60,041 nucleotides of DNA from Akkermansia muciniphila (lineage in GTDB: Bacteria > Verrucomicrobiota > Verrucomicrobiia > Limisphaerales > UBA1100), in contig CAMDOH010000006.1 of NCBI GenBank assembly GCA_945903605.1, positions 1 through 60,041 on the forward strand, given 5' to 3'. A program made the translations under genes and the position numbers. This document shows, piece after piece, positions 1 through 60,041 of the stretch. The first letter of the stretch is position 1, and every line of letters starts with the position of its first letter. A model generated the notes under the pieces. The model was not told where the DNA came from. It was given only the letters and a program-made list of their open reading frames with translations, and made no database searches.

Positions 1-1041
1 AAGTTCACGGTCATCCGCTCGCTTGTCGGCGCGCAGAATGATCACGATGCCTTCCAGTGTTACACCGGCCACAGCCGCACCGAGATTGCGCCGCCCGGCG
101 GTTGGGCGCCTTTCGGCGGTCTGGTCAGCAAAGTGCAGGGAGCGGTGAATCCCACCACGCCGCCCTTCGTGAGCCTCTGCTACGAATGCACGCACGGGCC
201 TTACAACGAACCGGGGCCGGGCATGGTACAAGTTGCTCACTCATCCTTTCGCCCAGTTGGGCCGGGCCGTGGCGATTTGAAATTGCAGGGCATTACCTAC
301 GACCGCCTCGCCGACCGCACTCGCCTGCTCGCGAGCATGGACAGGTTTCGTCGTGACGTGGATACGAGTGGGCAGATGCAGGGCGCTGACATTTTCACGC
401 AACAGGCGATGGGCGTGCTCACATCCTCGAAGCTGGCCGAGGCGCTCGATTTATCGAAAGAAGACCCGCGCGTCGCCGCACGCTACGGCAAGGGCGACGA
501 GGTGAAGCGCATTGACGAAAATGGTGCGCCGCGTGTCCCGCAAAGTTTTCTTGCCGCCCGCCGACTCGTCGAAGCTGGCGCGCGCGTGGTGACGGTCAAT
601 TACAGCAAGTGGGATTGGCACGGCGGGCCGGGCAACGACATCTTCACGCGCGAGCGCGAGGACTTCCCGATTTTCGATCAAGGAATCACCGCGCTCATCG
701 AAGACCTTCATCAGCGCGGTTTGGACAAAGACGTGACGGTGCTTGTGTGGGGCGAGTTCGGGCGCACGCCGCGCATCAGCGCGCAAGCCGGCCGCGACCA
801 CTGGCCGCGCGTGGCGATGGCGCTTCTGGCTGGCGGTGGGATGCGCAACGGCCAGGTGATCGGAGCGACCGACCGGCTCGGCGGCGAATGCACGGAACGC
901 CCCGTGCGCTTCGGCGATGTCTTCGCCACGCTCTATCAAAATCTCGGCCTTCCTGCCGACATGACCGTCACCGACTTGTCTGGACGCCCGCAGTATCTCG
1001 TGGAAAATGGGTGCGCGCCGATACGGGAGCTGGTGGGCTGA
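1..1041 (+). CDS. DUF1501 domain protein (5' end truncated by window edge)
   Basis: Frame +1 is open from base 1 (KFTVIRSLVGAQNDHDAFQCYTG...). Motifs [22 protein letters not shown] and GRDHW match the other paralogs in the window. Confidence 0.9.
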   Translation, partial: KFTVIRSLVGAQNDHDAFQCYTGHSRTEIAPPGGWAPFGGLVSKVQGAVNPTTPPFVSLCYECTHGPYNEPGPGMVQVAHSSFRPVGPGRGDLKLQGITYDRLADRTRLLASMDRFRRDVDTSGQMQGADIFTQQAMGVLTSSKLAEALDLSKEDPRVAARYGKGDEVKRIDENGAPRVPQSFLAARRLVEAGARVVTVNYSKWDWHGGPGNDIFTREREDFPIFDQGITALIEDLHQRGLDKDVTVLVWGEFGRTPRISAQAGRDHWPRVAMALLAGGGMRNGQVIGATDRLGGECTERPVRFGDVFATLYQNLGLPADMTVTDLSGRPQYLVENGCAPIRELVG

Positions 1042-1065
1042 TCGCTCGCGACGGAATTAAAACTC

Positions 1066-2412
1066 ATGCTGAAGATTTTCGGTTCCAATTCCGGCAAGTT
1101 GTGTGACGGACTTTCGCGCCGCGATTTCCTGCAAGTCGGCGCGCTGGGCATGGGCGGGCTGGCATTGCCGCAGTTGCTCGAGGCGCAGGCGCTCGCGGGC
1201 GTCGGCAAATCGCACAAGGCCGTCATCATGATTTACCTCGTCGGTGCGCCGCCGCATCAGGACATGTACGACCTGAAGATGGATGCGCCCAGCGAGATTC
1301 GCGGCCCGTTTCAGCCCATCAAAACGAACGTGCCCGGCATCGAGATCTGCGAGCATCTGCCGCGACTGGCGCGCATCATGGACAAGCTCGTGCCGCTGCG
1401 CTCGGTGCACGGCTCGCCCGATGGCGATCACGATTCCTTCATCTGCTACACCGGCCGCCACAAACGCACGCAACCGCCCGGTGGCTGGCCGGCCATCGGC
1501 TCGGTGGTGTCAAAATTTCAGGGCGCTGCAAATAAATTCGTGCCGCCCTTTGTGGGACTCGCGCCCAAAGCGGGTCATCCCCCGTATGGTTCGCCGGGAC
1601 TGCCCGGTTGCCTCGGCGTGCCGCACGGGGCCTTCCGTCCTGCGGGAGAGGGGATGAGCGACCTCAAATTGAACGAGATTTCATCGGATCGTTTTAGTGA
1701 TCGCAAGTCGCTGCTTCAATCCTTCGACCGCTTTCGTCGCGACGTGGACAACAGCCGGTCGATGGAAGGTCTCGATGCGTTTCAGCAACAGGCGCTGGGA
1801 CTGCTCACCTCCAGCCAGCTCGCCGAGGCGCTTGACCTCTCGAAGGAAGACGCGAAGGTGCGCGAGCGTTACGGCAAGGGCTTCACCCAAAACTACGGCG
1901 ATGGCGCCCCGCGCAACCTCGAACATTTTCTGATAGCCCGCCGCTTGGTCGAGGCCGGCGCGCGTGTGGTGACGCTCAATTTCGGACGCTGGGATTTTCA
2001 CTCGGACAATTTCAACGAAGCCAAGAACACGCACCTGCCGTACTTCGATCAGGGCGTGGCCACGCTGGTGCAGGATTTGCACGACCGCGGTTTGAGCAAG
2101 GACGTGGCCGTGGTTGCGTGGGGCGAATTCGGCCGCACGCCAAACATCAACAAAGAGGCCGGGCGCGATCACTGGCCGCAAGTGGGCGGCGGACTCATCG
2201 CCGGCGGCGGCTTTCGCACGGGACAAGTGATTGGCGCAACCGATCGAATCGGTGGCGAGATTGCCGAACGCCCCGTGCATTTCGGCGAGGTGTTCGCCTC
2301 GCTTTATCACCACCTCGGCATCGATCCGCACAAGACGACTTTCACCGACCACGCCGGCCGGCCGCACCCGCTCGTGGATTACCGCCACGAAGCGCTGAAG
2401 GAATTGGTGTGA
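1066..2412 (+). CDS. DUF1501 domain protein with twin-arginine-like N-terminus
   Basis: CDGLSRRDFLQ N-terminus; GAPPHQDMYD, WDFH, GEFGRTP, GRDHW. Confidence 0.92.
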   Translation: MLKIFGSNSGKLCDGLSRRDFLQVGALGMGGLALPQLLEAQALAGVGKSHKAVIMIYLVGAPPHQDMYDLKMDAPSEIRGPFQPIKTNVPGIEICEHLPRLARIMDKLVPLRSVHGSPDGDHDSFICYTGRHKRTQPPGGWPAIGSVVSKFQGAANKFVPPFVGLAPKAGHPPYGSPGLPGCLGVPHGAFRPAGEGMSDLKLNEISSDRFSDRKSLLQSFDRFRRDVDNSRSMEGLDAFQQQALGLLTSSQLAEALDLSKEDAKVRERYGKGFTQNYGDGAPRNLEHFLIARRLVEAGARVVTLNFGRWDFHSDNFNEAKNTHLPYFDQGVATLVQDLHDRGLSKDVAVVAWGEFGRTPNINKEAGRDHWPQVGGGLIAGGGFRTGQVIGATDRIGGEIAERPVHFGEVFASLYHHLGIDPHKTTFTDHAGRPHPLVDYRHEALKELV

Positions 2413-2488
2413 TGCGCTCAGTCTGAATTGATCGGCGAGAAAGGGTTTCCATTGGCCTCACCTTCAGGCACAGTGACAGCGCATCGTC

Positions 2489-3346
2489 ATGGCACTCTCC
2501 GACCAAACTAGTCTCCGGGTGGTTCTCTATGAAGGCAATGGCTCCGCAGCACTCGCCGCTGAAGATCGCTTTGCCGCGCTGAATCAATTGCTGGAACGCG
2601 GATTTGCCGTTACGCGGGCGAGCGGTCTGGGTGCAGTGGCTCCCGCCGATCGAACTTCGTTGCTCGTGCTCGGCCGTTTCGAAAATGGTCAGGCGCCGAA
2701 GGCGGATGCAGGCACCGACGGCACTCGCATCGAATTCCGTGATATCGCCGAACTAGACGCTGCAGCGATTGTGGAATCCGTTGAGCAGACGCGCGCGAAA
2801 ACGAACACCTTCCAACACGGCGAATGGAAGCCGTGGTTTCCGGTGATCGATTATGATCGCTGCACGAACTGCATGCAGTGTCTCTCCTTTTGTCTTTTCG
2901 GCGTGTACGGCGCGGACGGCGAAGGGAAAATTCAAGTTCAGAACAACGACAACTGCAAAACGAATTGCCCCGCCTGCAGCCGTGTTTGCCCCGAGGCGGC
3001 CATCATGTTTCCCAAGTACAAGGCCGGGCCGATCAACGGCGACGTGGTGCGCGATTCCGATCTGCAGAAGGAGAAGATGAAGGTGGACATCTCATCGCTG
3101 CTTGGCGGCGATGTGTACTCGCTGCTGCGCCAACGGAGCGATGATGCGAAGGCTAGATTCAGCAAGGAGCGAGACGATAAGAAGGCGCTTGCCGAACGGC
3201 AAAAGTGCCTGACCAAACTCGCGAAGGCTGGCGACATCCCCGTTGAAGTGCTGATGAGTCTGCCGTCCCCCGATGAAATTCTCCGCCGGGCTGGAGAGGC
3301 AAAAGCAAAGGCCGCTGCTGCTCTGTTGTTGCAGGCGAAGAATTGA
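2489..3346 (+). CDS. 2x[4Fe-4S] ferredoxin-domain protein with unknown N- and C-terminal regions
   Basis: CTNCMQCLSFC and CKTNCPACSRVCP cluster motifs. Confidence 0.85.
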   Translation: MALSDQTSLRVVLYEGNGSAALAAEDRFAALNQLLERGFAVTRASGLGAVAPADRTSLLVLGRFENGQAPKADAGTDGTRIEFRDIAELDAAAIVESVEQTRAKTNTFQHGEWKPWFPVIDYDRCTNCMQCLSFCLFGVYGADGEGKIQVQNNDNCKTNCPACSRVCPEAAIMFPKYKAGPINGDVVRDSDLQKEKMKVDISSLLGGDVYSLLRQRSDDAKARFSKERDDKKALAERQKCLTKLAKAGDIPVEVLMSLPSPDEILRRAGEAKAKAAAALLLQAKN

Positions 3347-3347
3347 A

Positions 3348-4028
3348 ATGATCCGCCACATGAACGCCCTCACTTCCATCTCCGAGCTGTCCCGCCGCAA
3401 ATTTATCGGTCGTGCGGCGCTGGGCACGGCCTTCTCCGCTGTGCCCGGACTGTTTGCCGAAACACTCACCTCCACGCCACGGCAGACCGAAGGGCCGTTC
3501 TATCCGGACAAACTGCCGCTCGATACGGACAACGATCTGCTCATCCTCAACAACGCCGCGACACACGCGCTTGGCGAGGTGACCTATCTCAGCGGACGTA
3601 TCCTCGATGCTCGTGGAGAACCGATTCGCGGCGCGCTCGTCGAGATCTGGCAGTGCGACGCCAACGGCGCGTATCTACACACACGCAGCGGCAACGCGGC
3701 CAAACGCGACGGAAATTTTCAGGGCTTCGGCCGCTTCATCACCGGTTCGACTGGCGAATATCTGTTCCGAACCATCAAGCCCGTGCCATATCCTGGCCGC
3801 ACGCCGCACATCCATCTCAAAGTTCGGCGCGGCGGCAAGGATTTACTCACCACGCAATGTTATGTAAAGGGGCACGAGGGCAATGAAAAGGACGGCATCT
3901 GGAAGAGCGTCAAAGACGAGAAGGCGCGCGCGGCCATCACGATTGATTTTGCGCCGATCAAAGGCGCGAAGGCCGGCGAGTTGGCTGCCAAGTTTGATGT
4001 CGTTCTTGGCTTCACTCCGGAAGGCTGA
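3348..4028 (+). CDS. Intradiol ring-cleavage dioxygenase-like protein (protocatechuate 3,4-dioxygenase family) with Tat signal
   Basis: SRRKFIG twin-Arg signal; EGPFY, VEIWQCDANGAY, TIKPVPYPGRTPHIH (Tyr/Tyr/His/His Fe ligands). Start is ATG 3348 or 3360. Confidence 0.85.
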   Translation: MIRHMNALTSISELSRRKFIGRAALGTAFSAVPGLFAETLTSTPRQTEGPFYPDKLPLDTDNDLLILNNAATHALGEVTYLSGRILDARGEPIRGALVEIWQCDANGAYLHTRSGNAAKRDGNFQGFGRFITGSTGEYLFRTIKPVPYPGRTPHIHLKVRRGGKDLLTTQCYVKGHEGNEKDGIWKSVKDEKARAAITIDFAPIKGAKAGELAAKFDVVLGFTPEG

Positions 4029-4126
4029 CGCTCCTTGCGTGGCCAGACTTTGTTGAAACAAATTCTCGACCGTTGCGTCTGATTCCCTAATACTGCGGCC
4101 TTGCCAGTCATCATCGCAGAATAAAT

Positions 4127-5884
4127 ATGATTTCACAGAGCATTCCACTGGTAATCCCGCGGCCTGTCCCGAAGCAGATTTTCCGACCGCCCAAGAAAAA
4201 CATTCCGCAGACGGAAATTCAGCGGAACTTTATTTTAAACGCCGTGCGGAATTACGTTGCCGAGTTCAATCCGGTGCCGCCGATGCCGATGGAGGATCTG
4301 AAAGTACTCGCCGACCAGCTCATTGCCACACTCAAGCTCGATCCCATTTATCGCGATTACATTGGCGTCCTTCTCAACAACGAAATGTGGCGCGAGACGC
4401 TTGCCACCATTCCTTACGAACGCCGCCTGTTGCTACTGCCCAAATGTCTGCGAGTGGAAAGCAAATGTCCGGCGCCCTTCGATGAGTTTGGTCTGCTATG
4501 CAAACAGTGCGGACTTTGCACCATTCAAGATCTGCAAGGTGAGGCCGAACGACTGGGCTATCCGGTGCTCGTTGCCGAAGGATCAGCCATCGTGATGAGC
4601 CTCATTCAGACCGGCAAAATCGAAGCGATCGTCGGCGTGAGTTGCCTTTCAGTTTTGGAACGCGCCTTTCCGTACATGGAAGCGGCTGCTATTCCCGGCG
4701 TGGCCATACCGCTCCTGCAGGACGACTGCATGGATACCAACGTGGACATCGATTGGGTGTGGGACTACATCCACTTGACCAGCGACGACAAAACCCGGCG
4801 GCTGGATCTGGCGGCGTTGCGCGAAGAAGTCGATTCGTGGTTCACGACGGAATCGCTGGGGGAAATTCTGGGCGCTGCCGAAGGCGAGACGGAACGGATC
4901 GCGTCTGAATGGCTCTCTCGTGCCGGGAAACGCTGGCGTCCCTTTCTCACCGTGGCGGCATTCAAAGCACTGCGCGATTCCACAGACGCCCCGTTGCCGG
5001 AGGATTTGAAGAAGATCGCCGTGGCCATCGAGTGCTTCCACAAAGCATCGCTCATCCATGATGACATCGAAGACAACGATGCGGTGCGATATGGAGAAAA
5101 AACATTGCACGAAGAATACGGCGTTGCCATCGCGCTCAACGTCGGCGATTTGCTCATCGGCGAGGGCTATCGACTCATTGGCGATTCATCCATTTCTGCA
5201 GAACAAAAGACCGCGATGCTGACCGTCGCCGCCGAAGGCCAGCGGCTCCTTTGTCGAGGACAAGGCGCTGAACTCGTTTGGGCACGCCGCCCTTCACCGC
5301 TGAGTTCGCTGCAAGTGCTCGATATTTTCCGCAAGAAAACTGCGCCCGCCTTCGAAGTCGCACTGCAACTCGGCGCGATTTATGCCGGCACCGCGAAGCA
5401 CGAAGAAGTTTCAGAAGTCATCGCCGCGTACAGCGAGGCCCTCGGCATCGCCTACCAAATCCGCGACGACTTGAGCGATCTGGGAACTGGAGGCGATACG
5501 AATGACATCGCAGGGCTGCGGCCGAGCCTGCTGCTTGCCGTCGCTCACGAACGCGCGAATGACGAGACGAAGAAAAATATCCTCCATGCGCTCTGGCACC
5601 GGCAATCGACAGCCGGAGTGAACGCCGAACAGATCGAGGCCATTTATGTTGAGCTAAAAGCCGACGATCGTGCCCGCACGTTGCTTGAAACTTACAAAGA
5701 AGAGGCCATCCGCTCACTGCGCGACCTTGAAAATGCGAACCTGAAAGGACTGCTCCGGCGCGTGCTGGGCAAGATTTTCAACGACACAGAAATCAAAGGC
5801 TGGTGCAAAGAATTCGAGCAGAAGAATGGGATTGAGCGTTCGGCCGCTCCCGTCGCTGCGTCTGAACCGGCCATCGAAACGTAA
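4127..5884 (+). CDS. DUF116-like Cys-rich domain fused to trans-polyprenyl diphosphate synthase
   Basis: N-terminal LPKCLR..C..CKQCGLC..GVSC..QDDC; C-terminal GKRWRP, FARM ASLIHDDIED, GQ, KT and SARM YQIRDDLSD. Confidence 0.85.
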   Translation: MISQSIPLVIPRPVPKQIFRPPKKNIPQTEIQRNFILNAVRNYVAEFNPVPPMPMEDLKVLADQLIATLKLDPIYRDYIGVLLNNEMWRETLATIPYERRLLLLPKCLRVESKCPAPFDEFGLLCKQCGLCTIQDLQGEAERLGYPVLVAEGSAIVMSLIQTGKIEAIVGVSCLSVLERAFPYMEAAAIPGVAIPLLQDDCMDTNVDIDWVWDYIHLTSDDKTRRLDLAALREEVDSWFTTESLGEILGAAEGETERIASEWLSRAGKRWRPFLTVAAFKALRDSTDAPLPEDLKKIAVAIECFHKASLIHDDIEDNDAVRYGEKTLHEEYGVAIALNVGDLLIGEGYRLIGDSSISAEQKTAMLTVAAEGQRLLCRGQGAELVWARRPSPLSSLQVLDIFRKKTAPAFEVALQLGAIYAGTAKHEEVSEVIAAYSEALGIAYQIRDDLSDLGTGGDTNDIAGLRPSLLLAVAHERANDETKKNILHALWHRQSTAGVNAEQIEAIYVELKADDRARTLLETYKEEAIRSLRDLENANLKGLLRRVLGKIFNDTEIKGWCKEFEQKNGIERSAAPVAASEPAIET

Positions 5885-5905
5885 ATTCGCCGGGTTCGTC
5901 AGGAC

Positions 5906-6790
5906 ATGAGCGTTCGGCTCCAGATGCTTCAAGTGGCACGGCTCGCCGGGCGGTCACTCGGCGATTCGTCCGAATTGGTCCGCGACTTTTTCCGCAGCCA
6001 GCTCTCGCCTGAAGGCGCCGGGTTCGATCGCGCAGGTCGCCCGGATCTGTACTACACCGTTTTCGCTTTGAACGGCTTCACCGCATTGCAAATGGAATTG
6101 CCGACGTCGCGAACCGAATCGTGGCTGCGCAGTTTCAACGATGGTGCTGGCTTGGATCTTGTCCATTTGAGTTCGCTGGCGCGTTGCTGGACTGCCATCG
6201 AGAGGAAACTGCCGTCGGATCTCGCCAAGAAATTGCTGGCGCGCATCGAAACTTTTCGCAAGCCCGACGGCGGTTACGATGTGAATCCTAAAAACCCGCA
6301 CGGCACGGCGTACGGAGCTTTTCTCGCTTTGGGCGCCTATCAGGACTTCGGCAAACTACCCCCGAAACCACTGAGCATCGTGCAAAGTTTGAAGCGGCTG
6401 GAGTCGGCTGATCATGCTTGGAACAACGCGCCGGGAATGCCAGTCGGCTCGACGAATCCCACGGCGGGCGCAGTCACGTTGCTGCGCCAGCTTCACTTGC
6501 CCGTCAATGATGCCGTCGGCCATTGGTTGCTTGCGCAGTTGCATCCGCAAGGCGGGTTCCTGGCTGTTCCCGGCGCACCGATGCCCGACTTGCTTTCCAC
6601 GGCGACAGCGTTGCATGCACTTTCGACACTTGAATTGCGACTCTCCGCCGAAGCACGCGAACGCTGTCTCGATTTTGTGGATTCGTTGTGGAGCGCGAAA
6701 GGCGGCTTTCACGGCCACTGGGCCGATGATCATCTGGATGCCGAATACACCTTCTACGGATTACTGGCGCTCGGCCATCTGAGTGTCTGA
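5906..6790 (+). CDS. Prenyltransferase/squalene-cyclase repeat (alpha-alpha barrel) protein
   Basis: Repeated Q/R-x-x-x-GG(F/Y) units with DLYYT, DLLST and DAEYTFYG helices. No DxDD cyclase motif. Confidence 0.75.
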   Translation: MSVRLQMLQVARLAGRSLGDSSELVRDFFRSQLSPEGAGFDRAGRPDLYYTVFALNGFTALQMELPTSRTESWLRSFNDGAGLDLVHLSSLARCWTAIERKLPSDLAKKLLARIETFRKPDGGYDVNPKNPHGTAYGAFLALGAYQDFGKLPPKPLSIVQSLKRLESADHAWNNAPGMPVGSTNPTAGAVTLLRQLHLPVNDAVGHWLLAQLHPQGGFLAVPGAPMPDLLSTATALHALSTLELRLSAEARERCLDFVDSLWSAKGGFHGHWADDHLDAEYTFYGLLALGHLSV

Positions 6791-8263
6791 ATGGCTCAAC
6801 ATCCACAGACCGGCCATGGTGAATGCGCCGTTCAAGATCAACAGCTCGAAACCGAAGACGTAGCCGTTGAGCCACGCCTTTGAATTCGCATCGAGCGCCC
6901 AGCAAATCAGCGGCGACGCGAGGCACACCATTGGCACGCCGCGAGCGCGGACTTGCCACTTCGTAAACAGACCCACGGCGAATAAGCCCAAGAGTGGCCC
7001 ATACGTGTAGCCGGCCATTTTCAACACAAGATCAATGACGGCGGCGTTGTTGAGCGCGCGAAATCCGAGGATGACCAATAGGAGGATGCCGGCAAATGCG
7101 AGATGAACCGAGTGCCTAAGATTCGTTTTCTGTTCGTCCGTCATACCAACTTTGGATTCCATCCCTGCGATATCGACCAGAAATGAGGTCGTAAGCGTGG
7201 TGAGCACTGAATCGGCACTGTTAAACGTCGCCGCTGTGAGGCCCAAAATAAAAACCAGAGAGGCGAACATCCCGAGATGTCCCAGAGCGAGCGTGGGGAA
7301 AAGGAGATCTGTCTTTTCTGGCAGCGCAATCCCTTTCACCGCTGCATAGTGATAAAGCAACGCGCCGAGGGCGAGGAAGCACGCATTCACCACCACGGCG
7401 ATCAGGCTGAAGAGACAGATGTTTTTCTGGGCATCGCGCAGCGAGCGGCAAGCGAGATTTTTCTGCATCGAGTTTTGATCCAACCCCGTCATCACGATGG
7501 CGATGAAGGTGCCGCTGAGCAGTTGCCTCCAAAAGTTTTTGGGTGAAGCCCAATCATCCACGAACCAGTCGGAGTGTGGGCTTTGTCTCACCGTCTCCAA
7601 CATGCCGCCTAGGCCCAGTCCGAGTTCGTGTCCGATTGCGATGAGTGAAAGCACCACGCCGAGAACAAGGAAGCCGGATTGAAAAAGATCCGTCCACACG
7701 AGCGTTTTGAGTCCGCCCTTGTAAGTGTAGATCAGAATGAGAGTGATAATGCCCGAGACCGTGACCCAAAATGGAACACCCCATTGATCGAAGATGAACG
7801 CTTGAATCACATTCGCCGCCAGATAGAGCCGCGCAGCGGCACCCAGCATTCGTGAGAGCAGGAAAAATGCGGAGCCGGTTTTTTGTGCAGGCGCGCCAAA
7901 CCGCGTGCCGAGGTAGCTGTAAATGCTGGTGAGCTGAAGTCGGTAATAGAGCGGCAGCAGAACTCCAGCGATGACCCAGTAGCCGATCGCGTAGCCGAAG
8001 ACGATTGGCAGATAGGTGAATTGGTTTTTCCCCACTGCACCGGGGACCGAGAGAAAAGTGACGCCAGACAGTGAATCCCCGATAAGGCCGATGGCCACGG
8101 CGAGCCACGGAGCGGATTTGTTGGCGAGGAAATAGCTCTGATTCGTCGCGCCTCGGCTGGTGTACCAAGCAATGGCCAGCAGCGCGGTAAAATAACCGGC
8201 GATGCAAATTAATATTCCGGCGGATGAGATGCTGGCTTCGGCAAGCACGGCGTGGATACTCAC
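6761..8263 (-). CDS. Sodium:solute symporter (SSS family)
   Basis: About 13 hydrophobic segments; YFLA, SGVTFLSVPG, GGLKTLVWTD, GLDQNSMQK. 3' end overlaps the convergent gene by 30 bp. Confidence 0.92.
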   Translation of the reverse strand: MSIHAVLAEASISSAGILICIAGYFTALLAIAWYTSRGATNQSYFLANKSAPWLAVAIGLIGDSLSGVTFLSVPGAVGKNQFTYLPIVFGYAIGYWVIAGVLLPLYYRLQLTSIYSYLGTRFGAPAQKTGSAFFLLSRMLGAAARLYLAANVIQAFIFDQWGVPFWVTVSGIITLILIYTYKGGLKTLVWTDLFQSGFLVLGVVLSLIAIGHELGLGLGGMLETVRQSPHSDWFVDDWASPKNFWRQLLSGTFIAIVMTGLDQNSMQKNLACRSLRDAQKNICLFSLIAVVVNACFLALGALLYHYAAVKGIALPEKTDLLFPTLALGHLGMFASLVFILGLTAATFNSADSVLTTLTTSFLVDIAGMESKVGMTDEQKTNLRHSVHLAFAGILLLVILGFRALNNAAVIDLVLKMAGYTYGPLLGLFAVGLFTKWQVRARGVPMVCLASPLICWALDANSKAWLNGYVFGFELLILNGAFTMAGLWMLSHSDTQMAERQ

Positions 8264-8376
8264 CCAGATGTTATGGCATGAACCAGTGGAAACGATTCTC
8301 TCAAAGCCAAGATTCTGAATTGACCCGAACCCATGATTGGCACACGCTCAAAGCTCAGTCTTAAACGAATTAATTC

Positions 8377-9732
8377 ATGAGCACCCTCAACCTGAACTCC
8401 ACCGACCGTCGCACTTTCATCAAGCAAGCTTCCACGGCAACGGCTGCTGTGGCAGCGGCCAATTTGCTCAAAGTGCCTGTCTACGGCCAGAATCAAGCGC
8501 CTTCAGCAAATGTTGTCGGCGCGAACAACAAGATCGTGCTCGGCCACATCGGCGTCGGCGGACAAGGCATGGCACACGTCACGCAAATGAAGCCCAAGCA
8601 CGGCGATAACAACACCGTCTCGGCGGCCGTCTGCGACGTCTCGAAGCATCGCACCGCTGCTGCCGCCAATTCGATCGGCGAGAAATGCGCTCAGATTGCC
8701 GACTACGAAAAAATGCTCGAGCGAAAGGATATCGACGCGATCGTCTGCGCCACCGTTGATCACTGGCACACCAAAGTGTCGGTGGCCGCATTGGAGGCGG
8801 GCAAGCATGTGTACGTTGAAAAGCCGATGACCCGTTACTTGGGCGAGGCGTTCGAGATTTACGACACGGTCAAACGCACTGGAAAGATTTTACAAGTCGG
8901 CTCGCAAGGCTGTTCAGATCTGAAATGGCACAAGGCAGCGTCGCTGATTCGTGAAGGCCGCATCGGACACGTCGTCATGGCGCAAGGCTCGTACATGCGC
9001 AACTCCCCTAAGGGCGAGTGGAACTACGGCATCCAGCCTTGGGCCACCGCCGAGGACATCGAGTGGAAGAAATGGATGGGCCACGTCTCGAAGAAAATCG
9101 CCTTTAACGCGGATCATTATTTCCGTTGGCGAAAATATTATCCCTACTGCGCAGGGCTTCTCGGCGATTTGTTTCCTCACAAACTGCATCCGTACATGCT
9201 CGCCACCGGCAACCCTGAATTCCCGACTCGTGTCGCCAGCGTGGGCAACAAAAAGGTTCGCACTGACCAGCTCACTCCGGGCACTCCCGAGCGCGACGTG
9301 ACGGAGATCGCGCAGATCATCGCTGAATTCCCCAGCGGCATGGTGTTGCACGCCACCTCCAGCACGGTGAACGAAGTCGGCACTCAAGAGATGATCCGCG
9401 GCCACAAAGCCACGCTCACCATGGCTGGCAACAAAGTACAGCTCGATCCCGCACGGCCATTCGCCGAGGAAATCGATCCGTACACCAGTGAGGCGTTCCC
9501 CGGCGAAGGGTTGCCGCCGCATCACAAGAATTGGTTCGATTCCATTCGCAGCAACAAACAACCCAATGCTGGCATTGATCTCGCGATTAAAGTTCAGACA
9601 GTCATCTCGCTGGCGGAAATGTCCGAGCGCTTGAGCATGATGTGCCTCTTCGACGCGAAGACTCGCAAGATCACTACGGGCGACGGGCGTGAAATCAAAC
9701 CGCTGACCTACGGATCCACTGAACTGTCCTGA
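8377..9732 (+). CDS. Gfo/Idh/MocA oxidoreductase with Tat signal
   Basis: DRRTFIK signal; IGVGGQG, DHWH, GKHVYVEKP. Confidence 0.92.
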   Translation: MSTLNLNSTDRRTFIKQASTATAAVAAANLLKVPVYGQNQAPSANVVGANNKIVLGHIGVGGQGMAHVTQMKPKHGDNNTVSAAVCDVSKHRTAAAANSIGEKCAQIADYEKMLERKDIDAIVCATVDHWHTKVSVAALEAGKHVYVEKPMTRYLGEAFEIYDTVKRTGKILQVGSQGCSDLKWHKAASLIREGRIGHVVMAQGSYMRNSPKGEWNYGIQPWATAEDIEWKKWMGHVSKKIAFNADHYFRWRKYYPYCAGLLGDLFPHKLHPYMLATGNPEFPTRVASVGNKKVRTDQLTPGTPERDVTEIAQIIAEFPSGMVLHATSSTVNEVGTQEMIRGHKATLTMAGNKVQLDPARPFAEEIDPYTSEAFPGEGLPPHHKNWFDSIRSNKQPNAGIDLAIKVQTVISLAEMSERLSMMCLFDAKTRKITTGDGREIKPLTYGSTELS

Positions 9733-9794
9733 TCCGGAACAAATCTTCACACGAGCGGCGGCCCATTGGCCGCCGCTCTTTTGCTTTCTACCCT

Positions 9795-9830
9795 TTGCTT
9801 TCGTGCGACGCTCTGCAGCATACTGGCCCG
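9795..9830 (+). promoter_or_regulatory. Putative sigma70-like promoter for a leaderless apbE mRNA
   Basis: TTGCTT-N18-CATACT, then 6 nt to ATG 9831; no Shine-Dalgarno. Confidence 0.4.
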
Positions 9831-10760
9831 ATGGAAACCGTCACTGTCGCACGCCACGCGATGGCCACCCGATTTGAGATCGTCCTGCACGGCGCAAATC
9901 CCGTGGCGCTTCGCTCCGTTGCAGAAGGGGTGCTGGATGAAATTGAGCGGATAGAAAATGTGTTGAGCCTGTTCAAACCCAGTAGTGAAGTCGCCCACCT
10001 CAACGCATCAGCTGCTCGTGAACCCGTGCGCGTGACTCCCGAATTGTTCCGGTTGATCGAGCAATCACAGCGCCTGAACATTGAAACTGACGGCGCGTTT
10101 GACCTCACTGTCGGGCCACTGACGCGCACATGGAAACTGGCTGGCGAACGTCGAGTTGTTCCAGATGAAGCAACCCTTCACGAGGCGCGCGCACAAACTG
10201 GAATGCAATTGTTGGAATTGGACGCCGCCAGTTCCACCGTCCGTTTTTTGCGAGAAGGCGTTTCACTCGACTTCGGCGCCATCGGCAAAGGCTACGCCAT
10301 CGAATGCGTCATCGCTCTGCTACGCGAAGCGGAAATCGAAAGCGCACTCGTTCATGGCGGCACAAGCACCGTCGGCACCATTGGCGTCCAGCCCGACGGA
10401 CAACCTTGGCGCATTGCCATCGAATATCCGGACAGTCCCACCGCGAATCTCACCGACCCCAGCGACACGTTGATTGCAACGACTGCCCTCCATGATGAAT
10501 CACTCTCCGTCTCCGCAGTGTGGGGAAAATCATTTGTTGCCGATGGAAAAGAGTATGGCCACGTCGTCGATCCACGCACTGGCTTGCCGACAAACACCGC
10601 TCAACTGGCGGCCGTCATACTTCCTTCCGCAACTGAAACTGACGCGCTCTCCACCGCATTACTCGTCTCCGGCGTGCAGGGCATCGAGGTTCTCCGTCGC
10701 CTTCGTCGTGGAATCCGAACGCTGATTTGGGCTGACGGTCAGACTTTCTCTAACTTGTGA
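9831..10760 (+). CDS. apbE: FAD:protein FMN transferase (ApbE family), no obvious lipoprotein signal
   Basis: AMAT, GAFDLTVGPL, LDFGAIGKGYA, YGHVVDPRTG, TDALSTA. Confidence 0.9.
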   Translation: METVTVARHAMATRFEIVLHGANPVALRSVAEGVLDEIERIENVLSLFKPSSEVAHLNASAAREPVRVTPELFRLIEQSQRLNIETDGAFDLTVGPLTRTWKLAGERRVVPDEATLHEARAQTGMQLLELDAASSTVRFLREGVSLDFGAIGKGYAIECVIALLREAEIESALVHGGTSTVGTIGVQPDGQPWRIAIEYPDSPTANLTDPSDTLIATTALHDESLSVSAVWGKSFVADGKEYGHVVDPRTGLPTNTAQLAAVILPSATETDALSTALLVSGVQGIEVLRRLRRGIRTLIWADGQTFSNL

Positions 10761-12759
10761 ACGGCGTCAAACGCCACTCCTCGACCAGCTCCTTTGGAAT
10801 CTCATTCAAGAATCGCGATGGTGACTGCATCGCATCACCGCCGCCGTATCCACCGATGGCTCGCAAAATCGGATGGCAGAAATAAAGCTGATCCTTCGCG
10901 CGGGTGATGGCCACGTAAAAAAGGCGCCGCTCCTCTTCCTCCCCTTCTTCCTCGTCAAGCGAGCGTGCGCTCGGAAACAACCCGTCGCAAAGCATGATGA
11001 CAAACACCACTTTGAATTCCAACCCCTTGGCTTGATGTATGGTCGAAAGTTTGAGTTGCTCGTCATCGCCGCTACGTCCAGCAGCCGACTTCCCCTCATC
11101 AGCCTCAATATTGGTGAGCAGCGCAAGTTGAGCGAGAAAGTCCTCCACCGAATTGAATTGCCGCGCAAAGATGGCCAGCTGCTCGATGTCTTCCTTTCGC
11201 GTTGACCAGTTGGTGTAGTTTTCCTTCAAGTGATCCTCGTATCCAGCATCCACCACCATCTGAATCATTCGCGCCGCATCTGCACGCACCTCGGAGATCT
11301 GCAAAAAAGTCTCCGCGAATTGTGTCCATGCCGGGACGACTTTTTTGGGCACCTTTGGCAAGCATGCCTTGAGAGCGGCGCCCTGTTGGGTTGACTCCGT
11401 GTGTTGGGCTGAAAACAAACTCCACAATTTGTCGGCGCCCTTATTGCCGATGCCCGGCAATAACTTTGCCAGTCGCTTGAAAGCCACTTCGTCGCGTGGA
11501 TTGACAACCAGCTTGAGATGCGCCGCCACATCCTTGATGTGAGCCTGTTCAAAAAAACGGATGCCGCTGGTGATGCTGAACGGAATGTTGCGGCGCGTCA
11601 GCTCAAGCTGCATCTCCAGCGCGTGGAAGTGCGACCGATAAAGCACAGCCATATCGGACATTGGCATTCCCTCGTCGCGAAGCTCAAGCACGCGCTGGGC
11701 GACAAATGCAGCCTGCTCCGCCGAGTCATTGCAGGTGACCAAAACAGGCTTGGCGCCCGGCGACCGCGACGGCTGCAGCTCCTTGTGAAATTGCCGTTCA
11801 TTGGCGATGATGGCGGCGTTTGCCACGGCGAGAATTTGCGGCGTGCTGCGATAGTTGGTCTCAATCTTGTGAACGGTGGCACCGTGATAGCGGTCGGGGA
11901 ATTTGAGGATGTTTTCAAAACTCGCACCGCGCCACGCATAGATGCTCTGCGCGTCGTCGCCTACCACCATGATGTTTCTATTCCGCTCGGCGAGCAGGTC
12001 GATCAACTCACCCTGCAAACGATTCGTGTCCTGATATTCGTCGACCAAAATGAATTGAAAACGTCGTTGATACAGTTCGAGGATGTCCGGCTCCTGACGC
12101 AAAATGCGGAGCCACAGCGAAAGTAGATCGTCGAAATCCACTGCGTTGCTCGTGCTTTTGCGCTCGGTGTATCGCCGCTGCAGATCTTTGATCTGCGGCG
12201 CAAGGTGACTGAAGTGTCCGTATTTCTTGGCGACAGTTTCCTCAATTGAATCTCCCGTGTTCATCACGGAGGAAAAGATGTCGCCGATCAAATCCGGCTT
12301 CGGAAATCGCGTCGCCTTCGTGTCGATGCCAGCATCAGCCACGCAGGCTTGGATCAGTTCCTTCGCGTCGTCACGATCCAGAATACTGAAGTCACGCCCG
12401 AGCTGGATCCGGTCGGCGTGTAATCGCAGCACGCGATTGCCAATGGAATGAAATGTCCCGCCCCATAATTCAGGCAACTCGCGCCCAAGCAACTCGGCCA
12501 CACGCCGCATCATCTCGCGTGCTGCCTTATTTGTAAAAGTAAGCAGGAGGATCCGATCGGCGGGGATTCCTTGTTCCAGCAGCCAGGCGACCCGGAATGT
12601 GAGCGTGCGCGTTTTGCCCGAGCCTGCCCCGGCGATGACCAATGCTGGACCGGGTGGCGCCGTGACAGCGGCGTGCTGCTGCGCGTTCAATTCTTTGGCG
12701 TAATCAATCTGCAGATCGACTGGCGGCCGATACGCCTGCATCACATACTCACGCGTCAT
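10750..12759 (-). CDS. uvrD: ATP-dependent DNA helicase, UvrD/PcrA/Rep family
   Basis: AGAGSGKT, TFTNKAA, VDEYQD, GDDAQSIY, NYRS, TIHQAKGLEF, EERRLFYVAITRA. Start at MTREY chosen because a TATCGT box lies 7 nt upstream. Confidence 0.95.
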   Translation of the reverse strand: MTREYVMQAYRPPVDLQIDYAKELNAQQHAAVTAPPGPALVIAGAGSGKTRTLTFRVAWLLEQGIPADRILLLTFTNKAAREMMRRVAELLGRELPELWGGTFHSIGNRVLRLHADRIQLGRDFSILDRDDAKELIQACVADAGIDTKATRFPKPDLIGDIFSSVMNTGDSIEETVAKKYGHFSHLAPQIKDLQRRYTERKSTSNAVDFDDLLSLWLRILRQEPDILELYQRRFQFILVDEYQDTNRLQGELIDLLAERNRNIMVVGDDAQSIYAWRGASFENILKFPDRYHGATVHKIETNYRSTPQILAVANAAIIANERQFHKELQPSRSPGAKPVLVTCNDSAEQAAFVAQRVLELRDEGMPMSDMAVLYRSHFHALEMQLELTRRNIPFSITSGIRFFEQAHIKDVAAHLKLVVNPRDEVAFKRLAKLLPGIGNKGADKLWSLFSAQHTESTQQGAALKACLPKVPKKVVPAWTQFAETFLQISEVRADAARMIQMVVDAGYEDHLKENYTNWSTRKEDIEQLAIFARQFNSVEDFLAQLALLTNIEADEGKSAAGRSGDDEQLKLSTIHQAKGLEFKVVFVIMLCDGLFPSARSLDEEEGEEEERRLFYVAITRAKDQLYFCHPILRAIGGYGGGDAMQSPSRFLNEIPKELVEEWRLTPFTS

Positions 12760-12849
12760 TCGGCGAACGATAGCCACGCTGAGCCGGAAGCAAAAGATTT
12801 TACAAGCTGCGGGCAGCCGCTACGTTGTCGGTTCCGAATTGAGCAAGCC

Positions 12850-14676
12850 ATGTCACGCCATCCACAGTTGACCGCCAATATCGATCCGACCTTTGGTGCA
12901 AAATCGCGAACCACTTGGGAAATTGTGGCTCGCGTGGCCATCTACCTCCGCCCTTATCCGTGGATGGCGCTGGGGACGGTCAGTTGTGCGTTGTTTTCAT
13001 TGGCCTTCGCCTTCTCGTATCCAAAACTGACGCAACACGTCATCGACGAAGTGATCGGCAATAAACGCACCGACCTACTTGCGCCCGTCATGCTTGTATT
13101 GTTGGGAGCGTTTGCGATGAGGGAGCTATTCAACAGCCTGCGTATTCGCATCAACAACGAACTTGAGCAGCACGTGATTCTCGACATGCGACGCGATGTC
13201 TATTCGCGGCTACAACGATTGCCCGTGGGCTACTTCGACCAGCGCGCCACAGGCGATTTGATGACTCGCGTGATCGAAGACGTGAACAGTGTCGAGCGAC
13301 TGCTAATCGATGGCACCGAGCAGGGAAGCGTCGCCATCTTGAGCATCATCGGCGTACTTGTGATCCTATTTTTGACCAGCGCAAAGTTAGCGCTCGTGGC
13401 GCTCTCACCCGTTCCGTTCCTGATAATCGGCGCGCTTTGGTACACGCTCACGGCTCATCACCGCTATCGCAAACAACGCGTCGCCTCCAGCGCGATGAAC
13501 GCGCTTCTGATGGACAACCTGCAAGGTGTGCGCCAAATCAAGGCATTCGGTCGCGAGCCGCACGAGGACGCGCGATTTCTTGACCGCGCCGAATCGCTTC
13601 GCGAGGGAACGCTCTCCGTGATGCGCGCGTGGGCGCTGTATTCACCGGCGATGACTCTGATCGCCTCTCTGGGAACGGGCCTTGTCCTTTGGGTCGGCGG
13701 CGGCATGGTGATCGCTGGCGAAATGACCGTCGGGACATTGATCGGGTTCATTTTTTATCTCGCGCTATTTTATGAGCCAGTCCGACAGTTGCACGGACTG
13801 AATCAGTTGCTGCAAGCCGCTCGCGCCGCCGGCGAACGTGTGTTCGACATTCTCGACACAACGGCGGAGGAAAGGCCACCGACCATCGCCACTTCAAAAC
13901 TTGATCATGCGCGCGGCGAGGTTGTGTATGAAAAAGTCTGTTTCAGCTACGGCTCAGAGCGGACGACTTTGAAAGACATTTCACTTCATGCCAAACCGGA
14001 TGAGATGATTGCGCTGGTTGGGCCGACTGGCGCGGGGAAAAGCACACTCGTGAATCTGCTCCCGGCATTTTACGAACACACCGCTGGCATAATCCGAATT
14101 GACGGTGTCGATATCCGATCGATGCGGCTCGAGTCGCTCCGTTCTCAAATCAGTGTGGTGAGTCAGGAACCGTTTCTTTTCAATGGATCGGTCCGTGAGA
14201 ATATTTTGTACGGAAAACTCGATGCCTCGGAAACTGAGTTGGCTACGGCCGCGAGTGCGGCCAACTGTCATGAATTCATCACTCAACTTTCTGAAGGCTA
14301 CGATACGCATGTGGGCGAGCGCGGAGTGAAGCTGAGCGTGGGAGAAAAGCAGCGTGTCTCCATTGCTCGCGCGCTGCTTGCCGACCGCCCCATCCTGATT
14401 CTTGATGAAGCCACGGCCAGCGTGGACACCGCAACCGAACGACTGATTCAAGAAGCGCTGGAGCGGCTGATGAAAGGTCGCACGAGTTTTGTCATCGCAC
14501 ACCGGCTCTCAACTATTCGTCATGCAAGCCAGATTCTCGTGATGCGACACGGTGAGATTGCTGAGCGCGGCACGCATGAAGAATTGATGGCGGTGAACGG
14601 CCTGTACGCCCAGCTTGCTCGAGTGCAGAACGTCACTTTCATCGAGGAGCAATTCGAGAAGCTGTCTCTTGTTTGA
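12850..14676 (+). CDS. ABC exporter, fused permease + ATPase (MsbA-like)
   Basis: TM domain followed by GPTGAGKST, LSVGEKQR, ILDEATASVD, IAHRLST. Confidence 0.93.
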   Translation: MSRHPQLTANIDPTFGAKSRTTWEIVARVAIYLRPYPWMALGTVSCALFSLAFAFSYPKLTQHVIDEVIGNKRTDLLAPVMLVLLGAFAMRELFNSLRIRINNELEQHVILDMRRDVYSRLQRLPVGYFDQRATGDLMTRVIEDVNSVERLLIDGTEQGSVAILSIIGVLVILFLTSAKLALVALSPVPFLIIGALWYTLTAHHRYRKQRVASSAMNALLMDNLQGVRQIKAFGREPHEDARFLDRAESLREGTLSVMRAWALYSPAMTLIASLGTGLVLWVGGGMVIAGEMTVGTLIGFIFYLALFYEPVRQLHGLNQLLQAARAAGERVFDILDTTAEERPPTIATSKLDHARGEVVYEKVCFSYGSERTTLKDISLHAKPDEMIALVGPTGAGKSTLVNLLPAFYEHTAGIIRIDGVDIRSMRLESLRSQISVVSQEPFLFNGSVRENILYGKLDASETELATAASAANCHEFITQLSEGYDTHVGERGVKLSVGEKQRVSIARALLADRPILILDEATASVDTATERLIQEALERLMKGRTSFVIAHRLSTIRHASQILVMRHGEIAERGTHEELMAVNGLYAQLARVQNVTFIEEQFEKLSLV

Positions 14677-14694
14677 GAGAATCGCAGCAGTCGA

Positions 14695-16839
14695 TCAGAT
14701 CAGATTTTTCAGTTCGCGATGGTTGACTTTGCCTGTCCCCAATTTCGGAATATCCCGCACATATTTCAACTCGCGCGGCAGGCAAAGATTGCTCAAGCCT
14801 TTGGCGCGGATGGCGGCTCGGATTTCCTCCAATGTGACCAATGAGTTGTTGGTGACGGCGATCATGACTTCGCCTTTGTCAATATCGGGGCGCGTGGCAA
14901 CGACCACTTCGGCATTCGCCGCCACATGCACAAAAACTCCGGCCAACGCTTCTTCTACAGCCGTGAGGCTCACCATCTCTCCACTGATTTTGGCGAATCG
15001 TTTGAGCCTGCCCAGCACGTGAATGCAGCCATCGGCATCTACTTTGACGATGTCGCCAGTGTCATACCAACCGCCGAGCGCCTGGAATTGCGCATTGGCA
15101 TCGGGGTTGAGATAGCCCTTCATGATGTTGGGTCCGCGGACAAAGAGGCGGCCGCCTTCGGCAACTCCTTCAACGCTTTCCAGTTTCCATTCGATGCGCG
15201 GCAAGATGCGCCCCGCTGTGCCGTGCATGATGTCACCAGGCGAATTGAAGGAGACAATCGGGCTGCATTCTGTGGCGCCGTAAGCTTCAAGAATTCGCAC
15301 GCCGAAACGCCGGCCCCAAATGGCGGCTGTGGATTCCTGAACTTTTTCCGCGCCTGCAAAGAGACAGCGGAGCGAGCGGAAATCATACGAGTGCGCCTTG
15401 CGCGCATAGCCATTGAGGAAGGTGTTCGTGCTGATCATGATTGTGCAATTGCGGTCGCTGAAGAGCATCGGAACGAGTCGGTAATGCAGTGGATTCGGGT
15501 AGAGAAAACAATAGATTCCGCGCACCAATGGAACCAACGTGCCGATGACGAACCCGGCACTGTGGAAAATGGGAAGGCAGTTGAAGAGGCGATCGCGGTC
15601 GCCAATGTCCGCCGCTGATAGAATTTGCCGAATGTTGGCGAGCAGATTTTGATGCGTCAATTCAACTGCCTTTGGCTGGCCTTCCGACCCGCTGGTGAAA
15701 AGAATGACGGCAGTGTCGGCAAAAGGAGTGTACCGCATCTGCGCCCAAGGCAGGAAACGATGGGCCAGCGCGGTCTTCAACTGGCTCATCTTGGGAATCT
15801 GTTTCGCGACATCTTCCAAATAAAGGAGCTGAATGCCGGCGGCTTGGAGCGGGCTGAGATCTAGTTTCTGTCGTTCGATAAACGCACGTGAGGTGACGAT
15901 CTGCCGTAGTCCAGCCAGATGAGCGCAGGCCAGCATCATGGGCGTGCCTGTGGTGAAATTAAGAATGGCCGGCACTCTTCCCGCAATCCACAGACTGAGA
16001 AAGACGATTGGCGCAGCGTTCACATTAGGGAGCAGCACTCCAATTCGGTTGTCCGTGCCGCAGAGTGCCGACCATCGTTCGGCAAGTAGATCTGCCCGGA
16101 CAAATACTTCGCGGAAGGTGAGTGATTTGTAGGTGTGATCTTCCAATGCATCAGCATGAGGTTGGGTACGTGCGGATTCAGCGGCGGCGAGCAATACTGT
16201 CGGCTGCCCCAATTTCATTTCCACATCGAACCGTTGGGTGATCATTTCTTGTCGGATCCAATTGGTAAGTCGGCGACGGGTTTCCAACCCTGAAAGACCC
16301 ACAAATGTCGGCGGCTGTTTCACCTCGCTGTAGTGGGCGGATATTTTGGTGAACGTTTTCTTCCAACCGCTGTGCGGAGAAAGCAGCACGCGCTCCGTAC
16401 CGCGCAAATAACAGAAAATGACTCTGGCGCGACTCTTCTGAAGCAGAAAGCCGGCACCTTCAAAGATCCTCATCAACGAACCCGTTTGCGAAAGTCGACC
16501 TTCTGGAAATAAAAGTAGCCGGCCTCCAGAGGACAGATGTTCGGAAACGCGCTTGAGCGAATAGGGCGACGCGGTGTCGATGGGATAGGTGCGCCCGTTC
16601 ACCATCAGATAACGGTGCAGCCACGAAGCCTGGGCAGTGGTGCTGGAGGAGATAAAGCGCCAGTCGCCGTCCAAGTCGGCAAGAATGAATAGCCAGTCAA
16701 TCCAGGAAACGTGATTGGCCAAGAGTAGAATTGGCCCGGGCGTTTTCAGAACCTCAATATTGGTGGAGTGGAATCGGAACAACACGCGCAATAAAAACCG
16801 CGCGAACGGGCCAAATAGAAATCTCTCGAACCAGTTCAT
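14695..16839 (-). CDS. aas: Bifunctional lysophospholipid acyltransferase / acyl-ACP synthetase (Aas-like)
   Basis: NHVSWID and FPEGR (PlsC motifs); FTSGSEGQPK, YGATE, YDTGD, RFAKISGE and PKLGTGK (AMP-binding motifs). Confidence 0.9.
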   Translation of the reverse strand: MNWFERFLFGPFARFLLRVLFRFHSTNIEVLKTPGPILLLANHVSWIDWLFILADLDGDWRFISSSTTAQASWLHRYLMVNGRTYPIDTASPYSLKRVSEHLSSGGRLLLFPEGRLSQTGSLMRIFEGAGFLLQKSRARVIFCYLRGTERVLLSPHSGWKKTFTKISAHYSEVKQPPTFVGLSGLETRRRLTNWIRQEMITQRFDVEMKLGQPTVLLAAAESARTQPHADALEDHTYKSLTFREVFVRADLLAERWSALCGTDNRIGVLLPNVNAAPIVFLSLWIAGRVPAILNFTTGTPMMLACAHLAGLRQIVTSRAFIERQKLDLSPLQAAGIQLLYLEDVAKQIPKMSQLKTALAHRFLPWAQMRYTPFADTAVILFTSGSEGQPKAVELTHQNLLANIRQILSAADIGDRDRLFNCLPIFHSAGFVIGTLVPLVRGIYCFLYPNPLHYRLVPMLFSDRNCTIMISTNTFLNGYARKAHSYDFRSLRCLFAGAEKVQESTAAIWGRRFGVRILEAYGATECSPIVSFNSPGDIMHGTAGRILPRIEWKLESVEGVAEGGRLFVRGPNIMKGYLNPDANAQFQALGGWYDTGDIVKVDADGCIHVLGRLKRFAKISGEMVSLTAVEEALAGVFVHVAANAEVVVATRPDIDKGEVMIAVTNNSLVTLEEIRAAIRAKGLSNLCLPRELKYVRDIPKLGTGKVNHRELKNLI

Positions 16840-17333
16840 CGGCGGCGCCTCTTCGTTGGGGTTGAGCGCTCTGAATACGACTGCCGCGCGATATTGGCGG
16901 CGGCAATCAACTTTTCCATTTGAGCATTGAGCTGTTTGGCTTCAGTCGCACTCAAGTGATCCAGCAGATGCTCGCCGGCAAGATAATGTTCAGGTCGGAT
17001 TTCATCAACCAAACGGCGCCCGCGCGCGGTGAGCTTGACGGCGTATGCGCGAGTGTCCTGCGAGTGATCCGTCCGCTGCAACAATCCTCTCGATTCCAAG
17101 CGCGGCAACTGACCCGTCACATTGGATCGATGCGTCAATAACTGGCGGCTGACTTCGATTTGCGTGCAACCTTGCGGGTATTCGTACAGTAGATTGAGGA
17201 CGTTGAATTGGCTTGAGGTCAAATGCCAGCGGCCAAAGAAGACTCTGCTGGCATCCCAGACCCCTTCCGAAGCGCGCAATAATTGGAGCAATGCGAGATA
17301 ACGCCAGCGGGTTGTCGAAGGGGCCTTGCTCAT
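16836..17333 (-). CDS. MarR family transcriptional regulator, translationally coupled to aas
   Basis: LTSSQFNVL..RSNVT..LESRGLL..DTR..LTARG winged HTH; ATGA overlap with aas. Confidence 0.9.
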   Translation of the reverse strand: MSKAPSTTRWRYLALLQLLRASEGVWDASRVFFGRWHLTSSQFNVLNLLYEYPQGCTQIEVSRQLLTHRSNVTGQLPRLESRGLLQRTDHSQDTRAYAVKLTARGRRLVDEIRPEHYLAGEHLLDHLSATEAKQLNAQMEKLIAAANIARQSYSERSTPTKRRRR

Positions 17334-17340
17334 GCTTCAA

Positions 17341-17371
17341 ATTATGTTTTCACATTGTTGAGACGTCAACA
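17341..17371 (-). promoter_or_regulatory. marR promoter overlapped by a palindromic operator
   Basis: Minus strand TTGACG (17369-17364)-N17-CATAAT (17346-17341), 7 nt before the ATG. Inverted repeat TGTTGA-N4-TCAACA (17356-17371) overlaps the -35 box. Confidence 0.75.
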
Positions 17372-17464
17372 TGTTTTCAGCTTCTTAGCTCCATTCTGGA
17401 CATTTCCACATTGCCCGAATGGCACCAAAAAGAGTCTGCTCAACATTGTTGCGGAGAATAGCTC

Positions 17465-19729
17465 GTGTCAAAAAACTCTAATAATGGCTCTCATTCGCCA
17501 AGCCGCGCCACCTCATCGGACTTCTCCTGGCTGCCCCAAGACCAATGGCCATGGTCCACAGCTATTGTGCTGATGTCCGTAGTCTGGTTTTTCAGCGTGT
17601 TGGTTCGCCTAAATTGGATCGGCGACGCAACCCAGATTGACTCATTCATGTGGAATGGCGTTCCTCTCGTGACCACGAATGATAGCTACCTGTTCGGATC
17701 CATTGCGCAGAAGGCGATTGGTGGGACGGCATCAAACGTAGCCGACTGCCCGGGAATCTTGGATCATGGAATGATCACAGTGCTGCTGTTCGTGTCCGCC
17801 AAATGGACGGGCTTGAGCGTGGATACTCTGATGATCTGGCTGCCCGTATTCATCGGCGGAATAGTAGCGATCCCTGTTTTTCTGATTGGCCGACTCTTCG
17901 GTTCCACGCTGTGGGGATTTTGTGCCGCCGTGTTGGCGAGCGTGGCGCAGAGCTACTACAACCGTACGATGGCTGGATACTTCGACACGGATATGTTCTC
18001 CATCACTGTGCCCGCATTTGCCTTGTACTGTTTGCTTGCCGCGCACCGTAAGGAAAGTTTTGCATGGCTCACCGCTGGATCCGCCACTTTGTTCATCTAT
18101 CCTTTTTTTTATTTCCCCGGAGTGCCGATTGCTTATGCCTTGGCGCTCACCTTCGTAGGATTCCGGCTTCTGACTCGATTCCGACATCCGATGACATGGC
18201 AGTCCTTCTTACTCCTTGGACTGGCCGTGATGATTCTTGATGGATCAACGGGCAGAGCTATTGCGCGCGCCCCCTTGTTGTGGTTCGTGCGTGCAGCCAT
18301 CCTGTATGCAGCGTCAGTGATTCTTCAAAAGACTGCTGGCTCAATGCAAGTGCCATGGAGAAGTCGATCCGTGATGGCGGCCTGTGCGCTGACATGTCTG
18401 GGTGTGATTGTGTTCTCTGAACCGATCAAACACATTGGCCGTAGAACTTCTGAATACATTGGCGCGCGCTCCGAGCTATTGCCCCAATCTCCAGCGGATG
18501 GGCTGAATTTTTTCAAAGCTGGATCTTTGGTAGTCGAGGCGCAAACCGCCAACTCACTCCGCGAGAATATTGTCATCACGGCAAGGCGTGTGTCCGGTTC
18601 CCTCATTGGCGGAATTCTCGCAATTGCAGGTTTTGTTCTGCTCGTTTTTCACGCGAGAGAGTTTGCCATCGCTTTACCCTTCGTCGGATTTGCGTATCTG
18701 GCCATGCAGGGTGGGGAGCGATTCACTATTCATGCGGTGCCAATCGGAGCGCTTTCGGCCACGGCTATTTGCTTTTGGCTTCCAAACTTGATGATGAAGA
18801 AAGCGCCCGGCGCAGGGAAGATGATTGGCTTGGCCGTCTGCAGCCTCCTCCTTTTTGCCAATCTTCAACACGTCGCCGCGTATAAAACTTCTCCAGTGCT
18901 AGACAGCAAGTCCGTCGCCACACTGGCGCAAACTGCACCTAAGTCAGATGCAGGTGATTACCTGATCACTTGGTGGGATTATGGAACGGCGGCTTGGTAT
19001 TACTCCGGATTGAATACCGTCTGTAATCCCGGAAATCAAAACTCCGACATTTATCTCGTTGCTAAGATTCTCAATTCGCCATCGCAGGCACTTGCCGCAA
19101 ATCTGACGAAGGTCGCAATCGAGACTCACGCGGAAGCGTCACCCAGCCGTCCTGTGATTCGGCGACTGCTCAAGCCGCACGTCAAATCAATCGCTGGACT
19201 CGATGGGTTTTTCTCCGAGGTCAGTTCAACGAATTATTTGGCTCCGGCCAAAACCCGGGAGACATACCTGTTCCTCAATCATCAGATGTTAAATTTCATT
19301 CCCGCCATGCGACTTTTTAGTGAGCGGGATTTGTTGACCGGCGAGCCTCACCCCGGTCGTACGTTCATCTCATTTAACGATTGGAAAAGTGATGGCCAGA
19401 TTCTGCAGGCAACAAGGGGGGCCATTCGGATGCAAGTGGACAGGAAAAATCTCCAAGCCACGCTTGATGATGGACGCCAATTCGCTCTCAACAACTTTGA
19501 CTACATTCCGGCTGCGCAAGCAGGCCGACTGTCCATCAAAAGGCAGTCAGGCCATCCGACATCTCCGTTCCGTTTGGTCATTCGCGAAGAACCGCCGCTC
19601 TGCATTCTCATGGAAGAAGACATCTTCCATTCCAATTTTGTGCAGATGTATTTGTACGAATCCTTCGATGCAGAACGGTTCGAGCGCGTAGCGGGAAACC
19701 CGTACGCCATCATGTACCGCGTGAAATAA
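17465..19729 (+). CDS. pglB: STT3/PglB-type oligosaccharyltransferase (N-glycosylation)
   Basis: TTNDSY, SYYNRTMAGYFDTDM, VVE (TIxE-equivalent), RFTIHAVP, WWDYG; multi-TM N-domain plus soluble C-domain. GTG start is uncertain. Confidence 0.9.
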   Translation: MSKNSNNGSHSPSRATSSDFSWLPQDQWPWSTAIVLMSVVWFFSVLVRLNWIGDATQIDSFMWNGVPLVTTNDSYLFGSIAQKAIGGTASNVADCPGILDHGMITVLLFVSAKWTGLSVDTLMIWLPVFIGGIVAIPVFLIGRLFGSTLWGFCAAVLASVAQSYYNRTMAGYFDTDMFSITVPAFALYCLLAAHRKESFAWLTAGSATLFIYPFFYFPGVPIAYALALTFVGFRLLTRFRHPMTWQSFLLLGLAVMILDGSTGRAIARAPLLWFVRAAILYAASVILQKTAGSMQVPWRSRSVMAACALTCLGVIVFSEPIKHIGRRTSEYIGARSELLPQSPADGLNFFKAGSLVVEAQTANSLRENIVITARRVSGSLIGGILAIAGFVLLVFHAREFAIALPFVGFAYLAMQGGERFTIHAVPIGALSATAICFWLPNLMMKKAPGAGKMIGLAVCSLLLFANLQHVAAYKTSPVLDSKSVATLAQTAPKSDAGDYLITWWDYGTAAWYYSGLNTVCNPGNQNSDIYLVAKILNSPSQALAANLTKVAIETHAEASPSRPVIRRLLKPHVKSIAGLDGFFSEVSSTNYLAPAKTRETYLFLNHQMLNFIPAMRLFSERDLLTGEPHPGRTFISFNDWKSDGQILQATRGAIRMQVDRKNLQATLDDGRQFALNNFDYIPAAQAGRLSIKRQSGHPTSPFRLVIREEPPLCILMEEDIFHSNFVQMYLYESFDAERFERVAGNPYAIMYRVK

Positions 19730-19765
19730 CGCACTCCACGACCCGTCGCTCCGCAAATTGGGGGG

Positions 19766-20830
19766 CTATTTCTTCTCTACAATCCAAACGTTCCTGAACT
19801 GAAGTGGATTGCCGTGGCCTTGCAGCTTGATGGGGCCGGGCGTGCCTTCTGGCTCCGAACGCGCACCGCCAGTCACGCCGCTGATGCTGAGATCCTGATG
19901 GATGATCACTCCATTGTGCTTGAGCGTCATCACTGGATTCTTGATCTTTTTGCCCGACTCATCCAGCACGGCATTGGTAAAGTCCACATCATAAGTCTGC
20001 CAAACGAGCGGAGGCAGGCACATGTTCACTTTCGGTTCTGCTTTAGTGTACACACCGCCGCACTCATTGTTTTTTCCGTCGAGCCCGAATGAATCGAGAA
20101 TCTGCACCTCGTAATGATCCACTTGATAGAACCCCGAATTTCCTCGTCCCTGTCCGCGACCTTCGGGCCTGTATGGAAGCAAGAATTCCATGTGCATGGT
20201 GTAGTTGCTGAATTTCTTTGCCGTGACGATGTCTGCGCCGTCGGTGTTGAGCAGCTTGCTTTTTGCGTCCAGTCTCCCGCCTTTCCATGCTTCCTTATTG
20301 GCGCCATCAAACAAGACCGTTGCCCCAGCGGGAGGCATCGCGCCCATCGACGGGCTGACACGCACTTTTTTCTTCAACGAAAATGCCGCCCCTCCTTCAA
20401 TCTGTCCGCTGAAAACATCCTCGCTGATTGTTCCGCTGGCTGGCTTGTGGCCGTCGGACGGATACTTGCTCGTCGCGCTGAACTCCTCGGCTTTTTGCGC
20501 GAGATATTTACGCGCCCCTGTCGCCGGCTCAAACACCGCTTTATTTCCTACCAGTTTGCCGCTGAGTAGAATCTTGCTCTTGCCATCCCAGCCCGCGCCG
20601 GGCAATCCGCCGGGCAGAATCACAGCTTGAAAAAAGCCTCCGTTCAACGCGATGACCTGAGCGCCTAATTTGTCGCCGGCATATTCACCTTGAATGGCGA
20701 AATCGATCGGAATCGTGGAGTCGGTCGCGTCGGTCCAGACGACCTTCGCGCCAGCAGGCGCTGCGCTGGCAATTGAGGCACCAAGACAGACCGAAGCAAA
20801 TCCGGCCATGGAATGGATAATATTACGCAT
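19766..20830 (-). CDS. Secreted DUF1080 (3-keto-glycoside hydrolase/eliminase-like) protein
   Basis: Signal peptide; GNSG, YEVQILDS, WQTYDV, GPIKLQGHGNPLQFRNVWI. Confidence 0.88.
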   Translation of the reverse strand: MRNIIHSMAGFASVCLGASIASAAPAGAKVVWTDATDSTIPIDFAIQGEYAGDKLGAQVIALNGGFFQAVILPGGLPGAGWDGKSKILLSGKLVGNKAVFEPATGARKYLAQKAEEFSATSKYPSDGHKPASGTISEDVFSGQIEGGAAFSLKKKVRVSPSMGAMPPAGATVLFDGANKEAWKGGRLDAKSKLLNTDGADIVTAKKFSNYTMHMEFLLPYRPEGRGQGRGNSGFYQVDHYEVQILDSFGLDGKNNECGGVYTKAEPKVNMCLPPLVWQTYDVDFTNAVLDESGKKIKNPVMTLKHNGVIIHQDLSISGVTGGARSEPEGTPGPIKLQGHGNPLQFRNVWIVEKK

Positions 20831-20967
20831 GTTATTTCTTATTGTGGTTGCGGCGCAATCATACCGTCGCATTTCACTCCTGCAACCAAAACAACAGCAC
20901 CCATCCATTCCAGCCGATGCGACCAAGTGCGCTTGCCTCGCGTAATTGGCCACGTCATGGTTTGCAC

Positions 20968-22131
20968 ATGCAATTGACGAATGCGCGCCTAATTTTGCCC
21001 GATGTCATCCGCGAAGGCTCACTCACATTGCGCGAAGGGCGCATCGCCAACGTCGGCCGTGCCCATCCAAAAGCCCGTGGCAAAGAGCGATTGGATTTGA
21101 AAGGGGGATTTCTCGCGCCGGGATTTATCGACCTTCATATCCACGGCGCCGTCGGCCATGACACGATGGAGGCCACTCCCGAGGCATTCAAGGCCATCAC
21201 CGATTTTCATCTTCGCGGCGGCACCACATCGCTCACGCTCACCACACTCACAGCTCCGCACGCCGACATCATGCGAACGCTCGAAGCCATCAAGCCGATG
21301 CACAACCGTTCGCTCGGCGGTTCGCGCATCATTGGCGTGCATGTTGAAGGCCCGTATATTTCGCCGCTGCGCGTCGGCGCGCAAAATCCGAAATACGTTC
21401 GCCCGCCGAACAACCCCTCCGAATGGCGACAGATATTGCGTTACGGAAAATTGGTGACGCAAATGACCATCGCACCCGAAGAAGAGGGCGCGCTCGCACT
21501 GATCAAGGCGTTGAAACGAAATGGCACCATCGCATCCGGCGGCCACACAGATGCGAATCACGAACAGCTCATCCCAGCGCTGAAGGCCGGTCTCAATCAG
21601 GCCACACACACGTTCAACCAGATGAGCACCATCACCAAGCGCGGCCCTTATCGCTGGGCGGGGATGATCGAATTCTCGCTCGCACAAGATGAAATTCTTT
21701 GCGAGCTGATCTGCGACGGCAAACACGTGCCGCCCATCATCATGAAAATGTTGTTCAATGCGAAGGGGCGCGATGGCGTCTGCCTGGTTTCTGATGCGAC
21801 GAAAGGAGCGGGGCTGCCTGTCGGCACCGAATTCGAATTGTTCGGCATGACCGCGCGATCTACCCAGCACACTGCCGAACTTGTCGATGGATCCGGCCTT
21901 GCTGGGAGCACGCTCACGATGATCCGCTCCGTGAAGACGGCTGTGGAAATGGGCGGGCAGTTGCTTGTGGATGCCGTGCGAATGGCCTCGCTGAATCCAG
22001 CTCGCCAACTGCGGCGCGAAAAAGAATTCGGCTCGATTGAGTCGGGAAAACGCGCCGACCTCGTGTGGTTCGATGAGAAGTTTCGCGTGCGCGGCGTGTG
22101 GCTCGATGGCGAACAGCGTTTCCTAGCCTGA
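20968..22131 (+). CDS. nagA: N-acetylglucosamine-6-phosphate deacetylase
   Basis: PGFIDLHIHG, HVEGP, GHT, THTFN, VSDA, LAGS, GKRADLV. Confidence 0.92.
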   Translation: MQLTNARLILPDVIREGSLTLREGRIANVGRAHPKARGKERLDLKGGFLAPGFIDLHIHGAVGHDTMEATPEAFKAITDFHLRGGTTSLTLTTLTAPHADIMRTLEAIKPMHNRSLGGSRIIGVHVEGPYISPLRVGAQNPKYVRPPNNPSEWRQILRYGKLVTQMTIAPEEEGALALIKALKRNGTIASGGHTDANHEQLIPALKAGLNQATHTFNQMSTITKRGPYRWAGMIEFSLAQDEILCELICDGKHVPPIIMKMLFNAKGRDGVCLVSDATKGAGLPVGTEFELFGMTARSTQHTAELVDGSGLAGSTLTMIRSVKTAVEMGGQLLVDAVRMASLNPARQLRREKEFGSIESGKRADLVWFDEKFRVRGVWLDGEQRFLA

Positions 22132-23031
22132 TCCATTCCTCTCGCCAAGCGCCTCTTCAATCGCCGCGTTAATCCCGGGAAATCGAAATTGAAATCCCGA
22201 CTCCAGCAGTTTTGTGGGCACGACGCGCTGACTGGCACAGAGTACGTCTTTGACAATCGAGCCGTAGAGCAAGCTCAATAGAAGCGGCGGCGCTGGAAGA
22301 ATGGCTGGTCTGTGGACAGCTTTCGCAATGGCGCGTGTGATTTCTGCATTCGTTGCTGGTTCTGGCGAGACGACATTGACTGCGCCGGAAATATCTTCCC
22401 ACCGCAACACGTGGAGAATTGCCGAAATGGCGTCCACCAAAGAAATCCATGTCCAATACTGTCTCCCCCTCCCAACATTGCCGCCGAGCCCCATTCGGAA
22501 CCACGGAAGCAGTCTCTGTAAAAATGCGCCTTGAGATGTGAGCATTGCGCCAAACCGCAAGTGAACTGTGCGAATGCCTGCGCGTGATGCGGAAACTGAA
22601 GCGCTCTCCCACGCACTACAAACTTCCGCAAGAAAGCCTTTTCCGGTCACGCTGTTCTCATCCAGAATTTCTCCGGGACGATGGCCGTAAATGCCCGTGG
22701 CAGACGCAGCAAGAAATACTCGCGGAGGATTCGGTAGTGTCGCGAGTTTCTCGCAAAGTAATCGGGTGGATTCAACGCGGCTGGAACGGATGCGCCGCAT
22801 CTTGTCCTTGGTCCAGCGTCCGTCTCCGATGTTCTCGCCGCACAGATGGATCACCGCATCGCAATCGTTGAGATGGTGGACGTCCAAGTCTCGTTGTTCC
22901 GGATTCCACAGTATTGAATTGGGCACGCCTGTTTGACGAACGAGCCGCACGACATCGTGACCCTCAGCCAGCAAGCGCTGCATCAATTGCGAGCCGATCA
23001 AACCGCTGGAGCCGCTGACGAGAATTCTCAT
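22123..23031 (-). CDS. TIGR01777/YfcH-like NAD-dependent epimerase family protein
   Basis: SGSSGLIG, GENIGDGRW, SRVEST, FLAEVCSAWE, GFQFRFP. Confidence 0.9.
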   Translation of the reverse strand: MRILVSGSSGLIGSQLMQRLLAEGHDVVRLVRQTGVPNSILWNPEQRDLDVHHLNDCDAVIHLCGENIGDGRWTKDKMRRIRSSRVESTRLLCEKLATLPNPPRVFLAASATGIYGHRPGEILDENSVTGKGFLAEVCSAWESASVSASRAGIRTVHLRFGAMLTSQGAFLQRLLPWFRMGLGGNVGRGRQYWTWISLVDAISAILHVLRWEDISGAVNVVSPEPATNAEITRAIAKAVHRPAILPAPPLLLSLLYGSIVKDVLCASQRVVPTKLLESGFQFRFPGINAAIEEALGERNGSG

Positions 23032-23034
23032 GAT

Positions 23035-23110
23035 TGGTACTCCCGCCCGGAATTGAACCGGGATAGGCGGTTTAGGAAACCACTGCTCTATCCAATTGAG
23101 CTACGGGAGC
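23035..23110 (-). tRNA. tRNA-Arg (anticodon CCT), CCA encoded
   Basis: Reverse complement GCTCCCGTAGCTCAATTGGATAGAGCAGTGGTTTCCTAAACCGCCTATCCCGGTTCAATTCCGGGCGGGAGTACCA folds as a cloverleaf. Confidence 0.96.
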
Positions 23111-23164
23111 GAGGCGTGAGCAATGATGAGTGAACGGGCCGTTTTAGAAAGCCGAAATTAGGAT

Positions 23165-24388
23165 TCATGGTTTGCGGACATCGATGCAAACCAGATCGCC
23201 CGCAGCATTGCGGCAATAAATTCGGCCGTTGGCAATGACTGGCGCAGTCCAGCAACGACCACCGATGACCTGGCTGCTGGCCAGTTGTTCGTATTTCTCC
23301 GATGAAGCTTTTGCGATGGCGAGTGTGCCGATTTCTCCAAGCAAGATCAGCCGGCCATCTGCAGCCATCAATGAGCCGCAGCGCAAACCCGCTTGGCGCC
23401 AGCGGACTTTCCCAGAATCGAGTTCCATGCAAACCAGCTCTCTGGCGCCAGCCATGTGGGTGTTGCCATCAAACCCATAAATAAACCCGTTGATGACCAC
23501 GGACCCGTTCATGTGATTGCTCAGTTCCCGATGCGTGTAAATCTGCCGGAGTTTACCAGAGGCCAATTCGAATAACGCGCAGCCGCGTTTGTAACCGGTG
23601 GAAATAAAGATTCGGTTCCCCAAAACAATCGGCGTGCACGCATTTGTCTCGTAGGAAGTTTTCCATTCCGTGAAAGCAACGGTCTTGCCCGATTCTGCAT
23701 CGAGAATCACCAGGCCCTCGGTTTTGACAATGGCCAACAACGTGCGCCCATCATGTACAAATGGAACAGGCGAACCGTACGCAGGTTTATACTCCGCACT
23801 TCGCCATAGTTCTTTTCCATCGGATTTGTTGAGTGCAAATGTCCGGCCTGCTTCCACGATCAACTGCTTGCCCAAAATCAAAGGCGAACCTGAAAAACCC
23901 CATTCGGGCGGACTGCCCATTCCAGAATGTTTTAGCAGATCAAATACCCAATCGCGCTTTCCTGTCCGCAAGTCGTAACAACGGAGGTTTCCGTCTTTGC
24001 TGAGCGTGTACACTTTGCCGCCGCTGATGGTGGGCGTCGATGCCGGACCTCCTTCATGAAGATTTGGCAACAGCTCGGCTTGATAACTGTCCGACCATCG
24101 GGTCCGTCCGGTCGCAGAATCCAAACAAGAAACCGTCTCATTGCCTCCCTTGGATTTTCCGTCATGGCCCATGATCAACACGTTGTCGCCCGCCACCGAA
24201 CAACTCGAAAAACCGATCCCCACTTTTGCGCGCCAAGCCACCTTCTCCAAACTGAGCTGCCAGCCGGATTCCGCAGAGATTCCGTTGTGGTTTGGCCCGC
24301 GCCAATTCGGCCAATCTTCAGCCGAACTCATCCCCAAAACGAATACGAAAACGATGGCGCAGAGACGATGACCGTCGGCAATTCTCAT
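23165..24388 (-). CDS. Secreted PQQ-like/BamB-like beta-propeller repeat protein (PVC type)
   Basis: Signal peptide, DWPNWRGP, repeated LD..TG...W blades, WTAPVIANGRIYCR. Confidence 0.88.
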   Translation of the reverse strand: MRIADGHRLCAIVFVFVLGMSSAEDWPNWRGPNHNGISAESGWQLSLEKVAWRAKVGIGFSSCSVAGDNVLIMGHDGKSKGGNETVSCLDSATGRTRWSDSYQAELLPNLHEGGPASTPTISGGKVYTLSKDGNLRCYDLRTGKRDWVFDLLKHSGMGSPPEWGFSGSPLILGKQLIVEAGRTFALNKSDGKELWRSAEYKPAYGSPVPFVHDGRTLLAIVKTEGLVILDAESGKTVAFTEWKTSYETNACTPIVLGNRIFISTGYKRGCALFELASGKLRQIYTHRELSNHMNGSVVINGFIYGFDGNTHMAGARELVCMELDSGKVRWRQAGLRCGSLMAADGRLILLGEIGTLAIAKASSEKYEQLASSQVIGGRCWTAPVIANGRIYCRNAAGDLVCIDVRKP

Positions 24389-24700
24389 GCAGCAATGATG
24401 GCTGTCGCCCCATCATAAACAAGCCAACTCACTCAACTCACATCCTTGCCAGCAATGTCAATAATGTGGCAACAAATCGAAAAATCAATTGGGCAATACA
24501 GTTTACCATCTGTCTCACAGTGTGTTATGAATTCTTATTGTTGAGTGGCGCACTGCGGATAACCTTCCAAGATTCTACGTGAATGGCTGGATAACCCATT
24601 GTTGCTAAATCGTTGATTTGCCATTTTTTGAATGCTGGTTTTTTCAATCCTTACGAGCTTTTCTGACTGTAAGTTGGGTTGTGCCCGAATTTGAGGAGTC

Positions 24701-25298
24701 ATGTCTAATCATCCAAAGATTTTTCTGAGCCGCGAACTGGAGCAAGCCGGCGTGAATGTCTCCTTCGGCTTGGTCGGATTCAAGATTCACGCAAAACTCT
24801 GCCTGATTGTGCGGCAGGAAGACGATCGCATCCGGCACTATCTCCATCTGAGCACCGGCAATTACAATCCCACCACGGCCCGCACATGCACCGACTACAG
24901 CCTGCTCACGACCCATCCTGAACTCGCTGAAGACGCAGCCGCGCTGTTCAACCAACTCACGGGATTTTGCCAATTCCAGAAAATGCGCAAGCTCATCGTC
25001 GCCCCATTCGAATATCACCAGCGAGTGATTGATCTGATTCGCACAGAAACCAAAACGCACGCGACGGGAAACCCGCGCGTATCACAGCCTTCTGCCCGAT
25101 GGCAGCTATGAATTGTCTGCGCTCAAAGCGGGTGAAAAGCCTGTGAACGCCCAACAGGATTTCATGAAGATCGCGCTCCAGCCGCCCAATAGAAAATCGG
25201 CTCCTTCGAACAAGCACCGCACGGCGCGCCGCCGCACATCTGCTTCCAGTTTAGTCAGGATTGCGCGCGCTCCCGAGCCAGCCATGCCGCACCAGTAA
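24701..25298 (+). pseudogene. ppk1: Polyphosphate kinase (PPK1) remnant with internal deletions and frameshifts
   Basis: GAGGAG RBS plus MSNHPKIFLSREL joined directly to (REL)EQAGV..KIHAKLCLIVR..HLSTGNYN; KNARDGKPARITA is restored only by a frame change; LLPDGSYE..GE..NAQQDFM (PPK1 C-terminus) lies in a third frame. Confidence 0.8.
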
Positions 25299-26235
25299 TT
25301 CCGGCTACATCTGCGAGCTTGCTGGTCGTGATGCGAACCCTTTTCATGTTGCTGGGCAACACTCGGTCTCCCGCGCGCTCCAGAATGATCGGCATCAAGT
25401 GCTTTTTCAGCGCGCCGACAACGCCGCCACCTAGCACCACCTGTTCAGGCGCAAGAATGGAAATGACATTGCCCACCGCAATGGAAATTATTCTCGCCGC
25501 CTCACGCACCGTTTTAATCGCGAGCTTGTCGCCCTTCATTAAAGCCTCCTCAATATGATGGCTGCCGATCCCGTTCTTTTTATCTCCAAGTATTTTTCCA
25601 AGCGATGTTTTGACTCCAGCTTTGTGCGCAGCACGAAGGGTTCGCTCCAAGGCTCGACGACCGGCGAGTGATTCAAAACTACCCACGAACGGGTTGTCTT
25701 TATCCAGCAAATCCTCATTCAAAACCATGTGCCCAAATTCTCCTGCGGAGAAATTGCGCCCTCGATGAAGCTGGCCGTTGATAATAATCCCACCGCCGAT
25801 TCCTGTGCCAACAAAGATGCCCACCATGTGCTGCGGCTTGGCGCGAAGCTCGACATGATAAACGCCGAGCGTGGCCAGATTACAATCGTTGTCCACACAG
25901 ACAGGCAGGCCGAGTCGCCGTTTCATTTCACTCGCCAGTGGAACCGACCCCCATCCCAAGTTGGTCGCATCTTTGACGACTCCCTTATCCATGTCCACCG
26001 TTCCCGGCGCACCAATGGCTACACCAACCACCGTGCACCGATCCACTTGGGACAACTCGATCGCTTCCTCAATCGTCGCCGCCATTCGATCCATCACTGC
26101 CTTACATCCGCTCTTTGCCTTTGTCTTGTGCTTGGCCGTCGCCTTAAGTTTGAGCGTTGAATTGAAGACGCCAGCGAGGATCTTTGTTCCGCCCAGATCC
26201 ACGCCGATATAATGAGCTTCCTCATTCGCTCTCAT
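25255..26235 (-). CDS. ROK family sugar kinase (glucokinase-like)
   Basis: GVDLGGTK, GAPG, DNDCN, VGTGIGGG, GEFGH, LGGG. Start is uncertain (26235 or 26259). Confidence 0.9.
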   Translation of the reverse strand: MRANEEAHYIGVDLGGTKILAGVFNSTLKLKATAKHKTKAKSGCKAVMDRMAATIEEAIELSQVDRCTVVGVAIGAPGTVDMDKGVVKDATNLGWGSVPLASEMKRRLGLPVCVDNDCNLATLGVYHVELRAKPQHMVGIFVGTGIGGGIIINGQLHRGRNFSAGEFGHMVLNEDLLDKDNPFVGSFESLAGRRALERTLRAAHKAGVKTSLGKILGDKKNGIGSHHIEEALMKGDKLAIKTVREAARIISIAVGNVISILAPEQVVLGGGVVGALKKHLMPIILERAGDRVLPSNMKRVRITTSKLADVAGITGAAWLARERAQS

Positions 26236-26318
26236 CTGTTGCGAGAGAATGGAAATCAACCTCTGCGTGGCAATTGAAACTTACTCGATACTCAAACCCA
26301 AGCCTGCCTGCCTGCGAA

Positions 26319-29300
26319 TCATGGCTGCGCAGGCGGCGGCGCGAAGTTGCCGATGGATTTTGCTGCGCCGTCCCAGACACGCAACACGCTGTCCTGTCCT
26401 CCTGCGACCACGATGCTTCCACTTGGCGTCGCCGCAGAGGCGTAAACGAAGTCCGTCGAGCCAGCGTAAGTGCGGACGGTTGATAGGGCGGTTCCCGCCT
26501 TGATTAGTTTCACCTGACTGTCAGCGCCCGTCACGATTGCAGAATCCGTCAGTCCAACAAATTGGATGGACGTGATCTCCTTGCTGAACCCGCCGGTCTT
26601 CGGGCCGCGTTCGCCGGTGACCATGTTCCACGACTTGATCTCGTTGTCCGCACCGCCACTCAAAAGTGTGCGCCCATCGTAACTCCAACCCACCCCGAGC
26701 ACATGATGCGTGTGACCTTCGAATACCTTGGTGACTTTTCCGGTGGCGAGGTCCGTGACCTTCACAAACTTGTCGGACGCCCCCGAGACAAGCACCTGGC
26801 CATTGGCCGAAAATGCCAGACCCAAAACTGCATCGCTATGAACATCCGGCAAATCCTTCACTAGCGCGCCCGTGTTCGCATCCCACAATTTGATCTCGCC
26901 GCCGCGACTCGGCTCGCCGCTGCCCGTGGCAATCCTCAGCCCATCCGGGCTGAAGCGAATCACGTTCACTCGATCGGCAATCTGCGATTTTGCATCACCC
27001 GTTCCCAGTGTGCGCTCCAATTGCCAACCGCGTTGATATCCCCAGAGCACAGCCTTGCGATCGGCGCTGATGATCAAGGCCTGTCCCGGCCCGGCAGCAG
27101 CCACTGATTGAATCGCGCTCTCACCCGTTTTGATGCTTTCCAATAATGTCCCGCTTGAGGAAGCCCACACGTTCAGATGCAGATCGGTTCCGCCTGACAT
27201 CACAAACAAACTGTCCATCGAAAACGCGAGCGTGGCTGAGGGCTTTTCCGCGTCTGTCGCCGCTTTCTTTGCTGCTTCATGAGTTGCCTCAGCCTGCTTT
27301 TGCACCGCCTCGGCGCTGCTCACAGATGTCGTTGCCTGTTTGATTTCCTCATCTGCGCGAAACAGTGCGTTGGTTGACAAAGTGAATTCAGTGACCGCGG
27401 CGACGCGCGGCTGATCGATCTTCTTGAACTCCACATCCGCCGCCTCAACGGCCTTCACCACCACCGCCAATTTATCAGTCGCCACTTTTTCATCCGCAGC
27501 GAGTTTGGTGAGCGCCGCCTTGCTGTCCGTGGCGAGCTTTCGTTTGTCGGCTGCCAATTTGTCGGCATTGGCCAAATCTGTCGTGGCTTTGTCGGCAACT
27601 GGTTTGGCTGCGAGAGCGGCCTTGTCGGAATCCGCAGCGGCTTTGTCAGCGTCGGCCAAGCCCTTCGTTGCAACCGCCACTTCAGCTTTGGCAGCGACCA
27701 GCGCTTTGTCGGCGTCCACTTTTGCCGTTTGCACGGTCACCAATGCTTTTGCTGCAGCATCGACTTTCAACGTTGCTGGTTTCTGTTTCTGATTCACCAG
27801 ATTATCGAACGCAGTCTTTGCATCCGTCGCGGCCTTTCTGGCCACGGCAGCTTCTTGAGCAGCCTTGTCTTTTTCAGCCGCCGGTTTTGCAGCATCGTCC
27901 TTGATCGTTTTGGCCTTGGCTTCACTGGCCTTTGCGGCTGTCTCCGCTGTGTCGGAAATTTGTTTGGCCTTGGCGGTCTCCGTGTTCGCTGCGGTGAGTT
28001 CCTGCTCAGCCGTTTTCATGGCAGCGGCCGCATCCGTCACCGCTTTGTCGGCTGCTGCTGATTTGGTTTCTCCAGTCTTGAGTTTGTTGGCGATGAGGCC
28101 GTCCAACGTCTGCTTCGATGTCGTGGCCAACTGTTTTTTCGTGGTGGCGTCTTTGTCGGCGGCCACTTGATCGGCGATAGGTTTGACAGAAGCGGTCTTG
28201 GAAACTGCGGCGGCGGCTTCGGTTTCCTTGGCCACTTTTTCGGTAACCTCAGACACCTCTGTTGCCTTGGGTGTTTCGCCTTTCAGTTTCGCGACGGCTT
28301 CTTCAGCAATCTTTTTGTCTGCCTCGGCTTTGACGAGCACCGCTTTCTTTTCGGCGATAGGTTCCTTTTCGGCTTTTTCTTTGGCTTCCTTGGCTTTGGC
28401 CAATCGTTCCTGTGTCTTCTTTTGATTGTCCTGTTTGGCCTTGAGATCGCCCTGATGATACGGCACCTCGGACTTGGCAAATGTGAGCAGGCGTTCTTTT
28501 TCTGCAAGTGATTCGCGCGTGGCGTAGCGCCCTTTCAATTCTGCAACGGGCTGGCCATTGGCTGCGTCCCACAATTTGGCAACCCCTGTGTCGCTCGCGG
28601 AAGCGAACCGTTTGCCATCGGGGCTTGCGGCAACAGCGCGAACGGGTGCGCCCTGCGCCATTTGTCGGATCACAGTTCCCTTCTCGACATCCCAGTGACG
28701 CACGGAGGCGTCAGCACTGCCGGAGAGCATTTGCAATCCGCCTGTCAATGCGGCGAGCGAAGTGATCGGGCCGGTGTGTCCCTTGATTTCGCGCGGAGCG
28801 GCAAACGGGCCATTGGCCGCCTCGGGCAATTTCCAAATGCGAATCTGATTGTCGGCATGTCCGGTGGCCAGTTGCTTGCCAGCACTCACCCAAATGAGAG
28901 CCGTGAAATTGGTGGAGGCATTGTTGGTGGATGCAAATGGAGTTCCGTCTGCAGCATTCCAAAGTCTCAGGCTGTTGTCTTGCGATGTGCTGGCCAGCCG
29001 CGTGCTGTCTGGAGAAAATTGGAGCGCGTTGACCGGGCCTGTGTGCCCAGCGATGTTTTTGACCGGCTTCATCGCTGGCAGCTCGTAAAGTCCGATCGCG
29101 TTTCCATCGAGAGCCAAGGCCAGTCGTTTCCCGTCGGGACTGATTACCGCGCCGGGTTGAATCACGACATTGGCCAACGTGCCTGCGGCCGTTGCCGGCT
29201 GACGTTTCCAGATTTTCACTTCGCGATAACCGCCGGAAGCAAGCCTGTCACCTGCGGGATTGAATGCGAGCGAGTGGACCAAATCGCGATGCGCCACTCC

Positions 29301-29909
29301 AAGTTTGCCGTAAATGCCGGCCTTCACAAGCACGGGGTCGGTGAGGCGTTCCACGAGTTGATCTGTGGGGAGATGATAAAGAAAAATCTGATTGGCTCTG
29401 CCCGCAGCGGCGAATTGGCCGTCGCCTGTCACAGAAACGGAATAGATGGGATTCAGGCCCGGAGGCAACGGCTGCCACTCGATTGGCTTGGCCTCGCGCA
29501 TGATGCCTTTGGCACCTTGATTGATCCATAGTTTGACCAATCCCAGTTCCTGCGGTGTGAGCGGCTTCGCTGAAACCTTGTTGTCCGGCGGCGGCATCGA
29601 CGGATCCGACCGGTGGGTGGCAAGTTTGAAGAGGTAACTTTTATCGGCGTCGCCGGGGACGACCACCTTGCCGGATTCGCCGCCCTTGAGTATGTCCTGC
29701 GGCGTCTCAAGAATGAGTTCGCCCTTGGGCTTGGTGCGATTGTGGCAGGCCAGACAGTTGCTGCGGAACACCGGCAGAACTTCGTTCTGAAAATCAACAG
29801 GTGTGGCACGCTTGATTTCCGCCACTTGTAGGACGGGCTTTTTGGCATCCGCCGCGCTGACCGCAAACGCACCCGCCAACAGGCAATAGATGGGGAATGA
29901 TGTTTTCAT
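26319..29909 (-). CDS. Secreted planctomycete-type cytochrome c domain + WD40 propellers interrupted by a long Ala/Lys coiled coil
   Basis: Signal peptide; VDF..EVLP..CLACH..MPP..WI.QGA; many GH..FSPD..WD/WN repeats; ~420 aa A/K/E/D/T-rich helix. Confidence 0.88.
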   Translation of the reverse strand: MKTSFPIYCLLAGAFAVSAADAKKPVLQVAEIKRATPVDFQNEVLPVFRSNCLACHNRTKPKGELILETPQDILKGGESGKVVVPGDADKSYLFKLATHRSDPSMPPPDNKVSAKPLTPQELGLVKLWINQGAKGIMREAKPIEWQPLPPGLNPIYSVSVTGDGQFAAAGRANQIFLYHLPTDQLVERLTDPVLVKAGIYGKLGVAHRDLVHSLAFNPAGDRLASGGYREVKIWKRQPATAAGTLANVVIQPGAVISPDGKRLALALDGNAIGLYELPAMKPVKNIAGHTGPVNALQFSPDSTRLASTSQDNSLRLWNAADGTPFASTNNASTNFTALIWVSAGKQLATGHADNQIRIWKLPEAANGPFAAPREIKGHTGPITSLAALTGGLQMLSGSADASVRHWDVEKGTVIRQMAQGAPVRAVAASPDGKRFASASDTGVAKLWDAANGQPVAELKGRYATRESLAEKERLLTFAKSEVPYHQGDLKAKQDNQKKTQERLAKAKEAKEKAEKEPIAEKKAVLVKAEADKKIAEEAVAKLKGETPKATEVSEVTEKVAKETEAAAAVSKTASVKPIADQVAADKDATTKKQLATTSKQTLDGLIANKLKTGETKSAAADKAVTDAAAAMKTAEQELTAANTETAKAKQISDTAETAAKASEAKAKTIKDDAAKPAAEKDKAAQEAAVARKAATDAKTAFDNLVNQKQKPATLKVDAAAKALVTVQTAKVDADKALVAAKAEVAVATKGLADADKAAADSDKAALAAKPVADKATTDLANADKLAADKRKLATDSKAALTKLAADEKVATDKLAVVVKAVEAADVEFKKIDQPRVAAVTEFTLSTNALFRADEEIKQATTSVSSAEAVQKQAEATHEAAKKAATDAEKPSATLAFSMDSLFVMSGGTDLHLNVWASSSGTLLESIKTGESAIQSVAAAGPGQALIISADRKAVLWGYQRGWQLERTLGTGDAKSQIADRVNVIRFSPDGLRIATGSGEPSRGGEIKLWDANTGALVKDLPDVHSDAVLGLAFSANGQVLVSGASDKFVKVTDLATGKVTKVFEGHTHHVLGVGWSYDGRTLLSGGADNEIKSWNMVTGERGPKTGGFSKEITSIQFVGLTDSAIVTGADSQVKLIKAGTALSTVRTYAGSTDFVYASAATPSGSIVVAGGQDSVLRVWDGAAKSIGNFAPPPAQP
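27260..28530 (-). repeat. Low-complexity Ala/Lys-rich coiled-coil coding region (boundaries approximate)
   Basis: Heptad-like AKxAxEKA/ADKA runs; internal repeat TSKQTLDGLIANKLK vs DAKTAFDNLVNQKQK. Confidence 0.7.
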
Positions 29910-29936
29910 TATTTCGATTTTTAAATTATCCACGCT

Positions 29937-32900
29937 TCACTTGGTCGCCGCAGCGGCTGCAGGTGCCGCGATCACTTTGAGTGCCAGAGGCGTGGCGACC
30001 TTCAGATCTGTGCCATTCAGTTTGAGCGAGGCCTCAACAGTTCCCGTGAAATCACCCGCAGCCGATTTCGCATCGGCATTGATGACGATCGTTGCCTCAC
30101 TCAAATCTTTTGCGATCGTCACATTCGGAATGGTGACTCCCTTGGGATTACCCGCGACCGCGAGCGAAACGGTCACCGGCTCATTGAAGCCAAACAGCCG
30201 TTTGATGGAAACCTTGATCTCAATCTTCTCTCCGGCTTTGAGTGGCGCAGGCGCCGCAATGGGTGCCAGCTCGATCGGTGCTGGAACCACTTTGACAATG
30301 ATTGGCGCGGAATAAAAAGTGTGCGTGACATCCTTCGGCTTGCTGCGCTCGGTCATGAGCTTCGAAAAATCTGCCGCCACCTTTTTCTTGTCATCGGAGA
30401 GTTTGGACTCAGCCGCCGCATCATCAGATTTCTTTTTCCCTGCCGCTTGTAGGGTGACGGCCGCAGCGGCCGCCGTTGTGGCGGTCGCCAGTTGAGTCTG
30501 TGCAGTCTTTTGTTTGACGTTGATCGCATTGTCCAAAGCCGCTTTTGCCGCAGTGACGACGGCTCGTTTGGCCTCGACATCTTTGGCAGCCAGATCTTTT
30601 TCAGCAGCGGGCTTCGTCGCATCGGCCTGCAGCGCTTTCAGTTTCACCTCGGCGTCTTTGAATGCCTTGTCGGCGGCATCGAACGCGGCCTGCGCCTTCG
30701 GCACTTCGGCATTGACCGCGGCGAGCGCAGTTTCAGCGGCCTGCTTGGCCGTGTTCGCATCAGTCAAAGATTTGCTGGCGACGACAAACGCATCCGTGGC
30801 CACCTTGAGTGTGGCGATGCGTTCAATCGCAATTTTATCGGCGTCTTTTGAAGTGGTCTCGGCCGCCTTGGCTTGTGCTTCGGGCACGCGACGGTATTTT
30901 CCTTTTACCTGAGTGCGCAGATACAGGGCGTGCGTGCCCGGCGGCAACTTGCCTGTTGTGAGATTCAATTCCAGCGTGCCGTCGTTTTTGCTGGCGGCGA
31001 CATCGACTTCCTTGATCGTCGCCACAGCGGGATGCCCGAATAGTTTGAGTTTCTTGGCGATCTCAAAGCCATCATGGTTTTGAACCTTGAGCGGAATGTT
31101 CAAGATGCCAGCCACAGACGTTTCCCAAACTTTGGATTCAACCGGCGCGATCTCCAGTGGGATTTTTTCCTTGCCGTTGACCGAAAGGACAAATGCGCTC
31201 GTCAACCGCACGCGCACAATCGGTAGCTGCGCAGTCGCGTCGTACGAGGAGGCTGACACTGCGGCAGATCGCGCCTCGCGCGCCACTTCTGCCCCGTTGA
31301 TTTGTGCGCGGCCGGTGATGGTCACAGGCCCGCTCCATTCAGCGGCTTGAGCTCCGGCATTGAGCAAAACGATGGTGGATTGCGTGCCTGCTGAAATAAT
31401 GGCCGAGCTGGCGATCACTCCGGCCGGCAATCCGGTAAGCGTCACTTGGATGTCGCCGTCAAACCCATCGCGACGATAGGCAACTACTTTGACGGGCAAC
31501 GATTCTCCCTGACGGATTGTCGCCGAAGAAAGAGTCACCTCGCGCGAATTGGCAGCGATGGCCAGCGGCGGCAAAACCATCGCCGCGATGCGGAAATCCG
31601 GCGCGGCTTTGCGGATGGACAGCCTGTAGACATTGCCCGGTTTTGAAGCGGCGGTATTGAAGAGGTCGTACATCATCACGCGATACACGCCGTCTTCCTT
31701 CACATCAAAGCGGAATTCGCCATCGGCGCTGGCTGCATTAAAATCCGCACCCGTGTTTCGCGTTTCAGAACCGGAGACATCTTTCACTTCGCTGATAAGC
31801 TCCTCGCCTTTCTCGTTTTTCTTCACGCGCTGGATGAGGAAAAACGGACTGGAATGACTGCCCAACCGCTCGGAATAAATCTCCAGCCACAAAGCTTCAC
31901 CGGCCTTCGCATCAAATGTGATCCAATCGCGGTCGGCGCGCGGATGAAACTGGCCGGCAAATTCGCAAGGGACAGTCACTTTTTGCGCCAGCGCAGGTTT
32001 GTCATTCGGCGTCGCAATCTCAGCCACCACCGGTGCGGCGGCGAACCCGATGCGAATGGGATTGGACGCACCGTTCGCGCTGCTCAATCGGTACTCGATC
32101 GCGTCCAGTCCAGCCTCACGCGGAGTGACCGGCTGCGACGACGCCAGCAACTGCGCCTGTTTCGGATCTGCTGGCAGCGCGATATCCACCACCAGTTTTT
32201 CAAGCGGCTTGCCGTCGATGAGCATGTCCGGCGCGGGTGCGCCTCCGGGCAAGTTGCGGCCGTATAATGTGAATTTGCCGGTCGTGCCCGGCTGGCCAAC
32301 GGGTGGCAAGATGTACTCAATGCGCGGACGTGATGAAATGGAAACACGGCAGAGCTGATCTGCGCCGCCACGCCAAACGAAATCGTGAACGCCGAACAGG
32401 TACGTGCCGTCCGCCGGGGCGCGGAAATCGATCAGATGTCCGGTCCGGTCGCGTTCCAACTCGCGTCCTTTGGCATCAAACAAAACTAAAACCGGCTGGA
32501 GTGGCGAATCAATTCCCAACGCATCGGCCTCGATGAGAACTCGCTGACCTTGCTTCACATTGAATTTGAAATAGGCGATCTCACGTGCCGAAACCTGCGC
32601 GTTCACCGCGCTGCCAACGGGGACTTCAAATGCCGCGAGCCCCGTTCGGTTCGTCGCCGGACTGATGATCTCCGGCAGATCTCCCACTGAAAAAGTGCGC
32701 ACGTTGGAAAGTCCGTACTGGCCACCGCCTGCGCGCATGTCGTGGATGCCCAGCGGCGCGTTGGCAGCGATCGTCACAACAAATTTGTTTGCCTCGGGCT
32801 TGCCAGCAGCGTCGAGCTTCGGCTTCGCCACAATGCTCGGATGAGAAAAGAGAAGCTGACTGACATCATCCAAATCCGTTCCGGCGATGGTGACTTCCAC

Positions 32901-33056
32901 AGCCGTTCCCTGCTTGGCTCCCGGCGGGAAAACAGAAGTCAGTCGCGCCGCGGGCAGTTCCGCGCTGGCCGCACCGGCCCATATCAGGCCCAACACGGTG
33001 AGTGTCCGCACAACAGCGGTCTTCGCTCGCGATCTACGGTCGGTTCGTTGGCTCAT
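29937..33056 (-). CDS. Secreted PPC (pre-peptidase C-terminal-like) multidomain protein with coiled-coil insert
   Basis: GAGG RBS; signal ending AASA; SVFPPGAKQGT, DWITFDAKAGE, PDFRIAA; Ala/Lys helical segment near the C-terminus. Confidence 0.78.
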   Translation of the reverse strand: MSQRTDRRSRAKTAVVRTLTVLGLIWAGAASAELPAARLTSVFPPGAKQGTAVEVTIAGTDLDDVSQLLFSHPSIVAKPKLDAAGKPEANKFVVTIAANAPLGIHDMRAGGGQYGLSNVRTFSVGDLPEIISPATNRTGLAAFEVPVGSAVNAQVSAREIAYFKFNVKQGQRVLIEADALGIDSPLQPVLVLFDAKGRELERDRTGHLIDFRAPADGTYLFGVHDFVWRGGADQLCRVSISSRPRIEYILPPVGQPGTTGKFTLYGRNLPGGAPAPDMLIDGKPLEKLVVDIALPADPKQAQLLASSQPVTPREAGLDAIEYRLSSANGASNPIRIGFAAAPVVAEIATPNDKPALAQKVTVPCEFAGQFHPRADRDWITFDAKAGEALWLEIYSERLGSHSSPFFLIQRVKKNEKGEELISEVKDVSGSETRNTGADFNAASADGEFRFDVKEDGVYRVMMYDLFNTAASKPGNVYRLSIRKAAPDFRIAAMVLPPLAIAANSREVTLSSATIRQGESLPVKVVAYRRDGFDGDIQVTLTGLPAGVIASSAIISAGTQSTIVLLNAGAQAAEWSGPVTITGRAQINGAEVAREARSAAVSASSYDATAQLPIVRVRLTSAFVLSVNGKEKIPLEIAPVESKVWETSVAGILNIPLKVQNHDGFEIAKKLKLFGHPAVATIKEVDVAASKNDGTLELNLTTGKLPPGTHALYLRTQVKGKYRRVPEAQAKAAETTSKDADKIAIERIATLKVATDAFVVASKSLTDANTAKQAAETALAAVNAEVPKAQAAFDAADKAFKDAEVKLKALQADATKPAAEKDLAAKDVEAKRAVVTAAKAALDNAINVKQKTAQTQLATATTAAAAAVTLQAAGKKKSDDAAAESKLSDDKKKVAADFSKLMTERSKPKDVTHTFYSAPIIVKVVPAPIELAPIAAPAPLKAGEKIEIKVSIKRLFGFNEPVTVSLAVAGNPKGVTIPNVTIAKDLSEATIVINADAKSAAGDFTGTVEASLKLNGTDLKVATPLALKVIAAPAAAAATK

Positions 33057-33105
33057 AATTTTCCTCATCGGTTCACTTTGGAGACGAAACGGGGCTGGCC
33101 CAGCT

Positions 33106-34500
33106 TCAGAATAATTCCGTAATCGGCGCTCCAAATGGGAGCACTGGGTGAGGACGCCCGGCGTGATCGGCATACTGCGCTGAAGTATCGATGCCCAGAT
33201 GACGATACATGGTCGCAAGCACTTCCTGCGGCTTCACCGGCCGGTCGGATGGCTCGGCGCCCAATGCGTCGGACGAACCAATGGCGCGGCCGCCTTTGAT
33301 ACCACCACCTGCCATGGCTGCGCTGAAGACGTTGGGATAATGATCGCGGCCGCCAGTGGAATTCACCTTTGGCGTGCGGCCAAATTCTCCCCATGCGATC
33401 ACCATGGTTGAATCCAGCATTCCGCGCTGGTGCAAATCTTCAATCAGCGCGCTGTACGCTTTGTCCCAACGCGGGAGAAAGCCATCGCGCATCGACTCGT
33501 AGCCTTTTACATGTGTGTCCCACCAACGCACGTCCACTGTCACGAGCCGGACGCCCGCTTCCACAAGTCGCCGCGCCAATAAAATTCGCTGGCTCCAGGC
33601 AGGCACTCCACAGCGATCGGGAGTCGGCGCTTCGTATCGCGGCATGAATCCATATCGCTCGCGCACGGCTCGTGGCTCTGCATCCAAATCGAAAGCCGAG
33701 CGCGCCTTGCTGCTTGTCAAAATATCAAACGCGCGCTCGTGAAAACGGTCGAACGTCTCCATTTGTTTGCTCGCATCGATGTCGCGACGAATATTGTCGA
33801 AGCTGCCCATCAACGATCGCCGCTCGACCATTCGATGCAGATCAATCCCATCGGCCAGCTTGAAATTAGGCACGTTGAACGGCCCGTCAATGGCTGGGTC
33901 GGCTTGTGTCTCGAACGGGCTGTACGCTTTGCCCAGATAGGCAGGCCCAGTGCCCGGAACTATTCTGGGGATCGCCACATACGCGGGCAACTGCGTGTTG
34001 AGATGTTGCAACTGGCGCGCGACGATGGAGCCACAGCTTGGACGTATGTTGCCCGCGCCCTCTGCCTCGCTCGGCGGCCCCGATGGATAGCCTGTGAAGA
34101 GAATCTGGTCACCTGTCGAATGGCCGGCATCGGTGTGGTGAAGGCTGCGGATGACGGAAAACTTGTCCATCACCTTCGCGCACATCGGCAACAGATCGCA
34201 AATCTGGATGCCCGGCGCTTTCGTTGGCATCGCAGAAAAGGCTCCGCGATATTCTGCCGGAGCAAACGGCTTTGGATCCCACGTCTCATGCTGGCTCGGC
34301 CCGCCGCGCATCCATAGGATGATGACCGATTTGTCGCGCGATACCTTTGCTGGATTTGCCGTCGCTTCCATCTGCAACAGCTTCGGAAGGGTCAGTCCAG
34401 CCAAACTCAGCGCGCCTGAGCGGACAAACCCGCGCCGATCCATCCGGAGAGCGCGATGGAAATCGTCGCAGCCGATCAATTCTTTTTTGCTGTTCGCCAC
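33106..34500 (-). CDS. DUF1501 domain protein
   Basis: GCDDF..DRRGFVR; GGPSQHETWDPKP, WDTH, GEFGRTP, GRDHY. Confidence 0.92.
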   Translation of the reverse strand: MANSKKELIGCDDFHRALRMDRRGFVRSGALSLAGLTLPKLLQMEATANPAKVSRDKSVIILWMRGGPSQHETWDPKPFAPAEYRGAFSAMPTKAPGIQICDLLPMCAKVMDKFSVIRSLHHTDAGHSTGDQILFTGYPSGPPSEAEGAGNIRPSCGSIVARQLQHLNTQLPAYVAIPRIVPGTGPAYLGKAYSPFETQADPAIDGPFNVPNFKLADGIDLHRMVERRSLMGSFDNIRRDIDASKQMETFDRFHERAFDILTSSKARSAFDLDAEPRAVRERYGFMPRYEAPTPDRCGVPAWSQRILLARRLVEAGVRLVTVDVRWWDTHVKGYESMRDGFLPRWDKAYSALIEDLHQRGMLDSTMVIAWGEFGRTPKVNSTGGRDHYPNVFSAAMAGGGIKGGRAIGSSDALGAEPSDRPVKPQEVLATMYRHLGIDTSAQYADHAGRPHPVLPFGAPITELF

Positions 34501-34510
34501 GAGAATTTTC

Positions 34511-37009
34511 TTAGTGATTGAACAAAAATTCTTTTGTGTTGAATAGCGCCCAGATCACGTCCTCGAAGGCTTCCTGCTTGGCGGCCGCGGCGGCTGCGTC
34601 TTTTTTATCGGCTGTCTTTTTCTTGATGTGTTCGGTGGCGAGCGTCACTTCGCTGGTACCGGGCTCGCGCGAGAACGCCATGAGATACAACTCGCGAACG
34701 CGCTCTTCATCGGGTCGCGTGTCCTTGGCCAGTCGCGCAGCCGTGCCGGTCGATGCGGCAAGTTTCGTCTGGATGTCGCGCGAGTTGAGCAGATGGAGGC
34801 TCTGCGCAAGGCTGGCATCCGATGAACGCTCGCATTCGCAGGAACTGGAGGAATCGGGCCGGCCGAACACGGTGAGGAAGTAGCTGGACGCGTTATAGCT
34901 GTTATCGGGCAACTGCACGGCGCGCGTTCCCGCTGGCAGACTATCGAATGCGCTTTGCGAGCCCGTGATGCGATCAACAGAATCAAACAACACTTCGGCC
35001 GTGAGGCGCTTGGGATAATAGCGGGCGAAGTAGTGGCGGTCGCGCGCGTTGTGTTCGTTGGGCACTGCGCTGAGCTGGTACGTCGTGGATGTGCAAATGG
35101 CGCGAATCAGCCCCTTCATGTCAAAACCCGTCTTGATGAAGTTCTGCGCCAGACTATCCAGCAGCTCGGGATTGATGGCCGGGTTGGTTTCACGCATGTC
35201 GTCTTCCGGCTCCACAAGGCCGCGGTTCATGAAATGTTTCCAGTAACGGTTCACGAGCGTGTGCGCAAAAAACCGGTTCGAGGGTTGCGCCATCCAATCG
35301 GCCAACGCCTGTCGCGGGTCATCATCAGCGCTGAGATCGTCCAGCGGTTTCTCTCCGAGTCCCGCTGGGGCAACGGACTGATTGTTTTTCTTGTTCGTCG
35401 TGCGAGCTACGCCGCGACGATGGAAAACAACTTCCTCGCCGGGCATCGCGCCGGGCTTGCGGGCCACTTGCGAGAAAAACGCGGTGAAGCTGTAGTAATC
35501 CTGCTGACTCCATTTTTCGTACGGATGATGGTGGCACTGGGCGCATTGCAAACGCGTGCCGAGGAAGAGTTGCGCTGTGTCCTCCATCTGCGTCTGCGCT
35601 GTTTTCGCCTGACGATACCACGCCACTGCCGGGTTCTGCGTCATGTCGCCGGATGCCGCCAAAATCTCGCGTGCGAATTGGTCGTACGGTTTGTTCGCCG
35701 CGAAGCTGTCGCGAATCCAGCCGTGGAACGCGAAGGTGCCGCGTGTGTGATTGACGTTTTCGCGCTTGTTGCGGAGCAGCGCCGCCCATTTGTTGGCAAA
35801 GAAATCCGCGTAATCCGTGCTGGCCAGCAGTGTATCTACCCAGCGATCGCGCTTGGCGGGGTCTTTGCTCGCGAGAAATTCGCGGGATTCTTCACCCGTC
35901 GGCAATCGCCCAGCAATGTCCAGCGAAGTGCGCCGCAGAAATGTTGCGTCGTCACAAATATCCGAGGCGGGCATTCCGACGGACACCAGTTTTCGGAACA
36001 CAATTTCATCAATGAAATTGCGGGCGGCAGGCAGTTTTGCGACGGGCGCACCGAGCGGAACCGTGGCCTGAAACACGCCGACTTTCGCCTGATAACGAAC
36101 CATCACAGCCACGTCGCCGGGCTGGTCAAATAGCTTTAGTTTTCCGTCAGCCTGCGCTTCGCCGACTTCTTTGTCGTTCGCTTCGTAAACGGCCGCGTGC
36201 GTCACATCCTGCCGGCTACCGTCGGAGTACACCGCCGTCACCGTCAACTGCTGCTCTTTTCCCATCGCCAGCGTGCGCGATTTGGGGAACACCTCGATGC
36301 TCGCAATTTTCGGGTCTGTTTCATTGCCGAGCGGGGCGCCCAATCCAATCCAGCGCACGAGCAGTTTGTAATCGTACGAACCCGGCTCCACTCGTTTGCC
36401 GCCGCCGTGCGGAATGATGGAGGCGGCTTTTTGCACGAGCAAGCTCTGCTCGGGTGCGGCAGGGCTCAACCGGCGTCCGCGCGATTCCTTGACGAGATAT
36501 TCGTAGTCTTCCTGCGGCTCGAAGCCGAGCAGCGAGAGGCGGAATCCGTTTTGGCCGCCCGATTTTCCGTGGCATCCGCCGCTGTTGCAGCCGGCCTTGG
36601 TGAAGATGGGGACGATTTGATTTGCGAAATTGATGGGCAGATGTTCCTTCGCCTTCTCAACTTGAATGCTGAGCGCTGACTGCAATCCCTCTTTGCTCTT
36701 GGCGGTGATGGTCGCCGTGCCATCGGCCAGCGGCGTGACCAATCCCTGCGCATCCACTTGCACGATGCCAGCGGGCGCCGATGTGTAGCTGACTTCGCGG
36801 GCGTAATCACGCAGCGAGCCGCCCGCAAATTTTGCGGTGGCCACAAGTTGCTGGCGACTGTCCGCGCCAATCATCTTGATCGCTTTTCCGTCTTGGCCTG
36901 CCTGCGCCTGCAATTGCAGTTCGACGGGCTTGCCCAAATCCGCCGGAGCGGCCTGCAATGCGACTGCGGATACAAGGGCCATCCATATCGCGAGTGTTTG
37001 GTTCTTCAT
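34511..37009 (-). CDS. Secreted Ig-like + DUF1549/DUF1553 (PSCyt2/PSD1) protein with c-type heme motif
   Basis: Signal peptide; two Ig-like modules; CNSGGCHG, FLRRTSLD, CAQCHHHP, VNRYW, FGRP..CECER, EFLFNH. Confidence 0.9.
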   Translation of the reverse strand: MKNQTLAIWMALVSAVALQAAPADLGKPVELQLQAQAGQDGKAIKMIGADSRQQLVATAKFAGGSLRDYAREVSYTSAPAGIVQVDAQGLVTPLADGTATITAKSKEGLQSALSIQVEKAKEHLPINFANQIVPIFTKAGCNSGGCHGKSGGQNGFRLSLLGFEPQEDYEYLVKESRGRRLSPAAPEQSLLVQKAASIIPHGGGKRVEPGSYDYKLLVRWIGLGAPLGNETDPKIASIEVFPKSRTLAMGKEQQLTVTAVYSDGSRQDVTHAAVYEANDKEVGEAQADGKLKLFDQPGDVAVMVRYQAKVGVFQATVPLGAPVAKLPAARNFIDEIVFRKLVSVGMPASDICDDATFLRRTSLDIAGRLPTGEESREFLASKDPAKRDRWVDTLLASTDYADFFANKWAALLRNKRENVNHTRGTFAFHGWIRDSFAANKPYDQFAREILAASGDMTQNPAVAWYRQAKTAQTQMEDTAQLFLGTRLQCAQCHHHPYEKWSQQDYYSFTAFFSQVARKPGAMPGEEVVFHRRGVARTTNKKNNQSVAPAGLGEKPLDDLSADDDPRQALADWMAQPSNRFFAHTLVNRYWKHFMNRGLVEPEDDMRETNPAINPELLDSLAQNFIKTGFDMKGLIRAICTSTTYQLSAVPNEHNARDRHYFARYYPKRLTAEVLFDSVDRITGSQSAFDSLPAGTRAVQLPDNSYNASSYFLTVFGRPDSSSSCECERSSDASLAQSLHLLNSRDIQTKLAASTGTAARLAKDTRPDEERVRELYLMAFSREPGTSEVTLATEHIKKKTADKKDAAAAAAKQEAFEDVIWALFNTKEFLFNH

Positions 37010-37022
37010 AATGGTTCTGTTG

Positions 37023-38318
37023 CTAAATGAGTTCTTTGATGGGTTGCATTCCTTGGTCGACCAAGAATTGCGGGCGGCCGGAGAGATCGGTGATGGTTGT
37101 CTCGTTTGCATCGATGCCGATGTTGCGATACATCGTGGCGAAGATTTCCTGAATGTGAACTGGGCGGTCGCTTGCATCGCCGCCTTCGCGGTCGGTAGCG
37201 CCGATGATCTGACCGGTCTTCATGCCGCCGCCAGCCAGCAATGTTCCCATCACGCGCGGCCAATGGTCGCGGCCGGGATTGGCGTTGGAATTCACGCGCG
37301 GCGTGCGACCGAACTCGCCCCAAACCACGACGGTCACGTCGTTGAGCATGCCTCGGTCCGCCAAGTCGCCCACCAACGCGCTCAGCCCGATGTCCAACTG
37401 TGGCAATTGGTTTTTCAAATGGGTAAAATTGTTTTCATGCGTATCCCAACCGCCCCAACTAAGGGTGACAAAGCGCGCGCCAGCCTCCACCAATCTCCGC
37501 GCTGTGCAAAATGATTGCACTTGGTCTCCCGGCGTCTTGTATCGCTCGAGCACCTTGGGATCTTCCTTTTTCAGATCCAACGCATCGACCAATCGGGTGG
37601 ATGTGATGACGCCAAATGCCTGCTGATTGAACGCGTCGAATCCCTCCATCTTGCGTGAGGTGTCGGCGTCGCGCCGCATCCGATCCAAGCTCACGAGCAG
37701 TCCCTTGCGATCTTCCAGACGGTCTGCATTGATGCCGTTGAGCGTCAAATCCGTGCGGCCTTCGCCACCGGGGGCAAATGCCTTGTAAGGCGTGCTCAGA
37801 AATCCTGGCCCAACGGCGTGGCCGTTGAGATCCATATACGCAGGCGCTCCATTATTGCCTGTACCCTGCAATTTGCTCATCACCGAACCGATGCTGGGCC
37901 AGCCTCCCGATGGCATCGGGCGCAGGCGCGAGCGTCCCGTCATGCAGTCAAATGGTTCATGAACTTCCGTTTGTCCGATGGTAGATCGAACGGCCACGAA
38001 TTTATCGAACATGCGCGCCACTCGCGGGAAATGTTCGCAAATGCGAATGCCGGGCACGTTGGTATCGATGGCAGAAAAGTCACCGCGATATTCTTTGGGC
38101 GCTTGTTCTTTGATATCCCACATGTCTGTGTGGGATGGGCCGCCCGGCAGATAAACCATGATGATGGCTTTCTGCCGTTGGGCTGAACCCGCCGCCGATT
38201 CGGCGCGCAATAATTGCGGCAGAGCGAGGCCGCCCATCGCCAAGCCGCCCACTTGAAGGAAATTGCGCCGCGACAACCCGTCGCAAAACCGCGATCTCTT
38301 GCCGTATATTCTCAGCAT
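37023..38318 (-). CDS. DUF1501 domain protein
   Basis: CDGLSRRNFLQ; GGPSHTDMWD, WDTH, GEFGRTP, GRDHW. Confidence 0.93.
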   Translation of the reverse strand: MLRIYGKRSRFCDGLSRRNFLQVGGLAMGGLALPQLLRAESAAGSAQRQKAIIMVYLPGGPSHTDMWDIKEQAPKEYRGDFSAIDTNVPGIRICEHFPRVARMFDKFVAVRSTIGQTEVHEPFDCMTGRSRLRPMPSGGWPSIGSVMSKLQGTGNNGAPAYMDLNGHAVGPGFLSTPYKAFAPGGEGRTDLTLNGINADRLEDRKGLLVSLDRMRRDADTSRKMEGFDAFNQQAFGVITSTRLVDALDLKKEDPKVLERYKTPGDQVQSFCTARRLVEAGARFVTLSWGGWDTHENNFTHLKNQLPQLDIGLSALVGDLADRGMLNDVTVVVWGEFGRTPRVNSNANPGRDHWPRVMGTLLAGGGMKTGQIIGATDREGGDASDRPVHIQEIFATMYRNIGIDANETTITDLSGRPQFLVDQGMQPIKELI

Positions 38319-38342
38319 AGTCGTTGTTCTATTAAACGACGC

Positions 38343-38369
38343 TGGCCGACGAAAGCTCTCCGTCGGCCA
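38343..38369. other. Intergenic 9-bp stem-loop between tandem DUF1501 genes (mRNA stabiliser or weak terminator)
   Basis: TGGCCGACG-AAAGCTCTC-CGTCGGCCA; no strong U-tract. Confidence 0.5.
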
Positions 38370-38389
38370 CGCGTGTTGTTTTCCGCCAA

Positions 38390-39685
38390 CTAAATCAACT
38401 CGCGGATCGGTCCGTAACCGTGACTGACCAGGTGCTGCGGCCGCCCCGACAAGTCCTGAACGGTCGTCTTATTCGCGTCGATCCCCACGTTGTTATAGAG
38501 CGTGGCGAACACTTCAGCGATGTGAACAGGCCGGCTGGCCGGCTCGCCGCCCACGCGATCGGTTTCGCCGATTGCCTGACCGGTCTTCATGCCGCCGCCC
38601 GCAATCAATGCGCCCATGACTCGCGACCAGTGATCGCGTCCGGAATTCATGTTGACGCGCGGTGTGCGGCCAAATTCGCCCCACACAACGACCGTCACAT
38701 CTTTTTCCATGCCGCGCTCGTGCAAATCCTGAACGATGGCCGAAACGCCTCTGTCCAATTCTGGCAATTGGTTTGAGAGCGTGCGGAAGTTGTTGCTGTG
38801 CGAATCCCAGCCGCCGAAGTTCAGCGTGACGAAGCGCGCGCCGGCCTCTACAAGCCTGCGGGCGACCAAGAAGTCTGTCAGTCGACGGCCTTTGCCGGCT
38901 TCGTAGCGCTTGGCGGATTGTGTGGGTTCTTTAGACGATTCCAGCGCCTTGAGCATCTTGCTGGACGTGATCACATCGAACGCCTGATCATTGAATGCGT
39001 CGATGCCGGTCATTTTTCCGGAGCCGTCCACATCGCGACGGAAGGTGTCGAAGCTCGAAAGGAGCGATTTGCGATCGTCCAGACGATCCAGCGTGACGCC
39101 GTTAAGCGTCATGTCCGCCCGACCGCGGCCACTGGGTGAAAAGGCCGCATTCGCGCCGCCGAGGAAGCCGGGCATTCCTGCCGAGCTGCCAGATACGGCC
39201 ACATACGGAGGCGTACCGTAAAGTCCTTGTCCTTTCAATTTGGAGAGCGTCGAGCCGATGGACGGCCAACCTCCTGGAGGCTGCTGTTCGCGCTTGTTGC
39301 GGCCGGTCATGCAGCTGAATGAGCTGTGATCGTCGGCCTGACCCACGACCGTGCGGAGCGCCACAAATTTGTCGAAGTTGGCCGCGACATTCGGCAGATG
39401 CTCGCAGATGCGCACTCCGGGCACTTTCGTCGAGATGGCAGAAAAGTCGCCACGGAATTCCTTCGGCGCGTTTTCCTTGATGTCGTACATGTCGGTGTGC
39501 GACGGCCCGCCCGGCAGATAAATCATGATGATGGCCTTGTGGCCATTTCGAATGCCAGACTGGGATTCTGCTCGAAGCAGATCAGCCAGCCCCATACCGC
39601 CCATTCCGAGCGCGCCCACTTTGAGGAAGTTTCTCCGCGACACTCCGTCGCAGAACGACTGGTTTTTACCGAGGATTGTCAACAT
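38390..39685 (-). CDS. DUF1501 domain protein
   Basis: CDGVSRRNFLK; GGPSHTDMYD, WDSH, GEFGRTP, GRDHW. Confidence 0.93.
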   Translation of the reverse strand: MLTILGKNQSFCDGVSRRNFLKVGALGMGGMGLADLLRAESQSGIRNGHKAIIMIYLPGGPSHTDMYDIKENAPKEFRGDFSAISTKVPGVRICEHLPNVAANFDKFVALRTVVGQADDHSSFSCMTGRNKREQQPPGGWPSIGSTLSKLKGQGLYGTPPYVAVSGSSAGMPGFLGGANAAFSPSGRGRADMTLNGVTLDRLDDRKSLLSSFDTFRRDVDGSGKMTGIDAFNDQAFDVITSSKMLKALESSKEPTQSAKRYEAGKGRRLTDFLVARRLVEAGARFVTLNFGGWDSHSNNFRTLSNQLPELDRGVSAIVQDLHERGMEKDVTVVVWGEFGRTPRVNMNSGRDHWSRVMGALIAGGGMKTGQAIGETDRVGGEPASRPVHIAEVFATLYNNVGIDANKTTVQDLSGRPQHLVSHGYGPIRELI

Positions 39686-39750
39686 ACGTGGTTTTGGGTT
39701 GTCTGTTTTATTTCGGAACGACGGACGGTGCTTCCTGGTGATTCAGATGT

Positions 39751-41091
39751 TCATATTAGCTCGCGCATTGGCGGGCAGTCGGCATCGACCAAATGCTGCG
39801 GGCGGCCGCTGAGGTCGTTGACATTGGTCTTGTGCACATCGATGCCAAGGCCGTGATAAAGCGTCGCGAATACTTCGCCGAATTTGACCGGACGATCCAC
39901 TGCCTCGCCGGCAATGCGGTCGGTCGAACCGATAACTTGTCCGTGCCTCAAGCCGCCGCCAGCAAGCAGCGCGAAGGAAACATTCGGCCAGTGATCGCGC
40001 CCTGCGCCGTTGTTGATCTTGGGCGTGCGACCAAACTCGCCCCAAACAACCACCGACACATCCTTGTCCAACCCACGCTGGTGAATGTCCGTAATCAGCG
40101 CGCTCAACCCTTGATCAAGCAACGGTAAATCCTGACGCAGCGCGCCGAAGTTGTCGCCGTGATGATCCCAGCGGCTGAAGGCGAGCGTCACGCAACGCGC
40201 ACCGGCTTCAACCAATCGCCGGGCAGCAAGAAATTGTTCCATCAATTTCGGCCCGCCATCATCACGATTCTTTGAGTCGCCCTTGCCGTAACTCGCGCGC
40301 ACCGTCGGATCTTCCTTCGAAACATCGAGCGCGTCCATCAGGCGACTGGAGGTCAGCACGCCCAATGCCTGTTCGTTGAAAACGTCCAGTCCTTCCATGA
40401 GCCGGCTTTGGTCGGCGTCTCGACGGAAACGGTCGAAGCTCGAGAGTAAAGATTTGCGGTCGGAGAGACGGTCGAGTGTGACGCCGTTGAGCACCATGTC
40501 TTCCATGCCGCCGCCTTTGTTGGGCTGGAATGGCGCGTGGGCAGGCCCGAGGAATCCGGACACGCCGTTGTCAGACCACGGCGCATGTCCCATTTTCGGC
40601 GCAAGCCCAATGAAGGGCACGATGTCGCGATTGGTGCCACCGCCAATTTTCGAGAGCACTGAGCCGATTGAAGGCCATCCGCCCGGCGGTTGATTTCTTT
40701 CTGTGCGGCCGGTGTTGCACTGAAAGGCGTAGTGACTGCCTGTCGCGCCCACCATGGAGCGGATGATCGAGCACTTGTCCATCAGCTTGGCCATCTTCGG
40801 CAGGTGCTCGCAAATCTGGATGCCATCGACATTGGTGTTGATGGGATTGAAAGCGCCGCGAAATTCACTCGGTGCGTCCGGCTTCAGATCGAACATGTCC
40901 TGATGCGAGGGGCCGCCCGGAAGAAAAATCATGATCACGGCTTTGTGGCCAAGTCGTGTGCCTGCTTTTGCCTCCGCACGGAGCAATTGCGGCAAGGCCA
41001 TTCCGCCGAGGCCGAGCGAGCCGATCCTCAAAAAATTGCGGCGCGTTACGCCGTCGCACAGTTTGTGGGCTGATCCAATGACTTTCAACAT
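39751..41091 (-). CDS. DUF1501 domain protein
   Basis: [17 protein letters not shown]; [26 protein letters not shown]. Confidence 0.93.
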
Positions 41092-41151
41092 AGCCGCATT
41101 TGCCTTTCGGTCCGCTTGTTCGACGTTTGATGTTCTGGGATTAGTCACCGA

Positions 41152-41180
41152 AACTTAACAAAAAAATCGCTTGGCGGCAA
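41152..41180 (-). promoter_or_regulatory. Putative sigma70 promoter of the DUF1501 operon
   Basis: Minus strand TTGCCG-N17-TAAGTT with an extended TGn element. Confidence 0.5.
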
Positions 41181-41211
41181 TACCCGAATCCGAAGCGGCG
41201 CAGCTGAAGAA

Positions 41212-43332
41212 TTAAGCCTGTGACACGGCTTGCGATTGGATGAGGACGCGATACGCAGGCATCGACTCGGGAAATCCTTTGAGTTGAACCGGCGGCAATT
41301 CGCACAATGGAATTGGCGTGCCGATCCGTTCTTTGGTGGTTTGGTCGATGATCACTTCCATGCAGCCCGCTTGATCGCATAGCCGCGACGCCAGATTCAC
41401 GCGCTGACCGATGACGGTGTAACTCAACCGATCTTTCGACCCCATGCAGCCGACGAGCACTTCGCCCGTGGCAATGCCGACGCCGATTTTCACCGGGTCT
41501 TTGGCGCGCGCGTTCATGCGGTGCCGCTCAAGAACCATTTGCCGGGCGCAACGCACGGCGTTCTCGGCGTCGTTGCCTTTGCTGTGCGGCGTTCCGAAAA
41601 CAGCCATCAATAAATCGCCGACGAATTTATCGACCACGCCGTTGTGCTCATCCACCACACGCGTGAGTGCCGTCATGTGTTCATTGAGCAAGACGATGGT
41701 TTGTTCGGGCGTCATCGGCTCCGTGAGCGAGGTGAATTCACGAATGTCGCAAAACAGGATCGTGACCACCTTTGTCTCGCCGCCCAATCCCAATTCGCCC
41801 TTCATCATCTCCGCAGCCACATCGGGATCGACCACTTTGTTAAGCACGTCCTTGTACTTGTCTCGCATGGCCAGCCCTTCGGCCATGTCATTGAACGCCG
41901 CTGCCAATTGCCCCATCTCATCGCCCGACCGCTGCGGAAGGCGCACATCGTAATTCCCATTTTTGATCTGTCGTGCCGCGCCAGTCAGGCTCCTCAATGG
42001 CCGCGCCAAATTGATCGAGAGAGCCCAGCTCAGTGCGATGGAGATCAATGCCAGTACGCCAGCGATGAAAAATATCTGGCTGCGCAATTCTTGCATGCCC
42101 GTCAACGTGTCAGCCCAAGAATACAAGCCCACTTTGTAAGCCACCGGCAGTTTCGATCCCGCATTCATCGGCGCCACAAACACCCTGTGCGGCACTCCAT
42201 CCAATTGCACCAGCGGCAGCGAATGCGCGACTTTGTCCTCGCCAATATTCAGAGAGAGCATTGGGGATAATTGCCGCTGTGTGGCCGCTGGAATTGTCCA
42301 AGAATGCAGCCGTCCATCGCCCCAAATGCCGCTCTTCATTGCGCTGACTTCATTGATTCTCTCTTCGCCGCGTTCCTGAAACGGAAATCCCAGCACCAGC
42401 GTCCCCACTATCTTCGACCCGTCCTCGTCATGAACCGGGGTCGAGATTGTCTCCACCAAATGTCCCGCTCGCCCGATTTCCAGATGCACGTAGCCCACCT
42501 GTTGCGAGTCGGTTTGCGCCAATGATTGCGCCAGCTCGCCCATTCTCAACCGGAACGCCCGACGAAATGCGGTGTCAAAAAAACTCTCTGCCCGATGCGG
42601 TGCCGGCAACGCTTGGCCCTCTGCATCGATAAAAATCATGTACGATGCTGTCCGCGCGCCCGGCATTTTCGGCCTCGGCTCCGATTCCGCAGGAGTGTCG
42701 CCAAAGCGGATGGCCGCAGCGGCTGGCCTCGGCACGGCGGTTGTCTTTGCCATTCCGGTTCCTGAAGAATTGGTGGCGCCCGGCCTCTCGAATACTTTCG
42801 CCATTTTGTCGATCTCGCCAGCCAGCCTCACTTTGATCTCACGCTGTGCGGCGGTGGACATCCCTGCCATATCGCCCGTCAACAGCGACGCTCCAAATTT
42901 GGCGGCTGGCAATGGGCTGTCACCCGTGATGCGCGTCGCCCATTCCCTCAACGTGATCGACATTTGGGCGCGCGCCTCATCACGGATCTTGCGCGCATCA
43001 TCCTCTCCCAACTCCTCGTGCAGTCTTTGAAATTCCTCGGCCAGCACGCGCTGAAGTTGCAGATGCGCCAGTTGATAAAGTCGCCCCGAATTTCGCTGCG
43101 ACATCGCCAGCCGAACTGCGGATTGCGTGGTGAATTCGGCACTCTTTTGTCGCGCCACCCCCAACCGCGCTTCCTGTTCCTGCGGCAAATAAGCGATCTG
43201 CGCCGCCGCATGTTGCTGGAACAGCCGGTCGTAAGTCAGCACGACACGGCTTTGCGTGAGCCACAAAGTGACTCCCGAAACCGTGGCCACCGCCGCCAAA
43301 AAAGCCATCAATAATTTGACCCTGAAATTCAT
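41212..43332 (-). CDS. Membrane-anchored class III adenylate cyclase with HAMP domain
   Basis: Two TMs around a sensor domain; HAMP (PLRSL..DEMGQLAAAFNDM); LFCDIREFT, DKFVGD, SYTVIG, VNLASRL. Confidence 0.92.
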   Translation of the reverse strand: MNFRVKLLMAFLAAVATVSGVTLWLTQSRVVLTYDRLFQQHAAAQIAYLPQEQEARLGVARQKSAEFTTQSAVRLAMSQRNSGRLYQLAHLQLQRVLAEEFQRLHEELGEDDARKIRDEARAQMSITLREWATRITGDSPLPAAKFGASLLTGDMAGMSTAAQREIKVRLAGEIDKMAKVFERPGATNSSGTGMAKTTAVPRPAAAAIRFGDTPAESEPRPKMPGARTASYMIFIDAEGQALPAPHRAESFFDTAFRRAFRLRMGELAQSLAQTDSQQVGYVHLEIGRAGHLVETISTPVHDEDGSKIVGTLVLGFPFQERGEERINEVSAMKSGIWGDGRLHSWTIPAATQRQLSPMLSLNIGEDKVAHSLPLVQLDGVPHRVFVAPMNAGSKLPVAYKVGLYSWADTLTGMQELRSQIFFIAGVLALISIALSWALSINLARPLRSLTGAARQIKNGNYDVRLPQRSGDEMGQLAAAFNDMAEGLAMRDKYKDVLNKVVDPDVAAEMMKGELGLGGETKVVTILFCDIREFTSLTEPMTPEQTIVLLNEHMTALTRVVDEHNGVVDKFVGDLLMAVFGTPHSKGNDAENAVRCARQMVLERHRMNARAKDPVKIGVGIATGEVLVGCMGSKDRLSYTVIGQRVNLASRLCDQAGCMEVIIDQTTKERIGTPIPLCELPPVQLKGFPESMPAYRVLIQSQAVSQA

Positions 43333-43524
43333 TCCAACTCGAAGAACGCTTCCCGATGTAGTGCCCTTACATTGCCAGCGCACCGAACAAAGGGCAAGCT
43401 CAGCCATCCCGCTTCTCTGATGACGCCCGCGCCCGGCCACCGCCTTCAAAACTTCTCAGCCTGTCTCCAAATAAAATCATCGCTTGCTCTGTGGGCGCAT
43501 AATACGCACAGTCCCCGCTTTTGT

Positions 43525-45459
43525 ATGTTGACGCTTTCGGAACTCAGTAAAAGTTATGGTGGCCGTACGCTTTTTAGCGAGGTAACGCAGCAGATCAATC
43601 GCACAGATCGGCTCGGGCTTGTCGGTCCCAACGGCGCTGGCAAATCCACGCTCTTCAATCTCATCCTCGGAACGGAGTCGGCCGATGAGGGCGAAATTTC
43701 ATTTCAACGCGGCGTCACTCTCGGCTACCTGCCGCAGGAAAGCGCTCCCGCCGGTAACGAGACCGTTCTGGAATTGGCCGTCGGCATCACTCCGGAGATG
43801 GTCGAATTGCAACGGCGCATGAAAGCGTTCGATGCCGGCCACGACCACGAGTCCGATGATTATCACGAGGTGCTGCAGCGTTTCGTTGAGTTGGGCGGTT
43901 ATCAGCTCGAGCCCAAGGCCAAGCACATTCTGCACGGCCTGAGTTTTCGCGAGACGGATTTCGATCGCCCCGCCAAAGAGATGAGCGGCGGCTGGGTCAT
44001 GCGCGCTTATCTGGCGCGGCTGCTGGTGCAGGAACCGGATTTGCTGATGCTCGACGAACCGACAAACCATCTCGACCTCGATGCGTTGCTCTGGTTTCAG
44101 GATTATCTCGAACACTACCCCGGTGCGATTTTGATGATTTCGCACGATCGCGAGTTTCTCAATCACCTCGTCACCGGCATTGTCGAAATCCGGCGCAGCC
44201 GCGTCTATCGCTGGCAAGGCAACTACGACAATTACCTCATCCAGCGCGCCGCCCACGAACAGCAACAGCTCTCCGCGCACAAAAACGCCCAGAAAAAAAT
44301 CGACCAGCTCCAGGAATTTGCCGATCGCTTCGGCGCCAAAGCCAGCAAAGCCTCACAGGCCCAAAGCAAACGCAAACAGATCGAGCGCATCCGCGAAGAG
44401 ATGGCCGACGCTCCCGAAGGCGCGGAGAAAACCGTTCACTTCCGTTTCCCACAACCGCAGCGCAGCGGCCAGCGCGTCATCCGGCTCGAAGGCGTCCGCC
44501 AAGCCTACGGCACCAATGTCGTTTACGAGAATCTTGATTTCGAGGCGCAGCGCGGCGAGCGCACGGTGCTCGTCGGCCCGAACGGTGCGGGCAAATCCAC
44601 GCTGCTCAAAATTCTTGCCGGCGTTCTTGCGCCCCAAGCCGGCACCCTCGAATTGGGCCACAACGTGAAATCAGGTTACTTCTCGCAATATCGCACAGAA
44701 GTTTTGCAAGCGAGCCGCACGGTGTTTGAAGAGGCGCTCGATACGCCGCAGCGCGTCACCGAACAATCCGTCCGCAACGTCCTCGGTTCATTTCTTTTCC
44801 GTGGCGACGACGTTTACAAAAAAGTCTCCGTGCTCAGTGGTGGCGAAAAGAGCCGGCTGGCTCTTGTGAAGTTTTTGCTCGATCCGCCGAATCTGCTTTT
44901 GATGGACGAGCCGACCACGCATTTGGACATGCCGAGCATCGATGCCCTGCTCGGCGCATTGAAGCAGTTCGAAGGCACTCTCATTTTCATCAGCCACGAC
45001 GTTTATTTCATCCGTGAATTGGCCAATCACGTCACGCACGTCCGCGCGGGCGCACTGGTTCATTATCCCGGCGGCTACCAATACTACCTCGACAAAACCG
45101 CCGCCACCTCCGCACGTGCCGCGCTGACGGCGGGCGCCAATCCCACCCCCGCAAAACCTGCCAGCGAAAAGAAAGAGTCGAAACGCGACAAGCCCGCCCA
45201 CCGCCCATCGTCATCACGCGAACGCCAAGAGCAGCAACAGCGCGTCGCAAAATTTGAGAAGGACATCGCCACTTACGAAAATCAGATCGCCGATATTTCT
45301 GGCGAGTTGGAAAACCCGGAGACGTATCAGAAGGCTGGACGCGCGCAACATCTCAACCGCGAATTGTCCGCCGCTCAAGCTAGCCTCGAGCAAGTGACCG
45401 CTGAATGGGAAGCCGCCGCAAGCAAGCTGCAGACCTCGGGCGCCGCAGCGTCAACGTAG
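43525..45459 (+). CDS. ABC-F family ribosome-associated ATPase
   Basis: Two ATPase domains (GPNGAGKST x2, SGGW/SGGE, LDEPTNHLD/MDEPTTHLD), no TMs, C-terminal coiled coil. Confidence 0.93.
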   Translation: MLTLSELSKSYGGRTLFSEVTQQINRTDRLGLVGPNGAGKSTLFNLILGTESADEGEISFQRGVTLGYLPQESAPAGNETVLELAVGITPEMVELQRRMKAFDAGHDHESDDYHEVLQRFVELGGYQLEPKAKHILHGLSFRETDFDRPAKEMSGGWVMRAYLARLLVQEPDLLMLDEPTNHLDLDALLWFQDYLEHYPGAILMISHDREFLNHLVTGIVEIRRSRVYRWQGNYDNYLIQRAAHEQQQLSAHKNAQKKIDQLQEFADRFGAKASKASQAQSKRKQIERIREEMADAPEGAEKTVHFRFPQPQRSGQRVIRLEGVRQAYGTNVVYENLDFEAQRGERTVLVGPNGAGKSTLLKILAGVLAPQAGTLELGHNVKSGYFSQYRTEVLQASRTVFEEALDTPQRVTEQSVRNVLGSFLFRGDDVYKKVSVLSGGEKSRLALVKFLLDPPNLLLMDEPTTHLDMPSIDALLGALKQFEGTLIFISHDVYFIRELANHVTHVRAGALVHYPGGYQYYLDKTAATSARAALTAGANPTPAKPASEKKESKRDKPAHRPSSSRERQEQQQRVAKFEKDIATYENQIADISGELENPETYQKAGRAQHLNRELSAAQASLEQVTAEWEAAASKLQTSGAAAST

Positions 45460-46080
45460 TTCAGTGATCCGGATGTCCTTGTACGACGCTTCGCTTTTTC
45501 CGCCGCCGTGCACTTGCAGGCCGATAAGCCCGTGCTGCGGCAGTTTCTCGTCCGCCTCGGTGTAATCAATCATCTTCACGCCGTTGATCCACGTCTGAAT
45601 GCGCCGGCCTTCGCAGCGGATCTCGTACGTGTTCCACTCACCCTTCTTCACGGCCTTCGCCACGTCCGCCGCGTCGGGCTTGATGAGCACCTTGTTGCGG
45701 CGGGACTCATCGTAGAGAGCGCCCCACCAGCCCTCGCCGATGTCGCACTGATAGCCGACCATTTCGTTGGGCGGATTCTTCGCCGGTTCGCTGCGCACCT
45801 GCACGCCGCCATTCACGAAGCCTTCCGTGCCGATGAGCTTGAACTGAAGTCGAAGAACGAAGTTCGTGTACGGCCGCGTGGTGCGAAGGAATTCGTTGCG
45901 CGGAACTTTGTCCGTCAACGTACCGCCGACGAATGCGCCATCCACAATGCGCCACGTCTTCGCCGTATCACCGACCCAACCGGCGAAAGTCTTGCCGTCG
46001 GAAAGTGCCGTGGATTTTTCCGCCGCCTGTTCCGCTCCCGCCACGCCACTCAATAATAAAGCCAGCCAGAGAGATTTCAT
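45451..46080 (-). CDS. Secreted DUF1080 protein
   Basis: Signal peptide; DGKTFAGW, NGGVQVRS, GYQCD, WNTYEI, IGLQVH. Confidence 0.9.
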   Translation of the reverse strand: MKSLWLALLLSGVAGAEQAAEKSTALSDGKTFAGWVGDTAKTWRIVDGAFVGGTLTDKVPRNEFLRTTRPYTNFVLRLQFKLIGTEGFVNGGVQVRSEPAKNPPNEMVGYQCDIGEGWWGALYDESRRNKVLIKPDAADVAKAVKKGEWNTYEIRCEGRRIQTWINGVKMIDYTEADEKLPQHGLIGLQVHGGGKSEASYKDIRITELR

Positions 46081-46143
46081 GGGGTGTTTCTACCGTCGCG
46101 CGCGATTCATGCCAAGACCGGAAACTGGACTAGCTTCAATCGT

Positions 46144-48396
46144 TCACTCTTTCCAGTTTCGCAGGCGCAGCGCGTTGCCGATGACGACGAGGTCGGAGCA
46201 GGCCATCGTCGCCGCGCAGACGACTGGCGCGAGGAAACCGAGCGCGGCGAGCGGGATCGCCGCGGCGTTGTAAAAGAACGCCCAGAAAAGATTCTGTTTG
46301 ATGACGCGCAGCGTGGCTCGCGCCAGTCCGATGGCTTCGGGAATCGCCTGCACGTCGGAGGTGAGCAGGATGATGTCCGCCGCCTCGCGAGCCACGTCGC
46401 TTGCGCGACTCACGGCGATGCCGAGGTCGGCCTGTTCCAGCGCCGGCGCGTCGTTAATCCCGTCGCCGACGAAAGCCACGCGGTTGCCCCGCGCTTGCAG
46501 ACCGGCTACCAGTTCGGCTTTTCTTTCGGGCCGGATTTGCGCGTGCACATTCGCCTCGGGAATTCCCGCCTCGCGTGCGATGGCCGCTGCAGTCCGTGCG
46601 TTGTCGCCCGTCACCAGATGCACGGCCAGTCCCTGCCGCATCAGGCGCGACACGACTTCGCCTGCGCCTTCCTTCAGCCGGTCGCGCAGGGCGATCAAGC
46701 CCGCGAGTTGCGTTCCCTGCGAAATGCCCAGCAGCGTCGCGCCGCGCTCGCTGTGTTCGTCGATGAAGGCTCGGCCAGCGGCGAGATCCACTTTTGATTC
46801 GGCGAGCCACGCGATGGAACCCAGCCGCCAGATTTCGCCCTCGCAACTGGCCTGCACGCCCGCGCCGCGCCATTCGCGCCAGTCAGAAAATGTGAGCCTC
46901 GCTTCTGCCGCAACTTCGCCGTGGCGAACGAGCGCCTGACTGAGCGGATGCGCCGAAGGTTTTGCCAATTCGGCAGCGACGGATGCGATGGACTGCGCGC
47001 GCTGATTGGCCGGCCGCAATTCTTCGCTGGCTACCACCGTCGGATTGCCTTGGGTGAGTGTGCCCGTTTTGTCAAAAAGCACGGCGTTGATTTTTCCTGC
47101 CTTCTCAAGCGCCATCCCGTCACGGATCAAAATGCCGCGGCGCGCGGCAGCATTCGTGCCGGCCATGATCGCTGCGGGCGTCGCGAGGCCCATCGCGCAC
47201 GGGCAGGCCACGATGAGCACGGCGCACATGTGAACGATGGCAAGCGTGACCGCGCCGAGCGTTTCATCAATCGCTGCTGGCCAGAGAAATTTTGAGAGCG
47301 CGTTGTGCGAAGCGAGTGCTTTGTCGGGCTCCAGCCACCACAATAGTCCAGTGCCAATCGCCACTCCGACAACGATGGGCACAAAGATGTTGCTCACCCG
47401 GTCGCCGAGTCGCTGGATGTTCGCACGGCTCGATTGCGCGCGGCGGACGACGGCAATGATGTGTGCCAGCGCGGTGGCTTCGCCGGTGGCGGTGACGCGC
47501 GCCGTCAACCGGCCATTGGTGTTGGTGGTGCCGCCAAAAAGTTTTGCGCCCGTCGCTTTCTCCACCGGCAACGATTCACCCGTGAGCATCGATTCATCCA
47601 CGGCAGACGCGCCATCAACCACTTCGCAATCGGTCGGCACACGGTCGCCGGGGCGGAGCACGATGCCATCGCCCGCGCGCAGCTCGGCGATGGGCACAAC
47701 GGTTTCAACACCTCCGCCATCGATGCGGCAGGCTGTCTGCGGCGCCAGTTCCATCAGGCCGCGCAAGGCAGCCGTGGCCTTCTGCGAGATCCGCGCTTCA
47801 AGCCAGTGGCCGAGGCTGATGAGCGTGAGGGTCGCCGCGGCTTCCATGAAAAAAAGGTGGCCGCTCGCGCCGGTGAAAAGCTGCCAGACGCTGTAGCCGA
47901 ATGCGGTGGTGGTGCCGAGCGCGACGAGGGTGTCCATGTTCGACGCGCCGACTTTCGCCTGTTGCCACGCGCCGCGATAGAATCGCGCACCGCAAATGAT
48001 CTGCACGATGCCCGCCTGCACGAATGCCAGTTTGTGAAACCATGCCTCGTGACCAAAACCGAGCAGCCATTCGCCGAACATGAGCGGCAGCGTCAGTGCG
48101 CTGCCGAGAATGAGATTCTGTTTCCAGCCGTCGGCGTGGGAATGTTCGTGATTCGCAGCGGCGCGTTGCAATGCGGCTGTGTAACCGGCGCTCTGCACGG
48201 CGCGAATGAGCGCATCATTGTCCGGCGTGTTCCCCGCCGCCCACGTCACCACGGCGCGACCACTGGCGGCGTCCGCTTCCGCGCTGCTCACGCCCGGCAC
48301 CGTTTGCAGCGACTGGCTCACGCGCCGCGCACAATTTGCGCAGGTCATTCCGCTCACGGCGAGAGTCGTGGGAGAAGTTTGCTGCGGCTGGCTCAC
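46144..48396 (-). CDS. copA: P1B-type heavy-metal ATPase, Cu(I)-type
   Basis: GMTCANC, TGES, CPC, DKTGT, HP, GDGINDAP, FFYN, MACS. Confidence 0.93.
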   Translation of the reverse strand: MSQPQQTSPTTLAVSGMTCANCARRVSQSLQTVPGVSSAEADAASGRAVVTWAAGNTPDNDALIRAVQSAGYTAALQRAAANHEHSHADGWKQNLILGSALTLPLMFGEWLLGFGHEAWFHKLAFVQAGIVQIICGARFYRGAWQQAKVGASNMDTLVALGTTTAFGYSVWQLFTGASGHLFFMEAAATLTLISLGHWLEARISQKATAALRGLMELAPQTACRIDGGGVETVVPIAELRAGDGIVLRPGDRVPTDCEVVDGASAVDESMLTGESLPVEKATGAKLFGGTTNTNGRLTARVTATGEATALAHIIAVVRRAQSSRANIQRLGDRVSNIFVPIVVGVAIGTGLLWWLEPDKALASHNALSKFLWPAAIDETLGAVTLAIVHMCAVLIVACPCAMGLATPAAIMAGTNAAARRGILIRDGMALEKAGKINAVLFDKTGTLTQGNPTVVASEELRPANQRAQSIASVAAELAKPSAHPLSQALVRHGEVAAEARLTFSDWREWRGAGVQASCEGEIWRLGSIAWLAESKVDLAAGRAFIDEHSERGATLLGISQGTQLAGLIALRDRLKEGAGEVVSRLMRQGLAVHLVTGDNARTAAAIAREAGIPEANVHAQIRPERKAELVAGLQARGNRVAFVGDGINDAPALEQADLGIAVSRASDVAREAADIILLTSDVQAIPEAIGLARATLRVIKQNLFWAFFYNAAAIPLAALGFLAPVVCAATMACSDLVVIGNALRLRNWKE

Positions 48397-48503
48397 GGCG
48401 GAACGTTAATCGAAATCCACGCACCGAACCACCAAGAAACAGCCGCGCACTCTCTCTCGTCTCCGCAGTTGTGTTGCGTGCTCCCGTGATTATAGTGCGT
48501 TCC

Positions 48504-49712
48504 ATGTATCTGCGAATGGCCAAGCGGCTTCTTTTGGAAACGGACAAGCGACTGGTCGCCAAGGCCGCCATCAATCTGGGCTGGGGCGGCATGCGTTCGG
48601 TGATGCGTTTCAAGCGCGACCTCAAGCGCGGCGAATATTTCCCTCCGTTCCTCTACATCTCCGTGCTCAATAGTTGCAACCTGCGCTGTCAAGGTTGCTG
48701 GGTGGATGTCGCGGCGAAGTCTGAGAAAATCCCTGCGGAAGATTTGCACCGGCTCATCCGCGAAGCGCGCGAGGCGGGCAACACGTTCTTCGGCATCCTC
48801 GGCGGCGAGCCGTTCATGTACAAAGGACTGCTCGATATTCTCGAACAGCATCCCGATTGTTACTTCCAGATTTTCACCAACGGCCAGTTTATCACCGACG
48901 AACTCGCCGCGCAGATGCGGCGCATGGGAAACGTCACGCCGCTCGTTTCCATCGAAGGCACGGAGATCATCAGCGACCAGCGTCGCGGCAAATCCGATGT
49001 GCTCAGCAAATCCATGGCCGGGCTGCAACGCTGTCTCGACCACAAGCTGCTCACGGGCGTGGCGACGAGTCTTTGCCAGACGAATTTCGATGATCTGCTG
49101 CGCGAGGAATGGCTCGACCGGCTCATCGAGATGGGCGCGATGTACGCGTGGTATCACACCTACCGGCCCGTCGGTCCGCAGCCGAACGAGCAGCTTTGCC
49201 TCACGCCCGCGCAGCAACTCAAGACGCGCAAATTCGTCGTCGAGATGCGCGTCAAAAAACCGATCGTCCTCATCGATGCCTATTATCAGCACGATGGTCA
49301 GGCGCTCTGTCCGCTGGCCACCGGCATCAGCCATCACATCAGTCCGTGGGGCGACATCGAGCCGTGCCCGATCATCCAGTTCGCGAAGGAGAACATTCGC
49401 GACAAGCGCCACATCCGCGATGTGTTCACGCAGTCGGCGTACCTGAAAGATTTCCGCGAGACGATTTCCAGCACCACCCGCGGCTGCGTGATGCTCGAGA
49501 GGCCGGACTTGGTGAAGCAGATTGTGGAGCGTCACGGCGCCGTCGATGGCACCGCGCGCAAGACGGCGATGGTTGAGCTCGAAGCGATGCGCCCGCGCCC
49601 TTCGCAATGGAATCAGGTCGAAGAAGTCCCCGAGAAAAGCCTCGCCTATCGCCTCGCCAAGAAATGGTTCTTCCAGGATTTCGGCGCGTACTCGCCACTG
49701 AAGAAAGTTTGA
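48504..49712 (+). CDS. Radical SAM protein with C-terminal Cys (Twitch/SPASM-like) region
   Basis: CNLRCQGC, GGEP, FTNG; CPLA..GDIEPCP..GC. TATAGT box 7 nt upstream of ATG 48504. Confidence 0.9.
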   Translation: MYLRMAKRLLLETDKRLVAKAAINLGWGGMRSVMRFKRDLKRGEYFPPFLYISVLNSCNLRCQGCWVDVAAKSEKIPAEDLHRLIREAREAGNTFFGILGGEPFMYKGLLDILEQHPDCYFQIFTNGQFITDELAAQMRRMGNVTPLVSIEGTEIISDQRRGKSDVLSKSMAGLQRCLDHKLLTGVATSLCQTNFDDLLREEWLDRLIEMGAMYAWYHTYRPVGPQPNEQLCLTPAQQLKTRKFVVEMRVKKPIVLIDAYYQHDGQALCPLATGISHHISPWGDIEPCPIIQFAKENIRDKRHIRDVFTQSAYLKDFRETISSTTRGCVMLERPDLVKQIVERHGAVDGTARKTAMVELEAMRPRPSQWNQVEEVPEKSLAYRLAKKWFFQDFGAYSPLKKV

Positions 49713-49724
49713 ACGTTGCTGCGG

Positions 49725-50414
49725 ATGAAAGTGCCGCAGTCCATTTCCGTCGTCATCCCCGCGCTCAATGAGGCGGCGGAGATTTCTGAAACCCTCTTGC
49801 GCGCCCGCGCTGTGCCGGAGGTCTGCGAAATCATTCTCGTCGATGGCGGCAGTGCGGATGCCACGCGCGACCTCGCCGCCGCGCACGGCTGCATCGTGCT
49901 TCCCTGCGAACCGGGCCGAGGCCGCCAACTCCGACTCGGCGCGCAACAGGCGCGAGGCGATGTGGTGCTGCTGCTTCACGCCGATACGTGGCTGCCGCCG
50001 GAAGCCGGCCGCGCCGCGCTCGAATGCTTCACCGACACGCGAGTGGTCGCAGGCGGATTTTACAAACGTTTCCGTGATCCCCATCCGCTCATGCGCGGTT
50101 CACGCGCGCGCTGCTGGCTGCGCTGGTTTTTCTTTTCCCGCATGCTGGGCGATCAGGCGATGTTCATCCGGCGCGATGTGCTGGAAGCAATCGGCGGTGT
50201 GCCGGACGTGCCGCTCATGGAGGAATACGAGCTGCTCAAACACCTGCTCCCGCGGGGTCGCGTTGCGCTCGCGAGGAGCGTCGTCCGCACGAGCGCACGG
50301 CGTTTCCACGAGCGCGGCGTGCTGCGCACTTACTGGCGGATGGGCATCGTGACGGCGCGTTATTTCCTCGGCGCTTCGCCCGATGAATTGCGGCGCGCTT
50401 ACGAGAGACGGTAA
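49725..50414 (+). CDS. GT2 glycosyltransferase (TIGR04283-like)
   Basis: SVVIPALNEA, VDGGSAD, LLHADT, GDQAMF, LMEE, TSARRF. Confidence 0.88.
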   Translation: MKVPQSISVVIPALNEAAEISETLLRARAVPEVCEIILVDGGSADATRDLAAAHGCIVLPCEPGRGRQLRLGAQQARGDVVLLLHADTWLPPEAGRAALECFTDTRVVAGGFYKRFRDPHPLMRGSRARCWLRWFFFSRMLGDQAMFIRRDVLEAIGGVPDVPLMEEYELLKHLLPRGRVALARSVVRTSARRFHERGVLRTYWRMGIVTARYFLGASPDELRRAYERR

Positions 50415-50462
50415 GAGTTTCGCTTTGCCGCGCGCGCGCATTTGCGCGACATTGCCAGCGCC

Positions 50463-51569
50463 ATGTTCCGGCTCGGAAAACTTGAACTGGGTTCGAATCT
50501 GTTTCTCTCGCCACTGGCGGGATACACGAACCTGCCGTTCCGCCTCGTCATCCGCGAGGTCGGCGGCGTGGATCTTTGCACCACCGACCTCGTCAACGCG
50601 CGCTCGCTGCTCGAGAAAAACCGGAAGGCGCTTAAGCTCATCGAATCCAACGAACGCGACCGGCCGCTGGCGGTGCAGCTTTTCGGCAGCGTGCCCGAGG
50701 AGATGCGCGACGCGGCGCTGTATCTGGAATCGCTCGGGGTCGCGTCCATCGACATCAACATGGGCTGCCCCGTGCGCAAGGTCTGCCGCGTGGGCGGCGG
50801 CTCGGCGATGATGACGGAACATGAGAAGACCGCCGCGCTCGTGAAAGGGATGGTGGACGCGCTGAAAATTCCGGTGACGGCGAAGATGCGTCTGGGTTGG
50901 GACGATGAAAATCTCACCGCGCCGGAACTGGCCCGCGTGTTGGAAGGCGTCGGCGTCGCGGCCATTTTCGTTCATGGCCGGACGCGCGCGCAGGGTTTTT
51001 CTGGCGGCGTGAACCTCGCCGGCATTGCCGCCGTGGTGCGGGCGGTGAAAACGATTCCCGTCATCGGCAATGGCGATGTGACGACACCGCAGGCGGCGAA
51101 GATGATGTTCGAGGAAACCGGTTGCGCGGGAGTCTCCATCGGGCGCGGCGCGTTTTACAATCCGTGGATTTTCACTCACACGCGAGAGTTCATCGCGACG
51201 GGCCAATTGCCTTCCGAGCCGCCCTTTGATGAGCGCGTGCGCGTGATGCGGCGGCATCTGGATTTGATGGTCGAGGTTTTCGGCGAGCCGCTCGGCTGCA
51301 CGATGTTTCGCAAGATCGCGCCGTGGTATGCGAAGCGGTTTGGCCCGACAAGCGTGTTCAACAAACGCGTCGTGCAATTGAAGACCCGCGCGGAGTTCGA
51401 GGAAATCCTTGCCGAGTATGGCCTGTGGCGCGCGCAGTTCCTTGATGAGTCCGGCGCATTGTTGCCGCGTTTTCAGCCGCCGCCGATGGTCGCCTCCTTC
51501 GAGCGCGAGCCGGAAGTGGCCCAGCGCGTTTCCATCCCCGTGCCCAAAGGCCCGGTGGAAGTGTGGTGA
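50463..51569 (+). CDS. dusB: tRNA-dihydrouridine synthase
   Basis: PLAGYTN, VQLFG, DINMGCP, KMRLGW, VHGRTR, GNGDV, IGRG. Confidence 0.92.
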   Translation: MFRLGKLELGSNLFLSPLAGYTNLPFRLVIREVGGVDLCTTDLVNARSLLEKNRKALKLIESNERDRPLAVQLFGSVPEEMRDAALYLESLGVASIDINMGCPVRKVCRVGGGSAMMTEHEKTAALVKGMVDALKIPVTAKMRLGWDDENLTAPELARVLEGVGVAAIFVHGRTRAQGFSGGVNLAGIAAVVRAVKTIPVIGNGDVTTPQAAKMMFEETGCAGVSIGRGAFYNPWIFTHTREFIATGQLPSEPPFDERVRVMRRHLDLMVEVFGEPLGCTMFRKIAPWYAKRFGPTSVFNKRVVQLKTRAEFEEILAEYGLWRAQFLDESGALLPRFQPPPMVASFEREPEVAQRVSIPVPKGPVEVW

Positions 51570-51657
51570 GCACGATTTGCCCACTTGACTTGCGGGGGGT
51601 TTGCTTTTGCAATCGCCCTCCCTCGGCAAAAATGCCGGGCCAAAACTGAACACGACT

Positions 51658-52968
51658 ATGCCAAGCGCCTTCCCAAAAATCTCAACCATCCAATTTGAAG
51701 GGCCGACTTCGAAAAATCCCCTCGCCTTCAAGCACTACAACGCCGGCGAGAGGGTGGAGGGCAAAACCATGGCCGAGCATCTGCGATTCTCGGTCGTGTA
51801 CTGGCACACGATGCGCGGGGCGGGCGGCGACATGTTCGGCTGGGGCACGGCGCAACGCGCGTGGGAATTGGGTGAGGGCACCGTCGCGCAGGCGCAACAT
51901 CGCGCGCGCTGCTTCTTTGAATTCGTGGAAAAACTCGGCGCGCCCTATTACGCCTTTCACGATCGCGACGTGGCGCCGCACGGCAAGACGCTGCGCGAAT
52001 CGAACGCGTCGCTCGATGCCGTGGTGAAGGTGATGAAACAGGAGCAGAAGCGCAGCGGCGTGAAACTGCTGTGGGGCACAGCGCAGCTTTTTGTTCATCC
52101 GCGCTATTGCCACGGCGCGGCCACGAGCTGCGACGCGAATGTCTTCGCCTACGCCGCAGCGCAGGTGAAGAAAGCCATCGAAGTGACGCATGAATTGGGC
52201 GGCGAGGGCTACACGTTCTGGGGCGGTCGCGAGGGATACAGCACGCTGTGGAATACGGACATGAAGCGCGAGCTGGCGCATCTGGCGAAATTCCTGCACA
52301 TGGCCGTCGCGCACAAAAAGGCGATCGGCTTCAAGGGCCAGTTTTATATCGAGCCGAAGCCGAAGGAGCCGACCAAGCATCAGTACGACGCCGATGCCGC
52401 CGCCTGCCTGAACTTCCTGCGCGAATACGATCTCATCGATCATCTCAAGCTCAACCTCGAGACCAACCACGCCACGCTCGCCGGGCACACGATGCAGCAC
52501 GAAATGGAAGTCGCCGGCGCAGCGGGCGCGCTGGGCAGCATCGACGCCAACACTGGCGACCTCATGCTCGGCTGGGACACCGATCAATTCCCCACCGACC
52601 TTTATCTCACCACGCAGTGCATGTTGAGCCTCTTGAAATATGGCGGGCTGAAAACGGGCGGGGTCAACTTCGACGCCAAAGTGCGCCGCGAAAGTTTCGA
52701 GCCGGTGGATCTTTTTCACGCGCACATCGGCGGCATGGACGCCTTTGCGCGCGGCTTGAAAATCGCCGCGGCCATCCGTGCCGACGGCCGCCTCGCTGAT
52801 TTCGTGAAGCATCGTTACCGCAGTTGGGACTCGGGCCTCGGCAAAGAAATCGAGCTGGGCAAGGTCGGTTTCAAACAACTCGAAGCGCACGCCCTCAAGC
52901 ATGGCGAACCGAAACTGGAAAGCGGCCGCCAGGAATTCCTGGAAAACCTCATCAACGATTTTATCTGA
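51658..52968 (+). CDS. xylA: Xylose isomerase (class II)
   Basis: [47 protein letters not shown]. Confidence 0.97.
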
Positions 52969-52977
52969 TCCGCTCCT

Positions 52978-54678
52978 TCAGTCGGTGCTGAATCGGAGGG
53001 TGATCGTGGTGCCATGGCCGGGCGCCGACTGGATTTCCATGCGGCCGTGATGCTCGTGCGTCACTCGCTGCACGATACGCAGCCCGATGCCTGTGCCGCC
53101 GGGTTTGGTGGTTTTGAGCAGGGGCGAGAGCGCCGCGGTCTGTTGTTCGGCGGTCATCCCGTGGCCGCTGTCGGCCACTTGCAGAACGATCTCGCCCGCG
53201 CTGCGATCCCAAGCCGTGTGAATGGCGAGCTTGCCGCCGTTCGGCATGGCGTCGACAGCGTTGAGAATTAAATTCAGCAACGCTTGGGCAATCTGCGTGG
53301 CATCGGCATGAAGCGCGGGCAATTCATCGGAGAGGCTGTGATTCAGCTCGATCGCGAGATGGGAGAGTTTGTGCCGCACTAGGAGGCAGACTTCGCCGAC
53401 CAACTTGTTTAAGTCTGTTTCTGCAAGATGAGGCTCGGCGTTTCTGGCAAAGCCAACGATGCGCTCGACCATCTGGTTCAAGTGATCGATTTTCTCCGTG
53501 ATCAGCCGCGCGTCTTGATGGCGCGGATCGCCGTCGGCAAACCGGAGGTCGAGCGAATGAAACAGCATTTTCATCACCGCGAGTGGATTGCGGATTTCAT
53601 GCGCCACTTCGGCAGCGAGCAGCCCGAGGGCGGAGAGCTGTTCGTTGCGTCGCAGTTGCTCTTCGACATCGACGACTCTTTCGTAAAGCTGCGCCTTGTC
53701 GAGTGCGACGGCGGAAAGATCGGCCAAGGCAATCAGCACGCGCACCTCTTCATTGGAAAAGGTGTGCGGGCGATCGGTGTAGACACTGAGCGTTCCCAGA
53801 CACTGCGCATTGCGCAACAGCGGCACACTGAGCAGCGAGACAATCCCCTCCTGCCGCGCCATCTCGCGATGTTGATATTGCGGAGAGGTCTGGATGTTCT
53901 CGACTTGAATAGGCTTTTGTCGCCGAACAACCGTCCCCAACAAACTTTCGCCCAGCGGCAATGGAGGCAGCGAGCGGTAACTCTCGCCGCCGCCGTGGAC
54001 CGACAGCATGTCCAGATGGTCGTTGCCGATCATGTGGAGCGACGCCATTCGGGCGCCGAGCAATCCGGCTGCCTCGCGCGTGACAACGTGCAGGGTTTCT
54101 TCACGGTTCAGCGCCGAGTTGAGAGCGCGGCCGACACCGGCGAGCGATTCAAGCAATCGCGTGCGCGCCCGCAGTTGCTCGTAAAGCCAGGTGTTGTGGA
54201 TGACCTGCGCCGCTTGTGCGGCGAGCGCTTCGAGCAATTCTTGATCCGCCTCATTGAAGGCATCGAGCCGGTCGGCATCCACGTTGAGCGTGCCGCGCAC
54301 TTCGCCATTCATGCGGATGGGCACGGCGAGTTCCGACTTCACCTCGGCGCACACGGAGACATAACGACGATCCTTCGCCACATCGGGCACGCAAGCCGAT
54401 TGTCCCGATTGCACGACCCAGCCGGTGATGCCTTCGCCGACGCGCATTTTTATGGCGCGCATCGGTTCGGGCAAATTCCACGCCGCCTCAATATCGAGCA
54501 GTCCCGTTGTTGGGTTCAACATCGCCAGCGAGCCGCTCGTGGCGCCCACCAACTGCGCAGCTTCATGAACCAGCAGATCCAGCGCGGCAGCGGGATCGAG
54601 CGAGGCGTGTATCGCGTGGCTGATAGCGTACAGCCGCTCCAGCCGCGCATACCGGTCTGCATGTGGGCTTGAGGTCAT
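52978..54678 (-). CDS. Cytoplasmic GAF-GAF sensor histidine kinase
   Basis: Two GAF domains; AHEIRNPL, NLILNAVDAM, DSGHG, GTGIGL. Confidence 0.92.
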   Translation of the reverse strand: MTSSPHADRYARLERLYAISHAIHASLDPAAALDLLVHEAAQLVGATSGSLAMLNPTTGLLDIEAAWNLPEPMRAIKMRVGEGITGWVVQSGQSACVPDVAKDRRYVSVCAEVKSELAVPIRMNGEVRGTLNVDADRLDAFNEADQELLEALAAQAAQVIHNTWLYEQLRARTRLLESLAGVGRALNSALNREETLHVVTREAAGLLGARMASLHMIGNDHLDMLSVHGGGESYRSLPPLPLGESLLGTVVRRQKPIQVENIQTSPQYQHREMARQEGIVSLLSVPLLRNAQCLGTLSVYTDRPHTFSNEEVRVLIALADLSAVALDKAQLYERVVDVEEQLRRNEQLSALGLLAAEVAHEIRNPLAVMKMLFHSLDLRFADGDPRHQDARLITEKIDHLNQMVERIVGFARNAEPHLAETDLNKLVGEVCLLVRHKLSHLAIELNHSLSDELPALHADATQIAQALLNLILNAVDAMPNGGKLAIHTAWDRSAGEIVLQVADSGHGMTAEQQTAALSPLLKTTKPGGTGIGLRIVQRVTHEHHGRMEIQSAPGHGTTITLRFSTD

Positions 54679-54684
54679 GTAGGG

Positions 54685-55830
54685 TCAGCTCATGCGCCGC
54701 ACTAGAAATATCCCCGCGCCGCCGAACAAGATGTTGGGCGTCCACGCCGCCACTGCCGGAATGAGCGCGGGCAACCACGGGAGTTGTGTCGCGATGGATT
54801 CGGGCACGATGACGCCCGCGCCAATGATCATCGCGTAGACTTGGAGTGCAAAATAGGCGAACCCGATTCCGATGCTGGCAGCGACGCCTGCCATCACGTT
54901 CCTCCTCCCCGGCGCTGCGGCAAATGGAATCGCCACCAGAATGACGACGAGGCACTGGACGGGTTGCGCCCATCGGCCGTGCCAATACAAAGTGAGTTGC
55001 GCGGCGCGTTCGGGATCCATCGTTTTGTGTCGCCGCTGATAGTCGCGGATGTCGCGCAAGCTCAGGTGCGGATTGAAAACGAATCTCTTGGCGAGCGTGC
55101 TGATTTTCATCTCTGTGCGAATCTGGCCCGGTGTGCAATCGAGATGGCTCAGACTCAGCCGATTCGTGGTGGTGATCTCCGGCAAATCCAATTCCGGCGG
55201 GCGATAGATGTGCAGCTTCACTTTCTGAAATTCCCAGGCGTCGCCCTTCCATGCGCCTGTCTCGGCGATGAGCCAGTGCTTCATCCCCTCGTTCCAGTAT
55301 TCAATGTCCACGCGCCGCAACTCTCCGGTCTGCTCATTGATCGAGCCGATGCGCCACCATTGATTGCGTGTCTCGTCGCGAAAATGGACGTTGTGGCGCC
55401 ATTGCTGCTCCGTCGCCGCTCGTCGTCCCCCGAGAATTCGTTCGATCCGTTCTTGCCCGATCGGCTCGACGATTTCTGTGAAGGCAAACAAGGTGACGGC
55501 GCAAACCAGTCCCACGGCAAAGATGGGCGCGCAGAGTCGCCACTGACTGAATCCCACGCTGCGCAAGGCGACCCATTCGTTGTGGCGCGTCATTTCGCCG
55601 AAGGTGTACAGCGCAGCCATGAGCAGCGCCACGGGCATAATCACGCCGAGCAACTCCGGCATTTTCCAGAGGTACAACCCCATCACTTCGATGACGGAAA
55701 GTTTGAGCCGCCGGTAAACTTCCAGTTGCGCAAATAGATCAACAGCCATCCAGAAAATCTGGAATCCTGCCAAGCAATACGCGAACGGCGCGAGCAATTC
55801 GCGGAGAATATGCCGATCCACAAGCCGCAT
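54685..55830 (-). CDS. lptG: LPS export permease, LptF/LptG family
   Basis: DRHILRE, NEWVALRSVG, periplasmic jellyroll, AWTPNILF. Confidence 0.85.
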   Translation of the reverse strand: MRLVDRHILRELLAPFAYCLAGFQIFWMAVDLFAQLEVYRRLKLSVIEVMGLYLWKMPELLGVIMPVALLMAALYTFGEMTRHNEWVALRSVGFSQWRLCAPIFAVGLVCAVTLFAFTEIVEPIGQERIERILGGRRAATEQQWRHNVHFRDETRNQWWRIGSINEQTGELRRVDIEYWNEGMKHWLIAETGAWKGDAWEFQKVKLHIYRPPELDLPEITTTNRLSLSHLDCTPGQIRTEMKISTLAKRFVFNPHLSLRDIRDYQRRHKTMDPERAAQLTLYWHGRWAQPVQCLVVILVAIPFAAAPGRRNVMAGVAASIGIGFAYFALQVYAMIIGAGVIVPESIATQLPWLPALIPAVAAWTPNILFGGAGIFLVRRMS

Positions 55831-55878
55831 GGGCGCGCAGGTTACTTGGCCGCAGAGTTCGAGGCAAGCGAGGTGAGC

Positions 55879-55913
55879 TTGTTCGCTGGCTTGCGGTGTC
55901 GTAGGGTCGCCCC
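55879..55913 (+). promoter_or_regulatory. Putative promoter for a leaderless mrp mRNA
   Basis: TTGTTC-N17-TAGGGT, then 6 nt to ATG 55914. Confidence 0.45.
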
Positions 55914-56945
55914 ATGCTCTATGAGGAACAGGTTCGTGATGCTTTGAAATCGGTGAAGTACCCCGGTTTCTCGCGTGACATCATTTCGTTCGGGCTCGTC
56001 AAATCGATTTCCGTCAAGGACGGCACCGTGCAGATTGATGTGGAGTTGACGACGCCCAATGCCGACACCGCCGCGCAATTGAAAGCCGAATGCGAGCAAG
56101 TGGTGTCCGCACTGCCGGGCGCGAACCGCGTCCTCGTTCAAGTGCGCCCCTCGCGCACCATCGCTGCCGGCCTCCAGCAACGCAGCACCGGCATTCCGGG
56201 CATCGCGCGTGTGATCGCCATCGCCAGCGGCAAAGGCGGCGTTGGCAAAAGTACTTGCTCGGTGAATCTCGCTTGCGCGCTGGCGATGAGCGGCGCGAGC
56301 GTGGGCCTGCTGGATTGTGACATTTACGGCCCCAGCATTCCGTTGATGATGGGCGTGACGGGCCGACCCGAAATCAGCGACACCGAAAAACTGGTGCCGC
56401 TCAATCAATACGGCGTGCGCCTGATGAGCATGGGATTTCTACTCGATGGCGATCAGCCTGTGATTTGGCGCGGCCCGATGATCGTGAAAACGATCCAGCA
56501 ATTCATTCATCAAGTGGATTGGGGCCAACTCGACTATCTGCTCGTCGATCTGCCGCCGGGCACGGGCGACGCCCAGCTCACACTTTGCCAAACCGTGCCA
56601 CTGGACGGCGGCGTCATTGTGACCACACCGCAGGAAGCCTCGCTGGGAGTCGTCCGAAAAGGCATCAACATGTTCAAAAAGGTCAACGTGCCCATCTTGG
56701 GCATCATCGAAAACATGAGCCACTTCACGCTGCCCAATGGTGAACGAATCCACATCTTTGGCGACGGTGGCGGACGCCTGGAGGCGGCCAAGCAGGACGT
56801 GCCATTTCTGGGCGAAATTCCCCTGTTCCAAGAAATCCGCGTGGGTGGCGATGCGGGCTTGCCCGTGGCCTTCTCACATGCCGACAAGCCACAGGGCCAA
56901 GCGTTTCATGCCGTCGCAAAAGCCCTGCGTTCGCTGCTCGTTTGA
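55914..56945 (+). CDS. mrp: Mrp/NBP35/ApbC Fe-S carrier ATPase with N-terminal DUF59-like domain
   Basis: SGKGGVGKST, DIYGPS, WRGPM, DLPPGTGD, ENMS. Confidence 0.93.
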   Translation: MLYEEQVRDALKSVKYPGFSRDIISFGLVKSISVKDGTVQIDVELTTPNADTAAQLKAECEQVVSALPGANRVLVQVRPSRTIAAGLQQRSTGIPGIARVIAIASGKGGVGKSTCSVNLACALAMSGASVGLLDCDIYGPSIPLMMGVTGRPEISDTEKLVPLNQYGVRLMSMGFLLDGDQPVIWRGPMIVKTIQQFIHQVDWGQLDYLLVDLPPGTGDAQLTLCQTVPLDGGVIVTTPQEASLGVVRKGINMFKKVNVPILGIIENMSHFTLPNGERIHIFGDGGGRLEAAKQDVPFLGEIPLFQEIRVGGDAGLPVAFSHADKPQGQAFHAVAKALRSLLV

Positions 56946-57022
56946 TGCCGTTGCTGGCGCCGGATGCAGAACTAATGTATTGTTTTTACGACGGGAATGG
57001 TTATTGCTGTGTTGAGTAGGTT

Positions 57023-57241
57023 ATGGCGACTGCCGATACATCTTCCGGAGCGCGAGCGATGTTGGAGAAATCCTCCCTTTATCAGGAATTCTTGGCGGAG
57101 CGTGAGGAAATCCTCCGCCACAAGTGGCTGGAATCCGAAAAAGCCGGGTGCGATGTCGGAATGGACACGGCGCTCACCAACTGGATGTTTCATCACCGCT
57201 CCAAGTGGCGCAAGGAACGGAAGAAGCGCGGCGTGAATTAG
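57023..57241 (+). CDS. Small DUF4032-like protein
   Basis: EILRHKWLESEKAGCDVG..AL..W pattern. Confidence 0.75.
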   Translation: MATADTSSGARAMLEKSSLYQEFLAEREEILRHKWLESEKAGCDVGMDTALTNWMFHHRSKWRKERKKRGVN

Positions 57242-57249
57242 CCCAAGAG

Positions 57250-57345
57250 TCCTTTAAGGCGATCCTGCGAGGTCGCCAAGGATGAACATGAATCAAAGCA
57301 CACAACCGATGACGGGCGGGCCGAAATGGCACGGCCCGATTTTTT
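57250..57345 (+). promoter_or_regulatory. PyrR-binding attenuator leader (binding hairpin plus terminator)
   Basis: TCCTTTAA-GGCGATCCTGCGAGGTCGCC-AAGGA matches the PyrR CUUUAA/RUCCnGnGAGG consensus; lies directly upstream of pyrR-pyrB. Confidence 0.85.
57317..57345 (+). terminator. Intrinsic terminator of the pyr attenuator
   Basis: CGGGCCG-AAATGGCA-CGGCCCG then ATTTTTT. Confidence 0.75.
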
Positions 57346-57879
57346 ATGCCCGCATCTAAACTCATTCTCGACGGCCCCGCCATCGCGCGCGCGCTCACCC
57401 GCATCGCGCATGAGATCAACGAGCGCAATGCCGATCCCGCCGCCGTGGCGCTCGTCGGCATCCAGCGTGGCGGCGTGCATGTCGCCCGCAGGCTTGCTGC
57501 GCAGCTGCAGCAGATCTGGGGCAGGCCCGTGCCGGTGGGCATTCTCGATGTCACCATGCACCGCGACGATCTGCATCAACAGCTCGCGCCGGAAGTTCAC
57601 CCGACAGAGATCCCCTTTGATCCGCAGGACAAGACGCTCGTGCTAGTCGATGATGTCGTCTTTCACGGCCGCACCATCCGCGCCGCGCTCGATGCGTTGA
57701 TTGATTTTGGCCGCCCCGCGCGCATCCAACTCGCGGCCCTCATCGATCGCGGCCATCGCGAATTGCCCATCAAGCCGGATTTCGTCGGCAAGAATCTCCC
57801 CACGGAGCCGGCCGACCGCGTCGTCGTCAAGCTCCTCGAAGCCGATGGCGAGGACGGTGTTTATCTCGAACGCCCATGA
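57346..57879 (+). CDS. pyrR: Pyrimidine attenuation regulator / uracil phosphoribosyltransferase
   Basis: [37 protein letters not shown]. Confidence 0.96.
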
Positions 57880-58817
57880 ACTGGCCCCACAAACATCTGC
57901 TCGATATTGAATCGCTCACGCCCGAGCAAATCACTGCCGTGCTCGACACCGCCCGCGCCTTCAAAGCCGTCGGCGAACGCACCATCAAAAAGGTGCCCGC
58001 CCTGCGCGGTAAAACCGTGGTGAATTTTTTCGTTGAGCCGAGCACGCGCACGCGCATCAGTTTCGAGCTGGCGGCTCAACGCCTCTCGGCGGACATCATC
58101 AATTTTTCCGCCGATGCCTCGTCCTTCAAGAAAGGCGAGACGCTCAAGGACACCGCGCGCAATCTCGAGGCGCTCAATGCCGACATCATCGTCATCCGCC
58201 ACGCGGCCAGCGGCGCGCCCCATTTCCTCTCGCGCGTCGTGCAGTCGGCCATCGTCAACGCCGGCGACGGCGCGCACGAGCATCCCACACAGGCGCTGCT
58301 CGACACCTTCACCATCCGCGAGAAAAAGGGCCGCATCGCCGGGCTCAACGTCACCATCCTCGGCGACATTCTCTACAGCCGCGTGGCGCGCTCCAACATC
58401 TGGGCGCTCACGAAATTGGGCGCGCGCGTCACCCTCTGCGGCCCCAGCACACTCGTCCCCCGGGTGTTTGAACAAATGGGCTGCCGCGTGACGCATCGCG
58501 TGGACGAAGCCCTCGCCGATGCCGATGTCATCAACCTGCTTCGCATCCAGCACGAGCGGCAGCGGCAGACGATGTTCCCGAGCCTGGGCGAATACACGAG
58601 TCTCTTTGGCCTCACCAAGGCGCGCTTTGCCCGCATCAAGCCCGACGCGTTGATCATGCATCCGGGCCCCATCAATCGCGGTGTGGAGATCGATAGCGAA
58701 GTGGCCGACGGCCCGCGCTCGGTGATCCTCGAGCAGGTGACCAACGGCATCGCCGTGCGGATGGCCGTGCTTTATCTGGTGAGTGGCGGCAAGGGCGCGG
58801 CAGAAATCGCAAGCTGA
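57876..58817 (+). CDS. pyrB: Aspartate carbamoyltransferase catalytic subunit
   Basis: [29 protein letters not shown]. Confidence 0.97.
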
Positions 58818-58832
58818 TCGCTCGCGGACGAA

Positions 58833-59408
58833 TCAAAGCCGCCTGGCGAGTTCGGCTGCGCTCGCGGCAAAGACTTCTTTGTGCAGTGAGCCTCCATGGG
58901 AATCCATCGTGACCACGGCGGGGAAATTCTCGACCGCCAGCTCCCAAATCGCTTCCGGGCTGCCAAACTCCGCCAGAAAATAAACTGCGCGCACCTGCTT
59001 CACGCACTCGGCCAAAACCTGCGCCGCACCGCCAATGGCATGCAGATAAACACAGCCGTCGGCCTGGCACGCCGCCAATGTTTTCTCGCCCAATCCCCCT
59101 TTGCCAATCACGGCGCGCACGCCAAATTTGTGGATGATGTCGCCTTGGTACGGCTCCTCGCGAATGCTCGTGGTGGGGCCGGCCGCTGTGCAATTCCATG
59201 AGCCATCGGGTTGCTTCATCATCACCGGACCGCAGTGATAAATGATCCCGTCGCGCAGATTCACCTCCGGTGGCAGCGCGCCGCCTTCGTGCAAATATTT
59301 GTGCACCACATCGCGTCCGGTGAAAATAATCCCGCTAATGGCAACCGCATCGCCGACTTTCAGCGCACGAATCTGTTCCTCTGAAATGGGCGTCTTGAGC
59401 GGCGTCAT
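58833..59408 (-). CDS. Fe-S fumarate/tartrate hydratase, beta subunit
   Basis: TGRD..H, YHCGP, AGPTTS.R, IGKGG, PEAIW, MDSHG. Confidence 0.9.
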   Translation of the reverse strand: MTPLKTPISEEQIRALKVGDAVAISGIIFTGRDVVHKYLHEGGALPPEVNLRDGIIYHCGPVMMKQPDGSWNCTAAGPTTSIREEPYQGDIIHKFGVRAVIGKGGLGEKTLAACQADGCVYLHAIGGAAQVLAECVKQVRAVYFLAEFGSPEAIWELAVENFPAVVTMDSHGGSLHKEVFAASAAELARRL

Positions 59409-59409
59409 G

Positions 59410-60041
59410 TCAGTAGAGCCATTTGGAAATGTGTGCGCCCTCATCGAGGCTCACGCCCTGTCGGCGATAGGCCCAGCACATGTAGCTGACACTGACGAAA
59501 TAGGACGCGGGCAGCCGATTGGCCGCGCATATTTTTACACCCAGCAGCGTTGTCTTGCCGCCAAAACCCATCGGGCCGATCCCCAGTTCGTTGGCGGTGT
59601 TCAACACGTCTTTTTCCAGCGCGTCCAGTTCCGCATTCGGGTTGTGGTCGTCGAGCACGCGCAGGAATTGTTGTTTGGAAAACTCGTAACCCGTGGCGCG
59701 GTCGCCGCCGATGCAGACGCCCAGAATACCCGGCCCGCAGCCTTTGCCCTGCGCCTGCAGCACCGCATCGAGCATCGCGCGCCGACAGCCGCCGAGGTCG
59801 CGATTGGCGTGGAGCTTTTCATCCGGCAAAGAATATTGCGCGCCGACATTCTCGCAGCCGCCGCCTTTGAGCATCAACCGCACGCTCACCGCCGGCTCGC
59901 GGTGTTGATGAAAATGAATCGTGGGCGCGCCCGGCCCGACATTCGTGCCGTCGTTTTTCCCCGTGAGCGAGTCCACGGAATTCTGGCGCAGATAACCCTT
60001 CTTCGTCGCCGCCGTCACCGCCGCGCGCGCCGTCTCCTCAA
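59410..60041 (-). CDS. Fe-S fumarate/tartrate hydratase, alpha subunit (5' end outside window)
   Basis: LRQNSVD, KGGGCEN, GCGP, GIGPMGFGG, RLPAS, MCWAYR. Confidence 0.9.
   Translation of the reverse strand, partial: EETARAAVTAATKKGYLRQNSVDSLTGKNDGTNVGPGAPTIHFHQHREPAVSVRLMLKGGGCENVGAQYSLPDEKLHANRDLGGCRRAMLDAVLQAQGKGCGPGILGVCIGGDRATGYEFSKQQFLRVLDDHNPNAELDALEKDVLNTANELGIGPMGFGGKTTLLGVKICAANRLPASYFVSVSYMCWAYRRQGVSLDEGAHISKWLY

Follow-up and report, generated by a model that had tools for sequence, protein, structure and literature searches.

An uncharacterised isoprenoid gene module conserved across the phylum Verrucomicrobiota

Introduction

Do four neighbouring genes of Akkermansia muciniphila, coding for a ferredoxin, a dioxygenase-like protein, a fusion of a DUF116 domain with a prenyl diphosphate synthase, and a prenyltransferase-like barrel protein, form an isoprenoid pathway that has not been described? 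A preliminary description of the 60,041-nucleotide stretch of DNA that carries them (hereafter the window) proposed that they do. Here, we find that three of them belong to an uncharacterised module of isoprenoid genes, which is conserved across the phylum Verrucomicrobiota and of which this genome has kept ferredoxin, fusion and barrel together; elsewhere, the module also includes genes for a radical SAM and a hopene-cyclase-like enzyme. As far as the literature was searched, no paper describes this module, in line with the proposal, and only the fusion and the odd context of the cyclase are each already in print.

DUF116-polyprenyl synthetase fusions were noted in PVC bacteria, e.g. Psta_0175 of Pirellula staleyi, and section 3.6 of the same paper characterises DUF116 as a cysteine-rich domain with a CxxCxxC motif, predicted to be flavodoxin-like, metal-binding and involved in electron transfer (Makarova et al. 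2015, PMC5898192). The two-domain architecture of these fusions is the same as that of the protein studied here. The excerpts of that paper concerning them mention the fusion only and give no neighbourhood, partner proteins or pathway; its archaeal DUF116 proteins carry two N-terminal membrane helices, whereas no long hydrophobic stretch was seen in our fusion on reading the sequence.

Results

The four ORFs are all co-directional on the plus strand (Table 1) and the synthase and barrel coding regions are 21 nt apart, both as first described. The dioxygenase-like ORF is open from 3273 and would overlap the ferredoxin ORF by 74 nt if it started there. Most likely, the gene begins at an ATG (Met26 of the ORF) one base past the ferredoxin stop, so that this overlap disappears.

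Table 1. Features of the window discussed in the text (Pfam scores with cut-offs, where given, in brackets)
Feature	Position	Strand	Basis
Extended ferredoxin, 285 aa	2489..3346	+	Pfam Fer4_6, Fer4_2, Fer4_10
Intradiol-dioxygenase-like protein (most likely start)	3348..4028	+	PF00775 Dioxygenase_C, 93.3 bits (27.3); SRRKFIG twin-arginine motif
DUF116-trans-prenyl diphosphate synthase fusion, 585 aa	4127..5884	+	PF01976 + PF00348
DUF116 domain, aa 67-214 of fusion	4325..4768	+	PF01976, 120.9 bits (25)
Prenyl synthase domain, aa 256-497 of fusion	4892..5617	+	PF00348 polyprenyl_synt, 147.3 bits (27)
Single-domain alpha/alpha-toroid (barrel), 294 aa	5906..6790	+	PF00432 Prenyltrans, 41 bits (26.5)
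Radical SAM enzyme, 402 aa	48504..49712	+	PF04055, 49.7 bits (29.5)

Both domains of the fusion are present in all of the best 120 homologues listed, which are 76-99% identical to it. In the DUF116 domain, Cys107, 114, 125, 128, 131, 173 and 201 are invariant in our alignments A2 (36 fusion sequences) and A3, and C125-x2-C128-x2-C131 matches the CxxCxxC pattern of the family; together with the remote cysteines it probably forms an iron-sulfur site. The AlphaFold2 model of residues 1-235 is of low confidence (mean pLDDT 59.8, core below 50), and a search of solved structures with the DUF116 profile returned no relevant relative, only four unrelated chains with a best E of 0.031.

The synthase domain carries two Asp-rich motifs, D312-D-I-E-D316 (nt 5060-5074) and D447-D-L-S-D451 (nt 5465-5479), which both align with those of its closest solved relative, the geranylgeranyl diphosphate synthase 1wy0 (E 1.6e-25). 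The motifs are invariant in all 36 sequences of A2, as are Phe304, Ala307 and Ser308 at positions -8, -5 and -4 before the first of them. According to a rule from mutagenesis of archaeal synthases, chain length can be read from the residues in front of the first Asp-rich motif. Due to the alanine at -5 and the location of the next bulky residue one helical turn deeper, the prenyl chain may exceed C20; tail length is, according to a 2026 survey (PMC13386864), hard to predict from sequence. No NCBIfam equivalog cut-off that would assign a product class was reached (best 121.3 bits against 450), with 114-121 bits on the models of short- and medium-chain synthases and 62-82 bits on those of octaprenyl, heptaprenyl and solanesyl synthases.

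The AlphaFold2 model of the barrel (pLDDT 97.9) is a single toroid, and in a structure search it retrieved RabGGTase beta chains at the top (E 2e-7, TM 0.65-0.72). By this modelled alpha/alpha-toroid fold the barrel is a member of the prenyltransferase-beta/terpene-cyclase superfamily; its one toroid differs from the two-domain beta-gamma architecture of class II cyclases. D228 (nt 6587-6589), T232, D278 and E280 are invariant among 93 barrel sequences, with D278-E280 lying within nt 6737-6745. The barrel had been thought to carry DAEY (D278-Y281) in place of the zinc-binding DxCY of protein prenyltransferase beta subunits. This register is wrong: in a HMMER alignment, D238-x-C240-Y of RabGGTase beta faces D228-L-L230-S, and DAEY aligns with D-P-F-H290, which contains the histidine zinc ligand. 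The absence of the zinc site nevertheless stands, as only the Asp of the three ligands is kept, while Cys is replaced by Leu230 and His by Tyr281. Most family members have DCEY at the DAEY position, and Ala279 is particular to the window barrel. The reported lack of a squalene-cyclase DxDD was likewise confirmed, both by reading the translation and by a profile alignment (probability 62.9%) that places P-D228-L-L-S-T-A on the cyclase P-D-A-D-D-T-A with the first Asp alone kept. Judged by these alignments, the barrel has neither a zinc site nor a DxDD acid. A prenyltransferase alpha subunit was found neither by a Pfam scan of 39 ORFs of the window (8 + 31), as previously claimed for the vicinity, nor among the recurrent neighbours in the 80 loci described below.

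The ferredoxin has a central 2x[4Fe-4S] domain (aa about 116-173) between an N-terminal domain of ~110 aa and a Lys/Glu-rich C-terminal tail, for both of which no family match was obtained. It scores marginally over the cut-offs of its three Pfam models, and its NCBIfam matches are PorD/HgcB-like, every one under cut-off. Its cysteine motifs are kept among 23 aligned members.

Is this gene arrangement common among relatives? To answer this question, we compared 80 barrel-anchored loci, the best-scoring of at least 592 relatives, taken from Verrucomicrobiota only with one genome per species; presence of a gene was called by tblastn at ≥35% identity and ≥25% coverage. Counts over the 80 loci are inflated by shared ancestry. 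A flank of 3.5 kb or more is available in 61 loci, on which the fusion counts rest; in 36 of them the fusion lies upstream of the barrel on the same strand, and in 27 of these 36 within 300 nt; a partial synthase precedes the barrel in 10 of the 19 shorter loci. For 27 fusion loci the upstream flank reaches 6 kb or more (informative loci), and 22 of these have a ferredoxin gene no further than 6 kb from the barrel on that side. Thus, within Verrucomicrobiota, the fusion, barrel and ferredoxin are co-conserved neighbours, as had been anticipated. Since 25 of the 61 loci lack a nearby fusion and 37 lack a cyclase after the barrel, the linkage is frequent but not obligatory. The barrel tree shows fusion adjacency on either side of its deepest split, and the distribution of this adjacency requires a minimum of 10 changes, of which supported branches force 6. 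The adjacency exceeds chance and recurs in this phylum-wide sample. The two central families, fusion and barrel, were found in Planctomycetota too.

The fuller module reads GcvH-like protein, CobW-like GTPase, small Cys-rich protein, ferredoxin, radical SAM enzyme, fusion, barrel and DxDDTA cyclase, all encoded on a single strand, where stop codons often overlap the next start codon, and a NifS-like cysteine desulfurase is transcribed divergently from it. Homologues of the GcvH-like, CobW-like, Cys-rich and NifS-like proteins and of the cyclase were not found in the 60-kb window. In 19 of the 27 informative loci, a radical SAM gene separates the ferredoxin from the fusion, which bears out the suggested link to the gene at 48504. 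The window enzyme has the motif C-N-L-R-C-Q-G-C and SPASM/twitch-like C-terminal cysteines, reaches the cut-off of no named NCBIfam subfamily, and is 62% identical over 389 aa to the in-cluster gene of one relative (L021). By this similarity it is the displaced counterpart of the in-cluster gene, 42 kb away in this lineage.

A homologue of the dioxygenase-like gene was detected in two of the 27 informative loci only (L001 and L002). The protein stays below the NCBIfam equivalog cut-offs for protocatechuate and catechol dioxygenases (TIGR02422, 116.8 bits against 296). Based on its twin-arginine motif it looks Tat-exported and is probably periplasmic, and the gene looks like a recent, lineage-specific insertion. 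Its proposed membership in the pathway was therefore not upheld.

In 24 of the 61 loci, a class II cyclase whose DxDDTA motif is conserved lies at most 2.7 kb downstream of the barrel. Among these 24 are 7 of 20 loci without the fusion, which ties the barrel to the cyclase independently of the synthase. D-A-D-D is present in 19/19 full-length homologues and aligns with D374-x-D376-D377-T-A of the solved squalene-hopene cyclase, and the proteins (580-640 aa) reach 81.9 bits on TIGR01507, whose cut-off is 431. Planctomycetes SHC-like cyclases were reported to keep their catalytic residues in a context pointing to a non-squalene precursor (excerpts of Santana-Molina et al. 2020, PMC7306690), and excerpts of a 2025 preprint (PMC12324236) describe an SHC-like clade from PVC and other phyla, with no known function and sister to epoxy-polyprenyl cyclases. 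By description, the cyclase of the relatives fits this clade: it is of PVC origin, within 550-700 aa, far from hopene cyclases, and has its catalytic residues, DxDDTA, kept. Lying outside the window and directly after the barrel in many relatives, this cyclase is the strongest clue, and one that the preliminary description missed.

Discussion

Based on motifs, folds and gene order, we tentatively favour, as a reading with nearly an even chance, that the module is a pathway dedicated to a cyclic terpenoid of non-squalene origin, with iron-sulfur chemistry for its tailoring. The synthase domain, whose motifs are intact, would elongate an all-trans prenyl diphosphate; the barrel, as its fold and gene order suggest, would hold or process the chain without zinc or a class II acid and hand it to the cyclase, which from its motif would protonate and cyclise it. 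Ferredoxin, the Cys-rich DUF116 domain and the radical SAM enzyme may provide an electron path to a reductive or radical tailoring step. The product would be a cyclic terpenoid lipid built on a head-to-tail prenyl chain instead of squalene. In the lineage of the window, the gene for the putatively Tat-exported dioxygenase-like protein would have been inserted at the former radical SAM position.

How does such a route compare with known systems? In hopanoid clusters, squalene-hopene cyclase occurs with the radical SAM enzyme HpnH and the iron-sulfur enzyme IspH, and the module resembles them in combining a class II cyclase with a radical SAM enzyme, iron-sulfur proteins and a prenyl synthase. 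However, no squalene synthase gene is found in the module loci, the module radical SAM enzyme scores 39.7 bits on HpnH (cut-off 225), and the relatives' cyclase is far under the hopene cyclase cut-off. According to a figure legend, a Bipolaricaulota isolate has a DUF116 gene next to genes for IspH, HpnH, a cyclase and a prenyl synthase. The Bacillus sporulenol route consists of heptaprenyl diphosphate synthase, YtpB and SqhC (as summarised in excerpts of PMC7306690), and here, too, a prenyl synthase feeds a head-to-tail, non-squalene substrate to an SHC-family cyclase via an intermediate enzyme. The module differs in that it has no YtpB-type enzyme but the barrel in that position, and the route so summarised contains nothing equivalent to its iron-sulfur and radical SAM components.

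Unlikely on balance, yet carrying appreciable weight, is a housekeeping role, in which the fusion is a general FPP/GGPP or quinone side-chain synthase with redox coupling through DUF116 and ferredoxin, and the barrel is an accessory for product binding or chain length. Indeed, conservation of the fusion throughout the phylum is very high and exceeds that of the UvrD helicase in the same loci, with identities of 71-86% for DUF116 and 57-81% for the synthase against 61-64% for UvrD; this would suit a core function more than a dispensable lipid. It is also the sole prenyl synthase in the 60-kb window, and the genes are still adjacent in a lineage that lost its radical SAM and cyclase neighbours. 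However, supply of quinones or carrier lipid would not lead one to expect radical SAM and class II cyclase genes as recurrent neighbours, and no quinone-pathway genes occur among the recurrent gene clusters scanned in the 80 loci. The scores of the fusion on long-chain synthase models are below those on short-chain ones, and one relative (L061, a single genome) has a separate 341-aa synthase with 182-218 bits on the octaprenyl, heptaprenyl and solanesyl models.

There is a small chance that the module serves as precursor supply and tailoring for SHC-like cyclases, with a head-to-tail chain of C25-C30 or more that the barrel would present or unmask and a product that the radical SAM enzyme would modify.

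We consider it improbable that the barrel performs zinc-independent prenyl transfer through D228, D278 and E280 onto a protein, peptide or small molecule, possibly a Cys-rich or GcvH-like acceptor. Protein prenyltransferase beta subunits are its nearest solved folds: like those of RabGGTase, GGTase-3 and FTase it is a single ~300-aa toroid that keeps the zinc-site Asp, an invariant acidic cluster stands where the zinc site would be, and the fuller module co-encodes small conserved proteins. Unlike these enzymes, the barrel is bacterial, has two of three zinc ligands (Cys and His) replaced, is without an alpha subunit among the scanned ORFs, and has its gene linked to those of a synthase and a cyclase. 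Moreover, the positions aligned with Arg232 and Lys235 of RabGGTase beta, which we take to be diphosphate-binding residues, are not basic; candidate acceptor genes are absent from the window, and the cyclase neighbour indicates cyclisation instead.

Inherited gene order without shared function is very improbable: although a single phylum supplies all loci, adjacency is gone in 25 of 61, and another block (symporter-oxidoreductase-ApbE-UvrD) is also syntenic in a sub-lineage, fusion and barrel are adjacent on either side of the deepest split in the barrel tree, unlike the flanking blocks, which are limited to sub-clades, the coding regions overlap or abut in several relatives, and synthase and barrel both belong to isoprenoid-handling superfamilies.

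If the less likely role in serving SHC-like cyclases is correct, PVC bacteria would make a previously unrecognised family of membrane lipids, the products being polycyclic polyprenoids. According to one idea, tricyclic terpanes derive from tricyclohexaprenol; under that reading, the PVC lipids would become candidate biological sources of orphan cyclic terpane biomarkers such as these.

Conservation of the four-gene neighbourhood

All four plus-strand reading frames of the preliminary description were recovered (see table), and the spacing of 21 nt that it gave between the gene for the DUF116-polyprenyl synthase fusion (hereafter the fusion) and that for the prenyltransferase-type toroid protein (the barrel) was measured again. 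In NCBIfam, all four genes scored below the cut-off of every model, the barrel having no match at all. The dioxygenase-like gene probably starts 1 base past the ferredoxin stop; since its product carries the twin-arginine motif SRRKFIG at the N-terminus, it is probably exported.

Features of the window and of selected comparison loci (L numbers)
Feature	Positions	Strand	Matches and remarks
Ferredoxin, 4Fe-4S	2489-3346	+	Pfam Fer4_6 27.9, Fer4_2 26.4, Fer4_10 26.6 bits, all barely above cut-off
Intradiol dioxygenase fold	ORF 3273-4028, probable start 3348	+	PF00775 93.3 bits
Fusion	4127-5884	+	Pfam DUF116, aa 67-214, 120.9 bits; polyprenyl synthase, aa 256-497, 147.3 bits
Barrel, prenyltransferase alpha/alpha toroid	5906-6790	+	PF00432 41 bits, cut-off 26.5
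Acyltransferase + AMP-binding enzyme fusion, 714 aa	14695-16839	-	beside MarR regulator
STT3/PglB-type oligosaccharyltransferase homologue, 754 aa	17465-19729	+	PF21436 81.5 bits, PF02516 69.1 bits
Four DUF1501 genes and a DUF1549/DUF1553 (PSCyt2/PSD1) gene	1-2412, 34511-41148		typical PVC families
Radical SAM	48504-49712	+	CxxxCxxC motif
Family-2 glycosyltransferase, 232 aa	49716-50414	+	block 48504-52968
Dihydrouridine synthase	50442-51569	+	block 48504-52968
Xylose-isomerase-like TIM-barrel protein	51601-52968	+	block 48504-52968
Minus-strand ORFs	48393-52902	-	no Pfam match
L021, Cys-rich protein, ~140 aa	5686-6105		directly 5' of ferredoxin
L061, stand-alone prenyl synthase, 341 aa	13804-14829	-	heptaprenyl/octaprenyl/solanesyl models best, 182-218 bits, below cut-offs
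L028, two-gene insertion	9378-9973		between fusion and barrel
L001, ORF of ~400 aa	5355-6593		between fusion and barrel; no Pfam match

A genome scan with A1, an alignment of 93 barrel sequences, matched at least 600 stretches, with 592 confirmed; we kept the 80 top-ranking loci, which are Verrucomicrobiota-type, so that the sample represents the closer part of the barrel family. Gene presence was called by tblastn (identity at least 35%, coverage at least 25%), and the ORFs of the loci were chosen by codon-usage score and clustered before representatives were scanned. Several record titles (L001, L002, L007, L017, L021, L024 and others, named Akkermansia muciniphila, Bifidobacterium, Proteobacteria, Limnocylindria or Chromulinivoraceae) clash with the verrucomicrobial gene content and similarity of the loci, and taxon labels derived from titles are thus unreliable for these loci.

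The fusion lies 5' of the barrel on the same strand in 36 of the 61 loci that extend 3.5 kb or more upstream (within 300 nt in 27) and is not within reach in 25, while 10 of the 19 shorter loci hold a partial synthase at the edge. Where a fusion locus extends at least 6 kb upstream, the ferredoxin is found within 6 kb in 22 of 27 cases (24 anywhere upstream), and a radical SAM gene stands between ferredoxin and fusion in 19 of 27. Fusion, barrel and ferredoxin are therefore co-conserved neighbours, as had been proposed. The dioxygenase-like gene had been counted as a fellow member, a view that we abandon, since its homologue occurs in 2 of these 27 loci (L001 and L002, the closest relatives). 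We placed 80 barrels (that of the window and those of 79 of the 80 loci) on a maximum-likelihood tree, where the barrel adjoins the fusion in 47 rows and does not in 25; since the rows are related by descent, the shuffle result is not to be read as a probability. Adjacency calls for no fewer than 10 changes, 6 of which supported branches force, and is seen to either side of the deepest split. This pattern fits an old linkage of fusion and barrel that was repeatedly lost.

The junction itself varies. Four loci (L028, from the cultured Chthoniobacter flavus Ellin428, and L066, L067 and L075) carry a toxin-antitoxin-like insertion of a 65-80 aa ORF and a Fic/DOC-family ORF of ~130 aa, so that the junction evidently tolerates insertions. 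L001 and, at the same place, L002 have an ORF of ~400 aa there, whereas the window has the short spacer only.

A fuller gene series in relatives

In relatives we observed a recurrent plus-strand order, of which the window holds a part. Counted in the 24 fusion loci whose upstream flank reaches 8 kb or more, it comprises a GcvH-like protein that retains the lipoyl-type Lys (18 loci), a CobW/HypB-like GTPase (17), a Cys-rich protein of ~140 aa belonging to no family (21), the ferredoxin (22), a radical SAM protein of ~430 aa (18), the fusion, the barrel and a protein of ~610 aa with the N- and C-terminal domains of squalene-hopene cyclases (17), here called the cyclase. A NifS-like cysteine desulfurase (16) lies on the opposite strand, and several junctions of this module overlap. 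The cyclase, GcvH-like, CobW-like, Cys-rich and NifS-like proteins have no homologue in the window at E <1e-6. The Cys-rich protein, directly 5' of the ferredoxin in L021 and 17 other loci, has a C-x-C motif and three more conserved Cys, with no Pfam or NCBIfam match. Two DUF1501 genes of the window take the place that the CobW-like and Cys-rich genes have 5' of the ferredoxin in relatives.

The preliminary description had also suggested a link to a distant radical SAM gene. Its product shares 62% identity over 389 aa with that of the in-cluster gene of L021, which bears out the link and indicates that the gene was displaced in the lineage of the window. Its best NCBIfam models (NirJ2, AhbD, WgkB, HpnH and others) were all far below cut-off; as none came near it, identities as an anaerobic sulfatase maturase, MqnC/MqnE or HpnH were rejected. 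Three further genes follow 3' on the same strand, beginning with a family-2 glycosyltransferase; small enzymes of this family, around 232 aa, often act on polyprenyl phosphates. The minus-strand ORFs of this region were dismissed as antisense shadows of plus-strand genes. Elsewhere in the window, the STT3/PglB-type homologue would take a polyprenyl-linked glycan donor, and the acyltransferase fusion is possibly a lipid re-acylation enzyme.

The synthase fusion

Both Asp-rich motifs of the fusion are intact and invariant. Compared with the geranylgeranyl diphosphate synthase of Pyrococcus horikoshii (1wy0), which has a Tyr at -5 from the first motif, the fusion has Ala307 there and Phe304 one turn deeper, which by the so-called molecular-ruler rule points to a product beyond C20; the rule is not a reliable one, tail length being hard to predict from sequence (PMC13386864).

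The DUF116 part is the best-conserved stretch, with seven invariant Cys, and Cys560 is fixed too, within an invariant C-terminal tail. Makarova et al. (2015, PMC5898192) predicted DUF116 to be a flavodoxin-like electron-transfer domain and already mention the fusion in Pirellula staleyi. Our AF2 model of this part was too poor for fold searching (pLDDT 59.8), a sequence search of its profile against solved structures returned no relevant chain, and a search for shorter homologues of residues 60-235 found solely truncated pieces of the fusion, with no stand-alone DUF116 diversity. For the fusion, 7181 of 7999 candidates match, and the 120 matches listed, 76-99% identical, all contain both domains. 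Most of the named top homologues of fusion and barrel are from Verrucomicrobia or Pedosphaera, and the nearest protein-atlas clusters of both families belong to Verrucomicrobiota and Planctomycetota. A complex prediction for the whole fusion with the barrel scored 0.00, run without controls and giving no verdict.

The barrel protein

The barrel was modelled with AF2 from A1 at high confidence (pLDDT 97.9, pTM 0.94). Foldseek against the PDB placed the beta chains of RabGGTase and GGTase-3 on top (E 2e-7 to 1e-6, TM 0.65-0.72), with small class II cyclases (8paj, MstE) also among the matches. In the HMMER alignment, the RabGGTase beta zinc ligands D238, C240 and H290 lie opposite barrel D228, L230 and Y281. 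The absence of a zinc site thus stands as first described, whereas the equation of the barrel motif DAEY with DxCY does not, because in this register DAEY faces the histidine site (DPFH). The barrel indeed has no DxDD, and an alpha-subunit family is absent from the 39 window ORFs scanned with Pfam.

Profile-profile comparison aligned barrel P-D228-L-L-S-T-A with P-D-A-D-D-T-A of the neighbouring cyclase (probability 62.9%, E 7e-5). At the same helix start, prenyltransferases have the zinc Asp-x-Cys and cyclases the acid motif, whereas the barrel has the first Asp alone. With the Cys and His zinc ligands replaced and the DxDD acid gone, the barrel lacks the hallmark residues of both families, although it has their fold. 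D228, T232, D278, E280 and G290 are invariant in A1. An acidic cluster is left (D228, D278 and E280), which may bind a metal, ionise a diphosphate or simply shape a binding funnel. At E <=0.001, 5826 of 8000 scored candidates match this family; among the representatives of a library clustered at 50% identity there are 1632 matches, of which 470 have E below 1e-30.

The downstream cyclase

The cyclase lies at most 2.7 kb 3' of the barrel in 24 of the 61 loci with adequate downstream flank (16 of 36 with the fusion, 7 of 20 without) and anywhere in the locus in 32 of 80. All 19 full-length members have D-A-D-D, aligned with D374-V-D376-D377-T-A in the squalene-hopene cyclase of known structure. 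A true hopene cyclase was rejected, the score on that model being 81.9 bits for a cut-off of 431. Planctomycetes SHC-like (squalene-hopene-cyclase-like) enzymes are described as keeping critical catalytic residues in a genomic context suggesting non-squalene precursors (Santana-Molina et al. 2020, PMC7306690); a 2025 preprint (PMC12324236) describes SHC-like proteins of 550-700 aa as an unknown-function clade of PVC, FCB, Spirochaetota and Acidobacteriota, sister to epoxy-polyprenyl cyclases. With its catalytic residues kept and its score far below the hopene cyclase cut-off, the module cyclase matches this group, compared by description only. In L061, a stand-alone prenyl synthase lies ~9 kb from a barrel-cyclase pair with no fusion nearby.

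What does the module make?

We directly observe which domains the proteins contain, that their motifs are intact and that the genes are linked. We tentatively favour, at somewhat less than even odds, a dedicated route to a non-squalene cyclic terpenoid with iron-sulfur and radical tailoring, each chemical step of which we infer. A housekeeping role of the fusion is the more serious rival, if an unlikely one: its extreme conservation, exceeding that of UvrD of the same loci, would suit such a role, but the cyclase and radical SAM neighbours count against it, as does one relative with a separate long-chain-type synthase. Prenylation of an acceptor is improbable and mere synteny slightly more so, both ranking below the dedicated route and housekeeping.

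The module is a terpenoid gene cluster of unusual composition. Already in print are the mention of the fusion and the odd SHC-like context; literature searches on DUF116/PF01976/COG1852, polyprenyl, radical SAM, prenyltransferase, Verrucomicrobia and Planctomycetes turned up no paper that describes either the barrel family or the ferredoxin-radical SAM-fusion-barrel-cyclase module, and the PMC7306690 supplement on SHC-like context might depict the neighbourhood.

In summary, the barrel represents a branch, found in bacteria, of the prenyltransferase-beta fold with neither zinc site nor cyclase acid, and the module provides a first functional context for DUF116. Two studies (PMC12324236, PMC7306690) single out the SHC-like cyclases of PVC and other phyla as a clade of unknown substrate and product, and state that knowing these would help to tie lipid fossils to organisms. 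The gene order supplies concrete candidate partners for the SHC-like cyclases, namely a dedicated prenyl synthase that bears a putative iron-sulfur domain, the barrel as a new family, a ferredoxin and a radical SAM protein, which makes the question testable by co-expression.

Follow-up and report, generated by a model that had tools for sequence, protein, structure and literature searches.

The window, as the whole stretch of 60,041 nucleotides analysed here is called, is rich in DUF1501, PSCyt and PSD1 genes, which are typical of PVC bacteria, and carries in mid-contig a gene similar to pglB of Campylobacter. The reading frame of this gene is open and its boundaries lie exactly at 17465 and 19729 on the plus strand. 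The features of the locus are as follows:

12571..14676, plus strand: MsbA-like ABC exporter, whose translation probably begins at the ATG at 12850
14695..16839, minus strand: Aas-like bifunctional acyltransferase/acyl-ACP synthetase, a conserved neighbour in the related genomes L039 and L040
16836..17333, minus strand: MarR-family regulator, divergent from the pglB-like gene, with the same neighbourhood in L039 and L040
17334..17464: intergenic region of 131 bp between the divergent marR and pglB-like genes
17465..19729, plus strand: pglB-like gene encoding 754 aa, with a GTG start and a GGAG about 8 nt upstream

The host is a lake bacterium; a first-pass annotation of this DNA had proposed a Verrucomicrobium, in agreement with the gene content of the window and with a homologue of 69% identity that carries the name "Pedosphaera sp.". 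The marR-pglB intergenic region contains a sigma-70-like promoter for the minus strand and two copies of a TCAACA/TGTTGA-type palindrome, in addition to the GGAG upstream of the GTG. These palindromes may be candidate MarR operators; with 10 matches in the window versus 5.3 expected, and 8 of 100 shuffles reaching 10, the pattern shows no enrichment there.

The MsbA-like ABC exporter lies 2.8 kb upstream of the pglB-like gene on the same strand. The genome has two ABC_membrane genes, of which this is one; its syntenic counterpart in L039 shares 72% identity with it, and the gene order ABC-Aas-MarR-pglB is common to two other genomes of the order. As a candidate flippase of the MsbA or PglK type it scored below the cut-offs (465 versus 602 bits for MsbA and 161 versus 1000 bits for PglK). 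Its match of 30% to the ABC gene of the glycan locus in genome L048 is mostly in the ATPase part, and the other ABC exporter of the genome matches that gene no worse. Thus, neither the profile scores nor the comparison with L039 and L048 linked the exporter at 12571-14676 to glycan flipping.

No glycan-synthesis gene was identified within approximately 5 kb on either side of the pglB-like gene. The first-pass annotation had called the gene an orphan with no adjacent pgl glycan-synthesis or flippase genes, which holds at the locus, with the MsbA-like exporter as a caveat, and does not extend to the genome or to relatives. The 2.7-Mb, streamlined genome (91.9% complete assembly) encodes a WecA-like initiator, a Wzx-like protein, a Wzy_C/ligase-family protein and a glycan cluster, together with 8 + 8 GT4/GT2 matches; the WecA-like, GT and Wzx-like genes are located on contigs other than that of the pglB-like gene. 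The genome search for PglC homologues that had been suggested returned 0 matches to the PglC-type initiator family (Bac_transf, PF02397) in this 91.9%-complete genome.

In five relatives, the oligosaccharyltransferase (OST) gene is encoded together with genes for glycan assembly. Directly downstream of its pglB-like gene, L039 encodes a PglF-like dehydratase followed in this list by a PglC-like phosphoglycosyltransferase of 201 aa, and the pglB-like genes of L041, L048, L049 and L063 are divergent from a NusG-like gene and an operon of sugar-nucleotide and GT genes. The NusG-like antiterminator paralogue that accompanies the long-form genes of relatives was sought as well and is absent here, with a single NusG match in the genome.

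Family membership, fold and phylogeny

Pfam searches of the 754-aa protein identified PF02516 (STT3; 69.1 bits, cut-off 24.5, E 6.7e-19) and PF21436 (STT3-PglB_core; 81.5 bits, cut-off 23, E 1e-22). C. lari PglB aligned from end to end (query 32-754 versus chain 16-711, E 2.5e-62). An N-terminal membrane domain (residues ~30-472), whose helices fit 13 TM, precedes an alpha/beta domain (residues ~480-754) that is predicted to be periplasmic. The AlphaFold (AF2) model (pLDDT 93.8, pTM 0.93) had its best PDB fold match in PglB (5ogl_A, TM 0.85/0.91), and the top matches were 5ogl, 6gxc and 3rce (TM 0.82-0.91). The domains, both acidic motifs, the EL5 Glu and WWDYG place the protein in the STT3/AglB/PglB superfamily (GT66), and in sequence and fold it is nearer to solved PglB than to AglB or STT3, as expected of a bacterial PglB. 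The assignment to PglB-family OSTs and not to other GT-C enzymes, made earlier from sequence motifs, agrees with the fold comparison (TM 0.85-0.91 for PglB versus <=0.51 for ArnT, PMT, DPY19 and ALG enzymes).

Similar to the PglBs of C. lari and C. jejuni (GT66; PDB 3RCE, 5OGL, 6GXC), the protein has the same end-to-end architecture and fold and carries both acidic motifs, the EL5 Glu, the pyrophosphate Arg and Tyr, WWDYG and the -2 Arg. Different from them, it shares only ~23-30% identity, falls in a separate clade, and is encoded by a Verrucomicrobiota gene outside a pgl locus, in a genome that yielded no PglC-type initiator. Archaeal AglB (A. fulgidus, PDB 7E9S/3WAK) and eukaryotic STT3 belong to the same superfamily and have the catalytic motifs in common, but are much more distant, with TM values of 0.47-0.62 to the AF2 model and a score of 24.5 bits for the archaeal STT3 model. 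The designation "Campylobacter-type" is therefore correct for the PglB family and too narrow for the clade, since the protein scored 268.6 bits against the PglB equivalog NF050801 (ProtGlycPglB, NCBIfam), below its cut-off of 1300 bits, and is separated from Campylobacterota in the tree.

In a quick-search tree of PglB homologues, a branch with a support of 99 separates every one of the 12 labelled Verrucomicrobiota rows from each of the 34 Campylobacterota rows. This split indicates that the gene has been inherited within the order and is not a recent import from Campylobacterota, although the nearest named relatives outside Verrucomicrobiota are Campylobacterota (25-32% identity). None of 400 sampled genomes of the phylum Verrucomicrobiota contained the family, compared with 8 of 300 sampled genomes of the host's order, all 8 from two families; it is rare in Verrucomicrobiota, and the clade has been seen so far in few lineages of the phylum. 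A homologue with 97% identity differs at 22 positions, one of which is the start codon, and at none of the key residues, and intact homologues exist at 69% and 45% identity; these comparisons indicate that the gene is under constraint.

Work on bacterial protein N-glycosylation has dealt almost exclusively with Campylobacterota and a handful of Desulfovibrio. Holders of PglB homologues listed by a 2015 survey are epsilonproteobacteria, deltaproteobacteria and aquificae. The Verrucomicrobiota sequences compared here form a conserved PglB clade of their own, from abundant uncultured members of the phylum in lakes and the sea.

Catalytic residues and the donor pocket

With C. lari PglB as the numbering reference, the motifs of the 754-aa protein were aligned without gaps and are located, all on the plus strand, as follows:

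17672..17686, plus strand: TTNDS, the first of the acidic motifs, located in external loop 1; D73 corresponds to C. lari D56 and is invariant in alignments A1 and A2
17978..17995, plus strand: YFDTDM, second DxD motif; D174/D176 correspond to C. lari D154/D156
18110..18112, plus strand: Y216, corresponding to C. lari Y196; a pyrophosphate contact by alignment
18527..18538, plus strand: LVVE in external loop 5, of the TIxE type with Leu for Thr; E358 corresponds to the catalytic E319
18581..18592, plus strand: ARRV (within RRVSGS); R375 corresponds to C. lari R331, the contact of the -2 Asp of the sequon
18713..18727, plus strand: GERFT; R419 corresponds to C. lari R375, a pyrophosphate contact
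18971..18988, plus strand: WWDYG (503-507, C. lari 463-467) with T508 as the next residue; the pocket that WWD forms for the +2 Ser/Thr is retained
19025..19039, plus strand: NPGNQ (NPGN, residues 521-524) in place of DGGKH (C. lari 481-485); clade-typical xPxNQ loop
19283..19300, plus strand: QMLNFI, region of the MI motif; M608 is retained, with F611 at the position of C. lari I572

Consistent with the first-pass annotation, TTND, YNRTMAGYFDTD (D174/D176), VVE (as LVVE), RF (within GERF) and WWDYG are intact, the -2-recognising Arg is kept and DGGK (C. lari 481-484) is replaced by NPGN. Points beyond its list are Thr508, LVVE in place of TIxE, MLNF at the MxxI position and the MsbA-like exporter upstream. 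Among 81 homologues, D73, E358, R419 and W504 are invariant and D174, D176, Y216, W503 and D505 are conserved in at least 90%; R375 is invariant in a set of 22 sequences. In C. lari PglB, R375 and Y196 are described as contacting the pyrophosphate (PMC6215017). The set of residues that reads the sequon (WWD, M608, R375 and the EL5 Glu) is conserved across the clade, with F or I at the MxxI position in its other members.

The substitutions relative to C. lari PglB (Tyr468 to Thr508, DGGKH to NPGNQ, TIxE to LVVE and MxxI to MxxF) include two in the part of the enzyme that faces the donor. Tyr468, the residue after WWDYG, contacts the C2 N-acetyl group of the donor in C. lari PglB and has been described as strictly conserved and essential; DGGK is reportedly essential in PglB as well. 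The latter motif is presumed to bind the LLO, and euryarchaeal AglBs are described as keeping it, with DNxTZNx[T/S] in STT3 instead (PMC8342417). WWD[YW]G-[ST] occurs together with xPxNQ in each of the 12 labelled Verrucomicrobiota sequences, whereas all 34 Campylobacterota sequences have WWDYG-Y and DGGKH, and none of the 44 homologues of the Ser/Thr type among 172 proteins compared carries DG[GS][KR]. Tyr468 and DGGK thus appear to have been replaced jointly across the clade, so that two elements thought indispensable for donor recognition have changed together. Because the same pocket recurs in the 12 Verrucomicrobiota and the 44 Ser/Thr-type sequences, comparison of homologues indicates that it is a conserved alternative and not a product of decay. 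Either the reducing-end sugar or the recognition of its C2 substituent probably differs from that of the studied enzymes.

A new glycan or sequon specificity had been suggested for this protein on first inspection. Its glycan part is reasonable, and the case for it is stronger than was apparent at that stage, since the clade-wide replacement affects Tyr468 and DGGK jointly; for a new sequon specificity no evidence was found. The kept R375 does not decide whether the -2 rule, with Asp/Glu in D/E-x-N-x-S/T, applies, since D. gigas PglB is described as keeping the R331-equivalent Arg without enforcing that rule (PMC4894442).

Other PglBs provide partial parallels. Those of Desulfovibrio (D. gigas, D. 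marinus and others), which have relaxed sequon preference, are likewise divergent, lie outside Campylobacterota and show small motif deviations (WWDWG, DGGR and NL, as given in PMC12229607), but in this comparison by description they essentially keep DGG, in contrast to xPxNQ here. H. pullorum PglB2, one of several second or stand-alone PglB homologues, resembles the present protein in being encoded away from a complete pgl locus; it belongs to a different phylum and clade, and all its essential residues are said to be kept, whereas two are missing here.

Predicted function and alternatives

Taken together, the most likely explanation, which we hold with reasonable confidence, is that the gene encodes an intact single-subunit OST of the PglB family, belonging to a Verrucomicrobiota clade, that N-glycosylates proteins by means of a differently built donor pocket. 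As predicted from the residues kept and exchanged, the enzyme is probably active with altered donor recognition. The protein would most likely be embedded in the inner membrane, its C-terminal domain facing the periplasm. Its donor would most likely be a glycan built on undecaprenyl pyrophosphate by genes scattered through the genome, namely the WecA-like initiator, the GT4/GT2 clusters and the Wzx-like flippase, and this glycan would be moved en bloc onto the Asn of N-x-S/T sites in exported proteins. In the proposed mechanism, activation of the Asn amide would fall to D73 and E358, metal binding to D174, D176 and E358, binding of the pyrophosphate to R419 and Y216, and recognition of the +2 Ser/Thr to WWD with M608/F611. 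The altered part, with Thr508 in place of Tyr468 and NPGNQ in place of DGGKH, would read the donor's first sugar.

Several observations count against N-glycosylation with an altered pocket, namely the lack of adjacent pgl-type genes, the negative search for a PglC-type gene in the 91.9%-complete genome, the loss of both Tyr468 and DGGK, which are reported to be essential or strictly conserved in studied OSTs, the NF050801 score far under its cut-off, and the lack of sequon enrichment among exported proteins. For the latter, a crude gene call (2165 ORFs) was divided by a crude signal-peptide rule into 556 exported-like and 1609 other proteins. N-x-S/T was not enriched, at 0.98 of the shuffled expectation in the exported-like proteins and 1.04 in the others. 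D/E-x-N-x-S/T reached 0.67 of expectation (z -3.9) in exported-like proteins versus 0.86 in the others; this depletion is unspecific because the control D/E-x-N-x-A/G was low as well (0.79 and 0.81, respectively). No acceptor candidate emerged from these statistics on the 556 exported-like proteins.

Homology alone does not predict activity, since divergent PglB homologues from outside Campylobacter are reported to have transferred no test glycan; these include proteins of Flexistipes, Mucispirillum and Latescibacteria and H. pullorum PglB2, which did not transfer the C. jejuni heptasaccharide (PMC11164674). A literature search returned no experimental report on any member of the present clade.

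Contigs from a metatranscriptome library cover 17964-19270 of the pglB-like gene, and the depth across its neighbours is uneven (5.7 to 157), compared with a flat 35 in a DNA run; this evidence, which is contig-based and may include DNA, hints only weakly at transcription. In runs X12 and X16, little or nothing of the gene is covered. Overall, the pglB-like gene is probably transcribed.

An enzyme that mainly hydrolyses LLO and frees periplasmic oligosaccharides, for example for osmoprotection, with protein glycosylation absent or minor, is unlikely. LLO-hydrolysing activity is described for OSTs of all three domains (PMC8342417), neither a dedicated pgl locus nor an obvious acceptor gene lies beside the pglB-like gene, and the sequon statistics would suit such a role, but the clade-wide conservation of WWD, M608, R375 and the EL5 Glu argues against it, as hydrolysis alone needs none of them.

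We consider it improbable that the protein is a catalytically impaired relic left by the loss of glycan genes in a streamlined genome, with the loss of Tyr468 and DGGK as the mark of inactivation. These elements are reported as essential in PglB, pgl genes are missing from the locus, no PglC-type gene was found in the genome, and PglF/PglC-like genes still adjoin the pglB-like gene in L039. Nevertheless, the substitutions are fixed in all 12 labelled Verrucomicrobiota sequences and all 44 Ser/Thr-type homologues, some of them inside glycan loci, the frame is open with all other catalytic residues kept, the 97% homologue is unchanged at key residues, and RNA-library contigs cover the gene.

Transfer of the glycan to another residue than the Asn of N-x-S/T, or to a non-protein acceptor in the envelope, is quite improbable. 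Other GT-C enzymes use such acceptors, and the conserved neighbours are genes of lipid homeostasis (Aas, MFS/LplT-like and MsbA-like ABC) and not glycoprotein genes. However, D73 and E358, which contact the Asn amide, are retained, as is the WWD pocket that receives the +2 hydroxyl, and similarity to the fold of non-OST GT-C enzymes is low (TM <=0.51). The arrangement of the neighbours looks like synteny by descent, because they lie on the opposite strand or 2.8 kb away and are better conserved than the pglB-like gene (72% versus 45% identity).

The idea that a Campylobacter-type pglB was recently acquired by horizontal transfer, or that the contig is a mis-binned one from Campylobacterota, is already contradicted: GC is slightly lower around the gene (0.525-0.534 versus 0.55-0.64 elsewhere in the window) and its best named relatives outside the phylum are Campylobacterota, but the tree separates the two groups, the gene sits amid PVC-typical genes, two more genomes of the order have the same gene order, and a single DNA contig from an independent run covers 12267-21642.

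If the enzymes of this clade are active as predicted, they would widen the known range of bacterial N-glycosylation and offer a test of the claim that the contact between Tyr and the N-acetyl group is universal to OSTs, a claim with direct bearing on the range of glycans that engineered bacteria can add to proteins. More tentatively, bacterial N-OSTs might fall into two types of donor pocket, the known one with Tyr468 and DGGK(H) and a previously undescribed one with Ser/Thr and xPxNQ that uses a reducing-end sugar the studied enzymes cannot use; we regard this as possible but rather doubtful. Such a sugar could, for example, lack the 2-acetamido group or carry a bulkier substituent at C2. In that case, free-living Verrucomicrobiota of fresh and marine waters would possess an unstudied N-glycosylation system, and a new tool for glycoengineering could be gained. 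The combination of Ser/Thr and xPxNQ occurs in the whole Verrucomicrobiota clade and also in several unlabelled metagenomic clades.

Fold and active-site residues of the oligosaccharyltransferase

The oligosaccharyltransferase (OST) gene occupies positions 17465–19729 of the plus strand exactly as the first-pass annotation had drawn it, encodes 754 aa, and starts with GTG, about 8 nt downstream of a GGAG. Pfam searches recognized two domains, the membrane domain of STT3 (6.7e-19) and the core domain shared by STT3/PglB/AglB (1e-22). The NCBI PglB equivalog model covered the protein over nearly its whole model length (E 1.2e-79), but its score of 268.6 bits falls far short of the 1300-bit cut-off; the archaeal STT3 model scored 24.5 bits. 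Among all solved structures, sequence matches were found only to Campylobacter lari PglB (5OGL, 6GXC, and 3RCE; E ~1e-62), whose residues 16–711 align to residues 32–754 of the OST protein, and to the C-terminal domain of Campylobacter jejuni PglB. With 81 homologues as input, AlphaFold2 gave a model with a mean pLDDT of 93.8 and a pTM of 0.93, whose helices agree with 13 membrane spans ahead of an alpha/beta domain. Three PglB structures were its top PDB fold matches (TM 0.82–0.91, rmsd ~3 Å over ~743 columns), against TM 0.47–0.62 for archaeal AglB and eukaryotic STT3 and at most 0.51 for other GT-C enzymes (DPY19, PMT, ArnT, ALG, and arabinosyltransferases). Since PglB folds match best by this margin, the protein does not cluster with non-OST GT-C enzymes, and it is a genuine PglB-like oligosaccharyltransferase and a member of that superfamily.

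Every motif listed in the first-pass annotation, including the replacement of DGGK by NPGN, fell on its C. lari PglB counterpart when aligned to the solved structure, and translation confirmed the nucleotide coordinates of all motifs.

Residues of the OST protein and their aligned C. lari PglB counterparts
D73: D56
D174/D176: D154/D156
E358: E319
R375: R331
R419: R375
WWDYG 503–507: 463–467
NPGN 521–524: DGGK 481–484

A further substitution had been overlooked: directly after WWDYG, the protein has Thr508 where C. lari PglB has Tyr468. In passages of two publications, Tyr468 is described as strictly conserved and essential, its hydroxyl hydrogen-bonding the N-acetyl group at C2 of the donor's reducing-end sugar (PMC10859629, PMC6215017). 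Smaller deviations are LVVE in place of the TIxE of external loop 5 and MLNF in place of MxxI. Because Tyr468 and DGGK are both missing and the score lies below the NCBI cut-off, the protein does not count as an equivalog of the Campylobacter enzyme.

Homology to PglB predicts that the enzyme binds a sequon as well as an undecaprenyl-PP-glycan, whose glycan it would pass to the amide of Asn. Contacts to the pyrophosphate would come from R419, Y216, and a divalent metal bound by D73, D174/D176, and E358, whereas sequon binding would involve external loop 5 together with the pocket of WWD/M608/F611. R375 may favor an acidic residue at position −2; however, we make no −2 prediction from it, since Desulfovibrio gigas PglB, according to part of one report, keeps the R331-equivalent Arg and still has a relaxed −2 preference (PMC4894442).

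Against an N-glycosylation reading stand the lack of glycan genes at the locus and of any PglC-type gene found, together with the two missing elements held to be essential. N-x-S/T sequons were not enriched in a crude set of exported proteins, in which D/E-x-N-x-S/T stood at 0.67, a mild depletion matched by a control motif (0.79). Divergent non-Campylobacter PglB homologues did not transfer the test glycans in experiments described in a portion of PMC11164674.

Paired exchange in the donor pocket and its distribution

We consider the paired exchange of donor-pocket elements to be the most interesting point of this analysis, and it yields a testable prediction. The change from Tyr468/DGGKH to Thr508/NPGNQ suggests that either hydrogen bonding of the C2 substituent would pass to Asn/Gln of the loop or the donor would have a different first sugar. 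In the alignment of 73 homologues, all 34 labelled Campylobacterota proteins have WWDYG-Y-P with DGGKH, and all 12 labelled Verrucomicrobiota proteins have WWD[YW]G-[ST] with an xPxNQ loop and none has DGGK, while D73, D174, D176, Y216, E358, R375, and R419 are retained throughout. The residue after WWDxG and the following loop were also tallied over 172 proteins.

Residue after WWDxG and type of the following loop in 172 proteins
Tyr, loop DG[GS][KR]: 76
Tyr, other loop (mostly degenerate DG-x-x-H on visual reading): 26
Ser/Thr, other loop: 44
Phe, other loop: 6
Gly, other loop: 2
Trp, other loop: 1
His, other loop: 1
No WWD match (partly fragments): 16

The residue and the loop change together, since a DG motif occurs in none of the 44 Ser/Thr-type sequences. 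This pattern fits a remodelled pocket rather than decay, because the residues for catalysis, pyrophosphate, and sequon stay constrained while the donor-sugar contacts are swapped. A homologue of 97% identity shows 22 differences, the start codon among them, and none at key residues.

This 97% protein comes from a metagenome, and the next nearest homologue (69%) is named Pedosphaera sp. Together with the numerous DUF1501, PSCyt, and PSD1 genes in the window, which are typical of the PVC group, the latter bears out the proposed verrucomicrobial host. The genome spans 2.68 Mb in 135 contigs, is 91.9% complete, and contains the OST gene in a single copy. In an unrooted tree from a quick search (73 rows, 717 columns; IQ-TREE, LG+C20 by PMSF, with SH-aLRT as the only support), one branch (99) splits all 12 labelled Verrucomicrobiota rows from all 34 labelled Campylobacterota rows, which argues that the gene is not a recent import from Campylobacter. 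The OST protein groups with the Pedosphaera protein (100), then with 44–45% proteins encoded by two lake MAGs from a different family within the same order (99), and this group is sister (98) to "long-form" proteins from the window's own family (845–970 aa for those in the tree). The earlier name "Campylobacter-type PglB" thus holds for family membership but not for type, given the distinct Verrucomicrobiota clade and the equivalog score. "Verrucomicrobiota-specific" applies to labelled rows only, as this side of the tree also has 15 unlabelled rows.

Among the 40 nearest genomes, OST matches were found in 15 of 24 from the window's family and in one of 16 from other families. Eight of 300 other genomes of the order had a match (E <= 1e-10), all in two families (6/7 and 2/3), and with this query and threshold none of 400 other genomes spread over the phylum did. 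A pattern scan of species-representative genomes gave 583 relatives, the best 80 of which comprise seven Verrucomicrobiota records and otherwise Campylobacterota. Among representatives of 50% clusters of about 15 billion proteins, 945 matched at E <= 1e-3, of which 238 reached E <= 1e-30. The family is small and, among the genomes of this phylum searched with this query, patchy. Full-text literature searches, with most subscription journals outside their coverage, returned no description of a verrucomicrobial PglB/OST or of this clade and nothing relevant on N-linked glycosylation and PglB in Planctomycetes.

Glycan genes at the locus, in the genome, and in relatives

Genes flanking the OST gene
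Upstream, plus strand: MsbA-like ABC exporter
Upstream, minus strand: Aas-like acyltransferase/acyl-ACP synthetase
Upstream, minus strand, divergent across 131 bp: MarR regulator
19766–20953, downstream, minus strand, convergent: DUF1080-type protein (DUF1080/3-keto-disaccharide-hydrolase domain)
Downstream, plus strand: NagA
Downstream, minus strand: YfcH-like oxidoreductase

None of these genes belongs to glycan assembly, in agreement with the earlier remark that no pgl genes are adjacent. The order ABC ... Aas-(MFS)-MarR-(VWA)-OST recurs in L039 and L040, the loci of the two 44–45% relatives, with 72% identity to L039 for the exporter versus 45% for the OST; we attribute this synteny to common ancestry rather than to a functional unit. 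No specific relationship emerged between the exporter and the ABC gene that lies within the glycan locus of a relative. The marR/OST intergenic region contains two TCAACA/TGTTGA-type palindromes (17349–17373 and 17440–17452), one overlapping the −35 of a marR promoter-like site and the other immediately 5′ of the OST ribosome-binding site. They may be MarR operators; across the window, the pattern shows no statistical enrichment.

The label "orphan" applies to the locus alone: a search of the 91.9%-complete genome found no PglC-type initiator, but other glycan genes lie elsewhere in it. Of two Glycos_transf_4 genes, one is the MraY gene of the cell-wall cluster and the other a solitary WecA-like gene of 326 aa (119.5 bits with its best model, WecA, under cut-off), and Glycos_transf_1 and Glycos_transf_2 have eight matches each. 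Contig 15 carries a cluster of a nucleotide-sugar dehydrogenase, two GT4, a PseC/DegT-type aminotransferase, several methyltransferases, and a GT2, and contig 2 a small group of a dehydratase, a methyltransferase, a weak Wzx-like protein (about 28–29 bits, at the Pfam threshold), and a GT2. A Wzy_C/O-antigen-ligase-family gene is also solitary. Envelope-glycan genes are generally scattered across this small genome, so an isolated OST gene is not out of character, and it is plausible that its lipid-linked glycan would be built in trans and possibly shared with the ligase-family enzyme.

In L039 (12451–15037, minus strand), the OST gene is directly followed by three genes.

Genes 3′ of the OST gene in L039, in order
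656-aa membrane-anchored Polysacc_synt_2 dehydratase of PglF/WbpM architecture
201-aa Bac_transf phosphoglycosyltransferase of PglC architecture
Asparagine-synthase-type amidotransferase

This arrangement amounts to a minimal pgl-like unit, which is missing from the window's genome. In four long-form loci (L041, L048, L049, and L063), a NusG-like gene (172–193 aa) is divergent from the OST gene, and behind it lies an operon of epimerase/dehydratases, two nucleotide-sugar dehydrogenases, DegT aminotransferases, an acetyltransferase, NeuB plus cytidylyltransferase, an ABC transporter, or GT2/GT4 genes. Because relatives carry the OST gene beside PglF/PglC-like genes or sugar-nucleotide operons, the clade as a whole is tied to glycan synthesis, a linkage that the window's lineage appears to have lost. 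A NusG-like paralogue heading such an operon recalls the operon-specific antiterminators of polysaccharide loci; it is absent from the window's genome. L048 and L063 share an FG-GAP/ASPIC-UnbV protein downstream.

Some genomes of the same family also contain giant PglB-like open frames of ~1600–2400 aa, in which inserts several hundred residues long, located behind the membrane domain and within the periplasmic one, break the PglB match into 4–5 pieces.

Giant PglB-like frames (genome:contig:positions)
G001:C36:67174-71922
G005:C4:66403-71031
G002:C157:11165-16930

Expression and other features of the window

Six studies yielded lake/freshwater metagenomes that contain the stretch, as do three RNA libraries. 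When RNA and DNA contigs were mapped over 12000–23000, contigs of one RNA library spanned 17964–18799 and 18792–19270 of the OST gene at depths of 5.7–7.6, with 25.9 for an Aas-MarR contig, and a DNA run showed a flat depth of 35 over the same region. This is a weak hint of low-level OST expression, because contigs are no proof of transcription and such libraries may include DNA. The DUF1080 gene at 19766–20953 had by far the highest depth in the RNA libraries mapped (104–157 in the library above, versus 5.7–26 in its neighbors).

A second DUF1080-family gene lies at 45451–46080, a radical-SAM gene directly followed by a 232-aa GT2 at 48336–50414 (plus strand), 30 kb downstream of the OST gene, and an LptF/G permease at 54685–55830. 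A 136-aa ORF (24701–25111, plus strand) matches only positions 81–164 of the 167-position profile for C-terminal domain 1 of polyphosphate kinase and looks like the remnant of a broken ppk; the short ORFs beside it have no family match. At 4127–6790 (plus strand), a 585-aa DUF116-polyprenyl synthetase fusion, followed by a prenyltransferase/terpene-cyclase-like alpha-alpha toroid protein, forms with it an unusual isoprenoid pair. A 1204-aa protein (26319–29933, minus strand) combines a planctomycete cytochrome c domain with two large WD40 propellers, and its gene adjoins a run of DUF1501/PSCyt2/PSD1 genes (29937–41148).
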